Origin: a virus
Taxonomy: Duplodnaviria; Heunggongvirae; Uroviricota; Caudoviricetes
Virus record (IMG/VR): IMGVR_UViG_3300038443_000757
Span: 20,614-84,613 of that record
Direction: 5' to 3' (one strand)
Length of the DNA stretch: 64,000 nt
In this document: positions 1-64,000 of the stretch, one piece after another
Numbering within the stretch: position 1 is the first letter of the stretch
Layout of the letters: each line of letters opens with the position of its first letter
Notes under the pieces: generated by a model
Seen by the model: the letters and a program-made list of their open reading frames with translations, nothing else
The model's database searches: none
What the model was told of the DNA's origin: nothing
Position numbers and translations under genes: made by a program

Positions 1-1
1 G

Positions 2-229
2 GCGCTTCTGCCTGACGCTGATACGAAGAGGTCAATACTAGGCAGGTTGATACCGTTGTGGCTTATATTCAAACACAGAGGCTTCACACATAGACTGTAT
101 GGGCTGTTCTTGTTCAGCACTGCATGCTTAGTTCTATTTGATAAAAATATAGCAGTTTCATTTTTTATTGGCTACTTATCTCATTTGATTCTTGATGCTT
201 TTACTGTCAAGGGACTCAAATGGCTATGA
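2..229 (+). CDS. 3' fragment of a membrane-bound metal-dependent hydrolase-like protein (YdjM/DUF457-like); ORF open at left window edge
   Basis: Frame open from nt 2 to stop at 229. Hydrophobic, with His motifs (FTHR, HLILD) like the YdjM family. Confidence 0.35.
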   Translation, partial: ALLPDADTKRSILGRLIPLWLIFKHRGFTHRLYGLFLFSTACLVLFDKNIAVSFFIGYLSHLILDAFTVKGLKWL

Positions 230-305
230 TAAGTAGTCTTTTTTTTGTTGTAATTTGTCGAAAAATATTTAATAGAAAAAGTTTTAAAAGATGAATAAAA
301 AGGTA

Positions 306-334
306 TTGACTTGCATACATACCGATGGTAATAT
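306..334 (+). promoter_or_regulatory. sigma-A-like promoter (TTGACT-17-TAATAT)
   Basis: -35 TTGACT at 306-311, 17-nt spacer, -10 TAATAT at 329-334. Lies upstream of the 376 ORF. Confidence 0.5.
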
Positions 335-375
335 TTAGACAAGAGATAAATGAAAGAAAAAATAAATGAAAGAGA

Positions 376-828
376 GTGAAAGTAGAAATGAAAAATTCAT
401 CAACACATAATCGTGTAATGGAGTTCATTGCTTTACTCAAAGGACATAAGAATAAAAATGGTCAAGACGCTCACGAACAAATTGAGAGTATGTTTCTAAT
501 GGGTAATTGTTATATGTTTGCCAGAACATTGAAGTTCGTTTTTCCTAGAGGTAAAATCTTGTATCGCGCATTTCCTTCTCATGCTGTTTTTAAAATTTCT
601 GGAAGGATTTATGATATTCGTGGAGATATTACAAGAAGTTATAGCGAACATTACTTTAGACCAATTACAGAAGAAGACGAAAAGAATGCTAGAACGTTTT
701 GTTACTCTGGAATAATGAATGGCCCCGTTGGACTTCAGGATGGCGAAAGGTTTATTGAAGAAGATGACTTTCTTCAAAGACTTGGAATTGAGAAAAATAC
801 TAAAATAGCGGAGGTAGTTGGCCAATGA
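376..828 (+). CDS. hypothetical protein
   Basis: 150-aa ORF after a promoter; its stop overlaps the next start (ATGA). Confidence 0.5.
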   Translation: MKVEMKNSSTHNRVMEFIALLKGHKNKNGQDAHEQIESMFLMGNCYMFARTLKFVFPRGKILYRAFPSHAVFKISGRIYDIRGDITRSYSEHYFRPITEEDEKNARTFCYSGIMNGPVGLQDGERFIEEDDFLQRLGIEKNTKIAEVVGQ

Positions 829-2027
829 GTAGATTTAAAGTTGGAGATATTATTGCGCCTAATCTTGAAACTGGTGTATTTATTCCCTATGTAATTACAG
901 GCAGAGACATGCTGAAGGCGAAAGTTGTTAAGTTGGTTATTGGTAATGATGATGATTTAATTATTAGAGTATTAGATCATATAGACAGCGAACATATTGG
1001 AACGGATTGGCCTGTAGATTCAAGATATTTCAAGCATATTGGATATGTAAGTGAAATAACTACTCTTGGTACCAGAAAGGAAGTTAAAAAAGAAGTGAAA
1101 GAATTTGATCTTAAAAAAATTAAGTCTCTTGAAGAACTAAATAATCTTAATGGTCTTGACAATGTAAAAAAGGAAATCAATGAAATCATGTTTGATGCAA
1201 AAGTTGCACAAATGCGTGAAAAGTTTAAACTTAAAAATACACCAAAGACTTTGCATATGATCTTTAAAGGAAATCCTGGCACTGGTAAAACTACAGTAGC
1301 TAGATTGGTTGGAGAGATTATGCGCGAAGCTGGTTTTTTGAAGGCAGGAAAAGATAAAGATAGTGTTCCATTTGTCGAAGTTACCCATAGTGATTTTACA
1401 AGTAAATACATGGGAGAGACAGAGCGTTATGTCAAACAGAAATTTGAAGAAGCAAAAGGAGGAATTCTATTTATTGACGAAGCATATTCATTCGTTGATA
1501 AAGGTGAAAATAACCAACTTAGGAACGCTGTAGCTTTGATTGTCAAGCTTATGGAAGATATGAGAGATCATGTCATTGTTATTGCCGCTGGATATGATGA
1601 AGACATGGAAAAATTCCTTGACTTTAATACTGGTCTTCGTTCTAGATTTGCAAATGTTTTACATTTCGAAGATTACTCTCCTGAGCAACTTGTTGGAATT
1701 GCAAAAGGATTCTGTGAAGAAAGAGATTATTCAATGTCTACAAGTTTTGTTAAACGTCTGAAACATGTAGTTTCCATTGAGATTAAAAAGAAGCATTTTG
1801 GAAATGCAAGAACTGTTCGCAATATTATTGAGAAAGCAATCAGAGCGCAAAGCAAACGAGTTTCTGAAGTTGCAGAACCTACACGTGAAAGTTTAATGGA
1901 ACTGAAGGATGAAGATATTTATTATGACGAAGAATATGCTTTAAAATTAATAAAAGAAGAGGGAGAAAGTAATATTAAAGAAGAAAAAGCTAAGTCGTTT
2001 TTCGAAAAACTTATGAAAAGTAAATAA
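825..2027 (+). CDS. AAA+ ATPase, SpoVK/CbbX-type, with N-terminal FKVGD module
   Basis: Walker A HMIFKGNPGTGKTTVARLVGEIM, Walker B ILFIDEAYS, C-terminal helical lid. GGAGGT RBS. Confidence 0.8.
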   Translation: MSRFKVGDIIAPNLETGVFIPYVITGRDMLKAKVVKLVIGNDDDLIIRVLDHIDSEHIGTDWPVDSRYFKHIGYVSEITTLGTRKEVKKEVKEFDLKKIKSLEELNNLNGLDNVKKEINEIMFDAKVAQMREKFKLKNTPKTLHMIFKGNPGTGKTTVARLVGEIMREAGFLKAGKDKDSVPFVEVTHSDFTSKYMGETERYVKQKFEEAKGGILFIDEAYSFVDKGENNQLRNAVALIVKLMEDMRDHVIVIAAGYDEDMEKFLDFNTGLRSRFANVLHFEDYSPEQLVGIAKGFCEERDYSMSTSFVKRLKHVVSIEIKKKHFGNARTVRNIIEKAIRAQSKRVSEVAEPTRESLMELKDEDIYYDEEYALKLIKEEGESNIKEEKAKSFFEKLMKSK

Positions 2028-2054
2028 AAGAATAAATAAAAGGAGGTATTAATT

Positions 2055-2738
2055 TTGAATACATTTACATTTAATCGCAATCCTCTTCAATTTGCTGGAA
2101 CGATTGAACAACCAGACAATGATCTTATTAAAAATACACTTGGCCTATGGTGTGCAAGTATTGAGGATGCAATTAGGTATGGTGGTGACATTACTAGAGA
2201 AGCCATTGGTGCAATGAATATTCGTAATGATAGGAAGTATGTTGTAGTGGATACAAAAATTACCATGCTTAAGCCGGGGTGGTGTCCAGCTATTCCCGGC
2301 TGGCATGTTGACGGCACTCCACGAACTACAGACGAAGGATTAACATATAACTTTTTTACAGGAAAACCAGATATTGAACAACAAGATATGATGCGTCCAG
2401 CTAGATTCCATTTATTGGTAACTGGTGAAGGTTGCCTTACCAACTTTGTGAATCAGAGAGTTAACATTGAACTTCCTAATAAAGATGCTAGATTGTTTCA
2501 GAAAATTTCTAAAGAAATTAATGAAAAGAGAAATGAACTTGACATTCTTACTGCTCCAAGTTGTCAAGTTGTGGAATTTGACTGGTGGGATATCCATGAA
2601 GGCGTTCTTGCAACAAAGAGTGAATGGAGATATCTTATCAGGGTTACGGAAACTGATCTTCTTGCGCCTGAAACTGATCTAAGGAAGATTATTCGTACTC
2701 AGCAACAAGTTTATGCAGAATTAAACTATGGATGGTAA
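2055..2738 (+). CDS. hypothetical protein (HxD...H metal-site-like motif; possible 2OG-Fe(II) oxygenase-like fold)
   Basis: TTG start 8 nt after AAAGGAGG. Motifs PGWHVDG ... ARFHLLV ... WRYLIRV. Confidence 0.5.
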   Translation: MNTFTFNRNPLQFAGTIEQPDNDLIKNTLGLWCASIEDAIRYGGDITREAIGAMNIRNDRKYVVVDTKITMLKPGWCPAIPGWHVDGTPRTTDEGLTYNFFTGKPDIEQQDMMRPARFHLLVTGEGCLTNFVNQRVNIELPNKDARLFQKISKEINEKRNELDILTAPSCQVVEFDWWDIHEGVLATKSEWRYLIRVTETDLLAPETDLRKIIRTQQQVYAELNYGW

Positions 2739-2753
2739 GGGAGAGGTTAATTA

Positions 2754-2990
2754 ATGGTTAAAAAAGAATTTACATTATATACAATTGGTGAAATTGTTGA
2801 TTTAATCGAAGAGGATGATCATGCTATCAATGTATCATGGTCAAGTCTTATGGGAAGCCATATTCGCATTGACAAAAAATCCAGTAAATTAATGATTAGA
2901 ACTTTGTATTCCTCCGAACATTCTTTAGAAGTGTATAAACATAAAACTCATGAACCAGAATGGATTTTAATGAAGGCAGATGAAGCGTGA
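2754..2990 (+). CDS. hypothetical protein
   Basis: 78-aa ORF, GGGAGAGG RBS. Confidence 0.5.
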   Translation: MVKKEFTLYTIGEIVDLIEEDDHAINVSWSSLMGSHIRIDKKSSKLMIRTLYSSEHSLEVYKHKTHEPEWILMKADEA

Positions 2991-3202
2991 TGAAACTTGG
3001 AGACGTTGTAAAGCATAAACGTTACGGCTACTATGGAACTGTAGAGTATTCTACATTTGGCTTTTCAATTCATACATGGAAAGATGGATATCTCACCAAG
3101 AGCCTTGGATTTGACGCTAGATATCTTTCTAAGCATTGGGAAGTCATTGAGCTTCCCGAAGGATGTAGGAAACATGAGAATGGTGGCATAGTGGATAATT
3201 AG
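2987..3202 (+). CDS. hypothetical protein
   Basis: ATGA overlap with the upstream gene; 71 aa. Confidence 0.45.
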   Translation: MMKLGDVVKHKRYGYYGTVEYSTFGFSIHTWKDGYLTKSLGFDARYLSKHWEVIELPEGCRKHENGGIVDN

Positions 3203-3364
3203 CGTTATGTTCCATTGATAAATAAAATAAATTATGATACGATTGTGGGTAAGAAGTCCTAGAGACTTTTTGCCCATATTTTTTTTACTTCAAAGTGTTA
3301 TAAAAAATGAATTTCGTGTATATACTATTATCATCAAAGAAAAAACTAAAAAGGAGATGTTGAA

Positions 3365-4168
3365 ATGATGACAAAAGTAAGCAAAGCAGAGTTCGAAGAA
3401 ACTCTTGGAAAGGTTCTTCAGGAAATCAAATTTGACAGGCACAAGGTAGAATCGGTAAAGGAAGAAATGTTCAAACACGGAGTTATGAGAGGTAAAGTTC
3501 AAAGAATTATCAATGGAACTGTCGGACTTGACAAACTTGACAATGAAGTGTTCTGTCTTCTGACAATAGCTGTTCACCATGTAACACAATTAATGATCAT
3601 CAATCCTTACGGATTTTTCTCAAAAGAAGAAATTGAAAAAGCGAAAAGCAGAATAAAGTCGAAAGATGTCGAAGTTGTCGAATATCCAATTGTTTTCAAA
3701 AATGTAATGCAGTCAAATGATAATGATTATGTGCTTCTTGAAAATGTGAAAACACTAATAAAACTTTACAACGCGAATTTGTTGAACTATAATTACGAAG
3801 TAACTAAGAATTATAAGTTTGAAAAGAATGTTGTTGGGAAAATGGTTAAAACGATTGACATCAATATGAGAGAAGTTAAAACAATTGCCAAGGATATCAT
3901 GGCGAATAAAGCAATTGTTGGACCAATTGTTGTAAATATACTACGTGATAGCTCAAATATTGCCTACAGCCCTCAACATAGAACACTGACAGTTAGCAAC
4001 GGAAAGATTGATATAATAAACGGAATTCACTATTTGAACGCTCTTGCATATGTTGTAGAAAGACAAAATGATTTTAACATGAAAGTTGAATTGGAAATAA
4101 AAAATTATAACTTGAATGAGATCAAAAGACTTTACAACATTCTCAAATTACAAGGGAGTGTCAACTAA
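3365..4168 (+). CDS. hypothetical protein with degenerate ParB/DGQHR-like motif
   Basis: RBS AAAGGAGATG. Motif SPQHRTLTVSNGKIDIINGIHYLNALAYV resembles a ParB/Srx-fold GxxHR box. Confidence 0.5.
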   Translation: MMTKVSKAEFEETLGKVLQEIKFDRHKVESVKEEMFKHGVMRGKVQRIINGTVGLDKLDNEVFCLLTIAVHHVTQLMIINPYGFFSKEEIEKAKSRIKSKDVEVVEYPIVFKNVMQSNDNDYVLLENVKTLIKLYNANLLNYNYEVTKNYKFEKNVVGKMVKTIDINMREVKTIAKDIMANKAIVGPIVVNILRDSSNIAYSPQHRTLTVSNGKIDIINGIHYLNALAYVVERQNDFNMKVELEIKNYNLNEIKRLYNILKLQGSVN

Positions 4169-5142
4169 TGGAGCTTTACAATGCAGATATCAAAGAATTG
4201 TTCTTAAATATGTATGAAAATGAAGATTCTAAATCAACCTACAAGAGAATATTCATTAAAAGTGCTGATACAGAGAGAGTTCTTGGCAAAGATTTAGCTG
4301 AATTCTCAAAGAGTGAAATAGAGGACTTTCTTTCAGATTTGGCACCATTGACAAGCGCCATATCTAGATCAAATGGCAGGATTGTAACATCTTATATATC
4401 TTGGTGCATTGATGCAGGATACAAGAAGGTTGTCATGAATCCATTGAAGCTTGTTGATTCAGAATGGTTTGACAAATTCGTTGACAAGTCTGTAAAGTTA
4501 TACTTCACTGAGAAAGAGATAACAGAGATTGAGCGATTCTGTGAGAATGCACAAGACGCAGTAATTATCAGACTATATTTCGAAGGTGTAGCGGGTAAAG
4601 ATTCTTGTGAAATCAGAAATCTAAACAAATTTGATGTTGACTTTAAAAACAACATCTTACATTTAAGAAATGAAAAAGGAATGCTCGCAAGAAGCATTGA
4701 AGTTTCTGACAGAACCATCAAATTGATCGAGGAAGCATTGAGTGAAAAAACTTACACAAAGAGAAATGGTCAAATGGAAGTCACTGAAAACATTAAAGAA
4801 TTTACAACATTAGTAGAAAATGATTATGTACTTCGTAACTCAGTTACCAAAACTGATAACTACAGTGGCGCTGTTCAATCTTCAGTTGTATACAGAAGAC
4901 TTAAAGTTATCAGTGAAACACTTGGTATTCCATACTTCACAGGAAAAAATATTCTTCGTTCAGGAATACTACACAGAGCAAAGGGGATGTTTCATAATAG
5001 AAAGTTTGATTATGAAAAGTTTAGACCACTTGCCGAAAGATTTAACATTAAAAATATTTATTCCGTTAAAGACTATTGCAACATTGAGACAATAGAAAGT
5101 CTTTATGAAGAAGATGAATATTGTGACGAATGCCGCACATAA
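4168..5142 (+). CDS. hypothetical protein, weak tyrosine-recombinase/integrase-like similarity
   Basis: TAATG overlap with the upstream gene. N-terminal SAM-like region; C-terminal LRSGILHRAK...Y patches like integrase box II. Followed by a terminator. Confidence 0.4.
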   Translation: MELYNADIKELFLNMYENEDSKSTYKRIFIKSADTERVLGKDLAEFSKSEIEDFLSDLAPLTSAISRSNGRIVTSYISWCIDAGYKKVVMNPLKLVDSEWFDKFVDKSVKLYFTEKEITEIERFCENAQDAVIIRLYFEGVAGKDSCEIRNLNKFDVDFKNNILHLRNEKGMLARSIEVSDRTIKLIEEALSEKTYTKRNGQMEVTENIKEFTTLVENDYVLRNSVTKTDNYSGAVQSSVVYRRLKVISETLGIPYFTGKNILRSGILHRAKGMFHNRKFDYEKFRPLAERFNIKNIYSVKDYCNIETIESLYEEDEYCDECRT

Positions 5143-5157
5143 TAGTGCGGTTTTTTG
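5133..5157 (+). terminator. rho-independent terminator
   Basis: CCGCAC-ataata-GTGCGG followed by TTTTTTG. Confidence 0.7.
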
Positions 5158-5185
5158 TTGTTTAAAATCCAATAGGTTATCTTTA

Positions 5186-5240
5186 TGGACTAAATATAAT
5201 ATATAATATTATTATTTATATATACTATATATTATTAAGT
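5186..5240. repeat. A/T-only low-complexity tract (TA-rich)
   Basis: About 55 nt with no G or C: aaatataatatataatattattatttatatatactatatattatta. Confidence 0.5.
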
Positions 5241-5343
5241 TATTTACCTCTATTATAATTAGTCCATTTTTGTAACCTTTTGGATTTTTTCTTTGGACTT
5301 GCATAATAAATCCGGTTTGTTCATAAAATGTTAATTTGGGGTA

Positions 5344-5372
5344 TTGACATGGTTTGGCTTATTTCTTATAAT
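5344..5372 (+). promoter_or_regulatory. consensus sigma-A promoter (TTGACA-17-TATAAT)
   Basis: Exact -35 and -10 hexamers with a 17-nt spacer. Confidence 0.65.
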
Positions 5373-5417
5373 GAGAACACGAACCAAATAAATTTCCATT
5401 GTAGGGAGAATGAAGAA

Positions 5418-5783
5418 ATGAACTTGACAAAAGAGAATAGCTGGCAATTGGGATTTTTGGTTCAAACGTCTTCCGACGAAAAGGAATTTAAAGACTTTTT
5501 CTGGCAAGGCGATGCAAGACAATTCTTCTCCATCTCTGCCTACAGAAGACACAAAATCAAGCAGATGAATATGGGCTTCGAAGAATTTCACAAGCTTTTT
5601 GACAAAAATGAAATACTCTCTATTCAAGATTTGTTTCAGCAACCTATAGACGATTACACAGCAAATAGAATATTAAATAAAATTGCTGGTGGGGATTTGA
5701 CTTCCAAGATTATCTATGATATGTTTATAGACGAAGAAAGGCAGTTAAATGTTGCAAGGCTTGTCCATGATCGGGTAAGGTAA
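5418..5783 (+). CDS. hypothetical protein
   Basis: ATG 7 nt after GGGAGAA. The ORF-track start at 5328 lies upstream of the promoter, so it was trimmed. Confidence 0.5.
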   Translation: MNLTKENSWQLGFLVQTSSDEKEFKDFFWQGDARQFFSISAYRRHKIKQMNMGFEEFHKLFDKNEILSIQDLFQQPIDDYTANRILNKIAGGDLTSKIIYDMFIDEERQLNVARLVHDRVR

Positions 5784-5876
5784 TTGTTGGTAGGAAATTT
5801 TCTGTTGACAAACCTAGCAACTTGTGCTAGAGTTTGTTTACAGGATAAATGAAAGAATAAATGAATGAGGTGATTA

Positions 5877-6104
5877 ATGTTGGAGAGCCATGAAGAGTTA
5901 AAAATTAAATGTACAAATACAGTAAAGCATTATGCAAGCGGAATTGTTTTCTTTGAAAAAGAAAAGGTTTATATAGCCTCTGTTTTTGGCAATAGCCTGA
6001 TTACCAAAGACGAAACAGGCTGTATCCGTACTGTTGCAACGAATAAAGAGAAGGATTGGATGAAAGATAAAGCGTTTAAAGAAATTTTTAAAGTTCAAGA
6101 ATAA
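5877..6104 (+). CDS. hypothetical protein
   Basis: 75-aa ORF with an RBS. Confidence 0.45.
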   Translation: MLESHEELKIKCTNTVKHYASGIVFFEKEKVYIASVFGNSLITKDETGCIRTVATNKEKDWMKDKAFKEIFKVQE

Positions 6105-6142
6105 TAAATTATACTAAACAGCGAAAGGTAGAGGGATACACA

Positions 6143-6397
6143 ATGAGTCATAACAAATACGAGGTAGAAGATTTTGTAAAGAATGCAATTTGGGAACTTT
6201 GTGATGCAGATGAAATCAAGAAGTCATCCAGACTTGTAAAAGATTTAGGATTGTCAGAAGAGGATATTGTTTATGTAGCAGATGACCTTCAAAGCGAGTT
6301 TGAGATTGATATCTATGAAGATGATATGGAAAGATGGGTAACTGTGCGGGATGTTATCAAATTCGTATTGAACAGCATTCAAGAACAGGAGTGGTAG
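6143..6397 (+). CDS. acyl-carrier-protein-like small acidic protein
   Basis: 84 aa. DLGLSEEDIVYVADDLQSEFEIDIYEDD mirrors the ACP [28 protein letters not shown] helix-2/3 region, with a candidate Ser in GLSE. Confidence 0.45.
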   Translation: MSHNKYEVEDFVKNAIWELCDADEIKKSSRLVKDLGLSEEDIVYVADDLQSEFEIDIYEDDMERWVTVRDVIKFVLNSIQEQEW

Positions 6398-6399
6398 AA

Positions 6400-6618
6400 A
6401 TGGAAGAAAAAGTGTTTGAACTCTACACGTGTATGTACGGAGCAATTCTCAAGGGAACAGCGTTTTCAATTGCAGTGTGGAGCAAAGACATGAAATCTGA
6501 TGGAGATTACAAGGTTAAAGTTACAGAATCTTCTGTTCTTGTGTACGATGAAAATGGCATTCCGTCAATGGTTATGACCAAAGGGGTTGAGCTTGTTGAA
6601 GAAGAAAATTGCAGTTGA
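6400..6618 (+). CDS. hypothetical protein
   Basis: ATG after AGGAGTGG. The ORF-track start at 6334 overlaps the upstream gene. Confidence 0.4.
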   Translation: MEEKVFELYTCMYGAILKGTAFSIAVWSKDMKSDGDYKVKVTESSVLVYDENGIPSMVMTKGVELVEEENCS

Positions 6619-7147
6619 TCTTGATTCTACGCTGAACAATCTTGATGAAGTATGGATGGCTCGTTATAACGCTGACTGGCACGACACAAAGACGGTTCTT
6701 GACATGACTGATTGGGACACGTCGAAGATTGTTAGGCCAGAATGCGGACAACGAATCTTTGAATATTTCCATGAAGAAGGATTTTTCGCCAATCTTGGTA
6801 TTCGTGAAGGTGCAAGAAATGTTATGGAATGGCTTAATGAACACTATGACATTTATATTGTAACAGCTTATCATTGGGCAAATTGTGCTGATAAAGCTAA
6901 GTGGGTTATGAAACATCTTCCATTCTTTGACATTAAAAGATTGACGTTCTTGAACGATAAATTTATGTTCAATGCTGATTATCTGGTTGATGATGGTGGA
7001 CATAATGCAGAAGTGTTTCCAAACAAAGTTTTGCTTTTCGATAATCCTTGTCCTTGGAATTGGTATCTTGGAGATAGATTCCAAAGAGCAAAAAGTTGGG
7101 AAGATGTTCATGATTTCTTTTTAAAAGAAATTATTTATGGAGAGTGA
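6587..7147 (+). CDS. 5'(3')-deoxyribonucleotidase, HAD superfamily
   Basis: N-terminal KKIAVDLDSTL (DxDxT). TTG start at 6587; alternative TTG at 6596 after AAAGGGG. Confidence 0.7.
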   Translation: MSLLKKKIAVDLDSTLNNLDEVWMARYNADWHDTKTVLDMTDWDTSKIVRPECGQRIFEYFHEEGFFANLGIREGARNVMEWLNEHYDIYIVTAYHWANCADKAKWVMKHLPFFDIKRLTFLNDKFMFNADYLVDDGGHNAEVFPNKVLLFDNPCPWNWYLGDRFQRAKSWEDVHDFFLKEIIYGE

Positions 7148-7416
7148 TTACAATGTGGTTCTGGATTGTGTATATCGTTTCTGTGATACTGGCCTACTTG
7201 GGCTTTAGGCAAATCACAGACAAGAAAATTCTTGAAGCTGATGGAATTAAATTGATAGATTTTATTATATTTTTTATAGCTGTTCTCACTCCATATTTTA
7301 ATAGTGTGGTTGCAATTATAGTAATTGTAGTAAATATTTTTGAAGTCATTGGACGTATAAATAACAGTCCTTTGTTGCTCGGAAAGATTATAAAGAAAAT
7401 AATGTTTTTTAAATAA
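7144..7416 (+). CDS. small membrane protein
   Basis: Two hydrophobic segments. Confidence 0.5.
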   Translation: MITMWFWIVYIVSVILAYLGFRQITDKKILEADGIKLIDFIIFFIAVLTPYFNSVVAIIVIVVNIFEVIGRINNSPLLLGKIIKKIMFFK

Positions 7417-7428
7417 GGAGGAATTTGA

Positions 7429-7683
7429 ATGATATTCTATATACTTTGGGGAGTGTCAACCTTGTTAACTCTCTTTATCTACAGGATTCATGCAAAATAT
7501 TTAGGAATTACTGGTAGTCTTTTTGTAGCAGTATTGTTAGCACTAATTGCTCTGATACCATTAGTAAATGTTGTTATTTCTTCACTATTACTTTTGATGG
7601 AATCAGATTTTTCGGACAATTGGAATTTGCAAGTTGCCGTAAGGAATGGAATTAAAAGAATTTTGTTTATAAAAAAACAATAA
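7429..7683 (+). CDS. small membrane protein
   Basis: AAGGAGG RBS, hydrophobic. Confidence 0.5.
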   Translation: MIFYILWGVSTLLTLFIYRIHAKYLGITGSLFVAVLLALIALIPLVNVVISSLLLLMESDFSDNWNLQVAVRNGIKRILFIKKQ

Positions 7684-7709
7684 ACCTAAAAAGGGGTAGA
7701 AAATAAACT

Positions 7710-9020
7710 ATGTATAATGCATATGTAACTAGAATCAAAAATATTCGTAAACATTCTAATGCTGATCGTCTTCAGGTGGCAACTGTGTTTGGCAATGATG
7801 TAATTGTTGGCCTGAATACACAAGAAGGTGATCTTGTAGTGTACTTCCCAACAGATGGAAAATTGGGTGAAGAGTTTGCCAAAGAAAATAAGCTTACACG
7901 TGAGCTTGGCGGATATTTGGACGATAACAAGAGACATGTAACGACTATCAAATTGCGTGGTGAGCGTTCGGACGGCCTTATTCTTGGGATTGAAAGCCTG
8001 AGCAAGTTCACTGATGTTAGCAAGCTAAAAGAAGGAGATACGATTAGTGTACTTGGAGGCGTAGAAATTTGTTCTAAATATGTACCTTATCGTAAACCAT
8101 CTAATCCTAATCCTTCTAGCAAAGTTAAGACTAAGAAGGCGGTTGAAGACAAAGAGTCTTTCCCTTTGTTCAAAGAACATAGTGATACAGCACAATTGGC
8201 TTATAACCTTGGTCAGTTTAAAGCTGGTGACGAGTGCGTTGTTACGCTTAAGATGCATGGAACTAGTCAACGCACTTCTTATACGATCAAAGAAGAAAAG
8301 GTAGAGCAAGGATTTCTTGCACGGTTGTTCAAGAGGAAAGATAAAATTAATACATCTTGGGATTACGTAACTGGAACACGTAGAGTCACGCTTAAGACGT
8401 TTGACAGTGGTTTCTACGGCTCCAACTCCTTCAGGCAACAATGGCACGATCTGTTCGTTGGAAAGCTCCACAAAGGGGAGAGTGTTTACTACGAGGTTGT
8501 AGGATACACAGACACAGGTAGTCTGATTATGGGTGAGTGTGATAACACGAAAACGAGAGATAAAGAGTTTATTAAGCAATACGGCAAAACTACACAATTC
8601 ACATATGGTTGCGAGTATGGTCAAAGTGATATTTATGTTTACCGTATGACTATGACGAATGAAGACGGTAATATTGTTGAATATCCTTGGCATCTTGTTA
8701 AAACTCGTTGTGAACAGATGGGTGTCAAGCACGTTCCAGAGCTTACAAAAGTTACATTTGGCAATTTAATTGGTGGATTTGGAGATGCAGAAGAAGATGA
8801 ACGAAAAATGTTTATGCATGTTGTAAACCTCTATGCTGATGGGCCTGATCCAATTGGCAAAAGTCACATTAGGGAAGGCGTAATTGTCCGTATTGACAAC
8901 AAAGAGAAGTTTACAGCATTCAAACACAAGTCGTTTAATTTCAAAGTTTTAGAAGGATTAATTAAAGCTGATGCTGAAGCTCCTGACATGGAAGAAAATC
9001 AAGACCAAGTAGAAGAATAA
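7710..9020 (+). CDS. RNA ligase (Rnl2/Rnl5-like nucleotidyltransferase) with N-terminal OB-like domain
   Basis: Motif I LKMHGTS (KxHGT), motif III ESVYYEVVGY, motifs IV/V REGVIVRIDNKEKFTAFKHKSFNFK. Confidence 0.6.
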   Translation: MYNAYVTRIKNIRKHSNADRLQVATVFGNDVIVGLNTQEGDLVVYFPTDGKLGEEFAKENKLTRELGGYLDDNKRHVTTIKLRGERSDGLILGIESLSKFTDVSKLKEGDTISVLGGVEICSKYVPYRKPSNPNPSSKVKTKKAVEDKESFPLFKEHSDTAQLAYNLGQFKAGDECVVTLKMHGTSQRTSYTIKEEKVEQGFLARLFKRKDKINTSWDYVTGTRRVTLKTFDSGFYGSNSFRQQWHDLFVGKLHKGESVYYEVVGYTDTGSLIMGECDNTKTRDKEFIKQYGKTTQFTYGCEYGQSDIYVYRMTMTNEDGNIVEYPWHLVKTRCEQMGVKHVPELTKVTFGNLIGGFGDAEEDERKMFMHVVNLYADGPDPIGKSHIREGVIVRIDNKEKFTAFKHKSFNFKVLEGLIKADAEAPDMEENQDQVEE

Positions 9021-9034
9021 ATGGAGGAATCCAG

Positions 9035-9853
9035 ATGAAACAAAATGATATCATGAACAAACTTGAAAAACAGAAATCTATCCTAGAGTCAATGGGCTAT
9101 AAAGTAGCATTTATAGCCCTCTATGGCTCGCAAAATTACGGCCTTGACATCTACACTGACGAATACAAGTCTGACGTAGATATGAAAGCCGTTGTAGTTC
9201 CTGATCTTGATGATCTTATCTATAACAGCAAACCTGTATCAGAAGTAATTGACACAGAGTGGGGACAGTGTGATATCAAGGATATTCGCACTTACTTTGA
9301 AATTCTGCTCAAAGCTAATCCTGCATATATTGAAACGTTGTTCACAGAATACTTCATTGTTGATGAAGATTTTGTTGATGAGTTCTCTGAAATTCTTTCG
9401 CTAAGAGAAGAAATTGTATATTCCTTGAGAGCGCAATTTGTTAGAGCAATGTACGGAATGATGTGCGAGAAAGAAAAGGCATTGTGCCATCCTTACCCTT
9501 CTATTGCAGATAAGATAGAGAAATATGGGTATGACGGCAAACAGGCTCACCATGTTCTTCGCCTTTATTTGATGATGCTTGACTACTTTTATGAGTTCAA
9601 GACTATGGAAAGATCAATGAAACCAGATAAAGAGCATTATGATTCTCTAATGGATTTGAAAACGAACAAAGAAGATTTAGATACTGTTAAAGGCTATGTT
9701 TCTTACGTCATGAATCTTGCAAAAGATGTAAAAGAAAATATTCTATCTGAAATTAATGAATCTACAATTGACTTCTCTGTCAAACATAGATTTACAATAC
9801 TTTCGCATCGCATTATTAGGAATAAGATTATTTCTGAGATTTCTAAATCGTAA
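9035..9853 (+). CDS. Pol-beta-superfamily nucleotidyltransferase (RNA-repair-associated type)
   Basis: ALYGSQNYGLDIYTDEYKSDVDM gives GS...DxD. Sits between the ligase and the kinase. Confidence 0.6.
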   Translation: MKQNDIMNKLEKQKSILESMGYKVAFIALYGSQNYGLDIYTDEYKSDVDMKAVVVPDLDDLIYNSKPVSEVIDTEWGQCDIKDIRTYFEILLKANPAYIETLFTEYFIVDEDFVDEFSEILSLREEIVYSLRAQFVRAMYGMMCEKEKALCHPYPSIADKIEKYGYDGKQAHHVLRLYLMMLDYFYEFKTMERSMKPDKEHYDSLMDLKTNKEDLDTVKGYVSYVMNLAKDVKENILSEINESTIDFSVKHRFTILSHRIIRNKIISEISKS

Positions 9854-9860
9854 TGTACAG

Positions 9861-9892
9861 CGAGAGTTGTGTGGATACATGACTCTCGCTAA
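9861..9892 (+). other. stem-loop (GCGAGAGT/ACTCTCGC) without T-run
   Basis: 8-bp inverted repeat straight after the nucleotidyltransferase gene stop. Confidence 0.35.
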
Positions 9893-9907
9893 AACTGGAG
9901 GATAAAA

Positions 9908-10123
9908 ATGAACAGAACACTTAAACAATTTTTAATTGGCTTTTCAATTATACTTATTGCATCTATTATTGCCGTTATTATATCTGAATATCCTAATATT
10001 TTTAGATGGATTCTTATGGCAATTTGTGTGGTTTTAGGCTCTTTTTTTACTGGAGCACTGGCTTTAGAATTGTATGACACATATAAATGGCATAAAGAAT
10101 GGAAGGGGAAGGAACGAAAATGA
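9908..10123 (+). CDS. small membrane protein
   Basis: GGAGG RBS; two TM helices. Confidence 0.5.
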   Translation: MNRTLKQFLIGFSIILIASIIAVIISEYPNIFRWILMAICVVLGSFFTGALALELYDTYKWHKEWKGKERK

Positions 10124-11106
10124 GTAAATTAATCGTTTCTGTTGGCTTGTGTGGTTCTGGAAAATCGACTTATGCAAGCAAACTAGAGAACACTGTAATT
10201 CTATCGTCTGATGAACTTCGTCTTGAGCTTTACGGAGACGTGAACGATCAAACGCATAATGACGAAGTATTCAAAGAGTTGCATAAACGAGCTAAAGATG
10301 CTCTTAAAGAAGGTAAAGATGTATTCTATGATGCAACAAATGTATCTGCAAAGCGTAGAAAGGCATTGGTAGATGAATTCAGATCGCATGTTGATAAACT
10401 AGTTGCAGTTTACTTTGATCTTCCATACGAAATCTGCTTGGAACGTAATGCGAAACGTGATAGAGTTGTACCAGAACGTGTCATTGAGCGTATGTATAAG
10501 ACTCTTCAAATTCCTACGTATTTAGAAGGATGGGATGATATTCAAGCAGTTTCTTACTATCAAGATGTGTTGCGTAAGCTTTATAGTAAAGAGGATTTGG
10601 AAGAAATTATTCTAAATTATGAAATGACACATGAAGAACTGTTTGGACTTCATTTGTTTCAAAGTGAAACATTTAGAAAGATTTATAACCTAGCACAAGA
10701 CAATAGTTTTCATTCGTTCAGTGTAAGTAGACACAGTTACTATGTTTGGAAAGATATTGTAGATAACTATATGACTTATGACGGATATGATAGACTTGTG
10801 CTGGTTTGGGCGGCATTGTTCCATGATACAGGTAAATATTTCTGTAAAGAATTTACAGATGGCAAACGATATGCAAGTTTCATTGGACATGAGAATGTTT
10901 CTTCGCAGTTAGCATTCAATACCCTTATGAGTCTCGGTTACTCTATTGACTTTGTTCTTGATGTTGTTGACATTGTACAGAATCATATGAAACTCTTATC
11001 AATTGGCGATTCTAGTAAAGGTAAGAAAAAATTGCTTGACTTTGTAGGAGAGCCAGTATATAATATGCTTGTACGATTCAAAGAAGCCGATACAAATGCT
11101 AAATAA
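10120..11106 (+). CDS. polynucleotide kinase-like P-loop kinase fused to HD-domain phosphohydrolase
   Basis: Walker A GLCGSGKST, DATN Walker B of the PNK/Zeta type. C-terminal H...HD...H...D (SRHSY, LFHDTGK, GHEN, EADT). Confidence 0.65.
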   Translation: MSKLIVSVGLCGSGKSTYASKLENTVILSSDELRLELYGDVNDQTHNDEVFKELHKRAKDALKEGKDVFYDATNVSAKRRKALVDEFRSHVDKLVAVYFDLPYEICLERNAKRDRVVPERVIERMYKTLQIPTYLEGWDDIQAVSYYQDVLRKLYSKEDLEEIILNYEMTHEELFGLHLFQSETFRKIYNLAQDNSFHSFSVSRHSYYVWKDIVDNYMTYDGYDRLVLVWAALFHDTGKYFCKEFTDGKRYASFIGHENVSSQLAFNTLMSLGYSIDFVLDVVDIVQNHMKLLSIGDSSKGKKKLLDFVGEPVYNMLVRFKEADTNAK

Positions 11107-11127
11107 AATGAATTGGGAGATGATTGT

Positions 11128-11991
11128 GTGAGTAATCGTGGTGCCAATAGTAAATTTAAAGTTGGAGACAAAGTAAGAATTCTTGATAAGGCTGGAAATG
11201 TTGATGACGTATTCTTTATGCGGAATGAAGAGGGATTTGAAGTTGGAACAGTTCATGAAATTTCTGGAGTTACAAATTCTATTTACTGGGCAAAAGGATA
11301 TTTCTTAAAAGATCATGATCATTCTGTAATCTGGACTGATGGCATGCTGGAACTTGTTGAACTAGAAGAAGGTTTTGATGACGATGACGAAGATAACACA
11401 GATGAAAAGGAGATTGTTAAAATGCACAAATACAAATTTGGAGACAAAGTTAAGGTCCGTAGTGATTTGAAAGTTGGAAACTATGATTCTCATGATGAAG
11501 CAGGATTGTATTGTAATCTAGATATGCTTGATTTCTCTGGAAAAACTCTTACAATTCTAAGCGCTTCCGACGATTTTGGTGATTATGTAGTAGAAGAAAA
11601 TGGTTGGTTATGGTGTGATGCAATGTTTGAAGGACTTGCTACTGAAGAAGATAATTTAGAAGAAGATGAGTTTGATGATCTGGACGATTTTCTATGGCTA
11701 GATGTAGATTACAACAAGGAAGCAAGCAAACCTGTGTCTACAAAACAAAAAGGTGAAGCAGTTGATATGACAGGTTATACGTATCAAATGACTTTGAATC
11801 TTCAACGAGTCATTTACAATGATCCAGCTACAATCATCTTTTACAACTTCAGCACTGATCCAGAAGGCACAGTTCGAAAAGCTATTGCAAAATGTTTGCC
11901 AACTGATAGATACAACAAAGATAAAGGCTTGGAAGTTGCTGTACTGAAAGCTTTCCGCAGGGAAATTCAAAACGCTTTGCGTAAACAGTAA
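11128..11991 (+). CDS. acidic protein with two FKVGD modules
   Basis: Two FKVGD-type repeats (KFKVGDKVRI, KYKFGDKVKV) and long D/E tracts. Confidence 0.5.
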   Translation: MSNRGANSKFKVGDKVRILDKAGNVDDVFFMRNEEGFEVGTVHEISGVTNSIYWAKGYFLKDHDHSVIWTDGMLELVELEEGFDDDDEDNTDEKEIVKMHKYKFGDKVKVRSDLKVGNYDSHDEAGLYCNLDMLDFSGKTLTILSASDDFGDYVVEENGWLWCDAMFEGLATEEDNLEEDEFDDLDDFLWLDVDYNKEASKPVSTKQKGEAVDMTGYTYQMTLNLQRVIYNDPATIIFYNFSTDPEGTVRKAIAKCLPTDRYNKDKGLEVAVLKAFRREIQNALRKQ

Positions 11992-12004
11992 GGTGTAAGA
12001 TAAA

Positions 12005-12139
12005 ATGAATCCTCAAGTATTATTTTCGATAGTTGGTGTGTTTTTCGTTGTTGCATGCATGATTGCACTTTTTAGAGATGAAGAATTGAAAGAAGAACAG
12101 GGAGAGGCAATGTCCTCTCCTAATAAAAAAGAACATTAA
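12005..12139 (+). CDS. small membrane protein (44 aa)
   Basis: Not in the ORF track (under 60 aa). AAGGTG RBS, hydrophobic core. Confidence 0.3.
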   Translation: MNPQVLFSIVGVFFVVACMIALFRDEELKEEQGEAMSSPNKKEH

Positions 12140-12172
12140 ACCTTAAACCCAAACTAAAAGGAGCGATTAAAC

Positions 12173-12538
12173 ATGGATTGGAAAGAAATTTTAGGAAAAG
12201 ATTTCGGAGTTAAATTGCAGGATGCAATGGCGAAACTTGCAAATGGTATTGGGGTTGCGGCTGAACATTTGTATATCGTACTAGTAAAACAACAGTTGAT
12301 AGATGGCATTGTAACAGCGATTGGATGCCTAATTGGAATGATCGTGCTTGGAATCTTTGTGTGGAAGGTGTCTAAATATTTGATCAAAAGTAATCAATCA
12401 GAATATATAGCCCTTATGCTCTTTCCTGCCGCTGGTTTTATTCTCTGTATGATCTTCTTCTTTATTGGGATTAAACACATTATCAATCCTGAATATTACG
12501 CTATCCATGAAATTATGGATACCATTAAAGGAGAATAA
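12173..12538 (+). CDS. membrane protein
   Basis: AAAGGAG RBS; 2-3 TM segments. Confidence 0.5.
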   Translation: MDWKEILGKDFGVKLQDAMAKLANGIGVAAEHLYIVLVKQQLIDGIVTAIGCLIGMIVLGIFVWKVSKYLIKSNQSEYIALMLFPAAGFILCMIFFFIGIKHIINPEYYAIHEIMDTIKGE

Positions 12539-12540
12539 AT

Positions 12541-12813
12541 ATGAATAAGGCTGATATCGCATTTTTAACATTTATTGTATTGATGATTATTGGTGGTTGT
12601 GTAATAACAAATACAGATGCTGATGCAGTAAATAAAGAATATTTTTCTACTGTTGAGAACTTTAATTCAGCCGCAGGAGTTATCGTTGACAACTATACAG
12701 GTTGCAAATATATTGTTAATTGGAAAGGTGGAATCACTCCACTTCTTAATGAAGACGGAATTCCACAAGGATGTAAAAACTTAGGAGGTACAAACAATGA
12801 CACTAATGAATAA
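12541..12813 (+). CDS. putative lipoprotein/secreted small protein
   Basis: Signal-like N-terminus with an IIGGC lipobox-like motif. Confidence 0.45.
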   Translation: MNKADIAFLTFIVLMIIGGCVITNTDADAVNKEYFSTVENFNSAAGVIVDNYTGCKYIVNWKGGITPLLNEDGIPQGCKNLGGTNNDTNE

Positions 12814-13243
12814 ACTTAACGATGATTTGAAACAGGCAATGAAAGATAAGGATAAAAATAGAAAGAATGTTATCACTATGATTAAAGCGGCTGTTAAGAA
12901 TAAGTCTATTGATCTGAAACGTGACCTTACAGACGAAGAGATTATTGAAATTGTAGCAAAACAATCTAAACAAACTAGGGAAGTTTTTCTTGAATTTATA
13001 AGTGCCAAGCGTTTTGATCTAGCCACACAAGCAGAAGACGAGATTAAAATTCTTGATAATTATCTTCCTAAGCAACTGACAGAAGAAGAACTTAATGTCA
13101 TTGTTTCTGAGATTGTTAAGAACATGACTGACGGTGCTAGAAACATTGGGAATGTCATGAAGGAACTTGCACCAAAAGTTAAAGGCAAAGCTGATGGCAA
13201 ATTGGTAAATCAAATTGTGAAGAAAGAACTGGAAGGCAGGTAG
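12797..13243 (+). CDS. GatB/YqeY-domain protein
   Basis: Full-length match to YqeY family features: KDALKAKDK, IEIVAKQ-KQ-E, KLLPKQLTEEEL, LGNVMKELAPKVKGKADGKLVNQIVKKEL. Confidence 0.75.
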   Translation: MTLMNKLNDDLKQAMKDKDKNRKNVITMIKAAVKNKSIDLKRDLTDEEIIEIVAKQSKQTREVFLEFISAKRFDLATQAEDEIKILDNYLPKQLTEEELNVIVSEIVKNMTDGARNIGNVMKELAPKVKGKADGKLVNQIVKKELEGR

Positions 13244-13248
13244 TGTCC

Positions 13249-13590
13249 ATGACAACTGCAACATTCACAATCACAGAAGAACATCTTAAATTGTTGAAGC
13301 ATATGTATGTCCGTTGGGATGATTGTGAGTTTGGTGCTCCAGCTATTGACTCCAAACGTCCTTATGGAAATGGTGATGTTATTGGAGACATGCATGAAAT
13401 TTTAACTGGACAATTCCTCGATGAAGAAGATGAAGATTACTATGACTACATTGGAGAACTGGAGAATAAATATACTAAGCTTCATGAACAAATGGAAACA
13501 GTTCTTCAAATTTGTTTAGCTACTCTCTCATTTGAAACGGGATTCTATATTAGAGAAGGATATGGCCTTAACTGGAGGAAAGTAGCATGA
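13249..13590 (+). CDS. hypothetical protein
   Basis: ATG after GGAAGGCAGG. Confidence 0.5.
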   Translation: MTTATFTITEEHLKLLKHMYVRWDDCEFGAPAIDSKRPYGNGDVIGDMHEILTGQFLDEEDEDYYDYIGELENKYTKLHEQMETVLQICLATLSFETGFYIREGYGLNWRKVA

Positions 13591-13757
13591 CATGGATGAC
13601 TCTTTTAGGAAGTGTGATTGTAGTAGGATGGTTCTTGTTGTTGTGGCTTACTCTTGACATCTTTATGGGATGGAAAAGAAAAGATAAATCGTATAAAGGA
13701 AAATTCATTTTTAACTGTGTTTGTATTCTATTATTGAGATGGGCGGGGTGGATTTAA
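13587..13757 (+). CDS. small membrane protein (56 aa)
   Basis: ATGA overlap, GGAGGAA RBS, Trp-rich TM segment. Confidence 0.35.
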   Translation: MTWMTLLGSVIVVGWFLLLWLTLDIFMGWKRKDKSYKGKFIFNCVCILLLRWAGWI

Positions 13758-13758
13758 A

Positions 13759-14091
13759 ATGTTGTTGCCAATGGTTGATGGTGGAATTTTGAGTGTGGAT
13801 TATGATAGTGAGTCTTATGGTGGATGCGATACTTGTGATTATGGCAGTTCTTACATTCGCAAATTTGATATTGGTTTAACTACGATAAACATTCATATAG
13901 AAACTGAAGAAATGTATGATTATGCCATTTCAGAATATGCCATTTCAGAAGATTTCATGATGAGAATGTTCCTTCATAATGTTGATAAAATCAGACAAAT
14001 GACGGAATTAGAGTTTTACGAATGGTTGGTAGCAATTGTAAGAGATGAAGTTGGAAGTTCTTTAGATTCATTCTATTATAACGAAGTGTAA
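13759..14091 (+). CDS. hypothetical protein
   Basis: GGGGTGGA RBS. Confidence 0.5.
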   Translation: MLLPMVDGGILSVDYDSESYGGCDTCDYGSSYIRKFDIGLTTINIHIETEEMYDYAISEYAISEDFMMRMFLHNVDKIRQMTELEFYEWLVAIVRDEVGSSLDSFYYNEV

Positions 14092-14108
14092 ATGTAATTT
14101 TTAAGTGC

Positions 14109-14137
14109 TTGACAGATGTAAGAATAAATGGTATACT
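14109..14137 (+). promoter_or_regulatory. class-A phage promoter (TTGACA-ga-TGTAAGAATAAATG-g-TATACT)
   Basis: Member of the repeated spacer-box family. Confidence 0.6.
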
Positions 14138-14168
14138 AGTAAAACATCGGTTAAGGAGGAAGAGGTAA

Positions 14169-14372
14169 ATGAAAAAAGGTAAGACAGTTAAAGGGTTTTA
14201 TATTCATGACAATGAAGGCGATGATCTTTGGGTAGAACAAAATACTGAAGTAATTTGCTTTGCATATGTAAAAAACGAAGAAGGTTACGTGACCTACTTT
14301 CCAAACTATGGAACATCTACTGTTATTGAAATGACTTTTATTAAATTTGAAGATGATCTACCAGTCTTGTAA
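14169..14372 (+). CDS. hypothetical protein
   Basis: AAGGAGGAAGAGG RBS. Confidence 0.5.
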   Translation: MKKGKTVKGFYIHDNEGDDLWVEQNTEVICFAYVKNEEGYVTYFPNYGTSTVIEMTFIKFEDDLPVL

Positions 14373-14379
14373 GAAGTTA

Positions 14380-14408
14380 TTGACATGATTGACAAGTTAT
14401 GCTATACT
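14380..14408 (+). promoter_or_regulatory. sigma-A promoter (TTGACA-17-TATACT)
   Basis: Upstream of the long SSB leader. Confidence 0.55.
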
Positions 14409-14492
14409 ATTTAAGTCTTAGAGAACAGCCAGCTAGAAAAACATAAAAAAGATTTAACTAAAACAAACAAATGTAACATAAACAAAACAACA

Positions 14493-14515
14493 GTTGGTAC
14501 ACATGAAGAATGTTT
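14493..14515 (+). promoter_or_regulatory. conserved leader box TTGGYA-ACRCATGAAGAATGYTT (copy 1, SSB leader)
   Basis: Near-identical copy at 15716-15738. Confidence 0.45.
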
Positions 14516-14576
14516 GATCTCTTGAGACTTATTTTTATGAAAATATAAAAATGAGATAACTCAGGAGGAATTAAAA

Positions 14577-15635
14577 ATGGGTAAAGAATTAGTACAAACA
14601 AAAGGTTCGTTCGTAATGAAGGGTATTGTTGATGGTCTTGCTAGGAATGGAGCATATAATGAAGGCAATGTCAATCAGGGTAAAAATGCTGGCAAAGAGT
14701 ATAAAACGATTCGCTTCCAAGTTCAAACGAGTGCAACTAATAAATTGAGTGTAGAACTGTTTGGTATGGAAATGGATCACGTATTCGCTTACAAGCATGG
14801 TAATAAGAAAAAAGGTACTAAAGGCGATACGAAACGCATTGACTTTGAAGATCGTCATGATGATCTACCTACTGGATATCAATTGATTGGTATCAATATG
14901 GGACTTGAACAAAACGAAGCTGGTAAAAATATTCGTACTACTATGGTTGCATATGATGCAGTTGAATATATCTATGACAATCTGAATGACGGAGACAGCG
15001 TTAAAGTTCAAGGCGAACTTCAATTCGGAGAATATGAGGGTAATCCTCAAATTCGTTATGTAATTAACAGCATTTATAAAGAGGCTGATATTGACTTTGA
15101 AGATGAAAAATTCGAAGAAGTAGCTGGATTCTCGCAGGAGATTGTTATTGCTGGAACGAACATCAATAGTGCTGACAAAACTCTTGAAATTACAGCATAC
15201 ACAATCCAATATGGTAATAAATTTACTCCTGCTCAATTTGTAATTCGTCCAGAAGATGACAAAGATTTGGCTAAACTTTTGAAGGCTTTCCAGAAGCTGA
15301 AATTTGGCGACTTCATCCAAGTTGAGGGTCTTTGCATGAACAATGCAGTAGTTACAGAAGTTAAGGAAGCTCCAAAAGAGAATCCATTTGGCGGCAAACG
15401 TCCAAAGGGCGTTCAGCGTGATACCGTTACAAACTATGTAACAGAACTTCAAATTACGTATGCTGATGGTGCAACTTACAAGAAAGGGTTGTACGATGAA
15501 GGAGACTTCGTTGAAGATGAATTGATTGAAGATGAAGATGAGGGCGAAGAGGAAGTTAGCTTTGGAGGCAAGAAAAAAGGTGGACTTGGCTCTGATGATG
15601 AGGAAGACATCTCGGAAGATGAATTGCCATTTTAA
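14577..15635 (+). CDS. ssb: single-stranded DNA-binding protein (two OB-like halves, acidic tail)
   Basis: C-terminal DDEEDISEDELPF acidic tip. Gly/Lys-rich linker; OB-like repeats. Confidence 0.6.
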   Translation: MGKELVQTKGSFVMKGIVDGLARNGAYNEGNVNQGKNAGKEYKTIRFQVQTSATNKLSVELFGMEMDHVFAYKHGNKKKGTKGDTKRIDFEDRHDDLPTGYQLIGINMGLEQNEAGKNIRTTMVAYDAVEYIYDNLNDGDSVKVQGELQFGEYEGNPQIRYVINSIYKEADIDFEDEKFEEVAGFSQEIVIAGTNINSADKTLEITAYTIQYGNKFTPAQFVIRPEDDKDLAKLLKAFQKLKFGDFIQVEGLCMNNAVVTEVKEAPKENPFGGKRPKGVQRDTVTNYVTELQITYADGATYKKGLYDEGDFVEDELIEDEDEGEEEVSFGGKKKGGLGSDDEEDISEDELPF

Positions 15636-15715
15636 TTTAGCACTAAATAACAGAGTAAATTAAACACACAGGAATGTCAGGTTAACAAAACAAAATAAAC
15701 TTTTAATATATTTAC

Positions 15716-15738
15716 TTGGCAACGCATGAAGAATGCTT
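15716..15738 (+). promoter_or_regulatory. conserved leader box (copy 2)
   Basis: ttggcaacgcatgaagaatgctt matches copy 1. Confidence 0.45.
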
Positions 15739-15770
15739 CCTGTGAATCTAAAAAATTCACAGGAGGAAAT
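15738..15770 (+). promoter_or_regulatory. RBS-sequestering hairpin CCTGTGAAT-ctaaaaa-ATTCACAGG(AGG)
   Basis: Perfect 9-bp inverted repeat whose 3' arm overlaps the SD of the 15774 gene. Confidence 0.45.
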
Positions 15771-15773
15771 AAT

Positions 15774-16859
15774 ATGTCTAAATTAAAAAATCTTAAAGTA
15801 AATGTACCAAAGGTTGCGATTGAAGATTATTTTTGGGTAGTTGCGGGGGTCGCTAAGGCTGGTAAGTCGTCACTGTTCGCAAAAGTTGCTGAAGAATACT
15901 TTGGAAATACTGACAGCGGATTGATTATTGGTTTTGAAAAAGGATATTCGGCCCTGAAGGTCAAAGCTGTTGATGTTGATGACTGGAATGACTGGGAGGA
16001 TATTGTTGACGATCTTGTAGAAAACAAAGAAGAATATGGACTCAAGCTCCTTGCTTTAGACACAGTTGATATTATGATGGATATGGCAATTGATCTTGTA
16101 ATTCAAGAGTGGAATGCTAAAAATCCATCTAAACGTACTAATGAAATTGGTGGAGTTGGAGCAAAGGGAAATAGTAATCAAGGCTTCGGAGTTGGGACGA
16201 ATCTGGCAAAGAAAAAAGTAAGAGATTCTATTGCCAAACTGCAAAAAGCTGGTTATGGAATTTTTGCAATTACTCATAGCAAAGATAAAAAAGTAGAAGA
16301 GAAAAATGGTGCAACATATGACCAATTGACTCTATCGCTTTCTGCAAGTGCTAATGAAGTGTTTGTTAATATGGCAGACTTTATTGTATTCCTTACTGTT
16401 GAAGCGGAGAAGAGTGGCAAAAACTTAGTATCTAAAAGGTACATCAACTTCCGTAGCGATGACTACGTTTCCATTGCTGGCTCTCGCTTTCAAAATGTTC
16501 CTAATCGTATCGAATATGATGTGCAAGAATTTCTTGAAGTCTTCCGAAATGCTGTTCAGTCTGAATTTGATTCTGGTGTAAACCTTGAACAAATCAAGCG
16601 TGAACAAGCTGAGAAGCGTGAAGCGGCGGCACAAGAGTATATTGATTCTTATAAATCCGAAAGCGGAAGTGATTCTGCAACCGCTGAAGAGCTAATTGAA
16701 TCTCTCAATACTGCTGTTAAAGCTCTTGATTCCAAGCAAAAAGTAAAAGTCACATCTGGTTTTAAAACAATTCTTGGAGGTACGGCTAATTATTCTAAGA
16801 TTGATGATGTTGAACTTCTTCAGAAATGCCTTGACTTAGTAGGGGAAATTGTGGGATAA
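15774..16859 (+). CDS. RecA-like/AAA_24-type ATPase (Sak4-like recombination/repair ATPase)
   Basis: Walker A VVAGVAKAGKSSLF, Walker B LLALDTVD. ATG after AGGAGG. Confidence 0.5.
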   Translation: MSKLKNLKVNVPKVAIEDYFWVVAGVAKAGKSSLFAKVAEEYFGNTDSGLIIGFEKGYSALKVKAVDVDDWNDWEDIVDDLVENKEEYGLKLLALDTVDIMMDMAIDLVIQEWNAKNPSKRTNEIGGVGAKGNSNQGFGVGTNLAKKKVRDSIAKLQKAGYGIFAITHSKDKKVEEKNGATYDQLTLSLSASANEVFVNMADFIVFLTVEAEKSGKNLVSKRYINFRSDDYVSIAGSRFQNVPNRIEYDVQEFLEVFRNAVQSEFDSGVNLEQIKREQAEKREAAAQEYIDSYKSESGSDSATAEELIESLNTAVKALDSKQKVKVTSGFKTILGGTANYSKIDDVELLQKCLDLVGEIVG

Positions 16860-16912
16860 TCTACCTCTAACATCATGTTTTAACAAAAACTTAATAGATT
16901 TGAGGGTAGCAT

Positions 16913-17671
16913 ATGAATAGAAAGAACGTAGTTATTGCGCTAGTTGTTTCATTGGCTGTGACGAGCGGTACGCTTTTTACAACCAATCCTACAAATGTAG
17001 GCAGTAATGAAGTTTCTGAAGTTCCTAGCATTGTTGCTGATGTACCAACAATGCTAGAACTACCTCTCTTTAAGTACAGTCATGTGAATGAGATGGCGTT
17101 AAACGTACAAAAGGGAAAAGCAGAAGCTACAAAAAAGGAAACAGAAGTGAAGAAAGCTCAGCCGAATATTAAGACTGTCGAAACTGTTAAAAGAGTGGCA
17201 ACAGTAAAAAAGGTTGAATCTTTCAGAAAGTATGAAATTCCTTTACCAAGCTCTATGCAATCCTTTATTTGGGATTTGTGTAAAAAGGAAAATGTTGATT
17301 ATGAATTGGTATTGGCAATTATATCATCTGAAAGCTCGTTTAATGCAAAAACAGTTTCATATGACAATTCAAGCCGTGGATTAATGCAAGTCAATACACG
17401 CACAACCTTCTATCCTATGGCTAAGAAATTAGGCATAAGAAATCCTGATGTATTTAATGCTGAAGACAATATTCGTGTTGGTATTCATTACATAGCGACA
17501 CTTATTGACGCTTGGGACAGTAAATATTCAGGTATTGAGTTAGAGAAGCGTGTTATTTTAAGTTATCGCTTTGGTGTTGCTGGTGCAAAGAGGCATAGTG
17601 TTAATCATGCATATGTCAAGAAGGTTAGAGGAATTCAGAATAGCCTTCGGACGAAAGGTAAATTAAGTTAA
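16913..17671 (+). CDS. lytic transglycosylase (SLT domain) with N-terminal TM anchor
   Basis: ESSFNAKTVSYDNSSRGLMQVN SLT signature; N-terminal hydrophobic segment. Confidence 0.7.
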   Translation: MNRKNVVIALVVSLAVTSGTLFTTNPTNVGSNEVSEVPSIVADVPTMLELPLFKYSHVNEMALNVQKGKAEATKKETEVKKAQPNIKTVETVKRVATVKKVESFRKYEIPLPSSMQSFIWDLCKKENVDYELVLAIISSESSFNAKTVSYDNSSRGLMQVNTRTTFYPMAKKLGIRNPDVFNAEDNIRVGIHYIATLIDAWDSKYSGIELEKRVILSYRFGVAGAKRHSVNHAYVKKVRGIQNSLRTKGKLS

Positions 17672-17726
17672 TTTTTTTAGGCGTAGACTTTATTGGTTGC
17701 GCCTAATTCTTTAGGTAGGTGACTGT

Positions 17727-18251
17727 GTGAATAAAAGCGGATTCAGTATTGTTTTGGAGGGTAATGAATGTAATTATAAGACAACTGTAGCAAATAAACT
17801 TAGTAATTATTTTGGATTTGATCTAGTGAAAGGTTCATCTTTTGAATTGGCAACTGGCAGTAATGAGGATTTATTTAATCATTTTAAAAGCATATCACTA
17901 AAACAAAATATTGTAATAGATAGATTTATTTATAGTAATTTAATCTATGCTACACTATATCCGAAGTATACAATCATAACTTCAGAACAGGCAATTGAAT
18001 TAGAAGAGCAAATGAATAAAAATAATTTTATTGTTATACACTTATATTCTAATGATGAAGCCATAAAAGAAAGATTGTTAGAGCGTGGAGATGAATATAT
18101 TAAAAAGGAAGAGATTTCCAAGATCAATGAAATGCATTATGATAAATTTATCAATAATAAGACCGATACTTTTGTTATAAATATTGATACTACCAAAAAA
18201 ACCTCTGATCAAGTATTTAAAGAAATACTAAAGGAGTTATCAATTTGGTAG
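17727..18251 (+). CDS. deoxynucleoside/thymidylate-kinase-like protein with degenerate P-loop
   Basis: IVLEGNECNYKTT where GxxGxGKT is expected; LLERGDEY lid-like motif. GTG start. Confidence 0.45.
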   Translation: MNKSGFSIVLEGNECNYKTTVANKLSNYFGFDLVKGSSFELATGSNEDLFNHFKSISLKQNIVIDRFIYSNLIYATLYPKYTIITSEQAIELEEQMNKNNFIVIHLYSNDEAIKERLLERGDEYIKKEEISKINEMHYDKFINNKTDTFVINIDTTKKTSDQVFKEILKELSIW

Positions 18252-18277
18252 GCGTAAAACTATTTCCAAAGAAACTA

Positions 18278-18306
18278 TTGACAAGTGTAAGAATAAATGG
18301 TAGAAT
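18278..18306 (+). promoter_or_regulatory. class-A phage promoter (TTGACA-ag-TGTAAGAATAAATG-g-TAGAAT)
   Basis: Spacer box conserved. Confidence 0.6.
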
Positions 18307-18344
18307 AGAACTTGTCAGATAAACTAATAATGGAGTGATAAACA

Positions 18345-18647
18345 ATGATTATGGAATCTAAGAATAAGAACACCTATGATTTGACAATTACTGATGAAAA
18401 TTCTTCTACAAGAGTTGATATCTCTTTGAATTACACTGATTTTGAAGATACTGCAAAATATTCTAATGATACAGGATTGTATAGCAAGCCATTTTTTATT
18501 GGTGTAAGGGATTCTGTTGACGAATCTCCAGTTGGAAGCGTAGCTTCAATCAATATTGAAGAAGCGGAATGTCTTGCAAATGGATTGCTGTTTATGATTA
18601 AACAACTTAAAGCTAAACAGGCAGAGAGGAATGGTCAACATGAGTAA
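18345..18647 (+). CDS. hypothetical protein
   Basis: ORF with an RBS. Confidence 0.5.
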   Translation: MIMESKNKNTYDLTITDENSSTRVDISLNYTDFEDTAKYSNDTGLYSKPFFIGVRDSVDESPVGSVASINIEEAECLANGLLFMIKQLKAKQAERNGQHE

Positions 18648-18894
18648 AGAAATTGTTATTACTGAAATCAATGATATGGAAAAACAGAAATATGATTTGT
18701 TGAATCAATTTTATTATCTAACAAAAGAAGGACTTATTGCAGAGGACAACGGAGAAGAAGATAAGGCAGTAACAATTGCAGAAGAGCTTTCATATGTAAT
18801 TATTGCAATCGAAGACCTTGATGAAGAACTTAGACATGTAGGAGAAATGCACAGTTTTGATTACAAAATTAATATTTCTGTGGAGGAAGTGTAA
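18640..18894 (+). CDS. hypothetical protein
   Basis: ATG 9 nt after GAGAGGAA. Confidence 0.45.
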   Translation: MSKEIVITEINDMEKQKYDLLNQFYYLTKEGLIAEDNGEEDKAVTIAEELSYVIIAIEDLDEELRHVGEMHSFDYKINISVEEV

Positions 18895-18896
18895 AT

Positions 18897-19136
18897 ATGG
18901 AAATCATCAATATGCTTGACGACAAAAAACCTGAGGCAAATCTTGGAGATTTGATTATTGATCAATCGGAAAATTATCACATGATTGTTCAGTATGAAGA
19001 TTTATATTACAGTCTTGATCTTAGAACAATTGTTGTTGATCAAGAAGGATTTGAAGAAATTGATGATCTTATTGATTATTTTGGATATGGAATTAAAATT
19101 GTTCCGAAAGAACGGCTTTCACTTACATTAAAATAA
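18897..19136 (+). CDS. hypothetical protein
   Basis: GGAGGAAG RBS. Confidence 0.45.
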   Translation: MEIINMLDDKKPEANLGDLIIDQSENYHMIVQYEDLYYSLDLRTIVVDQEGFEEIDDLIDYFGYGIKIVPKERLSLTLK

Positions 19137-19168
19137 ACAAATAAAAACAAAACAAGGGAGATGTTAAA

Positions 19169-19408
19169 ATGTTTAAATTCAAACTGTTTTCTATTAAATT
19201 AGGAAAAGCAAGGAGATTGGCTGGTTCTGCAACAAATATGTTTGCAAAGGCTCATTCGAAACTTGGTAAGGCAATTGATATTCTGAACAAGGATCGTCAA
19301 ACTGCTATTGAACATGCTGAAGAACTGCAAAGACAGATTCGTGAAGCTGAATTGGTAATGGATAGTCACAAGAAAGCACAAGACAAGTTGAAAGAATTTT
19401 TCGAATAG
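19169..19408 (+). CDS. hypothetical protein (coiled-coil)
   Basis: Conserved GGGAGATGTTAAAATG initiation box. Confidence 0.45.
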   Translation: MFKFKLFSIKLGKARRLAGSATNMFAKAHSKLGKAIDILNKDRQTAIEHAEELQRQIREAELVMDSHKKAQDKLKEFFE

Positions 19409-19494
19409 CAAATGACAGAATAAATAAAAGGGTAGATTAATTTGTAATAAAATTCTTCTACCCTTTCTACTTGAAGGGAGAAGGATGATCAAAG

Positions 19495-19923
19495 ATGGAA
19501 GAACGGGAAGTTGAATACTCCACTGTAGGAAATCATATTACAGTTGATTTTTGGGGAGTAGACTTTGATAAAACAAATAATTTAAAGTATCTTGAAGGAT
19601 TGTTGATATGTGCCGCTGAAGATGCAGGAGCAACGGTTTTGGATGTAGTTTCAAGACAGTTTGAACCAAACGGATGTACTGTATTAATTCTCTTGTCAGA
19701 GTCACATGCATCATTTCATACCTATCCGCAAAAAGGCTATATTTCGTTTGATTGTTATACGTGTGGAGAAACAGTTGATCCCTACAGGGCTTTCAAGTTC
19801 GTAAAGAGCGTTATTAAACCATCCCGCGTTCACATTAAACAACTTAAAAGAGGTCTTGGGGAAGATTCACCAATCCAGATAATTAATATAGTGGGTGAGT
19901 GGAATGGCAATAGTAAAGTGTAA
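19495..19923 (+). CDS. speH: S-adenosylmethionine decarboxylase proenzyme (SpeH/class I)
   Basis: LSESHASFHTYPQ autoprocessing site (ES|H) and overall match to the short bacterial/archaeal AdoMetDC form. Confidence 0.8.
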   Translation: MEEREVEYSTVGNHITVDFWGVDFDKTNNLKYLEGLLICAAEDAGATVLDVVSRQFEPNGCTVLILLSESHASFHTYPQKGYISFDCYTCGETVDPYRAFKFVKSVIKPSRVHIKQLKRGLGEDSPIQIINIVGEWNGNSKV

Positions 19924-20512
19924 TTTTTGTAACCTCAAAGACACTGACAAGAAAGAAATGGAATGTGACACAATTGAATATGATAGTGGTTCAGTTGTTC
20001 GCAAGTATTATCATAAAGGTGAATGCTGGAATCAGTTTCTTGCAGAGAAAGAATTTCTTAAAAAAGAAAACGAAGAACGCGACTACTTAAACGAGGTTAT
20101 AAAAGATATTCATGGTCTAGATATAGTTCCAAGTCAATTCTTCAGCGGTTATCTTCAAGGATTGCGTAATGGCAACTTCAAGATGGGCAAGAAAGTTAAG
20201 AAAAGTAAAGAAGGATTCTCTTACAAGTTAATTGCTGACACTTATGTTTTCTGCAAAGACAATATCAAATACTGGCGAGAGAATAAGAAATTTGATGGAA
20301 CTGTAGCAGAGTTAAGGTATTGTCTTTCAATTGTTGTAGATAAAATCTCATTGGTCAAGAAAAAACAAGAACGTGCTATTCTGAAGAAACAAATTGAAGA
20401 AGAAAAAGCTTCTGCTAAATTTACAGATGATGATGCAGTAGAATTTGAACAACGTGAAGTCAAGTTTAAGAAACAGAAAGATGTAAATGATATTTCAGAA
20501 TTTCTTGATTAA
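19904..20512 (+). CDS. hypothetical protein
   Basis: ATG after GGGTGAGTGG; Cys pair near the N-terminus. Confidence 0.45.
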   Translation: MAIVKCNFCNLKDTDKKEMECDTIEYDSGSVVRKYYHKGECWNQFLAEKEFLKKENEERDYLNEVIKDIHGLDIVPSQFFSGYLQGLRNGNFKMGKKVKKSKEGFSYKLIADTYVFCKDNIKYWRENKKFDGTVAELRYCLSIVVDKISLVKKKQERAILKKQIEEEKASAKFTDDDAVEFEQREVKFKKQKDVNDISEFLD

Positions 20513-20524
20513 GGAGATGAAGAA

Positions 20525-20932
20525 ATGGACAACAACAAAGTATTTAATAATATCCTTAACACTTTAGAGTTAATTGGGCTTAAAAGAAATTTGGAATTAA
20601 GCGAAACACCAATTAATGAAAGAATTGTACGATTAGATCGTGAAACTGAATCTGAAATAAAATTAAGTCTTCCTAGTAGAAATGTTTGTAATTACGCTAC
20701 AACTCTAGGTGTTTTACATGAAGGTAAAATTTATATTGTCAAATGGAGACTTGACTGGCCTGTGACAGCCAGATTAAAGGACAGAGAATTTTATATTGTT
20801 TGTTTAGATGAAATTACTTGGAGAGATGATTGTAGTTTCTTGATAGGAATGAATATTCTTGTAAAATATGATGAGCTTAATTGGCGTGGGAAAGAAGCAC
20901 TTGATAACTTTTTAAGGAGAGAACAAAAATGA
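20525..20932 (+). CDS. hypothetical protein
   Basis: AAGGAGATGA RBS. Confidence 0.5.
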   Translation: MDNNKVFNNILNTLELIGLKRNLELSETPINERIVRLDRETESEIKLSLPSRNVCNYATTLGVLHEGKIYIVKWRLDWPVTARLKDREFYIVCLDEITWRDDCSFLIGMNILVKYDELNWRGKEALDNFLRREQK

Positions 20933-21162
20933 AAACAATTGAAGTAATTGAGTTTAAACTATCTAAAGACATTATGTTTACTGATGATATTGTATATCAT
21001 GCTGTAAAAGCCGAAAGTGGAGATTATCTTGTATTCTTTAATAGTAAAATTAATCCAAGGCCTTATCCTAGCTTTACAGCATATGCTTGTGAAGAAGTTG
21101 AGAAATATTTTGAAGAAGGCGGATGGATTATAGTAAAGAGACATGAAAGTGAGATTTGGTAA
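20929..21162 (+). CDS. hypothetical protein
   Basis: ATGA overlap with the upstream gene. Confidence 0.45.
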   Translation: MKTIEVIEFKLSKDIMFTDDIVYHAVKAESGDYLVFFNSKINPRPYPSFTAYACEEVEKYFEEGGWIIVKRHESEIW

Positions 21163-21341
21163 TGGGCGAACTTCAACCATATCTTGATTTCTTCTTGATT
21201 TATGAAGGAGAAGCAGATAAACGTCGTGCTATGATTGAGATGTTTAAGACAATTATTGATGATGATAAATCAACGACTGAACAGAAGATTACTGGCGTTA
21301 ATAACTTTACATTAGCTTATCTTACTAGCCTAAAATGGTGA
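21162..21341 (+). CDS. hypothetical protein
   Basis: Short ORF with a weak RBS. Confidence 0.35.
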   Translation: MGELQPYLDFFLIYEGEADKRRAMIEMFKTIIDDDKSTTEQKITGVNNFTLAYLTSLKW

Positions 21342-21529
21342 GAACAATGCTTAAAACTAACGATAAAGTTGTTCTTCTCGATTCTCCATTCAATCAATCT
21401 AGAAATGTTGTTAGCCTAACTGGAACTATTAAGTTTGATACTATTGGTAAATTTGTCTATACAGATTGTGGAAAGTGGATTTATTATTTTGTGAACGAAG
21501 TAAACCAAAACATTAAAAAGGCGGAATAA
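21335..21529 (+). CDS. hypothetical protein
   Basis: Overlapping short ORF. Confidence 0.4.
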   Translation: MVRTMLKTNDKVVLLDSPFNQSRNVVSLTGTIKFDTIGKFVYTDCGKWIYYFVNEVNQNIKKAE

Positions 21530-21533
21530 ACAA

Positions 21534-21815
21534 ATGAACTATAAGAGACTTGACAAAATGAATAGCGATGAACTTAGCGAAATGGTGATGTCTAACTTTG
21601 ACCATGAGGTTAATAGAGATGTTGAATTTACTCTTCGAACGAATGAGTCAACTTATGCTGGATATCCAGCATGGAATTTCTATGGATCAGTTTGGTATGA
21701 AGATTCTATGTTCCATTGTGAAATTATGGTTTACGGAAGTTACAGGGAAACAATCTCTGCCGAAACTCTTGAAGAGATTATGGAAATAGCTTCCAACAAA
21801 TATGGATGGGAATAA
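21534..21815 (+). CDS. hypothetical protein
   Basis: 93-aa ORF. Confidence 0.45.
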   Translation: MNYKRLDKMNSDELSEMVMSNFDHEVNRDVEFTLRTNESTYAGYPAWNFYGSVWYEDSMFHCEIMVYGSYRETISAETLEEIMEIASNKYGWE

Positions 21816-21824
21816 TAAAACCGA

Positions 21825-21853
21825 TTGACAATCTAGTAAATTAGTGCTATAAT
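21825..21853 (+). promoter_or_regulatory. sigma-A promoter (TTGACA-17-TATAAT)
   Basis: Exact hexamers. Followed by a GATAAAATAAA block and a GGGAGATGTT initiation box. Confidence 0.6.
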
Positions 21854-21899
21854 TCTTTACAGATGGAAGATAAAATAAAAATATGGGAGATGTTAAAAC

Positions 21900-22223
21900 A
21901 TGAAATTTGAAGAAAAAGTAGAATTTATCGCTGGTAAGCTTGCAGAACTTGAAGAGTTTGTTCAAAATAATGAGATTGCTACAACAGAAGATTTGCTTGA
22001 ACATGCTTATAATGTAGTGCATGATCTTAGATATAATCCAGTATATGGTGCGTATGTTGAACCACAAGTTCCATTCCATGTCTATTCTGATGATCTTGTA
22101 GCTAAGTATCGTGATGATGTTTGGGAAGAGGAAGAAAGTTCTTCTTATTACGAGGATGAAGATAGTTACTATGATGAGGATTATGAAGATGAGTACGATC
22201 CAGAAGACGAAGAACACAATTAA
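21900..22223 (+). CDS. acidic hypothetical protein
   Basis: D/E/Y-rich C-terminus. Confidence 0.5.
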   Translation: MKFEEKVEFIAGKLAELEEFVQNNEIATTEDLLEHAYNVVHDLRYNPVYGAYVEPQVPFHVYSDDLVAKYRDDVWEEEESSSYYEDEDSYYDEDYEDEYDPEDEEHN

Positions 22224-22243
22224 TTAGAAGGGAGATAAAGCAG

Positions 22244-23245
22244 ATGATAGCTATTGGTTCAAAGGCAATGCTTGTTAATAGACAAGGCGATAAACGATTT
22301 ATTAGCTCCGATTTTGATGTCATCATGAGCGTTGAAGACTTCCAGAAGTGGAGCAATGACAATCAAGATTTCATCAAGAAGATTTATCCAACTGGAAACA
22401 ATAAATTTAAAGCTATTGTTTATACAAAAGACGGTTCTGAGAAACAATATGAGATTGAACTTGGATTAAAAGGAACATCATCTGCTTTTCTTCTTGACAA
22501 CATGACTGAAACTTGTTCTTCTCTAGAAGTACATGGAGTGTTCGGAGAAGTTTATAATACAATCTATCTGGAATATCAATTCTTGACAAAGAAGTCTCAC
22601 ATTATTTATCCAGTTCACTTTGAGAAGAATATTGCAGATTATCATCACATTCTTGAACTTCTTAAATACAATTATGACAACTTCAATTACCAGCAAGACA
22701 AATTTATGGAGAAATATTACGAACTTCGCAGTGATGAAGCTAAAGAACGTTACAAAAAGTTTAAGACTCCTAAACTGAATGTAACTAATGAAGATTTCTT
22801 TAGTTCCAAGCTTGCGGTTAAACGGTACTTCATTCACGATGATATCCATCAGATGGTTAAACATCATGACAAGCCAGTGTATGAGATGATGAAGAGGGAT
22901 TTTGACAAGGCTTGGTGCGAGAAGGATATGTTCTTTGCGCTTCCAAAGGAAATGCAGATTCAATGTGTACAGGAAGAGGCGTACACTATCTCTCTTGAAC
23001 GATACATCATTCCACATGCAGAAGGATGGCAAGACCCACTTGACTGTTACAAACGTGCTGTGAAGCGTATATGCACTACGCTATGTTCTGGATGGTTCAG
23101 AGACTTTGCAATCGAAAATTATCCAGAGATTATTGCACGATACGATAAAGATTTTGTAAAAAAGTTTAAACAGAAATTTGAAAATGGTGAGATTAAATTG
23201 GTTGAAGGAAAGACAATCGAAGACTTGCCTGAAATTGTAGTTTAA
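22244..23245 (+). CDS. hypothetical protein with nucleotidyltransferase-like GS...SDFDV motif
   Basis: N-terminal IGSKAMLVNRQGDKRFISSDFDVIM; His-rich FIHDDIHQMVKHHD patch downstream. Confidence 0.45.
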   Translation: MIAIGSKAMLVNRQGDKRFISSDFDVIMSVEDFQKWSNDNQDFIKKIYPTGNNKFKAIVYTKDGSEKQYEIELGLKGTSSAFLLDNMTETCSSLEVHGVFGEVYNTIYLEYQFLTKKSHIIYPVHFEKNIADYHHILELLKYNYDNFNYQQDKFMEKYYELRSDEAKERYKKFKTPKLNVTNEDFFSSKLAVKRYFIHDDIHQMVKHHDKPVYEMMKRDFDKAWCEKDMFFALPKEMQIQCVQEEAYTISLERYIIPHAEGWQDPLDCYKRAVKRICTTLCSGWFRDFAIENYPEIIARYDKDFVKKFKQKFENGEIKLVEGKTIEDLPEIVV

Positions 23246-23252
23246 TTATGGC

Positions 23253-23285
23253 GAGACTGGCTGAAAAGCTAGTCTCTTTTATTTA
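23253..23285 (+). terminator. rho-independent terminator
   Basis: GAGACTGGCT-gaaa-AGCTAGTCTC followed by TTTTATTTATT. Confidence 0.6.
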
Positions 23286-23301
23286 TTGAAAGGGTGATTG
23301 T

Positions 23302-24918
23302 ATGGCTACAAGAAATACAAAAACAACTAAACCAACTAAAAAGCCAAATCCAAACAAAGAAATTATTGATAAACTTAAAGAGGAAGTAATTATTCCAGAG
23401 GCATATATAACAGCACTATTTTGGAATGATCCAGCACAATATGATTTTACTCCAAAAGAAAAACTTGATACAGAATCGTTTTTGAATCCAAATTGGGGAT
23501 TTTGGTTTGGACTTGGACGATATATGTACTCTGAAAAACATATTAAAAAGTTTGATGACATTTCTATCATGAAATGTATTCAAGAACTTAAGCTTGAAAA
23601 GCATTTCGATAAATACGGAGGCTTTGAATCAGTTAGAGAGGTTCAAGAAGAAGTAGAGGGGTTTGAAGAAAACCTTGATGGATACTACAAAGAGGTAAAG
23701 AAGTATGGAATGGTTATCCAGCTACTTAATATGTTTGGCCCGCAAGTTGTTGAATGCACTGATAAGTATGATTATAAACGAATGAATAAAGATCAATTGC
23801 ACACTTACTGGCTTGACAAGGTTAATAAACTTGCAATGGATGGAGACGCAAGATACGAAGAACACTTCTTACTTGACAAACAGAAAATGCGTGAATCACT
23901 AGAGAATTGGGATAAGAATCCTAGCATTGGACTTCCATTCTATGACAGCAGAATGTGGACTAATATTTCTACAGGATGGGATTTAGGATGTCTATATATC
24001 TATGGAGGTTTTGGTGGCTCTGGTAAGACAAGTTTGATTTTTAATAAAGTTATTATGTCATGTATTGACAAGAAAGAAAAGCTGTTAATCATTGCGAATG
24101 AACAAGGCATAGAAGATTTCAGGAAGCTCATGGTTGCAACTGTTCTAGGTATTAAAAAGGTATTCTTGAAACGTCAACGTATGAATGAAGGCGAATTTAC
24201 TGAAGACGAAAGAAAGAAAATTGAAGATGCAATAGCATGGCTTGAAGGACTTCAAAATTTCGACGAAAAAGTTGTAGCCTTCACTTTTATGGAAGATTAC
24301 ATCATGAGCGACGTGAAGAAGCTTATTCGTCACTATGCTAACCGTGGATATAAATCTGTGCTCATTGATACAGGTAAACCGTCTGAAGGCGATGGAGCAT
24401 TCTCTATGGCAAGATGGGAACGCTTCACTGAAGACTTTAAAGAGTTGTATAAACTTTGCCGTCCTAACGGTGGTGGCTTAAACCTTAGAATGTGGGTTAA
24501 TGTACAACTTGCCGACACTGCATTGACACGTAGGTTTTTGAATGAACATGCTCTTGGAGACTCTAAGAAGATAAAAAACGAAGCATCTGTTATGTTTATG
24601 GGTAGAGCACTTTGGGATGATGAATATGAAGGCGGAGACAACGCAATTGAAGCTTGGAAATATGTAAAAACTGACCCTGATAATCCATTCCATGACCAAA
24701 CAAAAGACTATAATCCAGAGACATTTAAGCTTCCTAGATTCACAGAACATAAGGGTAAGAAATATGAGAATATCTATTATGCCATTTTCACTCCAAAAAA
24801 TCGTCGTGGCAAAGACAATAAGATGGGTCAGGATATTCTTATTCTCAGGGCTGATTTGAATAATAATTCGTGGCATGAGGTTGGTTGGTGTAAAATATTT
24901 GATGATAGAGCTTATTAA
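23302..24918 (+). CDS. DnaB-like replicative helicase
   Basis: Walker A GGFGGSGKTS, then IIANEQGIEDFRKLM and SVLIDTGKP boxes in DnaB order. Confidence 0.6.
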   Translation: MATRNTKTTKPTKKPNPNKEIIDKLKEEVIIPEAYITALFWNDPAQYDFTPKEKLDTESFLNPNWGFWFGLGRYMYSEKHIKKFDDISIMKCIQELKLEKHFDKYGGFESVREVQEEVEGFEENLDGYYKEVKKYGMVIQLLNMFGPQVVECTDKYDYKRMNKDQLHTYWLDKVNKLAMDGDARYEEHFLLDKQKMRESLENWDKNPSIGLPFYDSRMWTNISTGWDLGCLYIYGGFGGSGKTSLIFNKVIMSCIDKKEKLLIIANEQGIEDFRKLMVATVLGIKKVFLKRQRMNEGEFTEDERKKIEDAIAWLEGLQNFDEKVVAFTFMEDYIMSDVKKLIRHYANRGYKSVLIDTGKPSEGDGAFSMARWERFTEDFKELYKLCRPNGGGLNLRMWVNVQLADTALTRRFLNEHALGDSKKIKNEASVMFMGRALWDDEYEGGDNAIEAWKYVKTDPDNPFHDQTKDYNPETFKLPRFTEHKGKKYENIYYAIFTPKNRRGKDNKMGQDILILRADLNNNSWHEVGWCKIFDDRAY

Positions 24919-24934
24919 GAAAGGATGAATAAAC

Positions 24935-25360
24935 ATGTACGTCTGTATGGATTGTTTTGAACATTATGATGTTCGTTTTATTGCCAAAACAGAACGCAAA
25001 GAATACCTTTGTCCAAAAGCTGATTGTCAAGGAGATGTAGTTTGGTTAGATGAGCTAATTGCTCCAGCAATCATTGTACTAAATAAAAAAGGATATACAA
25101 CTAAGTACTGTTGCAGTGGACATTGGTATGAGAACTATTCTTATATGTATATCTATTTCAATGATTGGGTATTGTTGCCAGAAAAACTTCCAGATGGATT
25201 TGTCAAAGATAAAGGAGATAAAATAACAATTAGAAATACAAATGATAATTTTAAAAATTATTCTGTAGAAGAGAAGTTCAAGTTTGTTACTGAGTCTAAT
25301 CTAAGACTACTCGAATGGGTAAATGCTTTGCCAGATTGTTATGAAAGAGAGGGTGATTAA
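24935..25360 (+). CDS. Cys-rich (zinc-finger-like) hypothetical protein
   Basis: CxxC...C...C at the N-terminus. Confidence 0.45.
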   Translation: MYVCMDCFEHYDVRFIAKTERKEYLCPKADCQGDVVWLDELIAPAIIVLNKKGYTTKYCCSGHWYENYSYMYIYFNDWVLLPEKLPDGFVKDKGDKITIRNTNDNFKNYSVEEKFKFVTESNLRLLEWVNALPDCYEREGD

Positions 25361-25361
25361 T

Positions 25362-25715
25362 ATGTGCTTTAAATGTCCTAAAAATATTTCAGATGCAAAA
25401 TTTTATGATCTTGAGACTGGTGAAGAGATTGGGTCAATTAGCGATTTTAATGTTTCAAACGTTAGTGTAGAGTTTGAAAAAGAATATGAAAGCACCTTCT
25501 TTTCACCTTCAAGTTTTAGTGATGGAATCACATTAACAGCAGATGATGTCTATATTAGTGCAAAAGGAATTAAATATCTTTTTGGATTTGATATGGCATA
25601 TCATCCTTCAGTCATTGAATCTTTTAGACTTGAAAAAATTATGAATCGCACAAAGAATAGACGAATTAAGAAAAAGCTTGAAAAAAGAATTAAAAAATTG
25701 GGAGTATGGTATTAA
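25362..25715 (+). CDS. hypothetical protein
   Basis: ATG after GAGAGGGTGA; CxxC at the N-terminus. Confidence 0.45.
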   Translation: MCFKCPKNISDAKFYDLETGEEIGSISDFNVSNVSVEFEKEYESTFFSPSSFSDGITLTADDVYISAKGIKYLFGFDMAYHPSVIESFRLEKIMNRTKNRRIKKKLEKRIKKLGVWY

Positions 25716-25724
25716 TGGAACCAC

Positions 25725-25753
25725 TTGACAAGTAACGCCACAAATGATATAAT
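25725..25753 (+). promoter_or_regulatory. sigma-A promoter (TTGACA-17-TATAAT)
   Basis: Exact hexamers. Confidence 0.55.
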
Positions 25754-25786
25754 AAACGAACCGAGCCGATAGGAGTTGATTCGTTT

Positions 25787-25942
25787 ATGAGAAAGATTAA
25801 AAAGAAAAATGACACTTTGTTATCTGCAATCAAACAAACTCGCAGTAGAGATTGGGGATTTAAGCCAACTAACAGAGTCATTGCAGATAAAAGAAAGAAG
25901 CAAAAGAGGGAAGCATGTCGGATTCGAATAGATGAAGAATAA
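25787..25942 (+). CDS. small basic protein (51 aa), speculative
   Basis: Lys/Arg-rich ORF under 60 aa, lying between a promoter and a large-loop hairpin. Confidence 0.25.
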   Translation: MRKIKKKNDTLLSAIKQTRSRDWGFKPTNRVIADKRKKQKREACRIRIDEE

Positions 25943-25979
25943 GCTTCCCTTTCTTTTTTGAGTAAAGGAGGACAGATCA

Positions 25980-26216
25980 ATGAAAGAAGAAGACAAACAA
26001 CTGAAACAAGAAATAGTAAATAAAATAAATGAACACAGAAACAAAATCAGAGAACTCCAAAGAGAAGTTGAAACACTAGAAAGACAGCTAAAACAAGTAG
26101 ATGTAAAATGTAAACATGAAAATTACTATTTAGTTGAGAAATATAAAAAACATGGTACAGGGAAAATGGTTAGTGAGTTTCAATGCAAAGACTGTCCTCA
26201 TTATTGGATCGTGTAG
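25980..26216 (+). CDS. zinc-ribbon protein
   Basis: CKHEN...CKDCPH spaced Cys/His; coiled-coil N-terminus. Confidence 0.45.
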   Translation: MKEEDKQLKQEIVNKINEHRNKIRELQREVETLERQLKQVDVKCKHENYYLVEKYKKHGTGKMVSEFQCKDCPHYWIV

Positions 26217-26227
26217 GTGTATGAGAT

Positions 26228-27340
26228 ATGAACGATTTGCAGAAAATTAAACAAAGGCTATACGAAGAAGATAAGATAGAAGAATTACTTACCAAGCTTG
26301 GCTGTCACGATATTAAATATGTTGGAGGAAGGTTTGAAGCAAGACTCCCTAACGGAAAAGATAAACGTTCAGTGCAAGTTTACAATCAAGAAAAGCTCTC
26401 TTCTGCAATAAGAACAAGAGGTGTTAGCGGAGAAGATATTTATTCAATTGTCAGTTACATTAAATTTGAATGCGAAACCGCACAAGCTCGTCAAGATAAT
26501 CTATCAAATGCAAAGATGTGGATTATTGAAGAGTTTGGGTATCATGACATTCTTGACAAACACAAGAACAGAAAAGACACAAAGGATTACAATAAATGGC
26601 TTAAGGATTTGAAGAAGAAACGTAAGAAGAAAAGAAAGATTCAAGATGTCAGGCCAAACACTGCTCTTGATGAATCCATAATCAAAAGCTACTTAATGAT
26701 TCCTTATACAGCTTGGGTTGAAGAGGGAATTGACTGTGACACTCAGGATGAATGGGAGATTGGATTTGACTGGCAATCTAAGCGCATCGTTACAATGGTT
26801 AGGAATATCAATGGAGAGCTTATTGGCGTTAAAGGCAGAACGCTGGACAAGAATTACAAGGAAAAAAATATTCCTAAATACATTTATGTTGAAAGAATGG
26901 ATAAGAGCATTGAGTTATTTGGTTTACACAAGACATTGCCTTTTATCTTAGATAAGAAAGAGTTGATATTGTTTGAAGGTTATAAGAGTGTATTCAAATC
27001 TTGGCAGTACAACTTTCGTAACTGTGCCAGCATTGAAGGTGATGACTTGTCCGATTTGCAAGTCAATCTCATTAAAAGCTTTGGATTAGATTGCTCTATT
27101 ATCCTATGTTACGACAAAGATAAAACTCCTGATGAAATCATAGAGCAAGCTAACAAGTTGACAAATAGGAAAGTTTATATTGTTTATGATTTTATGGACT
27201 GGTTAGAAGGGGAAAAATCTTCTCCTGTCGATGAAGGAGAATTTCTTTGGTCTGAATTGTATAGTGAAAAGATGTTATTAGAAGATTTCATTACTTGGAA
27301 TAATAAACAGAAAGATAAGAAAAAGAAAAAGGAGAGGTAA
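26228..27340 (+). CDS. DnaG-like primase (TOPRIM domain)
   Basis: TOPRIM-like LILFEGYKSV ... IILCYDKD acidic motifs. Follows the helicase, as primase genes usually do. Confidence 0.5.
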   Translation: MNDLQKIKQRLYEEDKIEELLTKLGCHDIKYVGGRFEARLPNGKDKRSVQVYNQEKLSSAIRTRGVSGEDIYSIVSYIKFECETAQARQDNLSNAKMWIIEEFGYHDILDKHKNRKDTKDYNKWLKDLKKKRKKKRKIQDVRPNTALDESIIKSYLMIPYTAWVEEGIDCDTQDEWEIGFDWQSKRIVTMVRNINGELIGVKGRTLDKNYKEKNIPKYIYVERMDKSIELFGLHKTLPFILDKKELILFEGYKSVFKSWQYNFRNCASIEGDDLSDLQVNLIKSFGLDCSIILCYDKDKTPDEIIEQANKLTNRKVYIVYDFMDWLEGEKSSPVDEGEFLWSELYSEKMLLEDFITWNNKQKDKKKKKER

Positions 27341-27342
27341 AC

Positions 27343-27585
27343 ATGGGCAACTATGAAAAGGCAGTTAAAATAGTTGAAAAACATGAAGCATTGACATTAG
27401 AATTAGATCAATTGTATGATAAAATTAATAATGAGAAGGAGTCAATTAATATTGATGAATTGAAGTTGCTACTCGATGGCATGACTCTGAGTGAAGGTAC
27501 TAAATTTTATCGTTCGTTACAAGATAGTGATTTGAAATTTGAGTTATTTTTATATATCAAATCCCGGTCTGAATCTACTAAATAA
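27343..27585 (+). CDS. hypothetical protein
   Basis: GGAGAGG RBS. Confidence 0.45.
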   Translation: MGNYEKAVKIVEKHEALTLELDQLYDKINNEKESINIDELKLLLDGMTLSEGTKFYRSLQDSDLKFELFLYIKSRSESTK

Positions 27586-27617
27586 TGCTTGACTTACCAT
27601 CAAGCATTTGATATACT
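27584..27617 (+). promoter_or_regulatory. class-B promoter AATGCTTGACTTA (TTGACT-17-TATACT) with 9-bp palindrome AATGCTTGA/TCAAGCATT spanning the -35
   Basis: -35 at 27589-94, -10 at 27612-17; inverted repeat at 27584-92 and 27600-08. Confidence 0.5.
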
Positions 27618-27662
27618 TATAAATGTCAGATAAAACAAATACAAATTATTGGAGGAAGTAAA

Positions 27663-27923
27663 ATGGCAAAATTTTATTCGACTGGTGTACAAAAGCAAGA
27701 CAAAAGTGAACGTTCGGTGGTAATTTATCTGGAATCAACTACGCGCCTTCTGGCAATCAAAGAAGCACGTGAAATTGCAAAGCAAGATAATGTAAAGCTT
27801 GATGCTCTTGAGGTTCACTTGGTTCAAGGAACTAATGTAGGCCGCCCAGAAATCATTCCTACTGTTCGTTTGAAAGATCGTATCAAAGCTCAACGTGCCG
27901 CTGAACTGAAACGTAAAAAATAA
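27663..27923 (+). CDS. basic small protein (possible nucleic-acid binding)
   Basis: GGAGGAAG RBS; K/R-rich C-terminus. Confidence 0.5.
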   Translation: MAKFYSTGVQKQDKSERSVVIYLESTTRLLAIKEAREIAKQDNVKLDALEVHLVQGTNVGRPEIIPTVRLKDRIKAQRAAELKRKK

Positions 27924-27945
27924 TAACAACTAGGATGTGACATGA

Positions 27946-28155
27946 ATGAAAGATAAAATTAAAGTAGACATTGTTACATTTGCTAAACACAGAGATTATC
28001 TTGGCTTTCATCTTTTCAGTTATGAGGAAGTTCAATTAAAAAACTACGAAGAATCAATGAATTGGGCTTCTTATTATGAGTGGGTTAAACCACCTGAAAA
28101 GCATCAACGAACTTATCAGATTTGGAAACAGTATCAAGAATATCTAAATAAATAA
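27946..28155 (+). CDS. hypothetical protein
   Basis: 69-aa ORF. Confidence 0.45.
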   Translation: MKDKIKVDIVTFAKHRDYLGFHLFSYEEVQLKNYEESMNWASYYEWVKPPEKHQRTYQIWKQYQEYLNK

Positions 28156-28168
28156 GGAGGAATTAAAA

Positions 28169-28375
28169 ATGAAAGTTGGAGATCGCGTAATTACTACAAA
28201 TGGTGACATTCCATTCTACACAATTGGCGCAGAAGGAGTCATTGTTGAAATTATTGATGGAATGGCTGATGTTGATTTTTATGGATGTAACACTGATTTA
28301 TATATGGTACAAGAAACTGAAGATGAAGAATATCATTCTTGGTTTGTGCCACTTGAAGATTTGAAATTAATTTAA
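28169..28375 (+). CDS. hypothetical protein (FKVGD-type module)
   Basis: MKVGDRVITTNGD N-terminus; AAGGAGG RBS. Confidence 0.45.
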   Translation: MKVGDRVITTNGDIPFYTIGAEGVIVEIIDGMADVDFYGCNTDLYMVQETEDEEYHSWFVPLEDLKLI

Positions 28376-28390
28376 AAGGAGCTTAACATC

Positions 28391-28645
28391 ATGAGTCGTA
28401 GAAATCCAAAGAGTCAAAGAAAAGTAGAAACACAAAAAGTGGAAGCAGAATCCAAACCCCTACCCTGTCAAGATATGACCAAATTTGTTGAGCAGTTGAA
28501 AGAAATTGAAACAACCAATAGTGGTAAAGCGCATAATGAAGCGGACGGAATTATTATGAATGCGCTGACTGAACTTGGATACGCAGAACTTGTTGAAGCT
28601 TGGCGTGAAGTATCTAAAAAATCAGGAGGTTTTCACTATGTCTGA
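28391..28645 (+). CDS. hypothetical protein
   Basis: AAAGGAG RBS. Confidence 0.45.
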   Translation: MSRRNPKSQRKVETQKVEAESKPLPCQDMTKFVEQLKEIETTNSGKAHNEADGIIMNALTELGYAELVEAWREVSKKSGGFHYV

Positions 28646-28988
28646 AATCAAACGTATTACTCCAGAAGAAGTTGTTCAAGCATTTGAAGATACTGGTCTT
28701 AAGCCGCATCAAGGCACATATTTTGGAGAACGTGATGATGCATATATCATTCCAGAAGGTGATAATTGCGCTTGTGCAATGGGTGCAATCTATTACAAGG
28801 AATTTGGAGTAAAGAGTAATGAGGCTCACGATTATTTTGTAAATAAATTCACTAGAAATTATCAACTTGGATTTGCCTGTGGTTTTGACAATAGCGATAA
28901 ATTGTTTGAAGGACAAGAACTATTTGATATTGGTTACGAAGATGGAGAAAACGCTCGTTTGACACTTGTAGCAAAAGGAATGATGTAA
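28638..28988 (+). CDS. hypothetical protein
   Basis: ATG after AGGAGG. The ORF-track start at 28575 overlaps the upstream gene. Confidence 0.45.
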   Translation: MSEIKRITPEEVVQAFEDTGLKPHQGTYFGERDDAYIIPEGDNCACAMGAIYYKEFGVKSNEAHDYFVNKFTRNYQLGFACGFDNSDKLFEGQELFDIGYEDGENARLTLVAKGMM

Positions 28989-28989
28989 T

Positions 28990-29250
28990 TTGACAACTCA
29001 TTATATCTACTTCTCTGAAGATGATCACTTTATTGGCGCAGGAAGTTGTGACGTGGAAAAAGAAGATTTATATAAAGAGATTTATAATGCAATTCAAAAA
29101 GATACTGATGGTGCAAGTTCATACTTGCACTTTGGTATCATAACTAGTACAAAAACAGATTTCTTGAAAGAAGCCAAACAACATGGTGATGTCGTAGCTT
29201 ATCTTAGAGGAATTATAAACCAAATTTATAACGATGGAGATGAAGAATAA
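28990..29250 (+). CDS. hypothetical protein
   Basis: TTG start after AAAGGAA. Confidence 0.4.
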   Translation: MTTHYIYFSEDDHFIGAGSCDVEKEDLYKEIYNAIQKDTDGASSYLHFGIITSTKTDFLKEAKQHGDVVAYLRGIINQIYNDGDEE

Positions 29251-29415
29251 ATGTTTTCGATCATACTTTTTGCACTTTTTGCTTTGCTAACGGTTTATAT
29301 TGCAAATAATGAATATAAAAAAGGAGAACAATTTAAGGCTGGAATGTGGTTTGGACTTTCTATATCTTTTGCTCTTAGTCTTGTCTTCGCTGTACTTGAT
29401 TTGATTGTAAATTAA
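29251..29415 (+). CDS. small membrane protein (54 aa)
   Basis: Not in the ORF track; two hydrophobic helices. Confidence 0.35.
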   Translation: MFSIILFALFALLTVYIANNEYKKGEQFKAGMWFGLSISFALSLVFAVLDLIVN

Positions 29416-29438
29416 AATAAATAAAGGTTGTGATTGTC

Positions 29439-31058
29439 ATGAAATGGGTTAAAAGAGAGGTTTCTATCAAACCCAATAAAAGTGACAACATCGTAGCCAA
29501 GCTTCTTAAGATTAGAGGAATTTCTGACCAAAAGCAATTCCTCAATCCAACATCAAAAGTCTTAAATGATCCTTGTCTGCTTGCAAATATTAAAGAAGCG
29601 GCAGACAAGATTGTTGAGGCTATTAAAAACAATAAAAAGATTGCTATTAGCTTTGACGTTGACGTTGACGGTGTAACCAGTGGTGCAATTATGTACAGGT
29701 ACTTAAAACCATTTACAGATAATTTGCATATTGTCTACCATCAACGCGAAGACGGACATGGAGTTGAAAACCAACAAGTTCCAGATGATACAGAATTGCT
29801 AATCATTCTTGATTCATCTACGAACTCAACAGAAGCTTGTAAAGAGTTGTCAGAAAAAGGTGTTGATATTGTTATTATAGATCACCATTCATTTGAGGAA
29901 GATAATCCTTATGCTCTAATTGTAAATCCTCAATTGGATAATTCTCCAAATAAAAGTTTGAGTGGTGCAGGAGTAACATATAAAGTTATTCAAATTATTG
30001 ACGATACGATTGGATCAGGTACAGTCGAAGATTATTTGGATTTAGTTGCAGTTGGTATGTACGCCGACATGATGGATGTATCAGTTCTTGAGAATAGATA
30101 TCTTATTACTCAAGGACTTAAGAATATCAAGAACACTGGTATTCTTGCCGTTCTTCAAATGAACGGAACTAATTTGAAAGATATTAATTCTCAGACAATT
30201 GGTTTTGGTATTGCTCCACTCATAAATGGAGTAGCACGTATGGGTAAGATTGAACTTGCTATAGATTTACTGATAACTGATGACATGCAAACATGTCTTG
30301 ACATAGCATCTGAAATGAAGCTTGTTAATGAACAGCGCAAAGATATTGAGAAGGAGTTGTACGAAAAATTTGTTGCAACAGTTAATCCTAACGATAAAGT
30401 TATCATATGTATTCATGATGTTGAAAGTAAGAGCTTTAATGGTCTTATTGCGAACAAAATAGCGCAGGAGTTTCAAAGGCCAACATTGGTCATGCGTGAT
30501 CATGGAGGCTCTTTGGCTGGCAGTTACAGGTCTTATAGCGGATTTCCAATGAGGGAGTTTCTTAATGATAAATCTATTAAAAAGTATACTCAGTATTCAG
30601 TAGGCCACGAATTCGCAGGAGGAATTGGCCTAAAATCTGTTAATCTTGAGAAGCTTAAAAAGGTTTTTAATGAGAAACTTGAAGGATATGAGTTTGAATC
30701 AAAGATTGTTTACGATCTTGAACTAGACGCTAATGACGTTACTCCTTCATTGATTAAAGATATAGAAAAGTTTGATTACCTGACTGGAGAGGGATTCCCA
30801 GTCGCTACCATTCTTGTCAAGGATTTATTTGTCGAAGAAAACCCTAAAGTCTTAGGTAAGACGAAAGAAACAGTTAAGATCAAGTGTGATGGCATTGACG
30901 TTATCAAGTTCAAAGTAGACGAAGATTGGGCTAATGATGTCGGAGTCCTTGATTCTATTGAAGTTATTGGACAATTGAAGTTGAATAATTGGCAGAACTG
31001 GAAGAAAGAGATAATTACCACGATGCAGATAGTTGCTGACGATTACAGGCTCGGTTAA
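29439..31058 (+). CDS. RecJ-like DHH-family ssDNA exonuclease
   Basis: DHH motif I ISFDVDVDGVTSG and motif III DIVIIDHH; DHHA1-like C-terminal half. Confidence 0.75.
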   Translation: MKWVKREVSIKPNKSDNIVAKLLKIRGISDQKQFLNPTSKVLNDPCLLANIKEAADKIVEAIKNNKKIAISFDVDVDGVTSGAIMYRYLKPFTDNLHIVYHQREDGHGVENQQVPDDTELLIILDSSTNSTEACKELSEKGVDIVIIDHHSFEEDNPYALIVNPQLDNSPNKSLSGAGVTYKVIQIIDDTIGSGTVEDYLDLVAVGMYADMMDVSVLENRYLITQGLKNIKNTGILAVLQMNGTNLKDINSQTIGFGIAPLINGVARMGKIELAIDLLITDDMQTCLDIASEMKLVNEQRKDIEKELYEKFVATVNPNDKVIICIHDVESKSFNGLIANKIAQEFQRPTLVMRDHGGSLAGSYRSYSGFPMREFLNDKSIKKYTQYSVGHEFAGGIGLKSVNLEKLKKVFNEKLEGYEFESKIVYDLELDANDVTPSLIKDIEKFDYLTGEGFPVATILVKDLFVEENPKVLGKTKETVKIKCDGIDVIKFKVDEDWANDVGVLDSIEVIGQLKLNNWQNWKKEIITTMQIVADDYRLG

Positions 31059-31075
31059 AACTTTGAAAATACTTG

Positions 31076-31104
31076 TTGACAAGTAAAAGAATAAATGATA
31101 GAAT
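31076..31104 (+). promoter_or_regulatory. class-A phage promoter (TTGACA-ag-TAAAAGAATAAATG-a-TAGAAT)
   Basis: Spacer box conserved. Confidence 0.55.
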
Positions 31105-31151
31105 AATACTTGTAGATGAGGAAAACAAATAAAACAATGGGAGATGTTGAA

Positions 31152-31439
31152 ATGTCAGTAATGAAAATTACTAGAATGGTTCAGCCAGATGTGGAATTGC
31201 CAGTAGAGAGAATTGAATTTTTTGATGAACTATATGAAGGCACACTTGTGGTTAGTCAAAATTATGGAACTCTTGCATCAGCAAAACGATTTTATCAAGA
31301 ATGCCCTAGTACCAAGGAAGGGATTGTATGTTTTAGGGCGACTGAGGATGATGAATCAGTTTTGATAGCTTTGACACTAGACGATACAAAACAACTTGCC
31401 AAGGCTCTTCAGTCAATGGTAGATTATATCGAATGTTAA
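31152..31439 (+). CDS. hypothetical protein
   Basis: Conserved GGGAGATGTTGAAATG initiation box. Confidence 0.45.
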   Translation: MSVMKITRMVQPDVELPVERIEFFDELYEGTLVVSQNYGTLASAKRFYQECPSTKEGIVCFRATEDDESVLIALTLDDTKQLAKALQSMVDYIEC

Positions 31440-31452
31440 GGAGTGTAATAAA

Positions 31453-31554
31453 ATGTTCTCACTTCTTGTAGGAATTATCTTAGTTCTTATAGGTGCTGGA
31501 TTGGTAGTTACAGCAATTTATAAGATGGCAAAAGTTTTTACAAAAAACAAATAA
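31453..31554 (+). CDS. small membrane protein (33 aa)
   Basis: AAGGAG RBS, single TM helix. Confidence 0.35.
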   Translation: MFSLLVGIILVLIGAGLVVTAIYKMAKVFTKNK

Positions 31555-31583
31555 AACAAAAACAAATCGGAGGAATTTAAACA

Positions 31584-32423
31584 ATGAACGCAAAAGTAAT
31601 TGGAGCAATTGGTGCAGTAGTAGTATTTGGTGGAATTATCCTTGGTGCAATGTCATTCACGTCGATTGGTGCTGGTCATGCTGGTGTAGTTTGGAGTCGT
31701 AATGGTGGAATTGAAGATAAGCCGCTAGGTCAAGGTTGGCACTTTGTAAACCCACTGGTACATGTTACTGAATATCCTGTAGCAACAGAAACTGTTCAGT
31801 ATGAAGACATTCGTTTGGGAACGAGTGATGGAAAGCCAATTCAGACTACAATCTCTTACAGCTATCACATTGAACTCGACAAGCTTCCACAGGTGTTCAA
31901 TAAGTTTCGTGGTCAAGGTACTGGAGTAATTGAACAAGGATTTTTGAAACAGCGTTTGATTGAAGCGGCTAAAGATGTGACTACGAAATACTCTGTACTT
32001 GAGGTTCTTGGTGAAAAGTCTCAGGAAGTATCTCTTGCAATCCAAAAAGGGTTTGCTGAAGATGCTAAAGTTGTAGCGGCTGGATTCGTTATTGAATCTG
32101 TAACATTCCAAACGCCTACTCCTGACGATCAAACACAAAAGGCTATTCAAGCAAAAGTTGATGCAGAGCAAAAGCTTGAACAAGAAAAGATTAACCTTGA
32201 AAAAGAAAAAATCATGGCTGATCAAAAGCGTGTAACTGCTCAAGGTGAAGCTGACTCTGCTCTGATTGTCGCTCAAGGTCAAGCTAAGGCAAATGCACTG
32301 TTGAATCAATCCCTTACCGACAAAGTTATCCAGAATAAAACTATCGATAAATGGGATGGTAAATTGCCTGCTGTAAGTGGAAGCAATTCGATGGTTCAAG
32401 TTCCTCTACCTAACTCCAAGTAA
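31584..32423 (+). CDS. SPFH/band-7 (prohibitin/HflC-like) membrane protein
   Basis: N-terminal TM followed by an SPFH core (GHAGVVWSR...DIRLGTSDGKPIQT...) and a coiled-coil tail. Confidence 0.7.
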   Translation: MNAKVIGAIGAVVVFGGIILGAMSFTSIGAGHAGVVWSRNGGIEDKPLGQGWHFVNPLVHVTEYPVATETVQYEDIRLGTSDGKPIQTTISYSYHIELDKLPQVFNKFRGQGTGVIEQGFLKQRLIEAAKDVTTKYSVLEVLGEKSQEVSLAIQKGFAEDAKVVAAGFVIESVTFQTPTPDDQTQKAIQAKVDAEQKLEQEKINLEKEKIMADQKRVTAQGEADSALIVAQGQAKANALLNQSLTDKVIQNKTIDKWDGKLPAVSGSNSMVQVPLPNSK

Positions 32424-32579
32424 TTGCATCTTTGACAAGAGGATATAAGTGTGATATAATATAAGTTACCATTAGAGAATATGGTATTCTTATAAACGTG
32501 TCATCTCCAAAGTGAGGTGGCACGTTTATTCATCTTATAGTACATATTACACAAATGACAAGAAGGGAATGGATTGACA

Positions 32580-34853
32580 ATGGAAGTTATCAAGAGAAGT
32601 GGTCAGAAAGAATCTTTCAATTTCGATAAAATTATGAAGGTTCTAAAATACGCAATTCAAGATGAGGATATGTATAATGAATTTGCAGATGATTTGCAAA
32701 TGAATGTTAAAAAAGATATGACTACTACGGAGATTCAGAATATCTTAATTAAAATTGCCGCAGAAAAAACTAGTGTTGAAAATACCAAATGGCAATTTGT
32801 AGCATCTAGACTATTGGCATATAATTTATATAAAGAAGCTAGTCGTAATAGAGGGCATAAAAAGAAATTTGGTTATCATGGATATCCCAAAATGGTCAAA
32901 GAACTTGTTGCAAGCGGCTTATATGGTTCATACATGACAAAATCTTACACTCACTCTGAGTTAGAAGAATTGGGTAAATATATTAAACCTGAACGTGATG
33001 AGCTTTTAAACTATGGTGGAATTGATATGCTTTATCAAAAATACTTGGTCAAAAGTAGAAAAGGTGATGTCATTGAACTTCCACAAGAACGCTTCATGGC
33101 TGTTGCAATGACTCTGGCTACTGTTGAGAAGAAGGGTGAACGTGTATACTGGGCTAAAAAGTTCTATGATGTAATTTCCAAGCTTGACGTTATGGTAGCT
33201 ACACCAACACTTTTGAATGCTGGTAGACCGCTTACACAAATGAGTAGTTGTTTCATTCTTACAGCAGGAGATAATCTTTGGAGTATTAAAGATGTTGATC
33301 AAAATGCCGCACAACTTTCTAAATACTCTGGTGGTATTGGAATTTATGTGGGCAAAATCAGAAGTCGAGGGGCTAAAATTCAAGGTATCAAAGGCTTAAG
33401 CAATGGTATCATTCCTTGGTTGAAAGGATATGGAATTACAGCTAAATCTGTTGACCAACTTGGTTCTCGTAGTGGTGCAATCGCTGTTTATGTTGATTGC
33501 TGGCATCCAGACATTTTTGAAGTTCTTGGTATGAGTAAACCAAATGGTGATGAGAGAACACGTGTTCTTGACTTGTTCCCTGCAATGTGTGCATCTGATT
33601 ACTTTATGGAACAAGTAAGAGCGCGTGGCAAATGGTGGCTTATTGATCCTCACGAAGTATATGACAAGAGGGGTTATTATCTTGCTGACTTCTACGGAGA
33701 AGAGTGGACTGAAATTTATAAATCTCTTGTTGAAGACGAGACAATTGAAAAAACAGAAGTTAACGCAATTGATGTAATGCGAAAATTCCTTGAGAGCGCT
33801 TCAGAAACTGGTAAGCCATTCATGTTCTATCGTGATACAGTAAACAAAATGAATCCCAATAAACATGCTGGAATGATTTATTCATCCAATCTATGCACAG
33901 AGATTAAACAAAATATGAGTGAGACTACATTTGATGAGCAATATGTTGATAGACATGGTAAATTGCATACGGTTAAAAATGTTGGTGATACAGTAGTTTG
34001 TAATCTATCTTCTTTTAACATGGACAGAGCAAATCATCTGACAGAAGAAGAATTTGAAGAAACATTATATCTACAAATGCGTATGCTTGACAATGTTATT
34101 GATGTAAACTTCTATCCTATCAAAGAAGCAGAAGTGACGAATAAGAAATATCGTGCTGTTGGTGCTGGTATTATGAACTATCACGCTTACATGGCTAATA
34201 AGGGTATTGTTTGGGAATCTGAAGCACATATTGCAGAAGCAGACAGGTTCTTTGCAAAGTGGAATTACTATATCGTAAAAGCAAGTTATCTTTTGGCTCA
34301 AGAACGTGGAGCTTACTCTGTATTTGAAGGCTCTGACTATAATACTGGAGATTATTTCGTTATTCGTGGACTCTGTACACGTGATGAAGAAGGGAATTTG
34401 CAACCAGTCGAAGGCAATGAACACTGGTACGATCTTGCGGTTAATATTGTGGAAAATGGTGTACGTAACGGCTGGATGGAAGCGATTGCTCCAACTGCAA
34501 GCATTTCTGTAATCTCTGGAACAACGGCTGGAACTGACCCAATCTTCAGCAAATTCTTCTTTGAAGAAAAGAAGTATGGTATGATTCCGCAAGTTGCTCC
34601 TAATCTTAACGAAGACAATTTCTTTTACTATAAAGAAGCTAATACAATTAATCAAACTTACTCTATTAGAGCGCAAGGAGCTAGACAAAAGCATATTGAT
34701 CAAGGAAATTCTTTCAATCTTTATGTTAATCAAAATACGACTCCTAAAGAAATGCTTGACTTCTATGATCTTGCATGGCAAGAAGGTTTGAAATCTGTTT
34801 ACTACATGCGTACAAAGACACTAAGCGTTGAAGAGTGCTTGAGTTGCCAATAA
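32580..34853 (+). CDS. nrdA: ribonucleotide reductase class I large subunit (ATP-cone-containing)
   Basis: N-terminal VIKRSGQKESFNFDKI ATP-cone, ATPTLLNAGRP motif, NLCTEI active site, and YMRTK C-terminus. Confidence 0.9.
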   Translation: MEVIKRSGQKESFNFDKIMKVLKYAIQDEDMYNEFADDLQMNVKKDMTTTEIQNILIKIAAEKTSVENTKWQFVASRLLAYNLYKEASRNRGHKKKFGYHGYPKMVKELVASGLYGSYMTKSYTHSELEELGKYIKPERDELLNYGGIDMLYQKYLVKSRKGDVIELPQERFMAVAMTLATVEKKGERVYWAKKFYDVISKLDVMVATPTLLNAGRPLTQMSSCFILTAGDNLWSIKDVDQNAAQLSKYSGGIGIYVGKIRSRGAKIQGIKGLSNGIIPWLKGYGITAKSVDQLGSRSGAIAVYVDCWHPDIFEVLGMSKPNGDERTRVLDLFPAMCASDYFMEQVRARGKWWLIDPHEVYDKRGYYLADFYGEEWTEIYKSLVEDETIEKTEVNAIDVMRKFLESASETGKPFMFYRDTVNKMNPNKHAGMIYSSNLCTEIKQNMSETTFDEQYVDRHGKLHTVKNVGDTVVCNLSSFNMDRANHLTEEEFEETLYLQMRMLDNVIDVNFYPIKEAEVTNKKYRAVGAGIMNYHAYMANKGIVWESEAHIAEADRFFAKWNYYIVKASYLLAQERGAYSVFEGSDYNTGDYFVIRGLCTRDEEGNLQPVEGNEHWYDLAVNIVENGVRNGWMEAIAPTASISVISGTTAGTDPIFSKFFFEEKKYGMIPQVAPNLNEDNFFYYKEANTINQTYSIRAQGARQKHIDQGNSFNLYVNQNTTPKEMLDFYDLAWQEGLKSVYYMRTKTLSVEECLSCQ

Positions 34854-34947
34854 ACAATTTAAAAGTTTCGTGGTATCGTTTTTAATAATCTAAGAATAAA
34901 TAGTGTGGCGTTTAATAGCGCCACACTGACATAAAAGGAGAATGAAC

Positions 34948-35982
34948 ATGAATTTAGATAAAAAGAAACTATTTAATGAGAATGGTGATCGTGGCACAAA
35001 ACGTATGATTGGTGGCTCCACTACAAATATTCGTGAATGGAATCGTGCCAAATATCCTTGGGCTAATCAACTTAGAGTAGTTATGGAGAAAAACTTTTGG
35101 GTAGCTGATAACGTTTCTATGACTCAGGACAAGACTGACTTTAAAATGTTAAGTACTGCTGAACGTAGAGCATTTGACAAGTTTATTTCATTCCTCAATT
35201 TCCTTGATTCATTGCAATGTGAGAACCTTGACTTCCTTAAGTCTTATATCACAGCACCAGAAGTATCTAGTTTGCTTACACGACAAGCATTCCAAGAAGA
35301 GGTTCATGCCCAAAGTTATTCTGTTGTAATTGACACTGTTTGCGATTGGGAAACACAGGAGAAGATTTATGATGAGTGGCGTAACGATCCCCTTATGTTT
35401 GAGCGCAATAAGATGATTGCTGATCTGTATCAGAATTTCATTGATGATCCAACTGATGCAAACTTTGTCAAATCCTGTATGGCTAACTATTTACTTGAAG
35501 GAATCTATTTCTATTCTGCATTCACGTTCTTTTATTCTCTTGCTAGGAATAAGAAGATGATTAATACTGCTAGTATGATTAAAGAGATTCAAAAAGATGA
35601 GATTACTCATGTTGTTATGTTCGAAAACATTTTGAAAGAGCTTCAAAAAGAAAATCCTGAACTGTTTACTCCTGAGTTTATTGAAGAGTTGCGTGAAATG
35701 GCACGTACTGCTGTCAAATGGGAAGTTGCATTTGGATTCCATGTTATGAATGATGAAATTGACGGAATCACAAATGTACAACTTGAAGCGTACATTAAAT
35801 TCCTTGCAAACAATCGTATGAAGCGTATTGGATGGGAAGACTTGTATCCAGAAGTAGGACATAAGAATCCTATGAAATGGGTAGAGAGTTATGAAGATCA
35901 AAACAATACTAAACAGGACTACTTTCAAACGACTGTTACAAATTACCAGAAGACTCATGATAAAAATTGGGGAGACCTGTAA
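34948..35982 (+). CDS. nrdB: ribonucleotide reductase class I small subunit
   Basis: Di-iron/tyrosyl radical motifs (FQEEVHAQSYS, EGIYFYSAF, DEITHV). Confidence 0.9.
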   Translation: MNLDKKKLFNENGDRGTKRMIGGSTTNIREWNRAKYPWANQLRVVMEKNFWVADNVSMTQDKTDFKMLSTAERRAFDKFISFLNFLDSLQCENLDFLKSYITAPEVSSLLTRQAFQEEVHAQSYSVVIDTVCDWETQEKIYDEWRNDPLMFERNKMIADLYQNFIDDPTDANFVKSCMANYLLEGIYFYSAFTFFYSLARNKKMINTASMIKEIQKDEITHVVMFENILKELQKENPELFTPEFIEELREMARTAVKWEVAFGFHVMNDEIDGITNVQLEAYIKFLANNRMKRIGWEDLYPEVGHKNPMKWVESYEDQNNTKQDYFQTTVTNYQKTHDKNWGDL

Positions 35983-35994
35983 GGAGAGATTTAA

Positions 35995-36300
35995 ATGATT
36001 ATTAATATTAAAGATAAAGATGAATTTATGAAATTGAAAAAAGGCGAGACTATCGTTAAATTCGGTGCTCCGTGGTGTGGTCCATGTAAATCTGTTGATG
36101 GGTTACTGGATACACTTTCTTTGGATACTATTGCCAATATTCTGAAGGTTAATGTTGATGAAAATCCAGATATTGCAGGAGATTTTAAAATTATGTCTAT
36201 CCCTGTCGTAATTCTGTTTGATGCTGAAGGAAATGAAATAAGGCGATCAAATGGATTTAAGCCGGGAGAGCTTCAAGAAATTATCGATCTTACAAAATAA
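35995..36300 (+). CDS. trxA: thioredoxin
   Basis: APWCGPCK active site; about 100 aa. Confidence 0.8.
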   Translation: MIINIKDKDEFMKLKKGETIVKFGAPWCGPCKSVDGLLDTLSLDTIANILKVNVDENPDIAGDFKIMSIPVVILFDAEGNEIRRSNGFKPGELQEIIDLTK

Positions 36301-36303
36301 TCA

Positions 36304-36332
36304 TTGACAGATGCAAGAATAAATGATATAAT
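36304..36332 (+). promoter_or_regulatory. class-A phage promoter (TTGACA-ga-TGCAAGAATAAATG-a-TATAAT)
   Basis: Spacer box conserved. Confidence 0.6.
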
Positions 36333-36414
36333 AACTTATGTAATTGAGAAACAAAGAAAGCGCTTTCATAAGCTTATCTTATATAAACCACATACTAAAG
36401 GAGATGCATTTAAC

Positions 36415-37065
36415 ATGGCTAAACGCTACTACAAATTGCAAGAAACGATCTGGATCAAAGAACTTAAGAAAACTGGTGTTGTTCAAAAACTTGACATTCC
36501 TAACCTTCAAGCAGAAGTTACTTATGTTGCAAGCCGCGAAGGTGGCAATACGGTAATTAATCGTCAAACATTCAAATTTGAACAGATTGACAAGCTGAAG
36601 CGTAAAGATGAGGTAGCTAAGACTGATGAGAAACCGCTTACAATTCTCGTTAAATACTTTGATGGGGACTCAGAAGAAATTACGAAAATTCCTAATGGAG
36701 ACTGGATTGATCTTCGTTCTGCTGTGTCAATGGAATATAAAGCAGGAGAATCTATTAAATTACCTCTTGGAGTTGCGATGTCTCTTCCATTCACTTACGA
36801 AGCCCATGTTGCTCCGCGTGGTAGCACATTTAAGAATTACGGAGTTATTCAAACAAACTCTGTTGGTATTGTAGATGAGAGTTATAAAGGGCCAGATGAT
36901 CAATGGTTCTTGCCATTGTACGCATTGCGCGATGGAAAGATTGAGAAAGGTGATCGCGTTTGTCAATTCCGTATTATGAAGAAAATGGAAAAAGTTAACC
37001 TTGTTAGAGTAGAAGAACTGAAGAGTCCTAATAGAAATGGTTATGGCTCTACTGGAACAAAATAA
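36415..37065 (+). CDS. dut: dUTP pyrophosphatase (dUTPase) with N-terminal extension
   Basis: Motif II APRGST, motif [15 protein letters not shown], and C-terminal RNGYGSTG motif V. ORF-track start 36304 trimmed to the ATG after GGAGATG. Confidence 0.7.
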
Positions 37066-37791
37066 ATGAAGGAAATAGAAACAAAGAAAGGATATGTACT
37101 CGTAGATGACCATGTTTATGAGTACATATCTCAATGGAGATGGCAAATAGGTAAAAACGGCTATGCTTGCAGAGACTTTTATGAAAGAGGAAAAAGAAAA
37201 ACAGTAAACTTGCATAGACTTATTTGGGAAAAATTTGTTGGTACAATTTCTGACGGCCTTTATGTAGATCATATTAATAGGGATAGGCTAGATAATACGT
37301 TAGATAATTTAAGACTTGTGACTCCTCATCAAAACAGTCTGAATTCTAGCAAGCAATCAAACAACTTGTCTTCTAAATATAAAGGTGTAACAAAAAATAA
37401 GCAAACTGGTAATTGGGTAGCCTATATAACAAAGCACAAGAAAAGGAATTGTATTGGCTCCTTTACAAATGAAGAAGCCGCCGCCAATGCCTACAACTAT
37501 CATGCAGAAAAAGAATTTGGAGATTTTTCTAGTCTTAATGAAGTTGAAATTGTGATGAGTTACAGTGAGTGGAATAAATTTATGTTACCAAAAAGAGGTT
37601 TAAATAATTACTCTGGCATATCTTTTAGAAAAGATAATGGCAAATGGAGGGTTTTATTGTACGATCTTCAAAAAAATAAAATCAATGTTGGTCATTATAA
37701 CTCTGAAAGAGAAGCATTGATTGCAAGAAATAATTATGTAACAAATCATCTAGAGCTTGCTGATAAATATCCAATTGAAGAGTATGAGTAA
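37066..37791 (+). CDS. HNH homing endonuclease with AP2-type DNA-binding repeats
   Basis: YVDHINRDRLDNTLDNLRLVTPHQN (HNH_3); YKGV...GNWVA and SGISFRKDNGKWRV AP2-like repeats. Confidence 0.8.
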   Translation: MKEIETKKGYVLVDDHVYEYISQWRWQIGKNGYACRDFYERGKRKTVNLHRLIWEKFVGTISDGLYVDHINRDRLDNTLDNLRLVTPHQNSLNSSKQSNNLSSKYKGVTKNKQTGNWVAYITKHKKRNCIGSFTNEEAAANAYNYHAEKEFGDFSSLNEVEIVMSYSEWNKFMLPKRGLNNYSGISFRKDNGKWRVLLYDLQKNKINVGHYNSEREALIARNNYVTNHLELADKYPIEEYE

Positions 37792-37806
37792 ATGTAAGAT
37801 AAAATA

Positions 37807-37842
37807 AGGCTAAGAGGTCATGAACTTCTTAGCCAAACTTTT
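37807..37842 (+). other. stem-loop GGCTAAGA/TCTTAGCC followed by T-run (terminator-like)
   Basis: 8-bp inverted repeat then AAACTTTTTC. Confidence 0.35.
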
Positions 37843-37858
37843 TCTAAGGAGTGATAAT

Positions 37859-38134
37859 ATGGAACTTAAATTTACAGAAAAAGAACTTAAAGATATTATG
37901 TGGAGTGATTCAGATCATGAACTTGTTTATGAGGGCGACTGGGAGGATCAGGGCAAATATCAGATTTCCGAAGTAGTATTTCGTCATGCAGAAGATGGAA
38001 AGTTTTATATGTTCGCACCAGTCAGAACGGGAAATCATTATAGTGGTTATGAGCTAGAGTTTTGGGACACTGACGTATGGGAAGTTGAACAAAAAGAAAT
38101 TGTAGTTACAAAATGGGTTGAAGTAAATGGCTAA
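37859..38134 (+). CDS. hypothetical protein
   Basis: ATG after AAGGAGTGA. Confidence 0.45.
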   Translation: MELKFTEKELKDIMWSDSDHELVYEGDWEDQGKYQISEVVFRHAEDGKFYMFAPVRTGNHYSGYELEFWDTDVWEVEQKEIVVTKWVEVNG

Positions 38135-38306
38135 AATGTGCGAGAACGGATGTCATATTATTTGTGATTTTTGTATTTATTATAAAGATAATTATGAAGA
38201 TAATGAATTTTGTGGAGAAGGAATTTGTACAAAAACAAATACAGAAACAAGCTTCTCAGGAGCATGTGAAGAATTTGAGTGTTTTAATTATAGAAAAGGT
38301 GAGTGA
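38127..38306 (+). CDS. Cys-rich small protein (59 aa)
   Basis: Eight Cys in CxxC-like pairs; not in the ORF track. Confidence 0.35.
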   Translation: MAKMCENGCHIICDFCIYYKDNYEDNEFCGEGICTKTNTETSFSGACEEFECFNYRKGE

Positions 38307-38311
38307 ACAAA

Positions 38312-38974
38312 ATGGCAAATTATAGTTTTATTAAAGACAATGGTATTGTGTTGAACGTAATCAAAGCATCTCCAAACAATATTATCCTTAAAGCAATTAA
38401 CAGCAACGTTCTGTCTACAACTGATTTTGGAATAAATGGTGGATTTTTTTACAATACTGATTTGTTATCCATTGCAGTAAACAACGACGTTCCAGTTAAA
38501 GGGGTAGCTGATGGCTATGGTTCTGGTTGGTTTAATGAAAAATATAAGCGTGGAACACTTGTTTGGGATAAATCTGCAAGCAAATATAGTGTGCAAGTTG
38601 TAAGTTCTGCAAGTGATATTCAAGTTACTAGTCGTATTTCCTATTGGGCACAAGGTGGCATTAGTATGGGGCTTCAAAATGAGTCTGGTTGGTATGATCA
38701 AGCGTCTGCTGAAGGCATGCCAAATATCGACGGCAAAACGACTCGTACAGCGTTGGTTTACAACAGTGGTCTTAACATCTGGCTGGTAGTTACAGAGACG
38801 CCATGTACAGCAGAAGCGTTTAGGAGCGCTATCAAAGGTCAAATTGGTTCGGGAACATTGGTTGACGGCGTATTTCTCGACTCTGGTGGAAGTTCTCAGA
38901 TGAGATGTGCTGAAGTAAGCATTGATGGAGATGGGAGAACTGTTAGGCAAATGATTGCGCTTATTAATAAATAA
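38312..38974 (+). CDS. phosphodiester-glycosidase-like (NAGPA/DUF2233-like) protein
   Basis: NGGFF and LDSGGSS motifs. Confidence 0.4.
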   Translation: MANYSFIKDNGIVLNVIKASPNNIILKAINSNVLSTTDFGINGGFFYNTDLLSIAVNNDVPVKGVADGYGSGWFNEKYKRGTLVWDKSASKYSVQVVSSASDIQVTSRISYWAQGGISMGLQNESGWYDQASAEGMPNIDGKTTRTALVYNSGLNIWLVVTETPCTAEAFRSAIKGQIGSGTLVDGVFLDSGGSSQMRCAEVSIDGDGRTVRQMIALINK

Positions 38975-38986
38975 GGTGGAGATAAA

Positions 38987-39280
38987 ATGGGTGTAGATTG
39001 GTATTCTTGTAGAAATTGTGGAGACACGTTCCCTGACTGTGGCCCACATGAAAGTTGTGAATGTGGAGAACATTGGTGCTGTAGCAGTTGTGCTGAAGAA
39101 GATGGAATAAATTATAAATACGATGAAGAAGATGACTATGAAACAATCAGTTGCAATTATTGTCGCGAAGAAGATTTCGAAGATTATGAACTTCTATATT
39201 TTCTTTTTGAAAAGCATAACACTTCCAGACAAAAAGTAATTGAGCAATATAAGCAATGGAAGGAAGATGACAATGAGTAA
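38987..39280 (+). CDS. Cys-rich acidic zinc-binding protein
   Basis: CRNCGD...CGPHESCECGEHWCCSSC...CNYC motifs. Confidence 0.45.
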   Translation: MGVDWYSCRNCGDTFPDCGPHESCECGEHWCCSSCAEEDGINYKYDEEDDYETISCNYCREEDFEDYELLYFLFEKHNTSRQKVIEQYKQWKEDDNE

Positions 39281-39785
39281 ATTATACGAACTTTCAGAAT
39301 CATTTCGTAAGCTATACGAAATATTTGAAGATGCTCTTGACAATGATGAACTTGATGCTGATTCTGAAGAAATGTTTCTAGATACGCTCGAAAGTCTTGA
39401 AGGTGAAATCAGTTTCAAAGTAGAAAATATCTGTAAATTTATAAAAAATATTGATGGTGACATTAAGGCTCTTAAGGCTGAAGAAGATCGTCTAAGCAAA
39501 AAACGTAAGGCAATGGAAAACAAAGTTGAATCTCTTAAGAAATATATGTCTGATATGCTTATCAATGCCAAAATCAAGGAAGTTAAAGCTGGAAATTTCA
39601 AAGTAAAATTTCAAGCAAGTCCTCCAAGCGTTGAAATTCTTAATCCTGAGCTTATTCCTGCTCAATATCGTGAGCCACAAGAAGATAAAATTCTAAAGTC
39701 TGAAATTATGAAAGAATTGAAAGACAAAAAAGAAGTTGCTGGTGCTAAACTAGTAGATGACAAAGTTCATTTACGCATCACTTAA
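39273..39785 (+). CDS. Gp157-family protein (siphovirus Gp157-like)
   Basis: N-terminal MSKLYELSESFRKLYEIFED, central coiled coil, C-terminal FKVKFQASPPSVEI. Confidence 0.55.
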   Translation: MSKLYELSESFRKLYEIFEDALDNDELDADSEEMFLDTLESLEGEISFKVENICKFIKNIDGDIKALKAEEDRLSKKRKAMENKVESLKKYMSDMLINAKIKEVKAGNFKVKFQASPPSVEILNPELIPAQYREPQEDKILKSEIMKELKDKKEVAGAKLVDDKVHLRIT

Positions 39786-39797
39786 GGAGGCTAAAAC

Positions 39798-40133
39798 ATG
39801 AGTGTAGAACGCAAGGATTATATTGTTCTTGGCACAAACATTAGAGATCACTATGATGCTAACTATGACGAGTGGTGGGAAGATGACGAAATGGTTCTCT
39901 ATCTTGAAGGTTCTTCAGAGGTAGAATTTCAAATTATTCCATCTTGTTATGATAGTAGTTATGCTATTGCTGGCAAAATTCTAGGAGAATATGATTACCA
40001 TGAAGGATTGCCAATGATTAATCTTGCTAATTTTAATTTTGATGCTGAAGACTATTTCAAAGTTGAAAAGTTTTTGCATAAGTTTAGTTTAAATCTAAAG
40101 CCAGAGCTTTTAATTTTCACACATTGGTACTAA
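39798..40133 (+). CDS. hypothetical protein
   Basis: AAGGAGG RBS. Confidence 0.45.
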   Translation: MSVERKDYIVLGTNIRDHYDANYDEWWEDDEMVLYLEGSSEVEFQIIPSCYDSSYAIAGKILGEYDYHEGLPMINLANFNFDAEDYFKVEKFLHKFSLNLKPELLIFTHWY

Positions 40134-40149
40134 TCGTAGGAGGTCAGAT

Positions 40150-40353
40150 ATGAAAGAATATTTTGTTGTAGTAGTAAATGCTCAATTTAACATAAAAACT
40201 TCTGATTATTCTGTAGGTAATTTTGACAATTATCCAACACTTGACCAAATTAAAGATGCCATACTAAGTATTGACGGAACAGGAACTGAACATTCGAAAT
40301 TTAGAGCTAATTATGCAAGAGTTGAAAAACGATATAACTTACAGGAGGAATAA
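40150..40353 (+). CDS. hypothetical protein
   Basis: GTAGGAGG RBS. Confidence 0.4.
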   Translation: MKEYFVVVVNAQFNIKTSDYSVGNFDNYPTLDQIKDAILSIDGTGTEHSKFRANYARVEKRYNLQEE

Positions 40354-40356
40354 AAA

Positions 40357-40614
40357 ATGATAGATAAATCTAATTATGGCAAAGTTGGAGACGCACTTTA
40401 TGTTAAAATGACAGAAAAAACTTTTTCTGATAAAGCAAGCAGAGGATTTCATTTAATTAAAGATATGACCGTCTTTACGCCAGAACAAATTAATTCTGGA
40501 TTTTTTGGAGCTATTGCCACTGGTATTCCTATTTGTATTGACAATAATACTCAGGGTGATTATGAAGTTGTTTGTGAATACGGAATTGAAATTCATGAAT
40601 GGGATGATAAATAA
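40357..40614 (+). CDS. hypothetical protein
   Basis: CAGGAGG RBS. Confidence 0.4.
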   Translation: MIDKSNYGKVGDALYVKMTEKTFSDKASRGFHLIKDMTVFTPEQINSGFFGAIATGIPICIDNNTQGDYEVVCEYGIEIHEWDDK

Positions 40615-40615
40615 A

Positions 40616-40912
40616 ATGAAAAAATACGCTATTTATTATGGTCTTGGTGGAGGATTTGGTGGAGCACGGTTCAGCCATATCGAAAGTTTTTATAATTATG
40701 ACTCTGCAATGGATTACGCTTATGAGTATGCTTTAGAAGAGTATATTAATTACACAGGACTTCATGGACTACGTAGTTATGAAGAGATTATGGAAGAAGA
40801 AGGCGTAGATCAATTCGATGCAGAAGAAATTATGCTTCAAGATGCTGAATCATGGCTTGACTACTATGTAAAAGAAGTATTAGATGATCAAACAGAAGAG
40901 GATTTTGAATAA
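40616..40912 (+). CDS. hypothetical protein
   Basis: ATG straight after the upstream stop; GLGGGFGGARF Gly-rich N-terminus. Confidence 0.4.
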   Translation: MKKYAIYYGLGGGFGGARFSHIESFYNYDSAMDYAYEYALEEYINYTGLHGLRSYEEIMEEEGVDQFDAEEIMLQDAESWLDYYVKEVLDDQTEEDFE

Positions 40913-40924
40913 GGGTGATTAGAG

Positions 40925-41491
40925 ATGGGTAGTATTTATGCCATTGTAAATAAAATAAATGGAAGAATGTATATTGGTAGAACAAAAAAATTTAAATCCA
41001 GATTGGCTCAACATAATCATATGTTGAGCCAAGGAGAGCATGAAAATAGATTGATTAATGAGGATTTACAAAAATACGGAAAAATAAGTTTTGAAATATA
41101 TGAAATAGAAAATGTATCTGATAATAACAAATTATATCAATTAGAAATAGATTATATAAAAAAGCATAATACCTGTGTGTCTGATGGAGGATTTGGTTAT
41201 AACATTTCTTCTGGAGGTGAATTTTCTTCGGGCGGAGTTAAATTATCTGATGAAATAAAAAATGAAATTAGTAAAAAAATGAAGGGTAGAAAATTCTCTA
41301 AAGAACACTCTAGAAAAAAATCTGAAGCACAAATTGGAAGCAGTAATCCTATTGCTAAAAGAGTTAGCGTAAATGGTAAAATATATGAATGTATTAAGTA
41401 TGTCTCTGTTGAATTAAGCTTAAAGCATAATACTGTTATTTACAGGCTCAATTCTAAAAGTGAAAGATTTAAAGATTGGTTTTATTTGTAG
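40925..41491 (+). CDS. GIY-YIG homing endonuclease (freestanding)
   Basis: GSIYAIVNKINGRMYIGRT...RLAQHN GIY-YIG core; C-terminal NUMOD-like DNA-binding region. Confidence 0.8.
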   Translation: MGSIYAIVNKINGRMYIGRTKKFKSRLAQHNHMLSQGEHENRLINEDLQKYGKISFEIYEIENVSDNNKLYQLEIDYIKKHNTCVSDGGFGYNISSGGEFSSGGVKLSDEIKNEISKKMKGRKFSKEHSRKKSEAQIGSSNPIAKRVSVNGKIYECIKYVSVELSLKHNTVIYRLNSKSERFKDWFYL

Positions 41492-41503
41492 GAGGAATAA
41501 TTT

Positions 41504-42325
41504 ATGAATAGCAATGAACAACAATACCTTAATGCTTTGAGAGATATTTTAAATAATGGACTTGATACTGGAGACAGAACTGGCACAGGGATGCGTAGTA
41601 AATTTGGTGTGACAATGACATTTGACTTGTCAGATGGGAGATTTCCATTGTTGACTACTAAGAAAATGTTTACACGTGGAGTGTTTGGAGAGTTGATTTG
41701 GTTTTTATCTGGCTCTACATCCAATACAGAACTTGAAGAGAAGTACAATGTTAAGTTCTGGAGAGAATGGGCAAATGAAGCTGGAATGCTACCAAATATA
41801 TATGGAAAACAATGGGTTAGATGGGAAGATTCAAAAGGAAATATTTTTAATCAAATTAAATATGTGATTAACGAGATTAAAACCAATCCTCATAGCAGAC
41901 GAATTCTATTCACTGGATGGAATGCTCCTGAAATGCAATATGAAGATACTGCATTGCCCTGTTGCCATAGTACAGTTGTACAATTCTATGTGCGTGGTGA
42001 GTATCTTGACATGTATCATTATCAACGCAGTGGAGACTTCTTCTTAGGCGTTCCAGTTAATATTGCCTCATATGCGGCACTGCTTCAAATGATTGCTGAT
42101 CAAACTGGGTACAAGGCTGGAGTTATGACTCATACAGTTGGTGTAGCTCATATTTATCACAATCATATAGATCAAGTCATTGAACAACTATCAAGAGAGC
42201 CCTATGAAGCTCCAAAGTTAATTATAATGAATAAACCTGAGACTATTTTTGAATATGAGGTATCTGATTTCGCGCTGATTGAATACGAACACCATCCACT
42301 TATCAAGGGAGATGTTGCAGTGTGA
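41504..42325 (+). CDS. thyA: thymidylate synthase
   Basis: DRTGTG, LPCCHS..QFYV, QRSGDFFLGVPVNIASYAALL, AHIYHNH. Confidence 0.92.
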   Translation: MNSNEQQYLNALRDILNNGLDTGDRTGTGMRSKFGVTMTFDLSDGRFPLLTTKKMFTRGVFGELIWFLSGSTSNTELEEKYNVKFWREWANEAGMLPNIYGKQWVRWEDSKGNIFNQIKYVINEIKTNPHSRRILFTGWNAPEMQYEDTALPCCHSTVVQFYVRGEYLDMYHYQRSGDFFLGVPVNIASYAALLQMIADQTGYKAGVMTHTVGVAHIYHNHIDQVIEQLSREPYEAPKLIIMNKPETIFEYEVSDFALIEYEHHPLIKGDVAV

Positions 42326-42828
42326 CAATTAATATCATTGTGGCAATGGATAAGAACGGTTTGATTGGAGCGAATAATAAACTACCTTTCCATCTTCCTG
42401 CTGATCTTTCTTATTTCAAGCGTATGACCAGTGACAATGTTGTTATCATGGGCAGAAAGACTTATGAATCTATTGGAAAGCCTTTACCAAATAGAACAAA
42501 CGTTGTATTGACGAGACAGCATATTTATCATGAAGGATATCACTTTATTCATTCCATTGACGATGCTCTTGAAATGGATGCTATATCTTCATATGAGAGA
42601 GATATCTTCATAATTGGCGGAGAGGATATTTACAGACAATTTCTACCCTATGCAGAGAACCTTTTCATTACTGAAATTGATCATGAATTTGAGGGAGATT
42701 CATATTTTCCAAAATTTGACAAAAATGATTGGGATTTGATCGGTCAAAAAAACGGTGTAAAAAATGATGCCAATCCATATAATTATTGTTTCAAAATATA
42801 TACAAGAAGCTTGACAGATGAAAGATAA
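42322..42828 (+). CDS. folA: dihydrofolate reductase
   Basis: INIIVAMDKNGLIGANNKLPFHLPADLSYFKRMT...VIMGRKTYESIG. Confidence 0.88.
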   Translation: MTINIIVAMDKNGLIGANNKLPFHLPADLSYFKRMTSDNVVIMGRKTYESIGKPLPNRTNVVLTRQHIYHEGYHFIHSIDDALEMDAISSYERDIFIIGGEDIYRQFLPYAENLFITEIDHEFEGDSYFPKFDKNDWDLIGQKNGVKNDANPYNYCFKIYTRSLTDER

Positions 42829-42842
42829 AGTAGTATACTATA

Positions 42843-42873
42843 GGTAGCGGTGGAGAACTGCTACCTCTTTTTA
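42843..42873 (+). terminator. rho-independent terminator
   Basis: GGTAGC-ggtggagaact-GCTACC followed by TCTTTTT. Confidence 0.6.
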
Positions 42874-42901
42874 TAACTCAAACAAAAGGGAGATAAAACG
42901 A

Positions 42902-43042
42902 ATGAAGAATCAACTGAATGTAATTGTTACAGATGAATTGATTGATTATTGTGCTGAAAGATTTCTTAAATCTCCATATCAAAATCAAATGACATTTCAA
43001 GCTTATTTCGACAAGATGGTTCAGGAGGAATTGAAATGAAAC
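42902..43042 (+). CDS. small hypothetical protein (46 aa)
   Basis: AAAAGGGAG RBS; ATGA overlap with the next gene. Confidence 0.35.
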
Positions 43043-43461
43043 TCTATCTTGACGATCTTCGTCCATGTCCTGAAGGATTTACAATTGCCAGAACAGTAGA
43101 AGAGGCAATTGATATTTATAAAAAGCATGCATTATCAGAAGAGTCTAAGATTATCTCTCTTGATCATGATCTTGGAGGACTTGACGGAACTTATAAACGT
43201 ACTGGCTATGATTTTTGCAAATGGCTTGTAGAAGAATACTATAATCATTCTGAAGATGGATGGCTTTTTCCTGATATTATTTACTTGCATACAAGCAATC
43301 CTGTCGGCAGAAATAATATGTTTCAATTGTTAGAAAGATATGCTCCAAGTTACACTTTTATTAGCAGAGCACCTATGCCGCACTATGAATCTGATGGTTC
43401 AGTATACAAAGAAGATATTGGTATTGCAAAACTAGAAGAAGACGATGAGTTCTTTAAATAA
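43036..43461 (+). CDS. hypothetical protein with conserved LDHDLG...HTSNPVG motifs (receiver/Rossmann-like fold?)
   Basis: MKLYLDDLRPCP...ISLDHDLG...GYDFCKWL...LHTSNPVGRNNM. Confidence 0.45.
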   Translation: MKLYLDDLRPCPEGFTIARTVEEAIDIYKKHALSEESKIISLDHDLGGLDGTYKRTGYDFCKWLVEEYYNHSEDGWLFPDIIYLHTSNPVGRNNMFQLLERYAPSYTFISRAPMPHYESDGSVYKEDIGIAKLEEDDEFFK

Positions 43462-43506
43462 ATGTAAGATAAAATAAATTAACTAAACAAAAGGAGAATG
43501 CCAAAA

Positions 43507-43779
43507 ATGAAAAAAATCTTTAAGTATAAACTTGTAGCCGATGGTGAGCAATCTATCCTTATGCCTAGACATGCTGAAGTAACATCTGTTATTGAGCAAA
43601 ATGGTGATATTATTGTCTATGCCATTGTTGATGTTAACAATCAGGAAGTTCCTCATAAGTTTTGTGTTCTTGGCACTGGTTGGGATGCTAGTATTATTGC
43701 TGAGAAACGATATGCTTTCCTTCAGACGGTTAAAGTTGGGACATATGTTTGGCATGTGTTTGTTGGTACAAATGTATAA
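43507..43779 (+). CDS. hypothetical protein
   Basis: ATG after AAAGGAGAA. Confidence 0.45.
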   Translation: MKKIFKYKLVADGEQSILMPRHAEVTSVIEQNGDIIVYAIVDVNNQEVPHKFCVLGTGWDASIIAEKRYAFLQTVKVGTYVWHVFVGTNV

Positions 43780-43808
43780 AATAATAACTTTTAAAGAGGT
43801 TGATTACA

Positions 43809-44081
43809 ATGGGGTTGTTTAATATCGACGATTATTCGTCATTGATTTGGGCTAAAGACAAACAAGAGGCTATTGATATCTTTCATGGCCTTTACGATGA
43901 AGTGCTTGGTAAAGTTACGCAAATTCATGAAAATGAAATTGTGTACTTTGTACAAGATGAAAGTACTGGAGACATTGAGTGGAGTATTCAACAAGGAGCA
44001 AAATTTCAGTCACCTAAGCCTAAAGCCTTAACAGTGTCTAAGTTTGAAAATAGAATACTGTCTTCACTTGGCAAGGTGTAA
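43809..44081 (+). CDS. hypothetical protein
   Basis: ATG after AAAGAGG. Confidence 0.45.
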   Translation: MGLFNIDDYSSLIWAKDKQEAIDIFHGLYDEVLGKVTQIHENEIVYFVQDESTGDIEWSIQQGAKFQSPKPKALTVSKFENRILSSLGKV

Positions 44082-44132
44082 ACCTTGCTTTTTTAGCATA
44101 ATTAAAAATACAAATAATGGTAGGTGAGTGTC

Positions 44133-44504
44133 ATGAAAAATATTGAAGTTAAGTTTGCTGTTGGTGACAAAGTAAGAGTTAAAGATTATAAAGGTGTATT
44201 TACAGTTTTTTCTGTAGTTGCTGAAATGACTGGCGATGATATTATTTGTAGTTATACGCTTGTACAAGGAACTAGCTTTATGATTGACATTATGGATGAA
44301 GAAGATATTGAAGGCGTAGATGTCGATGAACTGGATGAACTGCTTGTTGATGACAAGAAGCTATCTAAAAAGGATGTAAATTTCCTACTTGACACTTACA
44401 ATAAATACAAAGACTTGGAAACTCTCTACGCTTCACTTGGTCATAAAACTGAATATTCTGAAAAATGCGAAAAGATTGTGTCGTACTTGAAAACGCATAC
44501 ATGA
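44133..44504 (+). CDS. hypothetical protein (FKVGD-type module)
   Basis: VKFAVGDKVRVKDYKG N-terminus. Confidence 0.45.
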   Translation: MKNIEVKFAVGDKVRVKDYKGVFTVFSVVAEMTGDDIICSYTLVQGTSFMIDIMDEEDIEGVDVDELDELLVDDKKLSKKDVNFLLDTYNKYKDLETLYASLGHKTEYSEKCEKIVSYLKTHT

Positions 44505-44592
44505 AAGGTTGTGATTATCAAATAAGATTATAATTAGTTGTTGCTTTTCGGTCAGTCAACTTAGAAAATACATCATGAAAAGAGGAATTTGT

Positions 44593-45264
44593 ATGTTACA
44601 ACAATTTGAGAATTTTATTAAAATTAAAGATGGTCACAATGTCAATTTTAGAACACAACCTGTAGTTGGTGATAATGTTATTGCTGTTGCTAAAAGTGGA
44701 GAAGTATTCCAAACATTTTCTGTTACTGGAACTTGGTGTGTAGCTAGAAGAGAGTCCACTGGACAGCTTGGTTATATTACTACACTCGAACAATACGTTG
44801 AGCCATTTGAGCCTGAATGGTTGAAGAAGGCTAAAAGACTTATTAATTATGGTGAAAAATATCTTGGAACACCATACGTGTTTAGCTCTAGTAGATCAAA
44901 TGATAATAGCTTCGACTGTTCTGATTTTGTAAAGTGGTGTTATGGCGAAGAGCTTGGAATTACACTTCATTCCGATAGCAGATCGCAATTTGCTAATGAT
45001 GGAGTTGCTATTGGTAATGGTTACGACATCCTGAGAACTGGTGATGTAATTTTCTTTGACACGAATCATGACGGAATCGTTAATCATGTTGGTATTTATG
45101 TTGGAGCTTATAAGATTCTTCATACTTATAATACTACATGCGATATATTTGACAAGAACATGGTTAAGATTAAAGATAATTGCGGTGGAGTAACTTACTC
45201 TGAATATAAAGATGGTACAAGCTGGAGAAAAAATACCGTTGGTGTAAAAAGAATACTGCTGTAA
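44593..45264 (+). CDS. NlpC/P60-family peptidoglycan endopeptidase with N-terminal SH3b-like domain
   Basis: Cys box FDCSDFVKWCYG, His box NHVGIYVG. ATG after AAAAGAGGAA. Confidence 0.7.
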   Translation: MLQQFENFIKIKDGHNVNFRTQPVVGDNVIAVAKSGEVFQTFSVTGTWCVARRESTGQLGYITTLEQYVEPFEPEWLKKAKRLINYGEKYLGTPYVFSSSRSNDNSFDCSDFVKWCYGEELGITLHSDSRSQFANDGVAIGNGYDILRTGDVIFFDTNHDGIVNHVGIYVGAYKILHTYNTTCDIFDKNMVKIKDNCGGVTYSEYKDGTSWRKNTVGVKRILL

Positions 45265-45311
45265 ACATTGGGTCTGCTAGATTAATTTCTAGCAGATTTT
45301 TTATTTTATGC

Positions 45312-45340
45312 TTGACTTACTGGATAATATAGGTTATAAT
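45312..45340 (+). promoter_or_regulatory. class-B promoter (ATGCTTGACTTA; TTGACT-17-TATAAT)
   Basis: Shares the AATGCTTGACTTA -35 context with the 27589 promoter. Confidence 0.5.
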
Positions 45341-45382
45341 TCTATTTGTGGTTAAGAAAACCGGATTAATAGAAAATAATGC

Positions 45383-45411
45383 TTGACTTATTGGTAAATG
45401 TAAGATAAAAT
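45383..45411 (+). promoter_or_regulatory. class-B promoter (AATGCTTGACTTA...TGTAAGA-TAAAAT)
   Basis: TTGACT-17-TAAAAT; contains the 19-mer TAAATGTAAGATAAAATAA. Confidence 0.5.
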
Positions 45412-45441
45412 AAAAACATAACAAACAAGGGAGATGTTGAA

Positions 45442-45891
45442 ATGAATAAGTTTAAAGTTGGAGATATTGTAACTGGACTAACTAATTACGAGTGTCATGG
45501 AGAAGAGAATCCATATGGAATTACTGATCATAAAATGACCAAGGGAAAAGTCATTGATTTAGAAGAAGAAGGCTGTATTAAAATTGAAATTTTAGAGCAT
45601 GAAAGTAGCGCATACGTTGGAAAATATTTTTATGTCCGAGAAAAATACTTTAAACTGGTGAAAGGGGAACCAAGTAAACCAGTAGAAAAAGTAGAAGTCT
45701 CTGCTAATCCATCTGGTGGACGAATTAAAGTTATAGAAGAAGTTGGCAAAACATTCTTGATCATCGACAAGAAATATACTATCTGCCTTGAAGGTAATTT
45801 CTCTATTAGCATCCTGAACAAAGACGAAGATGTATACAATGAAGAAATTGGAAAAGCTCTGGCTTACCTCCGTTTCGAACAAAACAAATAA
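45442..45891 (+). CDS. hypothetical protein, FKVGD-module paralog A
   Basis: MNKFKVGDIVTG N-terminus; GGGAGATGTTGAAATG initiation box. Confidence 0.5.
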   Translation: MNKFKVGDIVTGLTNYECHGEENPYGITDHKMTKGKVIDLEEEGCIKIEILEHESSAYVGKYFYVREKYFKLVKGEPSKPVEKVEVSANPSGGRIKVIEEVGKTFLIIDKKYTICLEGNFSISILNKDEDVYNEEIGKALAYLRFEQNK

Positions 45892-45920
45892 AAGAAGATA
45901 AAACTAAAGGAGAATGTAAA

Positions 45921-46418
45921 ATGGAGAACAAATTTAAAGTTGGAGATATTGTAACTGGCAACGAATTGAGTAATGGGGAATATGGAATAATATCAACAGA
46001 TATGCTAAAAGGGGAAGTTGTTGACATTCTTGGTCGTGAAATGACTATTCGGGTTTTAGAGCATAATTGCCCTCAGTATTACGGCGATGAATATGTTGTT
46101 AAACAAGAATGCTTTGATCTTGTAGAAGATAAAAAAGAAGTTAATTCATCAAAAGATAAAGAAGATATTAAAGCAGAAACACCGAAGAGTGATGCCAAAA
46201 TTACTCTTGAAGATATGATTATTGTTGCGGCAGTTGGCGAATTCCTTGAACGGAATTATGAAGATTCTGTTGCAGAAGTGGCAGGCGTTAGAGAACTTAT
46301 TCTATTCACAATGGAGTCTATTAAAGCTACCAAAAGAATTCAAGAAGAAGATAAAAACTTTAACGAAGTTGAAGAAATTAGAAAAATCCTTCGTAAGTAT
46401 GTAAAAAAAGCTCTATAA
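45921..46418 (+). CDS. hypothetical protein, FKVGD-module paralog B
   Basis: MENKFKVGDIVTG N-terminus; tandem to paralog A. Confidence 0.5.
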   Translation: MENKFKVGDIVTGNELSNGEYGIISTDMLKGEVVDILGREMTIRVLEHNCPQYYGDEYVVKQECFDLVEDKKEVNSSKDKEDIKAETPKSDAKITLEDMIIVAAVGEFLERNYEDSVAEVAGVRELILFTMESIKATKRIQEEDKNFNEVEEIRKILRKYVKKAL

Positions 46419-46483
46419 GTGAAAGATAAAATAAATGGGGTGCGGATTGATTTCTGCACTCCAAAAACGAAAGGATGAACTGA

Positions 46484-47863
46484 ATGTTAAAAGATTTATT
46501 TTCTAATCCTCTTATTTTGACTGATACGTACAATCTATCTCATCAATTTCTCAAGTTCAATAATGACTGGGAAGTTAGCCATGTTTATAATAGAAAGCGT
46601 CCAATGGTACTTTATGGGGTTTCTGAAGCTGTAAATCGTGTTCTTTCTATTAAAATTGAAATGTGGATGGTTGACGAAGCTGAACAATATGCAAAAGAAA
46701 AAAGTATGCCATTCCCAAGAGAGTTGTGGGAACGAGTTGTAAATGAATTCAATGGCTATGCACCAATCATGATTGAATCTCTTCCTGAAGGATCATATAT
46801 TCCTGCTGGTACACCATTCATGCAGATTCGTAATACCGTTGAAGGATTTGGCGAATTAAAGGATTGGTGGGAAGGTATTATTCTTCAAAATGCTTTTGCC
46901 TCTGGTTGCGCTACACGTGCATATGAAATGGCAAAGTATCTTAAAGACAACGATCTTCCAATGATTCGTTTTCATAGTTTTGGATGGCGTGGGCATCAAT
47001 GTCCAGAAAGTGGATATTGGGCTGGTACTGCTTGGAATCTATTCCTTGTAGGAACTGATGATTTCCATACTAAAAAGCATACACCAAAAGCCAAGATTGG
47101 TAGCATTCCTGCACTTGCACATAAGGTAACTCAGCAATTCGATAAAGAATATGATTGTTATATTCGTGCAATTGATTTTGCTGTCAATACGCCACTTCGA
47201 ACTGTGGCATTAGTTATTGATACTTATGATGCTAATCGTTTTATTAATCAGTATCTTATTGGCCTTGCTCGCTATGCACTTGACAAAGGTGTCCATATTG
47301 TTTGCCGTCCTGACAGTGGAGATGTTCTTGATCAAGCTATTGAGATTTACAAAGTATGTATTGAAAACAATCTTGCAAACGTCTCTGTGATCATTGGAGA
47401 AGGCATTACGTTTGAGGTGGTCAAAGCATATGATGCAAAGCTTAAAGATGCTGGAGTGCCATTGGCGTTCGTCTCTTATGGTATTGGTGCTGGATTCTAC
47501 AAGGACATTGACCGTGACTACCTTGGATTTGCAATGAAGGTTGCATTCTCTAATGGTAAGCCACGTATGAAATTTGGAATGACAGCGTTGAAGCGCAGTA
47601 TTCCCGGCAAGGTTTCTATCATTAAAAAAGACGGAGATTTGCTCGTCATTCCTGAAGGAAGTCTTATGTCCTATACGTACAATGATCTTTATGAGATTAT
47701 TTATGTTCATGATGACACTACTGAAGAGCCAATTATCAAAACAACTGAATGGAATGAAATTTATGATCGTGTTCAAGAAGTTGATGATCATCAAAAAGTA
47801 ATCTACATTTCTCAGGAAATTGAAAATATGATTGCTGAATTCAAAGAACAATATAAAGGGTGA
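46484..47863 (+). CDS. nadV: nicotinamide phosphoribosyltransferase (NAMPT/NadV)
   Basis: N-terminal NPLILTDTYNLSH (cf. NAMPT ..TDSYKVTH); about 460 aa type II PRTase. Confidence 0.8.
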   Translation: MLKDLFSNPLILTDTYNLSHQFLKFNNDWEVSHVYNRKRPMVLYGVSEAVNRVLSIKIEMWMVDEAEQYAKEKSMPFPRELWERVVNEFNGYAPIMIESLPEGSYIPAGTPFMQIRNTVEGFGELKDWWEGIILQNAFASGCATRAYEMAKYLKDNDLPMIRFHSFGWRGHQCPESGYWAGTAWNLFLVGTDDFHTKKHTPKAKIGSIPALAHKVTQQFDKEYDCYIRAIDFAVNTPLRTVALVIDTYDANRFINQYLIGLARYALDKGVHIVCRPDSGDVLDQAIEIYKVCIENNLANVSVIIGEGITFEVVKAYDAKLKDAGVPLAFVSYGIGAGFYKDIDRDYLGFAMKVAFSNGKPRMKFGMTALKRSIPGKVSIIKKDGDLLVIPEGSLMSYTYNDLYEIIYVHDDTTEEPIIKTTEWNEIYDRVQEVDDHQKVIYISQEIENMIAEFKEQYKG

Positions 47864-47868
47864 TATGT

Positions 47869-48642
47869 ATGGAAATGAATATGAACAATAAAGATGCAAA
47901 TGGAGATATTATTAGCGCAACACCGCCTAGGCCTTGGACAATTGGCGATCCTCCACCATATAATCATGAAAAAAATAACACAATCTGGACTGGGCCATCA
48001 ACTTTCCCATATCTTACACCTATGCCTAAAAAACCATTTAAATTTGGTTTTTTGCTTGGACGATTCCAGCATATTCATATTGGTCATGAACAAATGATTG
48101 ATAGAGCGCTTGATGTTTGCGAGAAGGTTTTGGTCATTGTTGGCTCTGCACAAGATGATGCACGAATTACCAATCCAATTCGCAATCCGTTTGAAACTCA
48201 TTTTCGCATTAGGCTTATCAATGAGATTTATAAAGACAAGCCAAATCTCTTTGTAACGTCTATGCCTGATTTGACTCACGAAAATGATCATAGCTGGGCA
48301 TGGGGCAACTTTGTTCTTCAAAATGTTGCACTGCGAGCTAATCAGTATGATATCAAAGAAAGTCCTGATATTATGGTTTTTGGTAATGACGAAGAAAGAA
48401 TGTCGTGGTTTAATCCAGACGATATCAAGACAGTTAATCAACTGATTGTTGCGCGTGGAAACATTGACATTAGTGCTACTCAAATGCGCAATTATCTTGT
48501 TGAAAATAATTTTTGGAAATGGCGGCAGTATGTAAACTTGAAACTTTCACCATTGTTCCCTGTAATTCGTGAAGAACTTTTCAAAGTAGAACACTACAGA
48601 AAGTTGGCTGAAGAAAATGGAACAATCAATGCCCACAAGTAA
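47869..48642 (+). CDS. nicotinamide-nucleotide adenylyltransferase (NadM/NatV-type)
   Basis: GFLLGRFQHIHIGHEQMI (HxGH nucleotidyltransferase motif); ISATQMR C-terminal motif. Confidence 0.75.
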   Translation: MEMNMNNKDANGDIISATPPRPWTIGDPPPYNHEKNNTIWTGPSTFPYLTPMPKKPFKFGFLLGRFQHIHIGHEQMIDRALDVCEKVLVIVGSAQDDARITNPIRNPFETHFRIRLINEIYKDKPNLFVTSMPDLTHENDHSWAWGNFVLQNVALRANQYDIKESPDIMVFGNDEERMSWFNPDDIKTVNQLIVARGNIDISATQMRNYLVENNFWKWRQYVNLKLSPLFPVIREELFKVEHYRKLAEENGTINAHK

Positions 48643-49174
48643 ACTTTGCAAGGAAAATTATAAAGGTGCCATTTACACTGATCGAACTGAAGAAATTTCA
48701 TTTCCAGACGGAAAGAAAATTACTAGAGATGTTATTGTAAAAAATGAAGTGGCGGTCGCACTGGTTCATAATATTGACACTGATACTGTAGTTCTTATTA
48801 GAGAATTTAGAGTTGGTTCTATGAAGTATGAACTTGGTGGCGTTGCTGGCATTGTTGAAGTTGGTGAATATCCCATGAATGCAATTGTTAGAGAACTTGT
48901 TGAAGAAACTGGGTATAGTGATACAGTTATTGTACAATCCCTTGGAACAACTATGACTTCCTCTGGCTTTACCAATGAAAAAGTTCATCACTTTTACATT
49001 AAAGTGAGGGGCTTGAGAGGCGATCAGAATCTTGATGCAGATGAATCTATTGAAGTTATTGAGCGTCCTTTTGAAGATATTGCTATTATGATGGCAAATG
49101 GTGAAATTACTTCTAATCATTTACACGCTTGCTTGTTAAAACTTATGATGAATAATGGATATGAATTGGTATGA
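48617..49174 (+). CDS. Nudix hydrolase (ADP-ribose pyrophosphatase-like)
   Basis: Nudix box GGVAGIVEVGEYPMNAIVRELVEETGY. Confidence 0.8.
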   Translation: MEQSMPTSKLCKENYKGAIYTDRTEEISFPDGKKITRDVIVKNEVAVALVHNIDTDTVVLIREFRVGSMKYELGGVAGIVEVGEYPMNAIVRELVEETGYSDTVIVQSLGTTMTSSGFTNEKVHHFYIKVRGLRGDQNLDADESIEVIERPFEDIAIMMANGEITSNHLHACLLKLMMNNGYELV

Positions 49175-49177
49175 TGA

Positions 49178-49342
49178 ATGGGAATGATTAAATTTGAATA
49201 TAAAGAAGTACCTTTTCATTCACTGTCGCCTCATCATGGGCAACTTAGTATAAAATTATTAAATGAATTAGGTGCCCAAGGTTGGGAACTTGTAACTATT
49301 ATCAGTGGAGAATGTATCTTTAAACGACAAATAAAAGAATAA
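49178..49342 (+). CDS. DUF4177-like small protein (54 aa)
   Basis: KFEYKEV...LNELGAQGWELVTI resembles the DUF4177 family. Not in the ORF track. Confidence 0.4.
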   Translation: MGMIKFEYKEVPFHSLSPHHGQLSIKLLNELGAQGWELVTIISGECIFKRQIKE

Positions 49343-49349
49343 ACAACTA

Positions 49350-49400
49350 TTGACATTTGGCACTCTATATGGTAAAATGGATTTTACTTGCTAGAGTGCC
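49350..49400 (+). promoter_or_regulatory. sigma-A promoter (TTGACA-17-TAAAAT) embedded in 9-bp inverted repeat GGCACTCTA/TAGAGTGCC (operator-like)
   Basis: IR arms at 49359-67 and 49392-400 bracket the -10 and the start site. Confidence 0.5.
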
Positions 49401-49423
49401 ATTTATTTTAAGGAGGTTAAAAG

Positions 49424-49807
49424 ATGTTTTGGAACAAAGATGATAATGCAGAAAAAGTTAAAGGTAGAAGTGTAAAATATTTTATTGATGATGTTATTAA
49501 AAATATTGGAATTGATAAGACTATTACAATTAACAATGTTAAATTTCATGTAGCGAATGATCCTTGGTATCGTATTAGCGGAAAATCTGCATCTGAATCT
49601 ATATCCATTATAATTACTCTGATCAATGATGATGATGAACTTGTTGTATTTAAAGATGATGAATGGCTCTATCAAGGATCATGGTGCGATAAGATTTACA
49701 AGATCATTGACGATATTAAAGAACAAAAGCAAAGAGCAAAAGTAAGGAAAGATAAAGAATTTGCAGATAAATTAGAGAGATTTGAAAAAGCGTTTGGTGA
49801 TGAGTAA
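49424..49807 (+). CDS. hypothetical protein
   Basis: AAGGAGG RBS. Confidence 0.5.
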   Translation: MFWNKDDNAEKVKGRSVKYFIDDVIKNIGIDKTITINNVKFHVANDPWYRISGKSASESISIIITLINDDDELVVFKDDEWLYQGSWCDKIYKIIDDIKEQKQRAKVRKDKEFADKLERFEKAFGDE

Positions 49808-50064
49808 TGAGTGATTTCTACAATTGGAAATTAGTTAAAAAGACAAGAAAGGATCATAATTGCTTTGGTTGTTGTGAAAAAATCCCTTCTGGTTCATCTG
49901 CACATTATTATGCTGGAGTATTCGAAGGATATTTTTCAACTTCTTATTATTGTATTCCATGTAAAAAATACGTTGATGAGAATCCTGAAGATTGGTCAGA
50001 AGGATTTTATTATGGGGACATTGGTGAGTCAAGAAGAAGGTTGGAAAAAATGAATGGAAGATAA
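49807..50064 (+). CDS. Cys-rich zinc-ribbon protein
   Basis: CFGCC...CIPCKKY. Confidence 0.45.
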   Translation: MSDFYNWKLVKKTRKDHNCFGCCEKIPSGSSAHYYAGVFEGYFSTSYYCIPCKKYVDENPEDWSEGFYYGDIGESRRRLEKMNGR

Positions 50065-50509
50065 AATAATTATATATACAGACGGAAGTGTAGATCACAA
50101 AGATAGAGTTGGCGGAATTGGTATTGTAATGTCTTACAAAGGAAATGTAAAAGAAGTCTATGAAGGTTATGAAGATACCACAATCAGCCGAATGGAATTG
50201 CAAGCTTGCATTAGTGCAATTAAGCAACTTAAACGAAATGACATTCCTGTTGAAATATATTCGGACAGTGCCTATGTAGTAAATTGTTTTAAAGATAAGT
50301 GGTATGTGAATTGGCGTTCAAACGGTTGGAAGAATGCAAAGAAGAAGCCAGTTGAAAATCAGGATTTATGGGTTGAATTGCTTGATCTTTATGAGAAGCA
50401 TGGGAATGTTAGTCTTTGTAAGGTGAAAGGACACATTGGTGTTCCTGAGAACGAAAGAGCAGATGTTCTTGCTAATATGGGAAGGAGATTGATTTTGGAT
50501 GCAAAATAA
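50054..50509 (+). CDS. rnhA: ribonuclease HI
   Basis: DEDD residues in order (YTDGS, MELQA, YSDSAYV, ERADVLA), with the basic protrusion KWYVNWRSNGWKNAKKKPVEN. Confidence 0.85.
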   Translation: MEDKIIIYTDGSVDHKDRVGGIGIVMSYKGNVKEVYEGYEDTTISRMELQACISAIKQLKRNDIPVEIYSDSAYVVNCFKDKWYVNWRSNGWKNAKKKPVENQDLWVELLDLYEKHGNVSLCKVKGHIGVPENERADVLANMGRRLILDAK

Positions 50510-50687
50510 TTGTGAATGTAATAGAAGTTTTTACATTGACTCTATGTGCAAACCATGCCTTGAACGAGTTAGAAAGAGCGCCTTAGAGAAAATTGAGCAA
50601 CTAGAAGAAGAAATACTTGATATTGATGCCGTTCTTGATGAAATCAACTTCTATTTATACGATGAAGATGATGAGGGGGAAGAATAA
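50499..50687 (+). CDS. hypothetical protein
   Basis: Cys-containing N-terminus and acidic tail. Confidence 0.4.
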   Translation: MQNNCECNRSFYIDSMCKPCLERVRKSALEKIEQLEEEILDIDAVLDEINFYLYDEDDEGEE

Positions 50688-50897
50688 ATGGAATTAAATG
50701 GGTGGTATGTTGTAATATTCAAGAAACCCTACTCAATCTATAATAGTACAATAAAAACTGGGAATACCATGCAATTCGTAGGTAAATGTGAAAACTTTAA
50801 TCCTACTGGATTGTGTGCATTCAGTAATGATAAAAATGAAATGTTGTTAGTTCATTATATTGATATATTACAAATGATTCCTACAGAAAAACAATAA
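50688..50897 (+). CDS. hypothetical protein
   Basis: 69-aa ORF. Confidence 0.4.
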   Translation: MELNGWYVVIFKKPYSIYNSTIKTGNTMQFVGKCENFNPTGLCAFSNDKNEMLLVHYIDILQMIPTEKQ

Positions 50898-50912
50898 GGG
50901 AGAAGTGATAAA

Positions 50913-51140
50913 ATGAAATCATTGTTGTCTATTCTTGGAGTATTGATTGTTATCGGAGGATTTTGTGCTGGATTCTATATTGACATCTACATGCTGATCA
51001 AAGCAATCATTGACATTGTACATGGTGGGAATATTGCATGGGATGTATTCATGATTATTATTAGAGAAGTTGTTGGATTTCTGGTAATTGTCTTCTGTTG
51101 GTTTGTTGGCATTGCACTGCTTGCGGCGGCGAATGATTAA
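50913..51140 (+). CDS. small membrane protein
   Basis: Three hydrophobic helices. Confidence 0.45.
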   Translation: MKSLLSILGVLIVIGGFCAGFYIDIYMLIKAIIDIVHGGNIAWDVFMIIIREVVGFLVIVFCWFVGIALLAAAND

Positions 51141-51232
51141 GTGATGAAAGAATAAATTAGAGATAACAAATTAGTCAATCTGATTGCAATAAAGTGACAA
51201 CTTGATTTGCCAGAAGACAAGGGAGAGATTCT

Positions 51233-53539
51233 ATGGAATTAAATGTAATTGATAATTGTGCTTGTTGTGCAACTGAAGATGGATTTGTAAATCTCCATTT
51301 ACACACAGCATATTCGCTTCTCGATGCACTTAGTAAGCCAGAAGATATTATAGCAAAAGTAAAAGGTTTAAATCAAAGAGGATTTGCTTGTACGGAACAC
51401 GGCAACGTTCATAGTTCTGTAAAAGCTTATAAATTGGCTAAAGAAAATTCTTTGAAGTTTATTTATGGATTAGAGGCATATATCACTGAAGATAGATTTA
51501 TCAAAGATAAAACAAATAAATACTATCATCTAACTATCCTAGCAAAAAATGAACAGGGTAGACAGAACATCAATAAGCTTGTAACAATCTCCAATCTTGA
51601 AGGATTTTATTTTAAACCTCGTATTGACTTTAAATTGCTTGAAGAATTTGGTGATGGCTTAATCATCATGTCAGGATGTATGGCCTCTGAATTGCAACAA
51701 GCATTAGCTGGAGGAAAGATTGGTAATGGTGATGTTGAAATAACATCTGGCAACATTGAGAGAGCCAAAGAAATTGCAAGACGTTATCGTAATGCATTTG
51801 GTGAGGATTATTATCTTGAAGTTCAATCACACAGAGATAAGCGTCAACAGCAATTAAATCGTGCGATAGTTGACATTGCAAAAGACTTAGGCATTCAATG
51901 GGTTGCTACTGCTGACAGTCATTTTGTCAATGAAGAAGATTTAGATTTGCACAGGGTTTTCATTGGTATCAACCGTAACAAAGACGATTTTGAATCTGAC
52001 GAAACATATCAAGACACACAGATTCAAAGTGAAAAAGAGGCATGGAATCTTCTTATGTCTTTGACTGAAGATGAGCGTAATGTTGCAATTAGGAATACTC
52101 TGAACATAATGGATAAATGCAATGCTCCATTGCCACTTTCAGCACCTTTAATTCCTCATGTTAAAGTTCCAGAAGGTTTTGAAACTGAGGAAGATTACTT
52201 GCAACATTTGTGTAACGAGGGATGGAAGTTTAGGAAGATTGGATATAAATCAAAGAAGCTTCAACAAGAATATAGGGACAGACTTATTTATGAATTTAAT
52301 GCGATCAAGGATATGGGATTCACAGGATACTATCTCCTTGTTTATGGATACGCAACATCTGTTCGCAGAAGAGGTATTGCACGTGGTTCTGGTGGAGGTT
52401 CGCTTGTAGCTTATCTGATTAATATTGTAGATATTGATCCAATTGAACATGGATTGTATTTTGAGCGCTTTATTGATGTTGCCCAACTTGATTTAATCAA
52501 GAGTGGAGAGCTTAAGCCTGAAGAGATTAAAATACCAGATTTTGATTTGGATTTCGGCACAAAAGAACGCGATCTTGTCTATAACAATATCGTTACTGAA
52601 CATGGGTATGAGCATGTTGTAGCTCTTGGTCAATTTGGTTACATCTGGACCAAGAGCGCTATCAAGGATGTTGGTAGAGTGCTTGGAGTGCCATTTGAAG
52701 TAACGAATGAGATAACGAAGCTACTAGGAGAGGATACGATTGCAGAAGGGCTTACAAGTGGCATTCTGAAGCCCTATCAGCGTCAATATCCAAGACTGTT
52801 TGAGTATGCAATGAAACTAGAAGGATTACCCCGCTCATATGGAATGCATCCATGCGGTAAGGTAGTAACGATTGATCCTGCTGTTTATTATACAGGATTA
52901 TCACAGAAGGAAGGTCAGCTTGTCTTACAAGTTGACATGAAAGATGCAGAAGCACTTGGTTTAGTTAAGGTAGATTTACTTGGACTTCGTACAGTTGATG
53001 TAATCTATGACACACTAGATATGATTGGCAAGGACACTGAATATATCCGTAACATCACATACGATTGTGCTGAGATGTTAGAAATCTTTAAAAATGGATT
53101 TACTGACGGAGTTTTCCAGTTCGAGAGCGAAGGTATGAAGCAAACATTGATAAATATGATTCCTACCCATTTAGATGATCTAGGAGTTGTAAATGCTCTG
53201 TATAGGCCAGGAAGTTTGAAATATATCAAAAACTACATTGATAGGAAGCACGGAAGAGAACAATTTGAATATCTTCACCCTGATCTTGAACGTATTCTTA
53301 AAATCTCTTATGGCATTATTGTATATCAAGAACAACTGATTGAGATTGGACGAATGGCTGGCATGCGTAATCCAGACCTTTTACGTCAAGCTACAGGTAA
53401 AAAAGATATGAAGAAACTTGCGAAAGCTGAGCCTGAACTTCGTGATGGCTTGTACAAAAGAGGTTGGACAAAGGAGCAGGTAGATCAATTGTGGGAAGAT
53501 ATGCTGAACTTCGCCAAATATTCATTTAATAAAGCCCAT
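51233..53539 (+). CDS. dnaE: DNA polymerase III alpha (DnaE-type) exon 1: PHP domain, palm and fingers up to FNKAH
   Basis: PHP motif VNLHLHTAYSLLDAL; ends in the conserved YSFNKAH fingers motif. The 3' boundary is inferred. Confidence 0.7.
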
Positions 53540-53714
53540 AAAATGTGTGTGGCTTAGTGTGGCGACATACTAAGAAAATCCTTCTAATTGCGGGGAACTC
53601 CTAAAGACTTCAATACCAACTTAATATGGTGACATGATTAAGGGCGTTGCTAACTACAACGATATGGTAAAAAGTTGAAGTATAAATAATATGGACAATC
53701 CGCATCGAGACTTC

Positions 53715-53743
53715 TTGAAATAATTTACATCCCATGATACAAT
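53715..53743 (+). promoter_or_regulatory. promoter for intron ORF (TTGAAA-17-TACAAT)
   Basis: Inside the intron, upstream of the AAAGGAGG RBS of the HEG. Confidence 0.4.
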
Positions 53744-53766
53744 AGAAAGAAAGGAGGTTATAAATT

Positions 53767-54771
53767 ATGGCAAAAAAATATACTCAAAAACAAAAAGAAC
53801 TTATTTTAAAATTATATCAAGAGGCACAAGACTTGGATGAGGCTATATTAAGATTAAAAGAACAAGGAATAGTCATGACTAGGCAGGCAATGGCTGATAT
53901 GGCTCACGATAATGGTATAAAAAGAAAAAGAATTTATACAAAACAAAACAAATTATCAGTCATAGAGATAAGGCAATTAGTTTCAGATTATGAGTCTGGT
54001 ATTTTTACTATGGAAGAATTGATAAAAAAGTATGGTTTTAAAACAAGAAAATCAATAACAGATAAAGTTAAACTTTATAATGGCAAAATGAGAACGCAAG
54101 ATGAAGCTAATAAAATGAGAAAAACTTATGAAGAAACAATGTTTAATAAGCTTGATGCGGAATGGAAAGCTTATATGGTTGGACTGCTTCTTACCGATGG
54201 TTATATTACCAATGATCAAATAGGACTTGATTTAACCGATGAAGATGCAATAAGTTATCTTGCAGAAATGACTGGAAAGGGTAATTACACGACAATTGTT
54301 GATAGTTGTAAAAGTAAAAAGGCAAAATATAGACTAACTCTTAATTCTAAAACAATTATAGATGATTTGACTAGATTTGGGGTTGTGCCAAGAAAATCTC
54401 TAACATTAAAGGGGCCGTTGCTCAATGAAGATGAAAGAAATTATATTCCACATATCTTTAAAGGAATTATTGATGGAGACGGCTGGATTAGAAGTGATGG
54501 CAAAGAATTTTTTATCGTTTCTGCTTCAAGAGATTTTCTTGAGTGGTGCATAAAAGAGTTAATTCTATTAGGAATGAGTAATTTAAAAATTACTCAAAAA
54601 ACATTTGATAATGAAAAGTGGAATGACTGTTTTCTTGTTAGGACTGCTCTTAAATCAAATATAACTATTTTAAAAGAGAAAATATACGTCTATGACTTAG
54701 GGATGGGTCGTAAACGTGAAAAATTATTTCAAGAAGGGCGTTCAGAGACTACCACAAGGAAATCTCAATAA
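53767..54771 (+). CDS. LAGLIDADG homing endonuclease (double-motif) with N-terminal helix-turn-helix region
   Basis: Two LAGLIDADG motifs: MVGLLLTDGYI and FKGIIDGDGWI. Confidence 0.8.
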   Translation: MAKKYTQKQKELILKLYQEAQDLDEAILRLKEQGIVMTRQAMADMAHDNGIKRKRIYTKQNKLSVIEIRQLVSDYESGIFTMEELIKKYGFKTRKSITDKVKLYNGKMRTQDEANKMRKTYEETMFNKLDAEWKAYMVGLLLTDGYITNDQIGLDLTDEDAISYLAEMTGKGNYTTIVDSCKSKKAKYRLTLNSKTIIDDLTRFGVVPRKSLTLKGPLLNEDERNYIPHIFKGIIDGDGWIRSDGKEFFIVSASRDFLEWCIKELILLGMSNLKITQKTFDNEKWNDCFLVRTALKSNITILKEKIYVYDLGMGRKREKLFQEGRSETTTRKSQ

Positions 54772-54844
54772 ACTTTGAGATTATGGTATAGTCCAGACCA
54801 CAACGTATATATAATGCGACTAAGGAAATCTTAGTGTGGTAAAG

Positions 54845-55735
54845 TCACAAGCTTATGCAATTATTGCAATGATCTGTGCATATCTGAAAGCATTCCACCC
54901 AACTGAGTTTATGTGTGCATGGCTTAACTCCTTAGTAGATCATCACGATAAAATTGAAACTGCTTTCAAAGAGGCTAAACGAATGGGAGTTAAAATAAAG
55001 CCATTAAATTTCAAAGATGCAAATGCTTTATGTAAAGTGGTTGATGGAGAGCTTGTCTACGGAATCTCTTTGATTAAACACTGTAACGCTCAGATTGCAG
55101 AAGATATTGCAAAGCTTCAGCCAGCAAATCGTTTTGTTGATATGATCATTCAAATCAAAGAACTTACTTCAATCAACTCTAAACAACTTGATATCCTTAT
55201 CAAACTTGATTTCTTCTCTGAGTATGGAAGCAAAGAACTATTGCTTACAATCCTTAAAGAAGTCAACGATGGCAAGAGCAGATATAACAAGACGCACAAG
55301 GAGGCAACTAAGCTCAAACGAATTGCGGCACTTCATGAATATGAGGACGAGCTTAGACAGGGACAAGTTGACTTGTCCATTAAACCATATGAACAAATTG
55401 CATTTGAACTTGATCATTATGGTTTCATCAAAACAACTTTTAAAGAAATTCCTAAAACAATACTAGCTGTAATGGATATCGACATGAAGCCTAAAACAGC
55501 TTATATTGCAGTTAAGTCATTCTGCTATAAAACTGGAGACACGTTTGAGTTCAGAGTCAAGAAGGATAAGTTTTATGGCAAAAAAGATATTGAATCTTTT
55601 GAAGTTGGAGATTCCATTAAGATCAAAAATCTTTCTGAAAAAGCTAGAGTACGTAAAGATGAAACTACTGGCAAATGGATTGAAACTGGAGTAAATGATT
55701 ATTATCTTGAGAAAGCAATAAAAATAAAACTATAA
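54845..55735 (+). CDS. dnaE: DNA polymerase III alpha (DnaE-type) exon 2: rest of fingers, HhH and C-terminal OB region
   Basis: SQAYAIIAMICAYLKAFHPTEFMCAWLNS aligns to DnaE ([25 protein letters not shown]). Confidence 0.65.
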   Translation, partial: SQAYAIIAMICAYLKAFHPTEFMCAWLNSLVDHHDKIETAFKEAKRMGVKIKPLNFKDANALCKVVDGELVYGISLIKHCNAQIAEDIAKLQPANRFVDMIIQIKELTSINSKQLDILIKLDFFSEYGSKELLLTILKEVNDGKSRYNKTHKEATKLKRIAALHEYEDELRQGQVDLSIKPYEQIAFELDHYGFIKTTFKEIPKTILAVMDIDMKPKTAYIAVKSFCYKTGDTFEFRVKKDKFYGKKDIESFEVGDSIKIKNLSEKARVRKDETTGKWIETGVNDYYLEKAIKIKL

Positions 55736-55751
55736 AAGGGAGATATTTTGA

Positions 55752-56162
55752 ATGGTATGGTATCCTTATAAAGACCGCTTTAATGTTGATGTTGAAGAAT
55801 TGCTTGGAAAGATTATTGTTAATATTGAATTGCGTGACGATGGTGAAGATGATTATATTATTTTCACAACTTCAGAAGATGATAAATATGTTATGTTTCA
55901 TGATCAAAATTGTTGTGAATCTGTTTCAATTGAAGATATCTCTGGAGATTTGAATGATTTGATTGGGACTCCTATTCTGATGGCAGAAGAGATTAGCGAA
56001 GACGGAAGCATAAATGACGAATATAGTTATGAAAGTTCTACTTGGACGTTCTATAAGTTCGCTACAATTAAAGGATATGTAACCATTCGTTGGTACGGCT
56101 ATTCCAATGGCTACTATTCGGAATCGGTTGACTTTATTCGCCTCCTTAACCAAGATAATTAA
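55752..56162 (+). CDS. hypothetical protein
   Basis: AAAGGGAG RBS. Confidence 0.5.
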   Translation: MVWYPYKDRFNVDVEELLGKIIVNIELRDDGEDDYIIFTTSEDDKYVMFHDQNCCESVSIEDISGDLNDLIGTPILMAEEISEDGSINDEYSYESSTWTFYKFATIKGYVTIRWYGYSNGYYSESVDFIRLLNQDN

Positions 56163-56169
56163 AAAAGTT

Positions 56170-56198
56170 CTTGACATTTTAACAAATATAAGATAAAA
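56170..56198 (+). promoter_or_regulatory. promoter (TTGACA-17-TAAAAT) with TATAAGA-TAAAAT box
   Basis: Followed by a GGGGAGATGTAAATTATG initiation box. Confidence 0.5.
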
Positions 56199-56233
56199 TA
56201 GATTTACATTGAAAAACAGGGGAGATGTAAATT

Positions 56234-56500
56234 ATGGATTCTTATTATGATTCTTATAATGATGTTTACTATAAAATTTATCAAATGAGGAATGGCTTGT
56301 TAACAGTCGCATGCGTGCAATGGTTTGATGAATACGATTATGATCAAGAAAGATTTTTTACAGATGATTTGGATAATCAACTTCAATTCAAGACAGAAAG
56401 AGAAGCTGATATTTGGCTTAATAACAATATTAAGCCAGAACTTATTGATCCTGAACATCGTAGAATAACAAAAATGACAAAAAGAGATTATTTTATTTAA
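56234..56500 (+). CDS. hypothetical protein
   Basis: 88-aa ORF. Confidence 0.45.
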   Translation: MDSYYDSYNDVYYKIYQMRNGLLTVACVQWFDEYDYDQERFFTDDLDNQLQFKTEREADIWLNNNIKPELIDPEHRRITKMTKRDYFI

Positions 56501-56522
56501 AATTTGGGAGGCATTAAACCTA

Positions 56523-56789
56523 ATGCAAAGAGAAGAAGCTAAAAAACTGCTAGAAAAAATTAATGAGTTGTCAAGTCGTGATTTATTCATTGAAACTTAT
56601 CTTAAGCTTGCAATTGTGCAAGCAAAAGAAGAACTTGGCTCTGGTAATGCTAGTCAAGAATTCATTGATGACGTAATTATAAATAAATATCTTCTTAATT
56701 TGGCAAAGGATTTGCTCTTTATTCAAACAGCAAGGGTAGAAGCATTACAAAGTGAATTGGCTATATACAAATCGAATGGAGGTTGTTGA
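56523..56789 (+). CDS. hypothetical protein
   Basis: GGGAGG RBS. Confidence 0.45.
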   Translation: MQREEAKKLLEKINELSSRDLFIETYLKLAIVQAKEELGSGNASQEFIDDVIINKYLLNLAKDLLFIQTARVEALQSELAIYKSNGGC

Positions 56790-56792
56790 TTG

Positions 56793-57002
56793 ATGATTAG
56801 AGTTAGTGGAGATGCAAGATTTATGGTTTACTTTAATGTTGAAATCGACATGACCGAAGAAGAGTGGGAAGGGTTGTCATACGGATATCAAGAGGCAATT
56901 ATTGATCAACATATTGGCTACGAAGAAATGAAGAATGCCGAAATGACTGATTGTGACGTTGATGATGTTATTGAAGTAGATGATGAAAATAGAAACTTTT
57001 AA
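56793..57002 (+). CDS. acidic hypothetical protein
   Basis: ATG after GGAGG. Confidence 0.4.
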   Translation: MIRVSGDARFMVYFNVEIDMTEEEWEGLSYGYQEAIIDQHIGYEEMKNAEMTDCDVDDVIEVDDENRNF

Positions 57003-57348
57003 AGTTGTAATTGCTGGCTCAAGAGGATTTAATGATTATAATCTTTTAAAAAAGAAACTTGATTTAATCCTAAATGATATCTCAATTCCCATTGAAATTG
57101 TTTCAGGTGGAGCAAGGGGAGCAGATAAATTAGGAGAAAGATATGCTAAAGAAAAAAGGTATTTGATCAAAAGATTTATTCCTGATTGGAATATTGGTAA
57201 ACATGCTGGACTTATTCGAAATGAAGAAATGGCTAAATATGCTGATGCTTGTATATGCTTTTATGATGGTGAAAGTAATGGGACTGGACACATGATAAAA
57301 ATGGCTAAAAAATACAATTTAAAACTAAGGGTGATAAACTATGGATGA
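56980..57348 (+). CDS. SLOG/DprA-LOG-like Rossmann-fold protein (DUF2493-like)
   Basis: VVIAGSRGF...IVSGGARGADKLGERYA motif pattern of the Smf/DprA/LOG superfamily. Confidence 0.45.
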   Translation: MMKIETFKVVIAGSRGFNDYNLLKKKLDLILNDISIPIEIVSGGARGADKLGERYAKEKRYLIKRFIPDWNIGKHAGLIRNEEMAKYADACICFYDGESNGTGHMIKMAKKYNLKLRVINYG

Positions 57349-57586
57349 TAAAATTACTATTAATGGTGTAACATATGTCCGTGAAGATTCTATTGAAAAA
57401 GAATTTTCAAGTGATGATGTTATTAAATATTTGAGAGAATTGCCAAGTTGGGAGTACATCAACATTGTTGAAGACTCTATTGCTCAAATTGTAAAAAAAG
57501 GATGGTATGACAACTCTGATATTGCCAATGGAGATATTGATCTTCATGAAAGACAAATTCTTGCAATTTACCTTGCCGTAAACTAA
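57341..57586 (+). CDS. hypothetical protein
   Basis: ATGA overlap with the upstream gene. Confidence 0.4.
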   Translation: MDDKITINGVTYVREDSIEKEFSSDDVIKYLRELPSWEYINIVEDSIAQIVKKGWYDNSDIANGDIDLHERQILAIYLAVN

Positions 57587-57615
57587 TAAAAACACTTACT
57601 AAGGAGACTGTACAA

Positions 57616-57882
57616 ATGAAATATAAAATCGTCAGCGTTATCAATCTTGAAACACTTGAACCTTGTGAAGTAGCAATTCATCGTAATCGAATTGGCAGAG
57701 AAGTAGAATTGATGTTTGCACCAGAAGAGGGAAGCGTAATCATTTTTGTTAATCCTGATTATAGCACTACGCAAACTACCAAAGTTCAAGAGATTATTAT
57801 TAACGACGAAGATTATTTAATTTTCGAAACTAAAAATTCCCGCTATACCTTGGAGGTATTGAAAGATGGAGAATCTAAATAA
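57616..57882 (+). CDS. hypothetical protein
   Basis: AAGGAGA RBS. Confidence 0.45.
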   Translation: MKYKIVSVINLETLEPCEVAIHRNRIGREVELMFAPEEGSVIIFVNPDYSTTQTTKVQEIIINDEDYLIFETKNSRYTLEVLKDGESK

Positions 57883-58033
57883 AAATATTGTCAAAGAAGT
57901 ATTAAGAGAAATGTTCAGCACTGGCGAAATCACAATTGACATTAGTGAAGTATATGCTTGGTATGATTCTGATCCTGATCATATTTTGTCAGTTCGAATT
58001 GATGGAGAAGTAGTTCATAACGTATATTTTTAA
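57866..58033 (+). CDS. small hypothetical protein (55 aa)
   Basis: GGAGGT RBS 8 nt upstream; not in the ORF track. Confidence 0.35.
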   Translation: MENLNKNIVKEVLREMFSTGEITIDISEVYAWYDSDPDHILSVRIDGEVVHNVYF

Positions 58034-58067
58034 TATCACATACAAAAATAGAGAGAAGGAATTTACT

Positions 58068-58634
58068 ATGGCAGTTACAACATCTGGAAATAGACTCCTT
58101 ATACTTGGAGAATACGTAAATAACAGCACTGTTAACAGTCTGGTGAAAAGTATTATCGAATATAATATGGAAGATGATGCTTATGAGAAAGATGCTAAAA
58201 ACTTTGAACGTAAACCTATTGTAATTATCATTAACTGCTACGGTGGTGTTGTATATGATGGGTGGGCACTTATTGCGGCTATTGAAATGTCTGGAACACC
58301 AATTGTCGGATTGGCTATTGGAAGTGTTATGAGTATGGCCCTCCCAATTTTCTTGTCTTGCCATACGCGACTTGCACACAAGCGAGCTACTTTTATGTAT
58401 CATGAAGTTATTACTGGTGCTCAAGGATCAATCACAGAAGTTAAAGAGGGACTTGAGAATGCAGAAGTTCTTCAAGACAGAAATGATGCTTACATTCTTG
58501 AGAAGACTACAGTTTTAAGAGATAAACTTCTTTCTGTCCGCGAACGTAAAATCAATTGGTTTATTCCTGCCGAGGAAGCAGTTAAATACGGAATCATTGA
58601 CGAAGTTATTACTGAGCCTGTAGCTTGGATATAA
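58068..58634 (+). CDS. ClpP-family serine protease
   Basis: NCYGGVVYDG, GLAIGSVMSMA (Ser box), FMYHEV (His box), GIIDEVI (Asp box) in ClpP order. Confidence 0.65.
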   Translation: MAVTTSGNRLLILGEYVNNSTVNSLVKSIIEYNMEDDAYEKDAKNFERKPIVIIINCYGGVVYDGWALIAAIEMSGTPIVGLAIGSVMSMALPIFLSCHTRLAHKRATFMYHEVITGAQGSITEVKEGLENAEVLQDRNDAYILEKTTVLRDKLLSVRERKINWFIPAEEAVKYGIIDEVITEPVAWI

Positions 58635-58647
58635 AGGGGGAATTAAC

Positions 58648-59187
58648 TTGAACAATCTGTTCCTTATCGTTGGGCCTTCTGGCAGTGGAAAAACCACTGT
58701 CATGAGGTCTGTAATGAAAAATGAGATCGTATCCTGTACAACTAGAGAACAACGAGAAGGCGAAGTTAATGGAGTAGATTACGTGTTTGTTACTGAGGAT
58801 GAATTCAAATCTGCTTTTGACGATGGTCTTCTTATAGAACATACTAAATATTCTGGAAACTACTACGGCCTATCATACCATGAAATTGAATCAAAGCTTA
58901 AAAAAGATCATGCATTTGCTATTGTTGACATTAATGGACTTCAACAGCTTAAAGCTATTTATCCTTACTGTACTTCTATCTTCATCAAGACAACCAAAGA
59001 ACATTGCACAAGAGCTATGATTGAAAGAGGCGATTCTTTAATCAAAGTTCACCAGCGTTTAGAGACTTTCGAAGACGAACAATATGATGCATTAGAAAAT
59101 TGCGATTATGTTGTTAAGAATGAATATGGCGACATAAGTAAGGCAATCTGTGTCATCACATCAATCATTGAAGTGCATACTGTTTGA
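58648..59187 (+). CDS. gmk: guanylate kinase
   Basis: P-loop GPSGSGKTT; CTTREQREGEVNGVDYVFV; EHTKYSGNYYG. Confidence 0.85.
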   Translation: MNNLFLIVGPSGSGKTTVMRSVMKNEIVSCTTREQREGEVNGVDYVFVTEDEFKSAFDDGLLIEHTKYSGNYYGLSYHEIESKLKKDHAFAIVDINGLQQLKAIYPYCTSIFIKTTKEHCTRAMIERGDSLIKVHQRLETFEDEQYDALENCDYVVKNEYGDISKAICVITSIIEVHTV

Positions 59188-59212
59188 CAAATATAAGAAT
59201 AAATGATATAAT
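59184..59212 (+). promoter_or_regulatory. class-A phage promoter (TTGACA-aa-TATAAGAATAAATG-a-TATAAT)
   Basis: Spacer box conserved; overlaps the gmk stop. Confidence 0.55.
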
Positions 59213-59226
59213 ATAGTTATAAATTA

Positions 59227-59265
59227 AAGCGAACTATCCTGAAAGGGGGTTCGCTTATTTTCATT
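59227..59265 (+). terminator. rho-independent terminator
   Basis: AAGCGAAC-tatcctgaaaggggg-GTTCGCTT followed by ATTTTCATTT. Confidence 0.55.
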
Positions 59266-59286
59266 TCAGAGAAAAAGGTGATTATC

Positions 59287-59880
59287 ATGGAATTAAAATT
59301 AGTACTGCCCTTGCCTGTTAGCCTTAACCAATTATATATTAATAAATATTCGTACAATCCCAAGACGAAAAGAAGTGAGCCTACAGGTGCAAGAATATTA
59401 AGCAAGGCTGGAATGATGTCCAAGAAGCTTATTCAAAAAGCTGCTAATAAGCAAATAACTAAACAAACTTGGGATTATGAATGGACTAAAAATAATTTCC
59501 TGTACATGGATGCTACCATATATTTCAATCGTACCAACAGAGACGATAATAATATCTATAAGTTACTCTGTGACGCTCTGGAGAAGATTGTATACGACAA
59601 TGACTCACGCATCCTGATTAGGACTCAGCGTATCTACTACACGACTACAGAGCCGCGTGTAGAGCTTTATATCCACGCTGTAGACTACATTGGTATCTTC
59701 GATGACGAGGCTCAGTTACACTCATTTGAAAGCGTTTGCAAATCATGCAAGAGATATGGAAATAATTGCTCTATCTTATCGAAGGCCAAAGAAGGAAGAA
59801 TACAAGAAGAGATTGTTGATATGGTATGTGGTAAATATACAAAGAAATCAGAAACAAAGAAAGCCACTAAATCTAAATGA
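59287..59880 (+). CDS. rusA: RusA-family Holliday junction resolvase with Cys-rich C-terminal extension
   Basis: LVLPLPVSLNQLY, NRDDNNIYKLLCDAL, DNDSRIL match RusA catalytic Asp positions; C-terminal CKSCKRYGNNC. Confidence 0.75.
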   Translation: MELKLVLPLPVSLNQLYINKYSYNPKTKRSEPTGARILSKAGMMSKKLIQKAANKQITKQTWDYEWTKNNFLYMDATIYFNRTNRDDNNIYKLLCDALEKIVYDNDSRILIRTQRIYYTTTEPRVELYIHAVDYIGIFDDEAQLHSFESVCKSCKRYGNNCSILSKAKEGRIQEEIVDMVCGKYTKKSETKKATKSK

Positions 59881-59896
59881 TTTAGTGGCTTTTTAT
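59862..59896. terminator. bidirectional terminator between convergent gene blocks
   Basis: AGCCACTAAATC-taaat-GATTTAGTGGCT flanked by an A-run and a T-run. Confidence 0.65.
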
Positions 59897-59902
59897 TTAT
59901 AA

Positions 59903-62089
59903 TTAAACCTCTGCTCTCCAATTTAGCGTTACATTATTTGTTCCTGCAATTGGTGCAGTTGCAAATGTTATCGTTAGATTTGTTGAATCAGCAGTTACAC
60001 GCTTAACTACAGCATTGCCAGCATCAATACTAACAGCTTGTACAAAGTACGCGGTAGGCGTAGCTGAAAGTCCATGAGCAATTGTTTTTGTTGTACTTGA
60101 ACCATCTCCATTATAAACCAATTGACCTGATCTTTGTTGTTTGACGGAGCCAAATTCAACCCATGTTCCAACTTTTCCACTAGCAGTACATACCCAACCA
60201 ATAGAACCTCCTTGAGATGGAGCAGTATTAAAAATAATGTCTCCCCTGTAATATTGTTTAACAGTTCCTGTTGGAACTGCTGAAGCATACATAATACGTT
60301 TGCCAAAAATACTATTGCCAGAAATTGTTGTAAATTGTGGTTTATCATCGTTGTTCAATGATGCAAATTGTCCTCCGTAAGCAAGCTCATTACCAGTAAT
60401 GACGCAGTTAACAACGTAATCAACAGTAGAAGGAAGGTTCATGGCGTTTTGACCAACTTTTTTACCAAGTGGAAGTCCAGTAGAAATGATAATAGTATTG
60501 TCAGTATCTTGATAAACGCTATTACCCACAGCGGTTAAAGATTGAATTCTAGTGTTTGAACCAAAATCAATACCACTATACAATGTATAGCTTGAACCAT
60601 CAGCGTAATTATAACCAGTTTGATAATTATTAATAACGTTTTCACTCAAAGTTACTTGATTTATTCTTGTTAGAAGATTTGCATTAATATATATACCTTG
60701 TCTGTGAACCTGATAAATATTGTTTCCTTGTAAAGTCAGGTTGTTCATAGTCTCGCCAAGATCACCCATTTTCCAAATGTCCACATTAATACCAAGCTTC
60801 CCGCCGCCAATAATTGTATTATCCTGAATTGTGCAAGTATAGGCTCTAGCTACACTAATACCACTTCCTGTTGATGTTCCTCCATTGCTTGGAATGTTGA
60901 AATCATAAATTGGAGCATGGATATAATTATCGGAAATCTTTACATAATGTCCAGTAATTGAAATTGCATGATAATTTGTTCCGTCGCCAGCAACCTCAGT
61001 TCCATAGTTATAAATGATATTTTCAGTTACAACCATAGATGACTTGTCATTCTGTTCAAGGAATACCCCATATTGCCCACAGTTACGAATTACATTGTTA
61101 CTAACTTTGATTTTAGCCATGTTTGATGAAGAGTGAGTAATAGCACTATGAGGATGATCATAGATAAAGTTTGAAATAATGCTGATATCGCCGGGAATGT
61201 CATTCCCAACATTATCATCTTGAGTATCAGTTGTTGTATACCCAATATCTCCTTCAATACCTTTATCTCCATTGTTATGTACTGTATTGCCAATGATAAG
61301 AAGTCTTTTTTGATATGAATACATAATTCCTTCGTCAATATTGTCGTGTACAATATTATTTGAAACAGTATAATCATATGAATAAGGCTTTTCTTGAATA
61401 CTTTGAACGCCTAAGTATCCGCCAGCTAATGAAATACCATTACGATTGACTCCATTTGCATATGTGTATCCATTGAATCCATTGTATACAAATTGTCCAT
61501 TGTGATGAACATGATTTTTATCAATTGTTACTTGGGTACATCCAAAAGTATATATTCCTGATCCAATAAAATTTCTTGCTTCACAATTTGTAATACTCAA
61601 TTTTTTAACATACAAACATTTAAATCCAAAGCTATTTGCTTCTTTCAAAAAACCAGTTTGATCAATCATGCTATAATTCCCATCAAGAACTAATCCATCA
61701 AAATGAATATTGTAGCCAAATGCATCCTTTGTAAAAGCATTTTTATTGTTATATGTCCCGGGGACAAATATTGAATTTATTCCTTTATAAAAATAATTTG
61801 GATCATTCTTAACAGTTGTTGGAATAATTTTAATTACACTTAATCCCTTGTTGCCAAAAAGCTTCATGTTAGACGGAACAATTATTGGCTTACTTACATC
61901 TACCATATATGCTACTGATGGAGTAGGAAAATAAACAGCATTAATTCCCTTCTTATTTGCTTCGATGATTGCATCTTGGATTGCATTAGTGTCATCTGCT
62001 ATTCCATTACCTATAGCGCCATGAAGTGTAACACTAATTATATTTTCATTCTCTTTGATAGTATCAAACTTTTTTGAAAACAATCCCAT
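59903..62089 (-). CDS. tailspike/tail fibre protein with pectate-lyase-like right-handed beta-helix
   Basis: N-terminal VTLHGAIGNGIADDTNAIQDAI (Pectate_lyase_3-type). Gly/Asn-rich repeats through the body. Start trimmed to the ATG after GAGGAGG. Confidence 0.65.
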   Translation of the reverse strand: MGLFSKKFDTIKENENIISVTLHGAIGNGIADDTNAIQDAIIEANKKGINAVYFPTPSVAYMVDVSKPIIVPSNMKLFGNKGLSVIKIIPTTVKNDPNYFYKGINSIFVPGTYNNKNAFTKDAFGYNIHFDGLVLDGNYSMIDQTGFLKEANSFGFKCLYVKKLSITNCEARNFIGSGIYTFGCTQVTIDKNHVHHNGQFVYNGFNGYTYANGVNRNGISLAGGYLGVQSIQEKPYSYDYTVSNNIVHDNIDEGIMYSYQKRLLIIGNTVHNNGDKGIEGDIGYTTTDTQDDNVGNDIPGDISIISNFIYDHPHSAITHSSSNMAKIKVSNNVIRNCGQYGVFLEQNDKSSMVVTENIIYNYGTEVAGDGTNYHAISITGHYVKISDNYIHAPIYDFNIPSNGGTSTGSGISVARAYTCTIQDNTIIGGGKLGINVDIWKMGDLGETMNNLTLQGNNIYQVHRQGIYINANLLTRINQVTLSENVINNYQTGYNYADGSSYTLYSGIDFGSNTRIQSLTAVGNSVYQDTDNTIIISTGLPLGKKVGQNAMNLPSTVDYVVNCVITGNELAYGGQFASLNNDDKPQFTTISGNSIFGKRIMYASAVPTGTVKQYYRGDIIFNTAPSQGGSIGWVCTASGKVGTWVEFGSVKQQRSGQLVYNGDGSSTTKTIAHGLSATPTAYFVQAVSIDAGNAVVKRVTADSTNLTITFATAPIAGTNNVTLNWRAEV

Positions 62090-62112
62090 TTTAAATTCCT
62101 CCTCATGATGTA

Positions 62113-62152
62113 TAAAAAGAGGATGAATAATAAAATTCATCCTCTTTTATTT
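62113..62152 (-). terminator. terminator hairpin (AAGAGGATGAAT/ATTCATCCTCTT)
   Basis: 12-bp stem flanked by an A-run and a T-run, between two minus-strand genes. Confidence 0.55.
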
Positions 62153-62158
62153 ATTTTA

Positions 62159-62419
62159 TTAGTGTGCGCCAATCCAGTTGTAGTCGATGCCAGATTCAAC
62201 AATAATGAAAGATTTAATCTTTGCATCTTCAACTCCACTTTCAAATCCTTGACCAGCACGGAGAGGAATTGCACCAGAGCCATTAATTTTCACAGTACAA
62301 GCCTGCTCATTGTAAAAAGAAAATTTGTAGAATACTACAGGGGACCAACCAGTAGGAGCTACCACCAATTCAAGATTTGCCGTGCTTGTTCCACCATTAC
62401 CAAGATATCCATTTGCCAT
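62159..62419 (-). CDS. hypothetical protein (possible virion or lysis-associated)
   Basis: AGGAGG RBS on the minus strand; 86 aa. Confidence 0.5.
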   Translation of the reverse strand: MANGYLGNGGTSTANLELVVAPTGWSPVVFYKFSFYNEQACTVKINGSGAIPLRAGQGFESGVEDAKIKSFIIVESGIDYNWIGAH

Positions 62420-62446
62420 TATAAAAACCTCCTAATATTATTTAAA

Positions 62447-62854
62447 TTATTTATTTGTAGCAGGAAGACTATTTACAGCGCTTTCAATTCCAACTTCAAT
62501 CAAGTGCTTAATTTCATCTGTAAGCTCAATATTGAGTTGTGCAAGAATTTGCTCAACAGTACTAACTGCATACTCCTTTTTCTTACTATTGTCTTCAGTA
62601 GTCATTGTCTGCTCAACATACTTTACAGAAGTTTCAGTAATTTCAAAAATAAGATTTACTTTATCTTGCAAATTCTTATTATTAAAATCAACATTTTTAA
62701 GAATTGCACCAATAAGCTCCATCAGTTGTGTCGTACCTTTTGCATCTTCAGTACTGAACCATCCCTTTCTTTTCAGGAAAGGAATTAAGAAATACCCTAT
62801 TCCAAGAACAGCAATTACAATCAAGGCAATAAGTCCAATTGTCATCAGTTCCAT
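62447..62854 (-). CDS. membrane protein (single N-terminal TM; possible holin-like or spanin-like lysis accessory)
   Basis: Start trimmed to the ATG after AAAGGTGGA; hydrophobic N-terminus. Confidence 0.45.
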   Translation of the reverse strand: MELMTIGLIALIVIAVLGIGYFLIPFLKRKGWFSTEDAKGTTQLMELIGAILKNVDFNNKNLQDKVNLIFEITETSVKYVEQTMTTEDNSKKKEYAVSTVEQILAQLNIELTDEIKHLIEVGIESAVNSLPATNK

Positions 62855-62855
62855 A

Positions 62856-63740
62856 TTATTTATCCACCTTTTCAATTACTCGTTTCATAAGCTCCAACAT
62901 CAGCCAGACTGGAGCATTGTCATTAAGCTTATCTTTCCAAGTATCGTAATCAATCATCGCTTCACCACTTACTTGCTTATAACTTGCGAGCTTCTTCAAC
63001 GTGTCAAGTTTCCACTGTTCCATTTTTACCGCCTCAACTTTCAATATACTTTTCCCTTTAGAGTCAATGTACTTCATTAGAAGTGTAATATCTGATTTGA
63101 ATTTGGACCAAAGATTTTCACCCTGAATACCATCAATCTTTAAGTTATTTTGAATCCATACTCTATCAGTATCAGACCATCCAACACCTTTAAAATGGTT
63201 GTTGTCATAGACCATATCAAGCATTGGCATAGGACAATCTTTGTGTGTTACATCGTAATGTCTAAGAATATCTTCATTTGGACTAAACCCATATACTTTA
63301 CACAAGTAAGCCATTGTCCAAACTGCTCTTTTATAAGACTCTCTGAAATTGCCATCTTTATTTACACACATTTCATATCCAATACTTCCATCATTAGGAT
63401 AACTACCAAATTGCTTTGTATAATATGTATTAGCACCTACATGATAAGCCTGTTCTACATCATTTGGCATATATGGCAATGCGGCAATAATCTCTCTGGA
63501 GTCTCCAACTAAGTGAGCGGAACCATAAGTTCCTGTCCTGTTATTGAAGAAATTTCTATTGGCTTGTGCCGTAGCACCAGAACTTGTATTTGCTGTCCAA
63601 TGAATTACGAGTCCTTTTGGAACAATTCTTTTTTGCGTTCTAGTCCATTGTGACGGTTTGATAAAATCATTTCTAACAAAATAGTTGTTATAAGCTAGAA
63701 TCTCATCAACAATTAAATTCCCTGTAGTCATATCTAGCAT
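62856..63740 (-). CDS. endolysin: N-acetylmuramoyl-L-alanine amidase (Amidase_2/PGRP) with C-terminal domain of unknown type
   Basis: LVIHWTA...SAHLVGD...AYHVG...SIGYEMC...HYDVTHKDCP zinc-amidase motifs. Confidence 0.85.
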   Translation of the reverse strand: MLDMTTGNLIVDEILAYNNYFVRNDFIKPSQWTRTQKRIVPKGLVIHWTANTSSGATAQANRNFFNNRTGTYGSAHLVGDSREIIAALPYMPNDVEQAYHVGANTYYTKQFGSYPNDGSIGYEMCVNKDGNFRESYKRAVWTMAYLCKVYGFSPNEDILRHYDVTHKDCPMPMLDMVYDNNHFKGVGWSDTDRVWIQNNLKIDGIQGENLWSKFKSDITLLMKYIDSKGKSILKVEAVKMEQWKLDTLKKLASYKQVSGEAMIDYDTWKDKLNDNAPVWLMLELMKRVIEKVDK

Positions 63741-63748
63741 CTCCTTTC

Positions 63749-63991
63749 TTAGATTACTGGCTTTTGTTCGTCCTCTGTTTCTACTGGAATATCACCAGTT
63801 GTAGTAGTATTTGAACTGTTGCCAGAAATAATAGTTTTAATTCCATTGACAGCGGTAACTCCGCCTACAGTGTACACAAGTCCTTCTGCTAAAGTTAAAA
63901 GATTTCCATTTATATCTCCAAGCAAGAAACAAGAAACAAGACAAGCTGTAACAACAGCAATCAAACAAATAACAAGTGCTGAAACTCTCAT
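63749..63991 (-). CDS. holin-like small membrane protein (N-terminus may extend past window end)
   Basis: Hydrophobic N-terminal helix. Lies just upstream of the endolysin. Frame remains open to nt 64000. Confidence 0.4.
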   Translation of the reverse strand: MRVSALVICLIAVVTACLVSCFLLGDINGNLLTLAEGLVYTVGGVTAVNGIKTIISGNSSNTTTTGDIPVETEDEQKPVI

Positions 63992-64000
63992 TTCATCAAC

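Follow-up and report, generated by a model that had tools for sequence, protein, structure and literature searches.

A large SPbeta-like Bacillales phage carries a predicted class 1b S-adenosylmethionine decarboxylase with glutamine at the ribose-binding position

Class 1b S-adenosylmethionine (SAM) decarboxylases (AdoMetDCs) are structurally described for T. maritima (1TLU, 1TMI, 1VR7 and 3IWB-D) and A. aeolicus (2III), and the Ser, His and Cys residues of the T. maritima enzyme (S63, H68 and C83) serve in processing and catalysis (PMC10407285). Phage-borne speD is a known auxiliary metabolic gene, and the solo speD genes of phages S-PM2, phiYS40, phiN3 and P2559s rescue spermidine formation in E. 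coli delta-speD (PMC9992855), with the S-PM2 enzyme turning ~90% of putrescine into spermidine (Li et al.). Some phage SpeD homologs have become arginine or ornithine decarboxylases, termed SpeDA and SpeDC (Li et al., JBC 2023, PMC10407285). SpeDA is poorly separable from SpeD by sequence; it has had at least three or four origins, and the known SpeDA clades all lie outside Bacillota (PMC10407285). The speD copy described here, carried by a ~169-kb SPbeta-like phage of Bacillales, is a further member of this group of phage genes and is rare in Bacillales phages. A phage AdoMetDC is nothing unusual in itself, as shown by the 150 records that carry AdoMetDC homologs, mostly annotated so, in a collection of 50,697 phage records, by the established family PHROG 3125 and by the published biochemistry (PMC9992855).

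The gene lies on the + strand at 19495..19923 of the window, i.e., the whole 64-kb stretch of DNA that was analysed, with its ATG at 19495 and its stop codon ending at 19923. The ORF list and translation confirm the 142-residue reading frame predicted earlier and its self-cleavage motif, LSESHASFHTYPQ (residues 67-79). PF02675 (AdoMet_dc) matches the protein over the entire profile (1-107/107; E 8.5e-33; 113.3 bits against a cutoff of 25) and TIGR03330 (NCBIfam) scores 121.5 bits, above its cutoff of 75.65, in line with the earlier claim that the match extends over the whole short form. On the TIGR03330 scale, the validated T. maritima and S-PM2 enzymes reach 155 and 133 bits, respectively, and a SpeDC-type domain reaches 46.5 bits. 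Further matches are found to PHROG 3125 (E 4.7e-30) and, in a PDB sequence search, to T. maritima AdoMetDC (E 6e-25). The AF2 model, with a core pLDDT >90 and a low-confidence tail at residues 120-142, contains the alpha/beta sandwich fold of AdoMetDC; its top Foldseek matches are 1tmi, 1vr7, 1tlu and 2iii (TM 0.81-0.85), and it superposes on 1tmi/1tlu with a TM of 0.85 and an rmsd of 2.3 Å. An unrelated fold carrying the SES motif, the outcome that the original prediction had named as its refutation, was rejected, since the fold search matches AdoMetDC structures. Family and predicted fold make the protein a class 1b AdoMetDC homolog along its full length. The same protein, 100% identical, is found on 14 contigs from several samples, and among four assemblies compared the speD DNA is identical and its flanks are at least 99.8% identical, indicating that speD is not an assembly artefact.

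Alignment to SpeH/SpeD proteins, the check proposed with the original prediction, is full-length and places Glu69-Ser70 on E62-S63 of T. maritima AdoMetDC (35% identity); the S63 position is occupied by Ser in 154 of 156 family domains. Cleavage after Glu69, as this alignment suggests, would split the proenzyme (predicted mass 15.9 kDa) into a beta chain of residues 1-69 (19495..19701, + strand; ~7.7 kDa, calculated 7.68) and an alpha chain of residues 70-142 (19702..19920, + strand; ~8.3 kDa, calculated 8.29), with Ser70 (codon TCA, 19702-19704, + strand) as the would-be pyruvoyl cofactor at the alpha-chain N terminus. His75 (19717-19719, + strand) aligns with H68 and Cys90 (19762-19764, + strand) with C83. 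Phe56 of the beta chain, the counterpart of the adenine-stacking residues F49 of T. maritima and F223 of the human enzyme, is retained, and so is Pro78 of the H-T-W-P-E motif. The latter residue reportedly does not vary among bona fide AdoMetDCs and is not conserved by SpeDA (PMC10407285); however, the validated phiYS40 AdoMetDC lacks this Pro in the family alignment (HYWIDE), so the Pro rule is not absolute. The phage protein shares with class 1b enzymes the length class, the Glu-Ser site, the His, the Cys, the Pro, the F49-equivalent Phe and a C-terminal R-G motif, and it differs from them in three respects: a Tyr in place of the Trp of H-T-W-P-E, a clade feature common to Paenibacillus; a 22-residue low-confidence C-terminal tail; and a Gln substituted for the ribose-binding Glu, a change particular to this phage.

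This Gln79 (codon CAA, 19729..19731, + strand) occupies the position of the conserved Glu in H-x-x-P-E, according to the DNA and the family alignment. The original prediction correctly pointed to the SES site in its motif string but overlooked that the final Q of HTYPQ replaces the ribose-binding Glu. The column corresponds to E72 of T. maritima and E247 of the human enzyme, an equivalence taken from the spacing to the catalytic His and to S55/S229 rather than from superposition, and human E247 hydrogen-bonds both O2' and O3' of the SAM ribose (PMC3686867). Among 158 family domains, this column holds Glu in 134, Asp in 10 and Gln in 4 including the phage protein; counted apart from it, Gln occurs in 3 of 156 other domains. 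The protein fits 18 of the 19 columns conserved at >=80%, including Phe56 and Glu69, leaving Gln79 as the sole deviation. Within the best 120 closest proteins listed, Gln79 is unique, and the other 119, sister phage included, keep Glu. The CAA codon is one transversion away from GAA, and a sequencing error at codon 79 was rejected because independent assemblies carry the identical gene. Gln can, we infer, still hydrogen-bond the ribose hydroxyls, and the probable effect of the substitution is weaker or retuned SAM binding, not its loss. We found no case of a Gln variant as a demonstrably working AdoMetDC, and no speE beside the three other Gln variants at their loci. At least one of these three (P0242) sits in a phage-like contig, and Gln at the ribose-binding site might recur as a viral variant.

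The closest cellular relatives are Paenibacillus-type chromosomal SpeD proteins (~132 aa), which show 55-62% identity to the phage protein and share its SESH-x-S-I/F-HTYP motif. Unlike the phage protein, they keep the Glu, and their genes reside in a housekeeping chromosomal locus, lonB-lonA-engB-speD-hemA, never adjacent to speE at the loci checked. The Paenibacillus-type family is ~41% identical to validated B. subtilis-type SpeD, the latter family having been gathered with an approximate query (best match 89%; B. subtilis not among the 120 matches listed). The annotation 'proenzyme 2' and an entry labelled 'Neobacillus' hinted at a second paralog in the case of the Paenibacillus-type protein, but the locus of that 'Neobacillus' entry shows the synteny of Paenibacillus together with 89% identity. 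A literature search found no Paenibacillus-type member with measured activity. Among phages, the best match, with 45.6% identity across the domain, is the 'speH' product of Bacillus phage vB_BcoS-136 (AYP68208); no other cultured Bacillales phage in the 50,697-record collection has a homolog. The two proteins are alike in their HTYPE-type motif, in their origin from a large Bacillales siphovirus and in their clade in the neighbour-joining tree, yet the vB_BcoS-136 protein is 357 aa long, with ~78 extra N-terminal and ~165 extra C-terminal residues, keeps the Glu (HTYPEQ) and is encoded in a different neighbourhood. In that tree the phage protein groups with two metagenomic phage homologs, beside Paenibacillus/Bacillales proteins, and acquisition of speD from a Paenibacillaceae-type host lineage forms part of the explanation that, as a whole, we regard below as probable. 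The validated speD genes of S-PM2, phiYS40 and phiN3 belong to the same family, are likewise solo and are expected to rely on a host spermidine synthase; the present gene differs from them in its Bacillota host phylum and its independent acquisition, with identities of 32%, 24% and 17%, respectively, at the protein level.

The original prediction took the self-cleavage motif as the hallmark of AdoMetDC. The site is indeed present, but the arginine- and ornithine-decarboxylating members retain this motif region as well (PMC10407285), and SpeDA and SpeDC share with the phage protein the fold, the self-processing Ser/His/Cys, the occurrence in phages and the absence of speE. The reported SpeDC markers are Gln at -5, Thr at -1, Phe after the catalytic His and Tyr before x-D-x-F-S-C (PMC10407285), at positions that we reconstructed from Fig. 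S5 of that paper and confirmed on a SpeDC-type domain (P0184), the C-domain of which reads VQLIETS..HFA..AYIDIFSC. None of the four is found in the phage protein, which has Ile65, Glu69, Thr76 and Ser84 instead, and by these sequence markers SpeDC identity is excluded. A 33-aa SpeDC bait retrieved Sinorhizobium phages only. Identity is 32-35% to the validated T. maritima and S-PM2 enzymes; for the lineages of the SpeDC type, of phiN3 and of pelagiphages it is 17-22%. The pelagiphage lineage, which reads IETSHI...HSWDE, is 19-21% identical, and its members serve here as unassayed stand-ins for SpeDA (HTVC201P not included), the tree having been built without validated SpeDA sequences. Judged from sequence, SpeDA identity of the phage protein is unlikely.

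Within the phage, speD lies in a replication and nucleotide-metabolism module and is surrounded by metabolic genes encoding RNR, ThyA, DHFR, dUTPase, guanylate kinase and NAD salvage enzymes, so that its earlier placement among small early genes was only partly right. NAD salvage genes (46.5-49.2 kb of the window) and, at 7.7-11.1 kb, an RNA-repair trio represent probable counter-defence metabolism. A Pfam scan of the 40 non-shadow ORFs of >=168 aa in the 64-kb window revealed no spermidine synthase, upholding the earlier statement that speE is missing, and likewise no agmatinase, other decarboxylase, methyltransferase or SAM synthetase; nor is speE present in the 10-kb flanks of the sister phage speD. 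Such absence of speE is usual for phage speD. The 3' end of speD overlaps by 20 nt the start of an SPbeta YorH-family gene (PF26927; 19904..20512, + strand; Pfam and gene call), homologs of which occur in Tsamsa-like and SPbeta-like Bacillus phages. The adjacency is also present in the sister phage (L011-L013), and speD and yorH are probably co-transcribed, given this overlapping, conserved neighbour. The wider gene order YorF-AAA_24-SLT-...-speD-YorH is common to the diverged sister phage as well. Megablast of 6 kb around speD against the 50,697 phage records gave no match, indicating that the phage lacks a close sequenced relative.

A Shine-Dalgarno-like GAAGGGAGAAGGA is located at 19473..19485 (+ strand), 9 nt 5' of the ATG, and the ~28 nt spanning it and the start codon are near-identical in the sister phage, the SpeD proteins of the two phages being 67% identical. 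Between the two speD genes dN is 0.27 and dS is saturated, giving a dN/dS of about 0.1 or less; speD is under purifying selection. The 86-nt spacer 5' of speD contains a stem-loop (19427..19466, + strand) with a 10-bp outer and an inner 5-bp stem (RNA fold -18.4 kcal/mol, z -2.1), which is absent from the sister phage and was not detected in the terminator scan; it could act as a weak terminator or RNA-stability element behind the preceding ORF. The nearest strong upstream match to a sigma-70-like promoter, TTGACA-17-TAGAAT with a TG element (18278..18306, + strand; 11/12 in a consensus scan), is a candidate site at which the transcription unit of speD may begin, in a region where promoter-like sites are in total no more numerous than in shuffles. 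A check for riboswitches and other RNAs upstream of speD gave no Rfam matches and no tRNAs in the window.

Taken together, the protein is probably a functional pyruvoyl-dependent class 1b AdoMetDC of Paenibacillaceae-type origin that aids host spermidine synthesis. The residues invoked in this model are observed in the protein, and the chemistry is that expected from the family. The 15.9-kDa proenzyme would cleave itself between Glu69 and Ser70, converting Ser70 into the N-terminal pyruvoyl group of the alpha chain, and the alpha and beta chains would assemble in the manner of T. maritima AdoMetDC. The pyruvoyl group would react with the SAM amino group to a Schiff base, CO2 would leave, and Cys90, assisted by His75, would reprotonate the intermediate, freeing decarboxylated SAM (dcSAM). 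Because the phage window has no spermidine synthase, the host SpeE would use this dcSAM together with putrescine to make spermidine. The additional polyamine may benefit phage translation, replication and charge neutralisation of the large packaged genome, and such a role in polyamine supply agrees with the block of host-boosting metabolic genes around speD.

The same self-processing protein might instead decarboxylate arginine, like SpeDA, or another amino acid, yielding agmatine or putrescine rather than dcSAM, with Glu79Gln, possibly together with changes in the beta chain, as the cause. Neofunctionalised phage SpeD homologs are documented, phages being where they were first discovered; SpeDA, with its three or four origins at least, barely differs from SpeD in sequence; the lone deviating conserved residue of the phage protein contacts the nucleoside part of SAM; and a window without speE matches the 'anomalous speD without speE' criterion (PMC10407285). 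However, the protein has the Pro that is lost from SpeDA, carries none of the four SpeDC markers, and retains the adenine-stacking Phe56 as well as Glu69. Variation in the turn is seen in the validated phiYS40 AdoMetDC too (HYWIDE), the arginine decarboxylase lineage of pelagiphages is only 19-21% identical, no SpeDA clade is known in Bacillota, and phages whose AdoMetDC is proven normally carry speD on its own. A shift of substrate would also have to be very recent and to rest on one conservative change, because the sister phage and the rest of the 119 other close relatives listed keep Glu. We therefore consider a changed substrate unlikely. A related and quite improbable reading takes Glu79Gln as an adaptive retuning in the phage lineage towards a shifted substrate or altered kinetics, or towards a low-affinity SAM decarboxylase that lowers SAM for defences: loss of the ribose-clamping carboxylate could open a route to a non-nucleoside substrate, as has happened several times in SpeDA evolution, or, alternatively, an enzyme of low affinity could work at high SAM only, leaving less SAM for SAM-dependent host defences.

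The original prediction pointed to counter-defence: a true AdoMetDC would be selected mainly for lowering SAM or raising dcSAM early in infection and, much as the T3 SAM lyase does, would disable BREX or restriction of Type I/III. In favour of this reading, SAM-degrading phage enzymes against restriction exist (PMC7877911), SAM is required for BREX methylation and defence (PMC11842806), the phage carries the other probable counter-defence genes described above, and the enzyme activity needed is identical to that of the spermidine-supplying AdoMetDC. Nevertheless, the sequence of the window offers no evidence for it, and a full-text literature search returned no paper that ties phage AdoMetDC to anti-defence or SAM draining. 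Those phage family members that have been measured work slowly, with a kcat of 0.2-0.9 per s on their own substrates, and pyruvoyl enzymes inactivate themselves via substrate-mediated transamination (PMC10407285), which makes AdoMetDC a poor bulk drain for SAM; weakened SAM binding by Gln would further oppose such a role, and speD sits in the replication/nucleotide module, not among immediate-early anti-defence genes at one end of the genome. The SAM lyase T3 gp0.3/Svi3-3 is a loose functional analogue only, alike in consuming SAM: the T3 SAMase is a lyase giving MTA and homoserine lactone and belongs to a family unrelated to AdoMetDC, and no similarity between SAM lyases and the phage protein appeared in searches of Pfam, PHROGs, PDB sequences or folds. 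Selection for counter-defence is unlikely. Finally, Glu79Gln could cripple SAM binding and leave a decaying passenger or a binding-only protein, e.g., one that forms a heteromer with the host enzyme. The change does hit a residue that is conserved in 85% of family domains and altered in no other close relative listed, but the ORF is intact, the Shine-Dalgarno sequence and start codon are conserved, the residues for processing and catalysis are all retained, the lineage is under purifying selection, and the identical sequence recurs on 14 contigs in several samples; an impaired copy is thus highly improbable.

A phage speD opens no new kind of biology. If the enzyme is active as an AdoMetDC, it would extend virus-encoded polyamine metabolism to large SPbeta-like Bacillales phages. 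The Gln79 protein and its Glu-bearing sister protein form a natural pair in which the role of this residue in SAM affinity and specificity can be tested, a convenient pair in a family known for substrate switching.

The speD open reading frame extends from its ATG at 19495 to the end of its stop codon at 19923 on the + strand and encodes 142 residues, exactly as in the original prediction, with LSESHASFHTYPQ forming residues 67-79 of the product. The predicted similarity to the whole short form is borne out, as PF02675 (AdoMet_dc) is covered from profile position 1 to 107 of 107 (E 8.5e-33); the product also matches PHROG 3125, “S-adenosylmethionine decarboxylase” (E 4.7e-30), and the T. maritima AdoMetDC structures 1VR7, 1TLU and 1TMI (E about 1e-24). 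An AlphaFold2 model built with 25 homologs has a pLDDT >90 in its core and superposes on 1TMI and 1TLU with a target-normalised TM of 0.85 and an rmsd of 2.3 Å; the unrelated fold named at the outset as a refutation is therefore not what the model gives. An identical protein is carried by 14 contigs, up to about 169 kb in length, and in the four assemblies compared at the DNA level the speD gene is identical and its flanks match the window at 99.8% identity or more.

Across 156 diverse family domains, 19 columns are conserved at ≥80%, and the speD product matches 18 of them, including Gly12, His14, Phe56, Pro58, Gly60, Glu69, Ser70, His71, His75, Pro78, Asp86, Cys90, Gly91, Arg119 and Gly120. 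The sole deviating column is residue 79: of 158 family domains, 134 carry Glu, 10 carry Asp and 4, the speD product counted, carry Gln. Among the 120 closest database proteins, only the speD product has Gln here, and HTYPE is retained even in relatives that are 66-67% identical; codon 79 is CAA, one transversion away from GAA. Our T. maritima (Tm) sequence numbering reproduces the published S63, H68 and C83, and conserved spacing suggests that human H243 to E247, F223 to S229 and E67-S68 correspond to Tm H68 to E72, F49 to S55 and E62-S63, respectively. In the human enzyme, both hydrogen bonds to the SAM ribose, at O2' and O3', come from E247 (PMC3686867). Because Gln79 could still hydrogen-bond the ribose, the substitution would be expected to alter SAM affinity rather than abolish function. 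Weak hints that variation is tolerated in the turn around residue 79 come from the validated phiYS40 enzyme, which has HYWIDE there, and from P0136, a two-domain homolog with HTWPQ in its only competent domain and a second domain lacking the Ser and Cys. No spermidine synthase adjoins any of the three other Gln variants (P0242, P0178 and P0136). P0242 (L018 6001-6474) lies on a phage-like 52-kb contig densely packed with unannotated genes that run in one direction, P0178 (L021 6001-6405) on a sparsely annotated contig of 1.6 Mb whose genes include kinase, RNase III and tRNA-synthetase-like ones, and P0136 on an archaeal-looking contig. Glu79Gln is the only unusual feature of the speD product.

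Family membership is insufficient to assign SAM decarboxylase activity, because some phage homologs have switched to arginine or ornithine. The solo phage speD genes of S-PM2, phiYS40, phiN3 and P2559s encode true AdoMetDCs (Li et al., PMC9992855); other phage homologs lack this activity and decarboxylate arginine (SpeDA, e.g., pelagiphage HTVC201P) or ornithine (SpeDC) (PMC9992855), and the same switches of activity are also widespread among bacteria and archaea (PMC10407285). Enzymes of all three kinds share S63, H68 and C83 (T. maritima numbering); true AdoMetDC has one invariant Pro that SpeDA does not conserve, and four residues (Gln, Thr, Phe and Tyr) are diagnostic of SpeDC (PMC10407285). 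The SpeDC positions were taken from the Fig. S5 alignment text of PMC10407285 and confirmed on P0184, a natural SpeD-SpeDC fusion whose C-domain reads VQLIETS...HFA...AYIDIFSC. The speD product has none of the four markers, carrying Ile65, Glu69, Thr76 and Ser84 instead, which excludes a SpeDC identity. On the NCBIfam equivalog TIGR03330 (SAM_DCase_Bsu; cutoff 75.65), it scores 121.5 bits, compared with 155 for the validated T. maritima enzyme, 133 for validated S-PM2, 118.6 for the SpeD half of P0184, 46.5 for its SpeDC-type half and 70.3 for the validated phiYS40 enzyme. Identity is 32-35% to the T. maritima and S-PM2 enzymes, 24% to phiYS40, and 17-22% to phiN3, the SpeDC-type domain and the pelagiphage lineage. 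In a neighbour-joining tree, the product clusters with the metagenomic homologs P0002 and P0003, the latter confirmed as phage-borne, and this group adjoins Paenibacillus/Bacillales proteins and Bacillus phage vB_BcoS-136. An arginine decarboxylase of the SpeDA type, which would share the same catalytic residues, is thus unlikely from these comparisons: Pro78 is kept, the SpeDA lineages described so far all lie outside Bacillota (PMC10407285), and the distant pelagiphage lineage has the motif IETSHI...HSWDE, without the Pro.

The suggestion that speD was selected to deplete SAM against restriction requires the same enzymatic activity and hence competes on selective benefit, not on biochemistry. 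We consider it improbable: no sequence feature favours it, a full-text literature search found no AdoMetDC used in such a role, those phage enzymes of the family that have been assayed turn over slowly (kcat 0.2-0.9 per s; PMC9992855), pyruvoyl enzymes inactivate themselves via transamination (PMC10407285), and a SAM drain would be ill served by a weakened SAM site. That Gln79 itself changes how the enzyme handles its substrate, or helps to lower SAM, seems similarly improbable.

The closest cellular relatives of the speD product, which we favour as an AdoMetDC, are Paenibacillus proteins of ~132 aa with 55-62% identity and the motif SESH(L/I)SIHTYPE(K/R)GF. Bacillales class 1b SpeD proteins form two distinct families with about 41% mutual identity (P0018/P0020 versus P0271/P0301/P0310); the speD product is 58% identical to the Paenibacillus type and 33% to the B. 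subtilis type, which has HSFPEHGY and 124-127 aa. The Paenibacillus-type gene sits at a conserved housekeeping locus, lonB-lonA-engB-[speD]-hemA, between engB and the hemA operon, stands alone in Collibacillus, and is never beside speE at the loci inspected (L005-L007, L017). Confidence in an active AdoMetDC is limited mainly because our literature search turned up no measured activity for the Paenibacillus-type proteins.

In this large SPbeta-like phage, the window makes up the module for replication and nucleotide metabolism, with almost all genes on the + strand and a beta-helix protein and an amidase on the − strand at its 3' end. It encodes YorF- and YorH-family proteins, an AAA_24 ATPase, an SLT transglycosylase, a Toprim primase, a RecJ-like DHH protein, both RNR subunits (large and small), dUTPase, ThyA, DHFR, guanylate kinase, NT5C, ClpP and RusA. 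The PolIII alpha gene is split into a part with PHP, NTPase and finger domains (51233-53557, +) and an HHH_6-containing C-terminal piece (54836-55735, +) around a LAGLIDADG endonuclease ORF (53767-54771, +), which points to an insertion of the intron or intein type, as occurs in SPbeta-like phages. Scattered among the dUTPase, RNR and ThyA genes are free-standing genes for homing endonucleases (HNH_3+AP2, 37066-37791, +; GIY-YIG/I-TevI-like, 40925-41491, +). Judged by PolIII alpha, Brevibacillus phage Sundance (57.8%) is the closest phage in culture, and the phage-collection protein search gave no speD match for it; Tsamsa-like and SPbeta-like Bacillus phages carry YorH homologs. An NAD salvage pathway is encoded by three consecutive genes, one for a NAMPT-like nicotinamide phosphoribosyltransferase (46484-47863, +), one for an NMNAT-like protein with a cytidylyltransferase fold (47860-48642, +) and one for a NUDIX hydrolase (48617-49174, +); it resembles the NadV/NatV pathway of KVP40 and counter-defence pathways of the “NAD reconstitution” type. 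A diverged sister phage from the same samples has PRPP synthetase and NAMPT in place of this trio (L011 8171-10673). An RNA-repair-like trio, which may mend tRNA damaged by host anticodon nucleases, begins with an RNA ligase carrying a PHA02142 OB domain (7710-9020, +), followed by an RlaP nucleotidyltransferase (9035-9853, +) and then by a fusion of an AAA_33/KTI12-type kinase to an HD phosphatase (10099-11106, +). In the early region, an MrpR-type tyrosine recombinase (4168-5142, +) with N-terminal core-binding and catalytic domains may be relevant to phage lysogeny or dimer resolution.

Around speD, a good Shine-Dalgarno sequence, GAAGGGAGAAGGA, lies at 19473-19485, and a yorH-like gene starting at 19904 overlaps the 3' end by 20 nt. 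A stable stem-loop (19427-19466, +; −18.4 kcal/mol, z −2.1) between the preceding small ORF and speD is followed by no T-run and is absent from the sister phage. The absence of speE from the window, noted earlier, was upheld when all 40 non-shadow ORFs of at least 168 aa were scanned: none encodes spermidine synthase, agmatinase, another amino-acid decarboxylase, a methyltransferase or SAM synthetase. No Rfam families or tRNAs were found within the 64-kb window.

Both the protein family of the speD product and the class of phage auxiliary metabolic genes to which speD belongs are already known, with homologs in 150 phage records, mostly cyanophages. In Bacillales phages speD is rare, vB_BcoS-136 being the only cultured example in the phage collection. 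Its “speH” (MH884508.1 33085-34158; L008 5767-6840) differs from the 142-aa short form described here in embedding the AdoMetDC domain (residues ~79-193) within a 357-aa protein, between about 78 N-terminal residues and a C-terminal extension of about 165 residues that had no match in the searches made; such a fused architecture is unusual for class 1b.

In the sister phage the gene order is the same (YorF - AAA_24 - SLT - small ORFs - AdoMet_dc - YorH), and its SpeD, P0003, is 67% identical to the speD product, with neighbouring genes at about 78% DNA identity and a near-identical region of about 28 nt spanning the Shine-Dalgarno sequence and start codon. A comparison of the two copies gives a dN of 0.27 with saturation at synonymous sites (pS 0.73), and dN/dS is therefore about 0.1 or lower. 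speD is a selected, stably inherited component of this phage lineage.

With the residues observed and the chemistry inferred from the family, the 15.9-kDa proenzyme would split between Glu69 and Ser70 into a beta chain of 7.7 kDa and an alpha chain of 8.3 kDa with an N-terminal pyruvoyl group. SAM would form a Schiff base with the pyruvoyl and lose CO2, Cys90 with His75 would complete turnover to dcSAM, and host SpeE would then combine dcSAM with putrescine to yield spermidine. The S-PM2 enzyme alone, with co-expressed E. coli speE, converted about 90% of putrescine to spermidine (PMC9992855), and a solo phage speD is therefore able to drive the spermidine pathway. Such a polyamine role for a solo speD fits a 169-kb phage with many nucleotide and NAD supply genes.

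Follow-up and report, generated by a model that had tools for sequence, protein, structure and literature searches.

A putative NARP2-type NAD+ reconstitution cassette with separate NadV, NMN adenylyltransferase and Nudix genes in a large uncultured phage of Bacillus-like bacteria

Introduction

NAD+ depletion is among the commonest bacterial anti-phage strategies, and the phage systems NARP1-3 are a topic of active research. NARP2 from Vibrio phage KVP40 consists of NadV (Nampt) and the Nmnat-Nudix protein NatV (Lee et al. 2017; Osterman et al. 2024). KVP40 Nampt and Nmnat raise NAD+ and overcome Thoeris and other NAD+-depleting systems (Osterman et al. 2024), and in published tests NARP2 defeats Thoeris, DSR, SIR2-HerA and also aRES. 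NARP1, composed of Adps and Namat, has the same aim, i.e. NAD+ is rebuilt from NADase products. Related parts are found in the bifunctional NadM-Nudix proteins, e.g. Synechocystis slr0787 (PDB 2qjo), BcepSaruman gp115 and PX29 gp200, and in the cellular NrtR-regulated nadV-nadM operon.

Here we analyse a 64-kb stretch (the window) of the ~169-kb genome of a large uncultured phage of Bacillus-like bacteria, for which an earlier note on this DNA had proposed an NAD+ salvage cassette. Like KVP40 NARP2, the cassette combines a NAMPT-family enzyme, a NadM-type NMN adenylyltransferase (NMNAT) and a Nudix protein, is predicted to follow the PRPP-dependent amidated route without Adps, and has the same predicted role against NAD+-depleting defences. 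In KVP40, nadV has no natV gene within 9 kb, whereas here the three genes directly follow one another, with NMNAT and Nudix encoded separately. Moreover, the Nudix protein is of the NudF/YffH type and not of the NadM-fused type, and NadV, being 26% identical to its KVP40 counterpart, falls into a separate Bacillales clade. The host lineage here is that of Firmicutes.

Results

Layout and transcriptional frame

The earlier note had placed three consecutive genes for NadV, NMNAT and a Nudix protein at 46484-49174, and at the family level these identities hold: three ORFs on the + strand were confirmed (46484-47863, 47860-48642 and 48617-49174; Table 1), and in profile searches all of them match the expected families far beyond chance. 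NMNAT and Nudix are indeed located in separate ORFs, which overlap by exactly 26 nt (48617-48642). Position 47860 is an alternative GTG start of ORF2 (260 aa) that overlaps the nadV stop, while the ATG given in Table 1 is preceded by AAAGGG and is identical to the start of the JGI gene call P0001. A Shine-Dalgarno (SD) sequence, AAAGGA, is located 8 nt upstream of nadV. ORF3 has no clear SD sequence, which together with the overlap suggests that it is translationally coupled to the NMNAT gene.

The unit is bracketed by a predicted terminator and candidate promoters upstream and by a probable terminator downstream. The upstream hairpin is predicted to terminate the preceding NlpC/P60 gene and thus to form the upstream edge of the transcription unit of the cassette. 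The unit likely starts at the two promoter candidates that follow (TTGACT-17-TATAAT at 45312-45340 and TTGACT-17-TAAAAT at 45383-45411), the total of such promoters in the region being at chance level. An Rfam scan of 43-52 kb yielded neither an NAD+ riboswitch nor any other RNA family.

Table 1. Features of the cassette and its flanks, with positions counted from the first nucleotide of the window
Feature	Position	Strand	Basis or remark
Terminator-like hairpin	45270..45299	+	12-bp stem, then T-run TTTATTTTAT
Two sigma-70-like promoter candidates	45312..45411	+	consensus matches only
Two paralogous ORFs without assigned function	45442-45891 (149 aa), 45921-46418 (165 aa)	+	between promoters and nadV
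nadV (ORF1), NAMPT-family nicotinamide phosphoribosyltransferase, 459 aa, Bacillales clade	46484..47863	+	profiles, PDB matches, motifs
Stand-alone NadM/archaeal-type NMN adenylyltransferase (ORF2), 257 aa	47869..48642	+	profiles, PDB matches, motifs
Nudix hydrolase (ORF3), NDP-sugar (ADP-ribose / GDP-mannose) pyrophosphatase family, 185 aa	48617..49174	+	profiles, predicted structure
DUF4177-like mini-ORF, 54 aa	49178..49342	+	starts 3 nt past Nudix stop
Near-consensus promoter TTGACA-17-(TG)TAAAAT	49350..49378	+	11/12 matches, extended TG
Hairpin, probable intrinsic terminator	49358..49409	+	arms 49358-49378 and 49381-49401, then TTTATTTT at 49402-49409

ORF1 is a NAMPT-family protein

ORF1 carries the motif TDTYNLSH (aa 13-20, nt 46520-46543), on which its assignment as NadV had been based, as well as HSFGWRG, GTDD, LAHK, RPDSGD and IDRD. 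Aligned with KVP40 NadV and human NAMPT, the protein retains TDxY, HxFGxRG, GTD, the catalytic His, RPDSG and RD. As in NAMPT structures, we take the Tyr of TDxY to be the stacking residue and the His of LAHK to be the phospho-His. ORF1 retains, in GTD, the residue that corresponds in the alignment to the Asp for nicotinamide specificity; the catalytic His is preceded by Ala (ALAHK), whereas other NAMPT/Namat proteins have Glu at this position (xEHS). Profile matches comprise Pfam NAPRTase (2e-12), phrog_448 (3e-51) and NCBIfam PRK09198 (7e-47), the latter with 160 bits, i.e. well under the NCBIfam equivalog cutoff of 405. The closest solved relatives are nicotinamide phosphoribosyltransferases throughout (32/32 PDB matches are NAMPT, best 7yqo at 3.9e-22), with no nicotinate enzyme among them; the outcome named beforehand as speaking against NadV, closest homologues that use nicotinate, did not arise. 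In a neighbour-joining (NJ) tree of only 12 sequences ORF1 forms a third, Bacillales clade apart from Nampt and Namat. The identification as NadV stands, but ORF1 appears to lie outside the KVP40 clade. As it sits in a clade of its own, it is its motifs and structural relatives rather than the phylogeny that suggest that ORF1 acts as nicotinamide phosphoribosyltransferase.

ORF2 is a stand-alone NadM-type protein

The HxGH adenylyltransferase box described earlier is present in ORF2 (GRFQHIHIGHEQM; aa 64-76 of the 257-aa form, nt 48058-48096). GRFQHIHIGH (nt 48058-48087) and ISATQMR (nt 48469-48489) correspond to the combination that defines the NadM/archaeal type, i.e. GRFQxxHxGH plus a C-terminal ISxTxxR on a nucleotidyltransferase fold. 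The bifunctional NadM-Nudix proteins share both motifs, and it is their NMNAT domain to which ORF2 is closest. The protein matches CTP_transf_like (3e-12) and NadM/NadR/archaeal NMNAT models (1e-10 to 5e-15), and its best PDB matches are NadM-Nudix (2qjo), the NMNAT MJ0541 (1f9a) and NadR. Across 14 homologues GRFQHIHxGH, SAQ, RNP and ISATxxR are invariant. Unlike the bifunctional proteins, however, ORF2 has no fused Nudix domain (257 aa vs 341-368 aa in the fusions), contains GRFQHIH instead of GRFQPFH, and begins with a Pro-rich extension of ~55 aa that varies among relatives. ORF2 is thus predicted to be an NMN adenylyltransferase.

ORF3 belongs to the NudF/YffH/NUDT5 family

The canonical Nudix box reported for ORF3 was recovered (GIVEVGEYPMNAIVRELVEETGY; aa 78-100, nt 48848-48916) and fits Gx5Ex7REUxEExGU; both the box and a downstream glutamate, Glu143, are invariant. 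Among the profiles NUDIX (2e-10) and NudE (1e-15) match. The structure model (pLDDT 94.5) consists of two domains, the N-terminal one being a beta-sheet domain like that in the dimers of ADP-ribose pyrophosphatases (ADPRases) and NDP-sugar hydrolases, and Foldseek aligns the model with 5c7t, 3o61, 9jax and 5i8u (TM 0.75-0.81 over ~180 columns) and also with NUDT5 (~0.8). NudF, B. methanolicus Act, Mtb Rv1700, NUDT5, E. coli YffH/NudK and NudE resemble ORF3 in their full-length fold, including the N-terminal beta domain, in their canonical Nudix box and in the downstream acidic catalytic residue, but share only ~20-30% identity with it. ORF3 therefore belongs to the NudF/YffH/NUDT5 family of NDP-sugar hydrolases. 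No match to PRK05379 was found, and 2qjo is missing from the PDB matches of ORF3. Consequently, and in correction of the NatV-like comparison in the earlier note, the Nudix protein does not represent one part of a NatV-like fusion that has come to be encoded separately.

The trio recurs in related phages

On large phage contigs associated with Bacillales, at least 14 loci (L001, L003, L010 and 11 from IMG/VR) have the order NadV-NMNAT-Nudix, in every case unfused. Identity among them is 37-50%, and their junctions differ, with overlaps or gaps of about -26 to +45 nt. The split layout is thus no error. The ORF2-type NMNAT family has 118 matches in IMG/VR, where a scan with ORF2 as single protein found nothing and an alignment-based scan succeeded. 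No close relative of ORF2 was found in cultured phage genomes, and megablast matched the cassette to none of 50,697 phage records. The NadV clade of ORF1 also occurs in a chromosomal NrtR-nadV-nadM operon (Paenibacillus xanthanilyticus, L009), where nadV is likewise followed by a short stand-alone NMNAT gene. In this operon, however, NrtR (Nudix plus winged helix) lies upstream and no catalytic Nudix gene lies downstream; the 64-kb window contains no detectable match to NrtR.

Discussion

Based on our findings we suggest, with a probability of roughly 75%, that the cassette is a NARP2-type (nicotinamide salvage) NAD+ reconstitution module of three separate, co-transcribed enzymes that rebuilds NAD+ from both NADase products. 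The NadV-like enzyme would convert nicotinamide and PRPP to NMN, from which the stand-alone NadM-type adenylyltransferase would form NAD+ with ATP. The other product of TIR, SIR2 and SEFIR NADases, ADP-ribose, would most likely be cleaved by the Nudix protein to AMP and ribose-5-phosphate, the latter of which host Prs could convert back to PRPP. Thus, together with host Prs, the cassette would rebuild NAD+ from both products at the expense of ATP. What we observed are the family memberships, the catalytic motifs, the compact co-directional and overlapping genes, and a trio that is conserved among related phages, whereas substrates, flux and anti-defence role are inferred. The link between a NadV-type pair and NAD+-depleting defences drawn in the earlier note agrees with the published NARP2 pathway (Osterman et al. 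2024).

The amidated PRPP route is suggested by the gene content of the window. By tblastn with four Adps queries no Adps/Prs-like gene was found in these 64 kb (E above 0.03), which contain no NadE, PncA or Macro genes either; Adps, NadE and PnuC could lie in the remaining ~105 kb of the genome. Although Namat is homologous to ORF1, the window thus differs from NARP1 in having no Adps, and ADP-ribose would re-enter NAD+ via Nudix, host Prs, NadV and NMNAT and not via ADPR-PP.

The cassette does not overturn current understanding; the counter-defence strategy is already known in phages. Here, however, it is assembled from unfused and differently sourced parts, i.e. a NadV clade common to host NrtR regulons, a stand-alone NMNAT family and an independently recruited NudF-like Nudix protein. 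It would extend the catalogue for predicting phage escape from Thoeris, DSR or SEFIR-type defences in Gram-positive hosts, and as a natural three-gene version it allows the contribution of the Nudix step to be examined separately.

A possible, albeit clearly less probable, explanation is that the cassette acts as an auxiliary metabolic module of a general kind, captured from a host NAD regulon, which raises the NAD+ supply for replication with or without a defence system, and is no dedicated counter-defence device. Its neighbourhood, the nucleotide-metabolism/replication arm with RNR, ThyA, DHFR, guanylate kinase and Pol III alpha, is in line with this view, as is the NrtR-NadV-NMNAT operon on the Paenibacillus chromosome, whose NadV is 52% identical to ORF1. 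Moreover, NARP2 yields excess NAD+ without any defence system (Osterman et al. 2024). On the other hand, the published NARP2 does defeat the four defences named above, and an ADPR-type Nudix protein makes most sense when ADP-ribose builds up, i.e. after NADase action. As the enzymology is identical, supply of NAD+ and a counter-defence module are compatible.

At the downstream end of the cassette, the inverted repeat previously taken for an operator-like palindrome is real, but it fits an intrinsic terminator overlapping a promoter better than an operator. Its arms, 21 nt each, are complementary at 81% of positions, and their outermost 10 nt (TGGCACTCTA/TAGAGTGCCA) pair perfectly. The repeat (49358-49401) is centred just past the -10 element of the near-consensus promoter, which is predicted to serve the next operon (ORF 49424, SD AAGGAGG) and whose -10 element lies inside the hairpin, so that a repressor operator for this promoter might be envisaged. 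We regard this as unlikely, since the RNA fold is stable (-21.3 kcal/mol, z -4.7; 0/200 shuffles equally stable) and directly followed by UUUAUUUU at the 3' end of the gene string, as is typical of the terminator form. Moreover, the palindrome occurs only once in 64 kb, and further copies of the promoter or palindrome motif in the window are chance-level near-matches only. The hairpin is thus the probable intrinsic terminator of the cassette transcript.

With regard to the Nudix step, ADP-ribose pyrophosphatase had been given as the function of ORF3, of which the family is correct and the substrate-level label is not secured. According to the summary of Dunn et al. 1999 in PMC5389931, the proposed ADPRase determinant is a conserved proline of the X-loop that follows the Nudix box. 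ORF3 and its phage clade lack this proline, having S[SATM]GFTNE (SSGF/SAGF/STGF) where cellular ADP-ribose pyrophosphatases have SPGF, and for this reason the designation is a family-level call only. Accordingly, ORF3 might not recycle ADP-ribose, but hydrolyse another NDP-X, for example GDP-mannose or a different NDP-sugar, NADH, ADPR-1''-phosphate or ADPR-based signals derived from TIR. Among its top structural neighbours are YffH, which hydrolyses GDP-mannose in E. coli, and an NDP-sugar hydrolase of broad specificity, and Herelleviridae carry related Nudix genes without nadV nearby. Nevertheless, we consider another substrate rather improbable, because the ORF3-type gene recurs in close linkage with NMNAT and NadV, and ADP-ribose pyrophosphatases make up the majority of its sequence and structure neighbours. 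The fused Nudix domain of KVP40 NatV, too, is reportedly an ADP-ribose pyrophosphatase. It is the genomic context that suggests a preference of ORF3 for ADP-ribose. One may speculate, at longer odds still, that the phage Nudix clade has been retuned to a modified ADP-ribose, with ADPR-1''-phosphate (RES-type NADases) and ADPR-derived immune signals made by TIR proteins as candidates. In this case the cassette would remove a product or signal of the defence and return its ribose-phosphate to NAD+ synthesis; it would be a form of NARP2 in which three enzymes recycle ADPR, with an assembly independent of KVP40 NatV.

A deamidated route, with ORF1 as nicotinate phosphoribosyltransferase (NAPRT), ORF2 as NaMN adenylyltransferase and NAD synthase required to finish, appears very improbable. 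Every matching NCBIfam model is named 'nicotinate phosphoribosyltransferase', and NadE lies within 4 kb of the ORF2-type NMNAT at 33 of 80 other phage loci, at one of which (L039) an isochorismatase/PncA-like gene is also present; the NMNAT family may therefore accept NaMN as well. For ORF1, however, PncB-type models score at most 63 bits vs 160 for PRK09198, no NAPRT is found among the solved-structure matches, and the GTD aspartate is kept. NadE is present at none of the 11 IMG/VR trio loci, and the cellular relatives have the NrtR-NadV-NMNAT arrangement. As both NadE and PncA are absent from the 64-kb window, this route was rejected.

Still less can be said for ORF1 being a NARP1-type Namat, i.e. 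a nicotinamide ADPR-transferase using ADPR-pyrophosphate instead of PRPP, which was rejected because no Adps was found in the 64-kb window. ORF1 is about equally distant from both groups (~26-27% identity to KVP40 or BcepSaruman Nampt, and similar to NARP1 Namat proteins) and forms a separate NJ clade, and at four IMG/VR loci an ORF2-family NMNAT lies beside an Adps plus Namat-like pair. However, the Namat-like genes at these loci are just 23-28% identical to ORF1; Namat proteins align only from ORF1 residue ~80-91 onward, leaving the N-terminus unaligned (62-86 bits vs 102-139 bits over the full length for Nampt); no Adps/Prs-like gene adjoins nadV in L001, L003, L009 or L010; and the conserved partner of ORF1 is NMNAT.

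Finally, ORF2 and ORF3 could be parts of a single bifunctional gene of the NatV type, either disrupted by a frameshift from sequencing or assembly or translated via programmed frameshifting in the A-rich overlap. This idea is hardly credible and was rejected, for although the ORF2 relatives in cultured phages are NMNAT-Nudix fusions of 345-368 aa (BcepSaruman gp115, PX29 gp200 and RsoM2USA_22 served as references, KVP40 NatV being left out), the two ORFs are in different frames, the split is conserved at the 14 or more loci with their different junctions, no NMNAT ORF exceeds 260 aa among 80 loci, a TAG only 27 nt before the ATG closes the ORF3 frame, tblastn with the BcepSaruman fusion matches its NMNAT half to ORF2 (5.6e-11) but not its Nudix half to ORF3, and ORF3 matches NudF/NudE/NudK models but no NadM-Nudix model. 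Hence, the module appears not to be derived from fission of a NatV fusion; in Bacillales phages, a nadV-nadM pair of the host type was probably combined with an independently recruited NudF-like Nudix gene.

As further members of the cassette we considered the paralogous ORF pair that precedes nadV and the DUF4177-like mini-ORF, and rejected both, because they are not kept beside nadV in relatives: the pair has no counterpart there in L001, L003 or L010, and the mini-ORF is not kept at its position. The paralogous ORFs have no family match in Pfam/PHROG-type profile searches, are 39% identical over their N-terminal ~95 aa (E 8e-13), are each preceded by a good SD sequence, and are probably co-transcribed with nadV. 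The mini-ORF after the cassette had correctly been called DUF4177-like, as it narrowly passes Pfam DUF4177 (PF13783; 26.6 bits vs a cutoff of 25), a marginal match (E 7e-6) that covers the profile only partly; it also matches phrog_18269 at 6e-14.

Putative NAD+ salvage by an unfused gene trio

The three consecutive genes nadV (ORF1), NMNAT (ORF2) and Nudix (ORF3) had been proposed in an earlier note to form an NAD+ salvage cassette, and family matches, motifs and gene linkage indicate that the cassette is real and that this reading is essentially right. Based on family membership, motifs and linkage we infer its substrates and biological role and regard it as a putative cassette of the NARP2 type (NAD+ reconstitution by Nampt and Nmnat). 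Its architecture differs from the characterised NARP2 of KVP40, as the NMNAT is unfused, the NudF-like Nudix protein was probably recruited independently, and NadV is of a host-like Bacillales type.

The quoted motifs, i.e. TDTYNLSH in ORF1 (residues 13-20), GRFQHIHIGHEQM in ORF2 and a Nudix box fitting Gx5Ex7REUxEExGU in ORF3, are all present, and ORF2 and ORF3 are separate genes overlapping by exactly 26 nt. For ORF2 the ATG at 47869 (AAAGGG upstream) yields a 257-aa protein. JGI gene call P0001, which occurs on eight contigs of up to 169,219 bp, is identical to it. The ORF3 frame has a TAG stop just 27 nt 5' of its ATG. Good Shine-Dalgarno sequences precede ORF1 and the cassette-flanking genes, but neither ORF3 nor the following mini-ORF has one, so that translational coupling of these two would fit.

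Features of the cassette and its surroundings (window coordinates)
Feature	Position	Strand	Remarks
GIY-YIG/I-TevI-like endonuclease ORF	40925-41491		directly 5' of thymidylate synthase
Thymidylate synthase	41504-42325
cREC_REC domain	43036-43461		E 8e-28
Terminator-like hairpin	45270-45299		5' of paralogous ORFs and cassette
Promoter-like sites (two)	45312, 45383		5' of paralogous ORFs and cassette
Two tandem paralogous ORFs	45442-46418		between promoter and nadV; 149 and 165 aa, 39% identity, unknown function
ORF1 (nadV)	46484-47863	+	459 aa
ORF2 (NMNAT)	47860-48642	+	260 aa from GTG
ORF3 (Nudix)	48617-49174	+	185 aa
Palindrome	49358-49401
Split Pol III alpha	51233-55735		51233-53557, aa 1-786; 54836-55735, aa 782-1073 of intact homologues
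LAGLIDADG-type ORF	53767-54771		between Pol III alpha halves
YAcAr/YspA-type SLOG domain	56980-57348		E 5e-16
Beta-helix protein	59903-62140	-	745 aa, pectate-lyase-like

Within the 64-kb window there are no Adps/Prs-like, NadE, PncA-like, Macro or PQ-loop genes, which argues for an amidated, PRPP-dependent route. NadV would convert nicotinamide and PRPP to NMN, from which the NMNAT would form NAD+ with ATP. The Nudix enzyme would probably cleave ADP-ribose to AMP and ribose-5-phosphate, the latter being turned into PRPP again by host Prs in this scheme. The same chemistry has been reported for KVP40 NadV and NatV under the name NARP2, a pathway that replenishes NAD+ and defeats Thoeris, other systems depleting NAD+, and aRES.

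ORF1 is a probable nicotinamide-type NadV of Bacillales character

The assignment of ORF1 as a NAMPT and not a nicotinate enzyme is supported by its 32 matches to solved structures, every one a nicotinamide phosphoribosyltransferase (top Xanthomonas 7yqo, 3.9e-22, followed by mammalian NAMPTs) and none a nicotinate enzyme. ORF1 also matches phrog_448 'nicotinamide phosphoribosyl transferase' (3e-51), Pfam NAPRTase (2e-12; NAMPT_N below threshold) and NCBIfam PRK09198 (7e-47, yet 160 bits versus a cutoff of 405). Aligned with KVP40 NadV and human NAMPT, it keeps the TDxY Tyr, HxFGxRG, the Asp of GTD, the catalytic His, RPDSG and RD; in NAMPT structures the Tyr is the stacking and the His the catalytic residue. 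A clade-specific change is the replacement of Glu by Ala just before this His.

The best 120 NadV homologues in our survey (48-57% identity) come from assemblies of Paenibacillus, the Bacillus cereus group, B. methanolicus, Peribacillus, Priestia, Brevibacillus and Viridibacillus, many of them lying on 130-170-kb contigs and some being chromosomal. On the Paenibacillus xanthanilyticus chromosome an NrtR-type regulator (Nudix plus winged helix), a nadV homologue and a 185-aa NMNAT follow each other in that order. In a 12-sequence NJ tree the Bacillales NadV clade groups neither with the KVP40/BcepSaruman Nampts nor with the Prs-adjacent Namats (Felixounavirus, Kayvirus, Bacillus phage PJN02). 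ORF1 aligns with Nampt over its full length (102-139 bits), but with Namat at 62-86 bits and with the N-terminus unaligned. Bit scores and coverage thus favour Nampt over Namat, although the tree places ORF1 outside the KVP40 clade.

A stand-alone NMNAT and a genuine gene split

ORF2 belongs to the nucleotidyltransferase family, with NadM-Nudix, NadR and archaeal NMNAT as top models and 2qjo, 1f9a and 6gye as best structure matches. The motifs GRFQHxHxGH, GSAQ, RNP and ISATxxR are invariant in 14 homologues; the N-terminal extension (~55 aa, Pro-rich) is not conserved among them. The closest relatives in cultured phages are NMNAT-Nudix fusions of 345-368 aa (BcepSaruman gp115, PX29 gp200, RsoM2USA_22).

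NMNAT and Nudix are genuinely split, as described in the earlier note, and ORF3 is not a detached half of NatV: no NadM-Nudix model matches it, and of the two halves of the BcepSaruman fusion, the NMNAT part matches the window (E 5.6e-11) and the Nudix part does not. The unfused trio recurs in a 94-kb Paenibacillus-associated contig (L001; overlap 11 nt), in a 170-kb JGI contig (L003; two small inserted genes, overlap 16 nt) and in a 138-kb B. cereus SPbeta-like contig (L010), where a 202-aa ORF and then a PQ-loop membrane protein come after a weak Nudix gene. When IMG/VR was scanned with an alignment, 118 relatives of the NMNAT emerged, and among the 80 loci kept, 11 have the trio in the same order with genes that abut or overlap, six with an added PQ-loop gene. 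As the trio is kept across loci and no NMNAT ORF in the 80 loci exceeds 260 aa, a frameshift, whether from sequencing or programmed, is very unlikely. The 202-aa ORF (no family match) and the PQ-loop protein, which could be a pyridine-precursor transporter, lie 3' of the trio in SPbeta-like relatives (L010, 8702-9965; L028, L034-L036, L051, L080) and are both missing from the window.

Most of the stand-alone-NMNAT loci (L019-L098, IMG/VR; e.g. L053, 2975-4546) have no nadV within 4 kb, while NadE is nearby in 33 of 80 and a Macro domain in 25 of 80, largely on 100-180-kb contigs, suggesting that several phage NAD pathways reuse this NMNAT family as a module. In 4/80 loci it is accompanied by an Adps plus Namat-like pair. 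Given these other contexts, the family may accept NaMN besides NMN. The extreme case is L039 (IMGVR_UViG_3300029305_001452, 1794-7242), an extended NAD cluster with Thg1, an isochorismatase/PncA-like gene, an Adps-like gene, the stand-alone NMNAT, a NAPRTase/NAMPT_N gene, Macro and NAD synthase in a row, i.e. a NARP1-like pair with the NMNAT wedged between and deamidated-route enzymes added; L046, L064 and L097 are three more loci with the pair.

ORF3 is a NudF-like Nudix protein

Besides NUDIX, ORF3 hits the curated models for NudE, YffH/AdpP, NudK and ADP-ribose diphosphatase; the structures that it hits are those of ADP-ribose pyrophosphatases, the B. methanolicus Nudix/Act protein, NudK, NudE and NUDT5. 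An AlphaFold model (33 sequences, pLDDT 94.5) superposes over its full length on several Nudix enzymes (TM about 0.75-0.81), its neighbours being an ADP-ribose-bound Bdellovibrio NDP-sugar hydrolase, E. coli GDP-mannose hydrolase, the Mtb and Klebsiella ADPRases and NUDT5. The Nudix box residues and the downstream E143 are invariant. The X-loop reads S[SATM]GFTNE in the phage clade of ORF3 versus SPGF in cellular relatives, and the clade thus has no X-loop proline, a residue that contacts the terminal ribose and is a proposed ADPRase determinant (PMC5389931). ADP-ribose as the probable substrate of ORF3 is the weakest link of the proposed mechanism.

A tblastn search of the phage collection with ORF3 found relatives in Lysinibacillus, Lactobacillus, Listeria and Staphylococcus phages and none in T4-like phages; no nadV adjoins the best of them (Lysinibacillus phage LysYB1). 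According to a published survey, the T4 NudE and NadM-associated clades account for most phage Nudix domains, NadM being a fusion (PMC9503650).

Transcription signals at the cassette

The DUF4177-like mini-ORF noted 3' of the cassette is present and the palindrome follows it. The latter had been called operator-like, and the inverted repeat is real; however, as RNA it forms a stable hairpin (-21.3 kcal/mol, z -4.7) followed by UUUAUUUU, and it overlaps a promoter (TTGACA-17-TG-TAAAAT) serving the next gene. The motif has no other copy in the window, and a role as operator is less likely. We rather read the palindrome as the predicted intrinsic terminator of the cassette, nested with the next promoter. 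No Rfam family was found in 43-52 kb, and thus no NAD+ riboswitch there.

The tandem paralogous ORFs upstream share an N-terminal domain of ~70 aa (MxxKFKVGDIVTG...), match nothing in Pfam or PHROG and lack conservation across related loci.

Genomic surroundings

The window represents the arm of a large Bacillales-type phage that serves replication and nucleotide metabolism, encoding among others RecJ-like, RNR, ThyA, DHFR, RNase H, split Pol III alpha, ClpP, guanylate kinase, RusA, YunG-like and MrpR-type recombinase proteins. At the DNA level the cassette matches none of 50,697 phage records, and judged by polymerase, Brevibacillus phage Sundance comes closest among cultured relatives (58% amino-acid identity).

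The DnaE-like Pol III alpha, intact in L001 and L003 (1073-1079 aa), is probably split by a homing-endonuclease or intron insertion, a LAGLIDADG-type ORF lying in the gap; in L002 the split is elsewhere (741 + 332 aa). The GIY-YIG ORF is a second mobile endonuclease in this arm. Near the cassette, the cREC_REC (cyclic-phosphate processing receiver) and SLOG domains belong to predicted nucleotide- or ADPR-processing systems, and in L010 a YAcAr homologue lies two genes 5' of nadV. At ~59.9 kb coding strand and GC skew both flip, and the beta-helix protein encoded there is likely to be a tail fibre or depolymerase on the margin of the structural module.

Follow-up and report, generated by a model that had tools for sequence, protein, structure and literature searches.

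The dnaE gene in the 64,000-nucleotide stretch of viral DNA analysed here (the window) very probably carries a mobile group I intron, at positions 53540-54844, between the His codon of YSFNKAH and the Ser codon that follows it. A DnaE-type gene split by such an intron had been proposed in a first-pass annotation, and this reading is borne out by a complete ribozyme core, by covariation among related introns and by an intron-less allele of the same gene. Judged from the sequence, the insertion point is inside the most conserved active-site motif of DnaE, that of the fingers.

Host gene and borders of the insert

The interrupted gene consists of three parts:

51233 to 53539, plus strand: exon 1 of dnaE, 769 codons with C-terminal ..YSFNKAH; matched by Pfam and NCBIfam DnaE models and colinear with the intron-less allele L166
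53540 to 54844, plus strand: group I intron, 1305 nt, last base omega-G 54844; borders from the intron-less allele
54845 to 55735, plus strand: exon 2 of dnaE, 296 codons plus stop, first residues SQAYAIIAM

The product belongs to DnaE family C, as PHP, polymerase core, fingers and HhH are all present and colinear with intact homologues. According to Pfam, the first open reading frame (51233-53557) contains the PHP, DNA_pol3_alpha and finger domains; it reaches ..YSFNKAH, continues for five codons (KMCVA) and ends at a TAG. The frame that resumes at 54845 reads ..VVK|SQAYAIIAM and contains an HHH_6 domain (Pfam). The protein from the ligated exons aligns without a gap to the DnaE of Brevibacillus phage Sundance (47% identity), and protein P0121 (82% identity) reads FNKAHSQAYAIIAM without interruption. 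L166, the DNA of P0121, is colinear with the ligated exons over 1309 nt at 79% nucleotide identity, across exactly the predicted junction FNKAH|SQAYAIIAM. Since this allele is available for comparison, the intron borders are unambiguous. The proposed comparison with intron-less homologues thus fixes the junction, and the earlier view that DnaE resumes exactly at H|S agrees with both the gapless alignment and the colinear allele.

Ribozyme core and its covariation

Folding of P1-P9 and of the guanosine-binding site had been suggested as a check, and a complete core was found, made up of the following elements:

53536 to 53552, plus strand: P1, exon CCAU plus intron A (53536-40) paired with 53548-52
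53544 to 53552, plus strand: internal guide, GUGG for exon 1 (CCAU) and UGUG for exon 2 CACA (P10)
53553 to 53574, plus strand: P2 hairpin, 9 bp CUUAGUGUG/CAUACUAAG with the GNRA loop GCGA
53579 to 53583, plus strand: P3 5' strand UCCUU, pairing with 54756-60
53586 to 53704, plus strand: P4/P5 region, with P4 (53589-93 with 53700-04), P5 (53599-601 with 53693-95) and a P5a/b/c extension
53706 to 53726, plus strand: P6 5' strand, CG (53706-07) and CUUCUUGAAAUAAUUU (53711-26); partner 54721-40 at the far side of the ORF
54721 to 54740, plus strand: P6 3' strand, within the ORF
54740 to 54751, plus strand: R element GUUCAGAGACUA, J6/7 plus P7 5' strand; within the ORF, invariant in 25 introns
54756 to 54760, plus strand: P3 3' strand AAGGA, within the ORF
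54762 to 54781, plus strand: P8 hairpin AUCUCAA/UUGAGAU, its loop holding the ORF stop codon UAA (54769-71)
54784 to 54794, plus strand: S element UGGUAUAGUCC, J8/7 plus P7 3' strand (54789-94); invariant
54797 to 54840, plus strand: P9 domain, with P9 ACCAC/GUGGU (54797-801 with 54836-40)
54805 to 54817, plus strand: P9a, part of the P9 domain
54819 to 54835, plus strand: P9b ACUAAG-GAAAU-CUUAGU, part of the P9 domain

P3-P8, the P3/P7 pseudoknot and the P, Q, R and S elements could all be located, with the classical P and Q elements AAUUGCGGGGAA and AAUCCGCA in the region 53586-53704. The 5' strand of P7 comprises G54745, a bulged A54746 and G54747-A54751, and at sequence level the guanosine-binding site (G54747-C54793, bulged A54746, G54745-C54794) is invariant in the family. 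At the 5' splice site the last base of exon 1, U53539, pairs with G53549 in the U.G wobble of P1; a U.G is present in all 18 alignable relatives, and omega-G stands at 54844. P6 comprises 16 bp, perfectly complementary in the window and covarying in relatives, and the P2 hairpin alone is predicted at -10.0 kcal/mol. Unlike the IA2 introns of T4 and Twort, the window intron has no P7.1/P7.2, and a single nucleotide separates P3' (54756-60) from P8 (54762-81). J7/3 reads CCACA in the window and UAAUA in the family consensus. All invariant core positions of the family are kept, and every helix pairs.

In an alignment of 25 homologous introns (window plus 24 relatives), standard pairs fill 93.7% of pair cells as compared with 33-47% for slid partners, compensatory change is found at 39 of 59 pairs, and none of 500 shuffles reached the observed values. 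Such changes back P3 (5/5 pairs, 97.6% of cells paired), P4, P5, P6 and P8, and P7 is invariant. P9 covaries as ACUAC/GUAGU, ACCGC/GCGGU and ACCCC/GGGGU in relatives, while P9b shows compensatory change at five of its six pairs and has a GAAA loop in relatives. RNAalifold independently recovers P3, P4, P5, P6, P8, P9, P9a and P9b. Furthermore, at each of two insertion sites, changes in the exon codons are matched by changes in the guide (GCCAU/GUGGC, GGCAU/GUGCC, GGACAU/GUGUCC, GGCUUU/GAAGCC).

The covariance-model search that had also been proposed gave a divided result. No match was obtained for the window in Rfam at the gathering threshold, and below it RF00028 reached 27.4 bits (gathering 50; E = 1.4e-4), with P7 and P3' misplaced to the region of the ribosome-binding site because the 1-kb ORF splits the core. 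An ORF-less member of the family also scores only 27.4 bits with RF00028. The sub-threshold score says little, since a single general model is insensitive to this intron family. The Rfam alignment would make the ribosome-binding site GGAGG the 3' strand of P3 and put the ORF in P8; we rejected this arrangement, as the real R, P3' and P8 are at the 3' end of the ORF in relatives. The weak complementarity between the ribosome-binding site and the 5' strand of P3 is possibly an alternative pairing.

Endonuclease gene, decamer repeat and rival readings

The ORF of the P6 loop and a candidate promoter have these positions:

53767 to 54771, plus strand: LAGLIDADG ORF, 334 aa, two motifs and two N-terminal three-helix bundles; in the P6 loop
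53715 to 53743, plus strand: sigma-70-like promoter candidate TTGAAA-17-(TG)-TACAAT, its -35 hexamer within the P6 5' strand

The ORF had been described as a double-motif LAGLIDADG endonuclease. Both motifs are indeed present, VGLLLTDG (D144, G145) and KGIIDGDG (D238, G239), with D-G invariant in 34 homologues, and the fold matches as well. Pfam LAGLIDADG_3 (PF14528) scores 25.8 bits against a cutoff of 22.5. A single-sequence phmmer search against the PDB found no match and a profile search was required, which matched I-Tsp061I (2DCH, E = 8.6e-9). The AlphaFold model (pLDDT 90.8) contains the alpha-beta-beta-alpha-beta-beta-alpha fold twice in one chain, and Foldseek gives a probability of 1.00 to I-Tsp061I, I-SceI, I-DmoI and PI-SceI. 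By family and fold the product is a monomeric two-motif LAGLIDADG homing endonuclease. It has the fold and both catalytic LAGLIDADG helices in common with I-Tsp061I, I-DmoI and I-SceI, yet shares only 13-19% identity with them and has about 130 extra N-terminal residues. These form two three-helix bundles in the AlphaFold model, predicted to be DNA-binding-type modules; compared by sequence with solved structures, they gave only a very weak match to a transposase HTH subdomain (E = 0.8).

The ribosome-binding site noticed earlier is a Shine-Dalgarno GGAGG at 53753-57, 9 nt upstream of ATG 53767. The notion that the ORF has its own promoter is plausible for the window intron, where the candidate is the best site of the region (10/12 plus upstream TG), but does not hold as a family feature, the candidate not being conserved in relatives. 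The region has 8 promoter-like sites against 7.7 expected from shuffled sequence. The last ~50 nt of the ORF double as P6-3', J6/7, P7-5', P3-3' and P8-5' (half of P8). AlphaFold predicts residues 326-334, the tail specified by core sequence, to be disordered, so this peptide seems to be carried along by the RNA structure and not to belong to the enzyme proper.

The decamer CTTAGTGTGG, which had been noticed at both ends of the insert, occurs exactly twice in the 64 kb (0.04 expected), at 53553-53562 and 54830-54839. The second position is as originally given, while the first had been placed at 53554-53563. Copy 1 is the 5' strand of P2, so its assignment to a hairpin was correct, but that hairpin is longer than described, with 9 bp and a GCGA tetraloop; copy 2 forms the 3' strands of P9b and P9. 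A link to P1/P10 guide pairing can be discarded, as the true guide is 53544-53552 by homology with 24 relatives and by covariation. The same applies to a homing-site or target-site duplication, as the intron-less allele shows no duplicated target at the borders and no repeat at the insertion point. An exact deletion between the decamers was likewise rejected; it leaves 28 nt over and shifts the frame. We conclude that the repeat is a by-product of P2 and P9b+P9 having a common strand sequence, the two regions being circular permutations of each other through it.

That the decamer has a function of its own is improbable. The 3' strand of P2 would then pair with the 3' end of the intron (10 bp), and a second copy of the guide word, GUGUGGC at 53558-64, which overlaps decamer copy 1 and is complementary to the 3' splice junction G|UCACA, would pair with omega-G+UCACA (6 bp), either to mask the 3' splice site in a conformational switch or to hold the ribozyme halves together across the 1-kb ORF. 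This duplex is predicted at -20.5 kcal/mol, and the nearest-neighbour MFE of the window intron without its ORF favours such a non-native long-range helix over P2, P9 and P9b (unconstrained -97.0 against -93.1 kcal/mol with these native helices), which could mean impaired folding. However, the energy model omits the pseudoknot and the tertiary contacts of the native fold, and the order of transcription favours local hairpins. The MFE of the 24 relatives retains P9 in 21, P9b in 20 and, where a P2 exists, P2 in most. In 2000 dinucleotide shuffles, a word of 10 nt or more common to both non-coding intron ends had P = 0.022; against this, the repeat is conserved in no relative and is specific to the window intron, and zero sequence variation among contigs of its lineage leaves no covariation there. 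As it lies 3' of the P1 guide, the second GUGUGGC is in the wrong order for a productive P10 and hence unfit as such. Slightly less probable again is a selected RNA switch, in which the helix between P2 region and 3' splice junction (10 bp + 6 bp) competes with the native helices. If true, the second splicing step or endonuclease expression could be held back by it, e.g. until the ORF has been translated; alternatively, the helix could keep both halves of the ribozyme joined across the 1-kb ORF.

With similarly little weight, the intron might be dead and not splice, leaving DnaE as two assembling polypeptides or as a pseudogene. In the two-polypeptide version, 774 aa ending in KMCVA would be joined by 299 aa from GTG 54836, and an AAGGA 9 nt upstream of this codon could allow separate translation of the second half. 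The predicted MFE misfolding of P2, P9 and P9b and the atypical J7/3 would suit a dead intron. Yet the invariant core positions of the family are all intact, all helices pair, and the endonuclease ORF is intact with a confident model, unlike the decayed copies in some relatives; moreover, the break falls inside the most conserved fingers motif. The window endonuclease occurs in 14 metagenomic contigs from several samples, all 100% identical, which suggests a viable phage; being identical, they provide no population evidence from the lineage of the window intron.

An intein, or a 'fractured gene' with split-intein halves around a free-standing endonuclease gene, can safely be set aside, although related phage DnaE proteins (P0135, P0161, P0164) have an intein at FNK|SH, two codons upstream of the intron site (FNK|C...N|SH), the cyanobacterial split DnaE intein adjoins the same motif, and genes fractured in this way, with split inteins and endonuclease genes, are known from the literature (PMC2677866): exon 1 meets a stop after five codons, the insert is not in frame and has no intein blocks, neither a Cys/Ser-initiated N-intein nor a ..HN C-intein ahead of SQAY (to be followed by Cys/Ser/Thr), the endonuclease ORF lies in a separate frame with its own Shine-Dalgarno, and a group I core with covarying pairs is built from the non-coding flanks. 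The original preference for an intron over an intein was thus justified.

Relatives, mobility and meaning of the element

Related introns number at least 45, in DnaE genes of phages as well as in dnaE on Clostridium chromosomes; they occupy either the site seen in the window or one 12 nt further upstream. Dulem virus 36, IMG/VR phages and Clostridium chromosomes share with the window both the position in dnaE and the combination of intron and endonuclease gene. Close DnaE relatives without an intron exist, and the distribution is sporadic. In most relatives the ORF ends 14-78 nt beyond the R element, which makes its overlap with the core a trait of the family, and some carry decayed endonuclease copies. 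The closest phage relatives of the endonuclease are annotated intron endonucleases of Staphylococcus phages, with about 25% identity to those of phages 812 and MSA6. A megablast of the whole locus against phage records gave no match, blastn of the 3' core only a 27-nt match, and an exact 21-mer of the window R/J7/3 region no match among metagenome contigs. An exact 21-mer of P4/P5 was present in seven viral contigs, in other introns of other genes that are not close relatives. Group I introns at two sites 12 nt apart, a phage intein between them and the cyanobacterial split intein close by mark the Y(S/C)FNKSH motif as a recurrent target of mobile elements.

Following standard group I intron chemistry, the pre-mRNA would fold into P1-P9, with exon 1 ..CCAU paired to the guide GUGG (53549-52). 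An external guanosine would dock at the P7 G-C pair and attack after U53539, omega-G 54844 would then take its place, and P10 (CACA with UGUG) would hold exon 2, so that exon ligation yields the mRNA for a 1065-aa DnaE, ..FNKAH-SQAYAIIAM... The 16-bp long-range P6 helix would close a loop of ~1 kb containing the endonuclease gene with its strong Shine-Dalgarno and possibly its own promoter. Because the last ~50 nt of the ORF encode core strands, a ribosome finishing it must unfold the catalytic core, and translation and splicing of one transcript should therefore be mutually exclusive. In co-infection, the endonuclease is expected to cut intron-less dnaE alleles near ..AAAGCNCAT|TCACAAGC.., and the intron would be copied into them when the break is repaired from the intron-bearing genome (homing). 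L166 provides a candidate cleavage target.

Group I introns with endonuclease genes are familiar from phages, e.g. T4 td/I-TevI, nrdB and sunY, the SPO1/SP82 DNA polymerase intron with I-HmuI, and the Staphylococcus phages Twort, K and 812. In the split Ssp and Npu DnaE inteins the C-extein begins CFNK; PDB chains that align through CFN(KS) are consistent with this, and a text check of two intein papers for the CFN extein gave no match. Like the cyanobacterial split and phage DnaE inteins, the window intron targets the invariant Y(S/C)FNKSH motif; those are in frame and removed at protein level, whereas the window element has in-frame stops and a separate ORF and would be removed at RNA level. 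As in phage group I introns, traits of which have been reviewed (PMC3984707, PMC3073962), it occupies a conserved site in a replication/nucleotide-metabolism gene, its ORF is looped from a peripheral helix, its distribution is sporadic, a separate promoter may serve the ORF, and folding may compete with translation. The host gene differs, being a DnaE-type (family C) polymerase and not PolA, td or nrd. Phage introns mostly carry GIY-YIG, HNH, PD-(D/E)xK or EDxHD enzymes (PMC3984707), unlike the LAGLIDADG enzyme found here. Endonuclease ORFs that extend into the ribozyme core define one described class of group I introns (PMC3984707, Fig. 2b legend). The window ORF resembles this class, as it starts in L6, enters the core and has its stop codon in L8, but differs in the predicted disorder of its core-encoded tail.

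Taken together, the window element is of a familiar mobile type; standard annotation overlooks it in this gene and in the widespread family to which it belongs. The finding corrects the annotation of such phage and bacterial dnaE genes, whose two halves appear in public records as separate genes: 'polymerase/primase' is annotated twice in Dulem virus 36, and Alicyclobacillus phage KKP_3916 has 'hypothetical'. The curated Rfam model does not flag the dnaE intron family at its threshold, and a full-text search found no description of a group I intron in dnaE within its incomplete coverage of the literature. This family is large and extends to several Clostridium species, where it interrupts dnaE on the chromosome, an essential gene. 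How homing endonucleases and guide sequences retarget can be studied in compact natural form at the Y(S/C)FNKSH motif, and the intron-less allele is a ready substrate with which a new LAGLIDADG specificity can be tested.

Structure of a group I intron in the dnaE gene

The frame at 51233-53557 ends with ..AKYSFNKAH followed by KMCVA and TAG, while the second dnaE frame, with the HhH domain, resumes at 54845 as SQAYAIIAMICAYLKAFHPTEF.. Both halves are separated by 1305 nt, within which a 334-aa ORF (53767-54771) is located, and ligation of 53539 to 54845 yields a protein of 1065 aa.

Features of the split dnaE gene and its intron (all + strand)
51233-53557: ORF of the first dnaE half, encoding the PHP, polymerase-core and finger domains (DnaE-type polymerase)
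53536-40 with 53548-52: P1, with U53539.G53549 at the 5' splice site
53553-61 with 53566-74: P2, GNRA loop GCGA
53579-83 with 54756-60: P3
53589-93 with 53700-04: P4
53599-601 with 53693-95: P5, with a P5a/b/c extension in addition
53706-07 with 54739-40 and 53711-26 with 54721-36: P6, the latter 16 perfect pairs
53715-43: promoter-like site TTGAAA-17-TACAAT with TG upstream, the best of the region, 5' of the ORF
53753-57: ribosome-binding site (RBS) GGAGG, 5' of the ORF
G54745 and 54747-51 with 54789-94: P7, bulged A54746
54762-68 with 54775-81: P8
54797-801 with 54836-40: P9
54805-17: P9a
54819-24 with 54830-35: P9b, loop GAAAU (GAAA in relatives)
54844: omega-G

The first-pass annotation had DnaE resume exactly between H and S and had proposed a comparison with intron-less homologues, which confirmed this point. 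The DnaE of Brevibacillus phage Sundance, 47% identical to the ligated protein, aligns gapless over the junction (FNKAHSQAYAIIA in the window, FNKSHAVAYAIIA in Sundance). P0121, a protein found by database search with 82% identity to the window DnaE, is unbroken (..FAKYSFNKAHSQAYAIIAMICAF..), and on the intron-less contig L166, which encodes P0121, 1309 nt run colinear to the ligated exons with 79% identity (..AACAAAGCACAT^TCACAAGCTTATGC.., ^ denoting the junction), placing the junction precisely. The first and last insert bases are both unlike the adjoining exon bases, which leaves no ambiguity about the borders at 53540 and 54844. The L166 sequence GCTAAATATTCGTTTAACAAAGCACATTCACAAGCTTATGCAATCATTGC is a candidate cleavage substrate for the ORF product. 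Just 3' of the insertion site (54845-54889), window and L166 are identical at 42 of 45 nt, compared to 38 of 45 just 5' of it and 79% overall; possible reasons for the high 3'-flank identity are that the endonuclease target lies here, that the tract was co-converted or that the codons are strongly constrained.

A covariance-model search, likewise proposed earlier, delivered no match in the intron at the Rfam gathering score and reached 27.4 bits (E = 1.4e-4) with RF00028 at relaxed thresholds only. The RF00028 alignment put P7 and P3' on the RBS region, which is wrong according to the comparative data; this misalignment arises because the RBS is complementary to the 5' strand of P3. The fold itself, in contrast, is well supported. 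The structure was derived by eye and then counted on an alignment of 25 introns from which the ORF had been removed (A2). Standard pairs occupy 93.7% of 1409 pair cells, a value that drops to 33-47% after shifting the 3' partners by 1-3 columns, and compensatory changes were found at 39 of 59 pairs, while P7 is invariant across A2. For four of five measures none of 500 shuffles matched the observed value; for further standard pair types a single one did. Employed blind on A2, RNAalifold recovered the same P3, P4, P5, P6, P8, P9, P9a and P9b. The introns belong to two groups, group 1 being inserted after the H codon of FNK[ASG]H and group 2 (about 25 IMG/VR and MAG loci) after GY[GS]F, 12 nt upstream of the group 1 site. 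In both groups exon and guide covary (GCCAU/GUGGC, GGCAU/GUGCC and GGACAU/GUGUCC in the first; GGCUUU/GAAGCC and GGAUUU/GAAUCC in the second), and UGUG (53544-47) is able to pair with (U)CACA of exon 2 as P10. P7.1/P7.2 helices are absent from the window intron structure. The full helix set, the compensatory changes and the guide-exon covariation thus bear out the proposal that the insert is a group I intron.

The intron-encoded endonuclease and its expression signals

The ORF is located in the loop closed by P6. That it carries two LAGLIDADG motifs, as had been recognized from the sequence, was confirmed: D-G of both motifs is invariant among 34 homologues, and the endonuclease-family profile matches I-Tsp061I (2DCH) with E = 8.6e-9. 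A confident AlphaFold model (pLDDT 90.8) predicts two N-terminal three-helix bundles and a two-fold LAGLIDADG core, and Foldseek matched the model to I-Tsp061I, I-SceI, I-DmoI and VMA intein endonuclease domains. Over its final ~50 nt the ORF also encodes P6-3', the conserved R element, P3' and one half of P8, and its stop codon is located in L8; the ORFs of most relatives, too, run 14-78 nt past the R element before they end. Such an overlap of ORF and ribozyme core represents a class described in PMC3984707. The tail of the product (residues 326-334) is predicted to be disordered, which would fit a peptide dictated by RNA structure.

An internal promoter and RBS had been suggested for the ORF. 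Candidates for both are present, but promoter-like sites are just as numerous in the region as expected from shuffled sequence, and a strong internal site occurs in the window only, if compared to the relatives. GGAGG of the RBS is complementary to CCUUC of the P3 5' strand (53580-84), and Dulem virus 36 shows comparable complementarity (GGGAG and CUUCC). Judged from the sequences, masking of the RBS or its competition with P3 is possible.

The repeated decamer

Two copies of the decamer CTTAGTGTGG are present in 64 kb, compared to 0.04 expected. The earlier observation of a copy at both junction regions holds, the second lying at 54830-39 as described and the first, at 53553-62, one base off its reported position. 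Neither reading then offered can be maintained: comparison with L166 revealed no duplicated target sequence at the intron borders such as a homing-site duplication would leave, and instead of forming a P1/P10 guide, copy 1 comprises the P2 5' strand and the first loop base, and copy 2 the P9b 3' strand and four bases of the P9 3' strand. GUGUGG is found three times, in the guide (53547-52), P2 (53557-62) and P9 (54834-39); that of P9 is conserved in relatives within a covarying helix, whereas that of P2 is window-specific. A word of at least 10 nt common to both non-coding intron ends has P = 0.022. In most relatives such shared words measure only 5-8 nt, and longer ones (up to 10 nt, in locus L087) are unrelated, e.g., of the ACCACAAC/AGACTACAAC type. 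Several group 1 introns (loci L083, L004, L087) contain (A)ACCACAAC or AGACUACAAC in both the P5 extension and the P9 5' strand, potentially giving the P9 3' strand one more alternative to pair with.

P2 (CUUAGUGUG-GCGA-CAUACUAAG) and ..GCGACUAAG-GAAAU-CUUAGUGUGG.. are mutual circular permutations. Therefore, the unconstrained minimum free energy (MFE) fold of the ORF-less window intron leaves P2, P9 and P9b all unformed and pairs 53566-75 with 54829-38, and 53558-63 with omega-G and UCACA. Its energy is -97.0 kcal/mol compared to -93.1 with native helices enforced, the long-range duplex by itself accounting for -20.5 kcal/mol. Among 24 relatives, the MFE fold keeps P9 in 21 and P9b in 20. The predicted competing helix may be accidental and harmless, may trap the RNA during folding, may act as a switch or may be left over from a duplication. 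However, the order of transcription speaks against a function, as do the lacking conservation of the repeat and an energy model that omits the native pseudoknot and tertiary contacts. All contigs of the window lineage are identical in sequence. The decamer is explained structurally, with the competing helix as a predicted side-effect.

A family of introns in dnaE

Scans with an alignment of endonuclease homologues gathered about 160 loci. A P3-P5 profile then marked 47 loci besides the window, most of them flanked by DnaE exons on both sides. Group 1 introns come from the window, from Dulem virus 36, from IMG/VR contigs and from genomes of Clostridium and Sarcina. Dulem virus 36 (L001:1448-5344, PP511521) encodes the closest phage relative of the endonuclease (39% identity), annotated as hypothetical, between two 'polymerase/primase' CDS and directly after ..YGFNKGH; going by sequence, these CDS are exons of one DnaE-like gene with a homologous intron at the same codon.

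Related LAGLIDADG genes occupy both insertion sites. Compared to window 53539/53540, loci L009-L027 and L088-L092 use the other site of the motif GY(G/S)F^N(K)SH^, with the guide re-matched per site. Three phage relatives of the window DnaE (P0135, P0161, P0164) carry an intein precisely between K and S of FNKSH. Since this point lies 6 nt from either intron site, the FNK-SH motif of DnaE is a hot spot on which several types of mobile elements converge. The cyanobacterial split DnaE intein adjoins the same motif, with which PDB chain alignments are consistent.

In Clostridium massiliamazoniense (L085:252-6704), intron and endonuclease gene lie within a chromosomal dnaE followed by pfkA, and L083, L084, L087 and L093 look like similar chromosomal cases. 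With its first half scoring above the NCBIfam DnaE equivalog cutoff, the interrupted gene looks like the essential chromosomal dnaE; it is not a prophage gene. The dnaE of Clostridiales oral taxon 876 additionally contains, upstream of its group I intron, a group II intron (L083:679-2332; RF02004 and RF00029 above threshold). In the cultured Alicyclobacillus phage KKP_3916 (L167, OQ846916), DnaE is encoded in at least three pieces annotated only as hypothetical proteins; of its insertions (359-692 and about 3197-3562 of L167), one is an Rfam-positive group I intron (70.6 bits) and the other an ORF-less member of the dnaE-intron family (27.4 bits). The closest named endonuclease homologue (48% identity), from Paenibacillus macquariensis (L082:2700-4100), resides outside any dnaE and adjoins an integrase. 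Its R element (GAUCAGAGAUUG) is decayed and an S element is missing; the locus has the appearance of an intron remnant or of an endonuclease gene that has been relocated.

The window represents a large phage replication and nucleotide-metabolism module (RNR, ThyA, RecJ, primase, NAD salvage genes, RNA ligase with PNK), in which Rfam detected no further introns. A free-standing ORF with HNH_3 and AP2 domains (37066-37791, + strand), the second homing-endonuclease-type gene in the window, starts one base past the end of a dUTPase-like gene (36304-37065). Further genes (4168-5142, 7710-9020, 10099-11106, 46484-48642) encode an MrpR-like recombinase, an RNA ligase and kinase/HD protein (a tRNA-repair-like pair), and a NAPRTase and nucleotidyltransferase (an NAD salvage pair).

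The papers returned by full-text searches for group I introns with dnaE or DNA polymerase III and for self-splicing with dnaE dealt with inteins or IStrons or were reviews, and none described a dnaE group I intron, which given incomplete coverage is weak evidence of novelty. Taken together, the window element is a genuine mobile group I intron with a LAGLIDADG homing endonuclease and, as its sequence suggests, very probably functional. While this kind of element is well known, the dnaE-specific intron family is previously unflagged but widespread.
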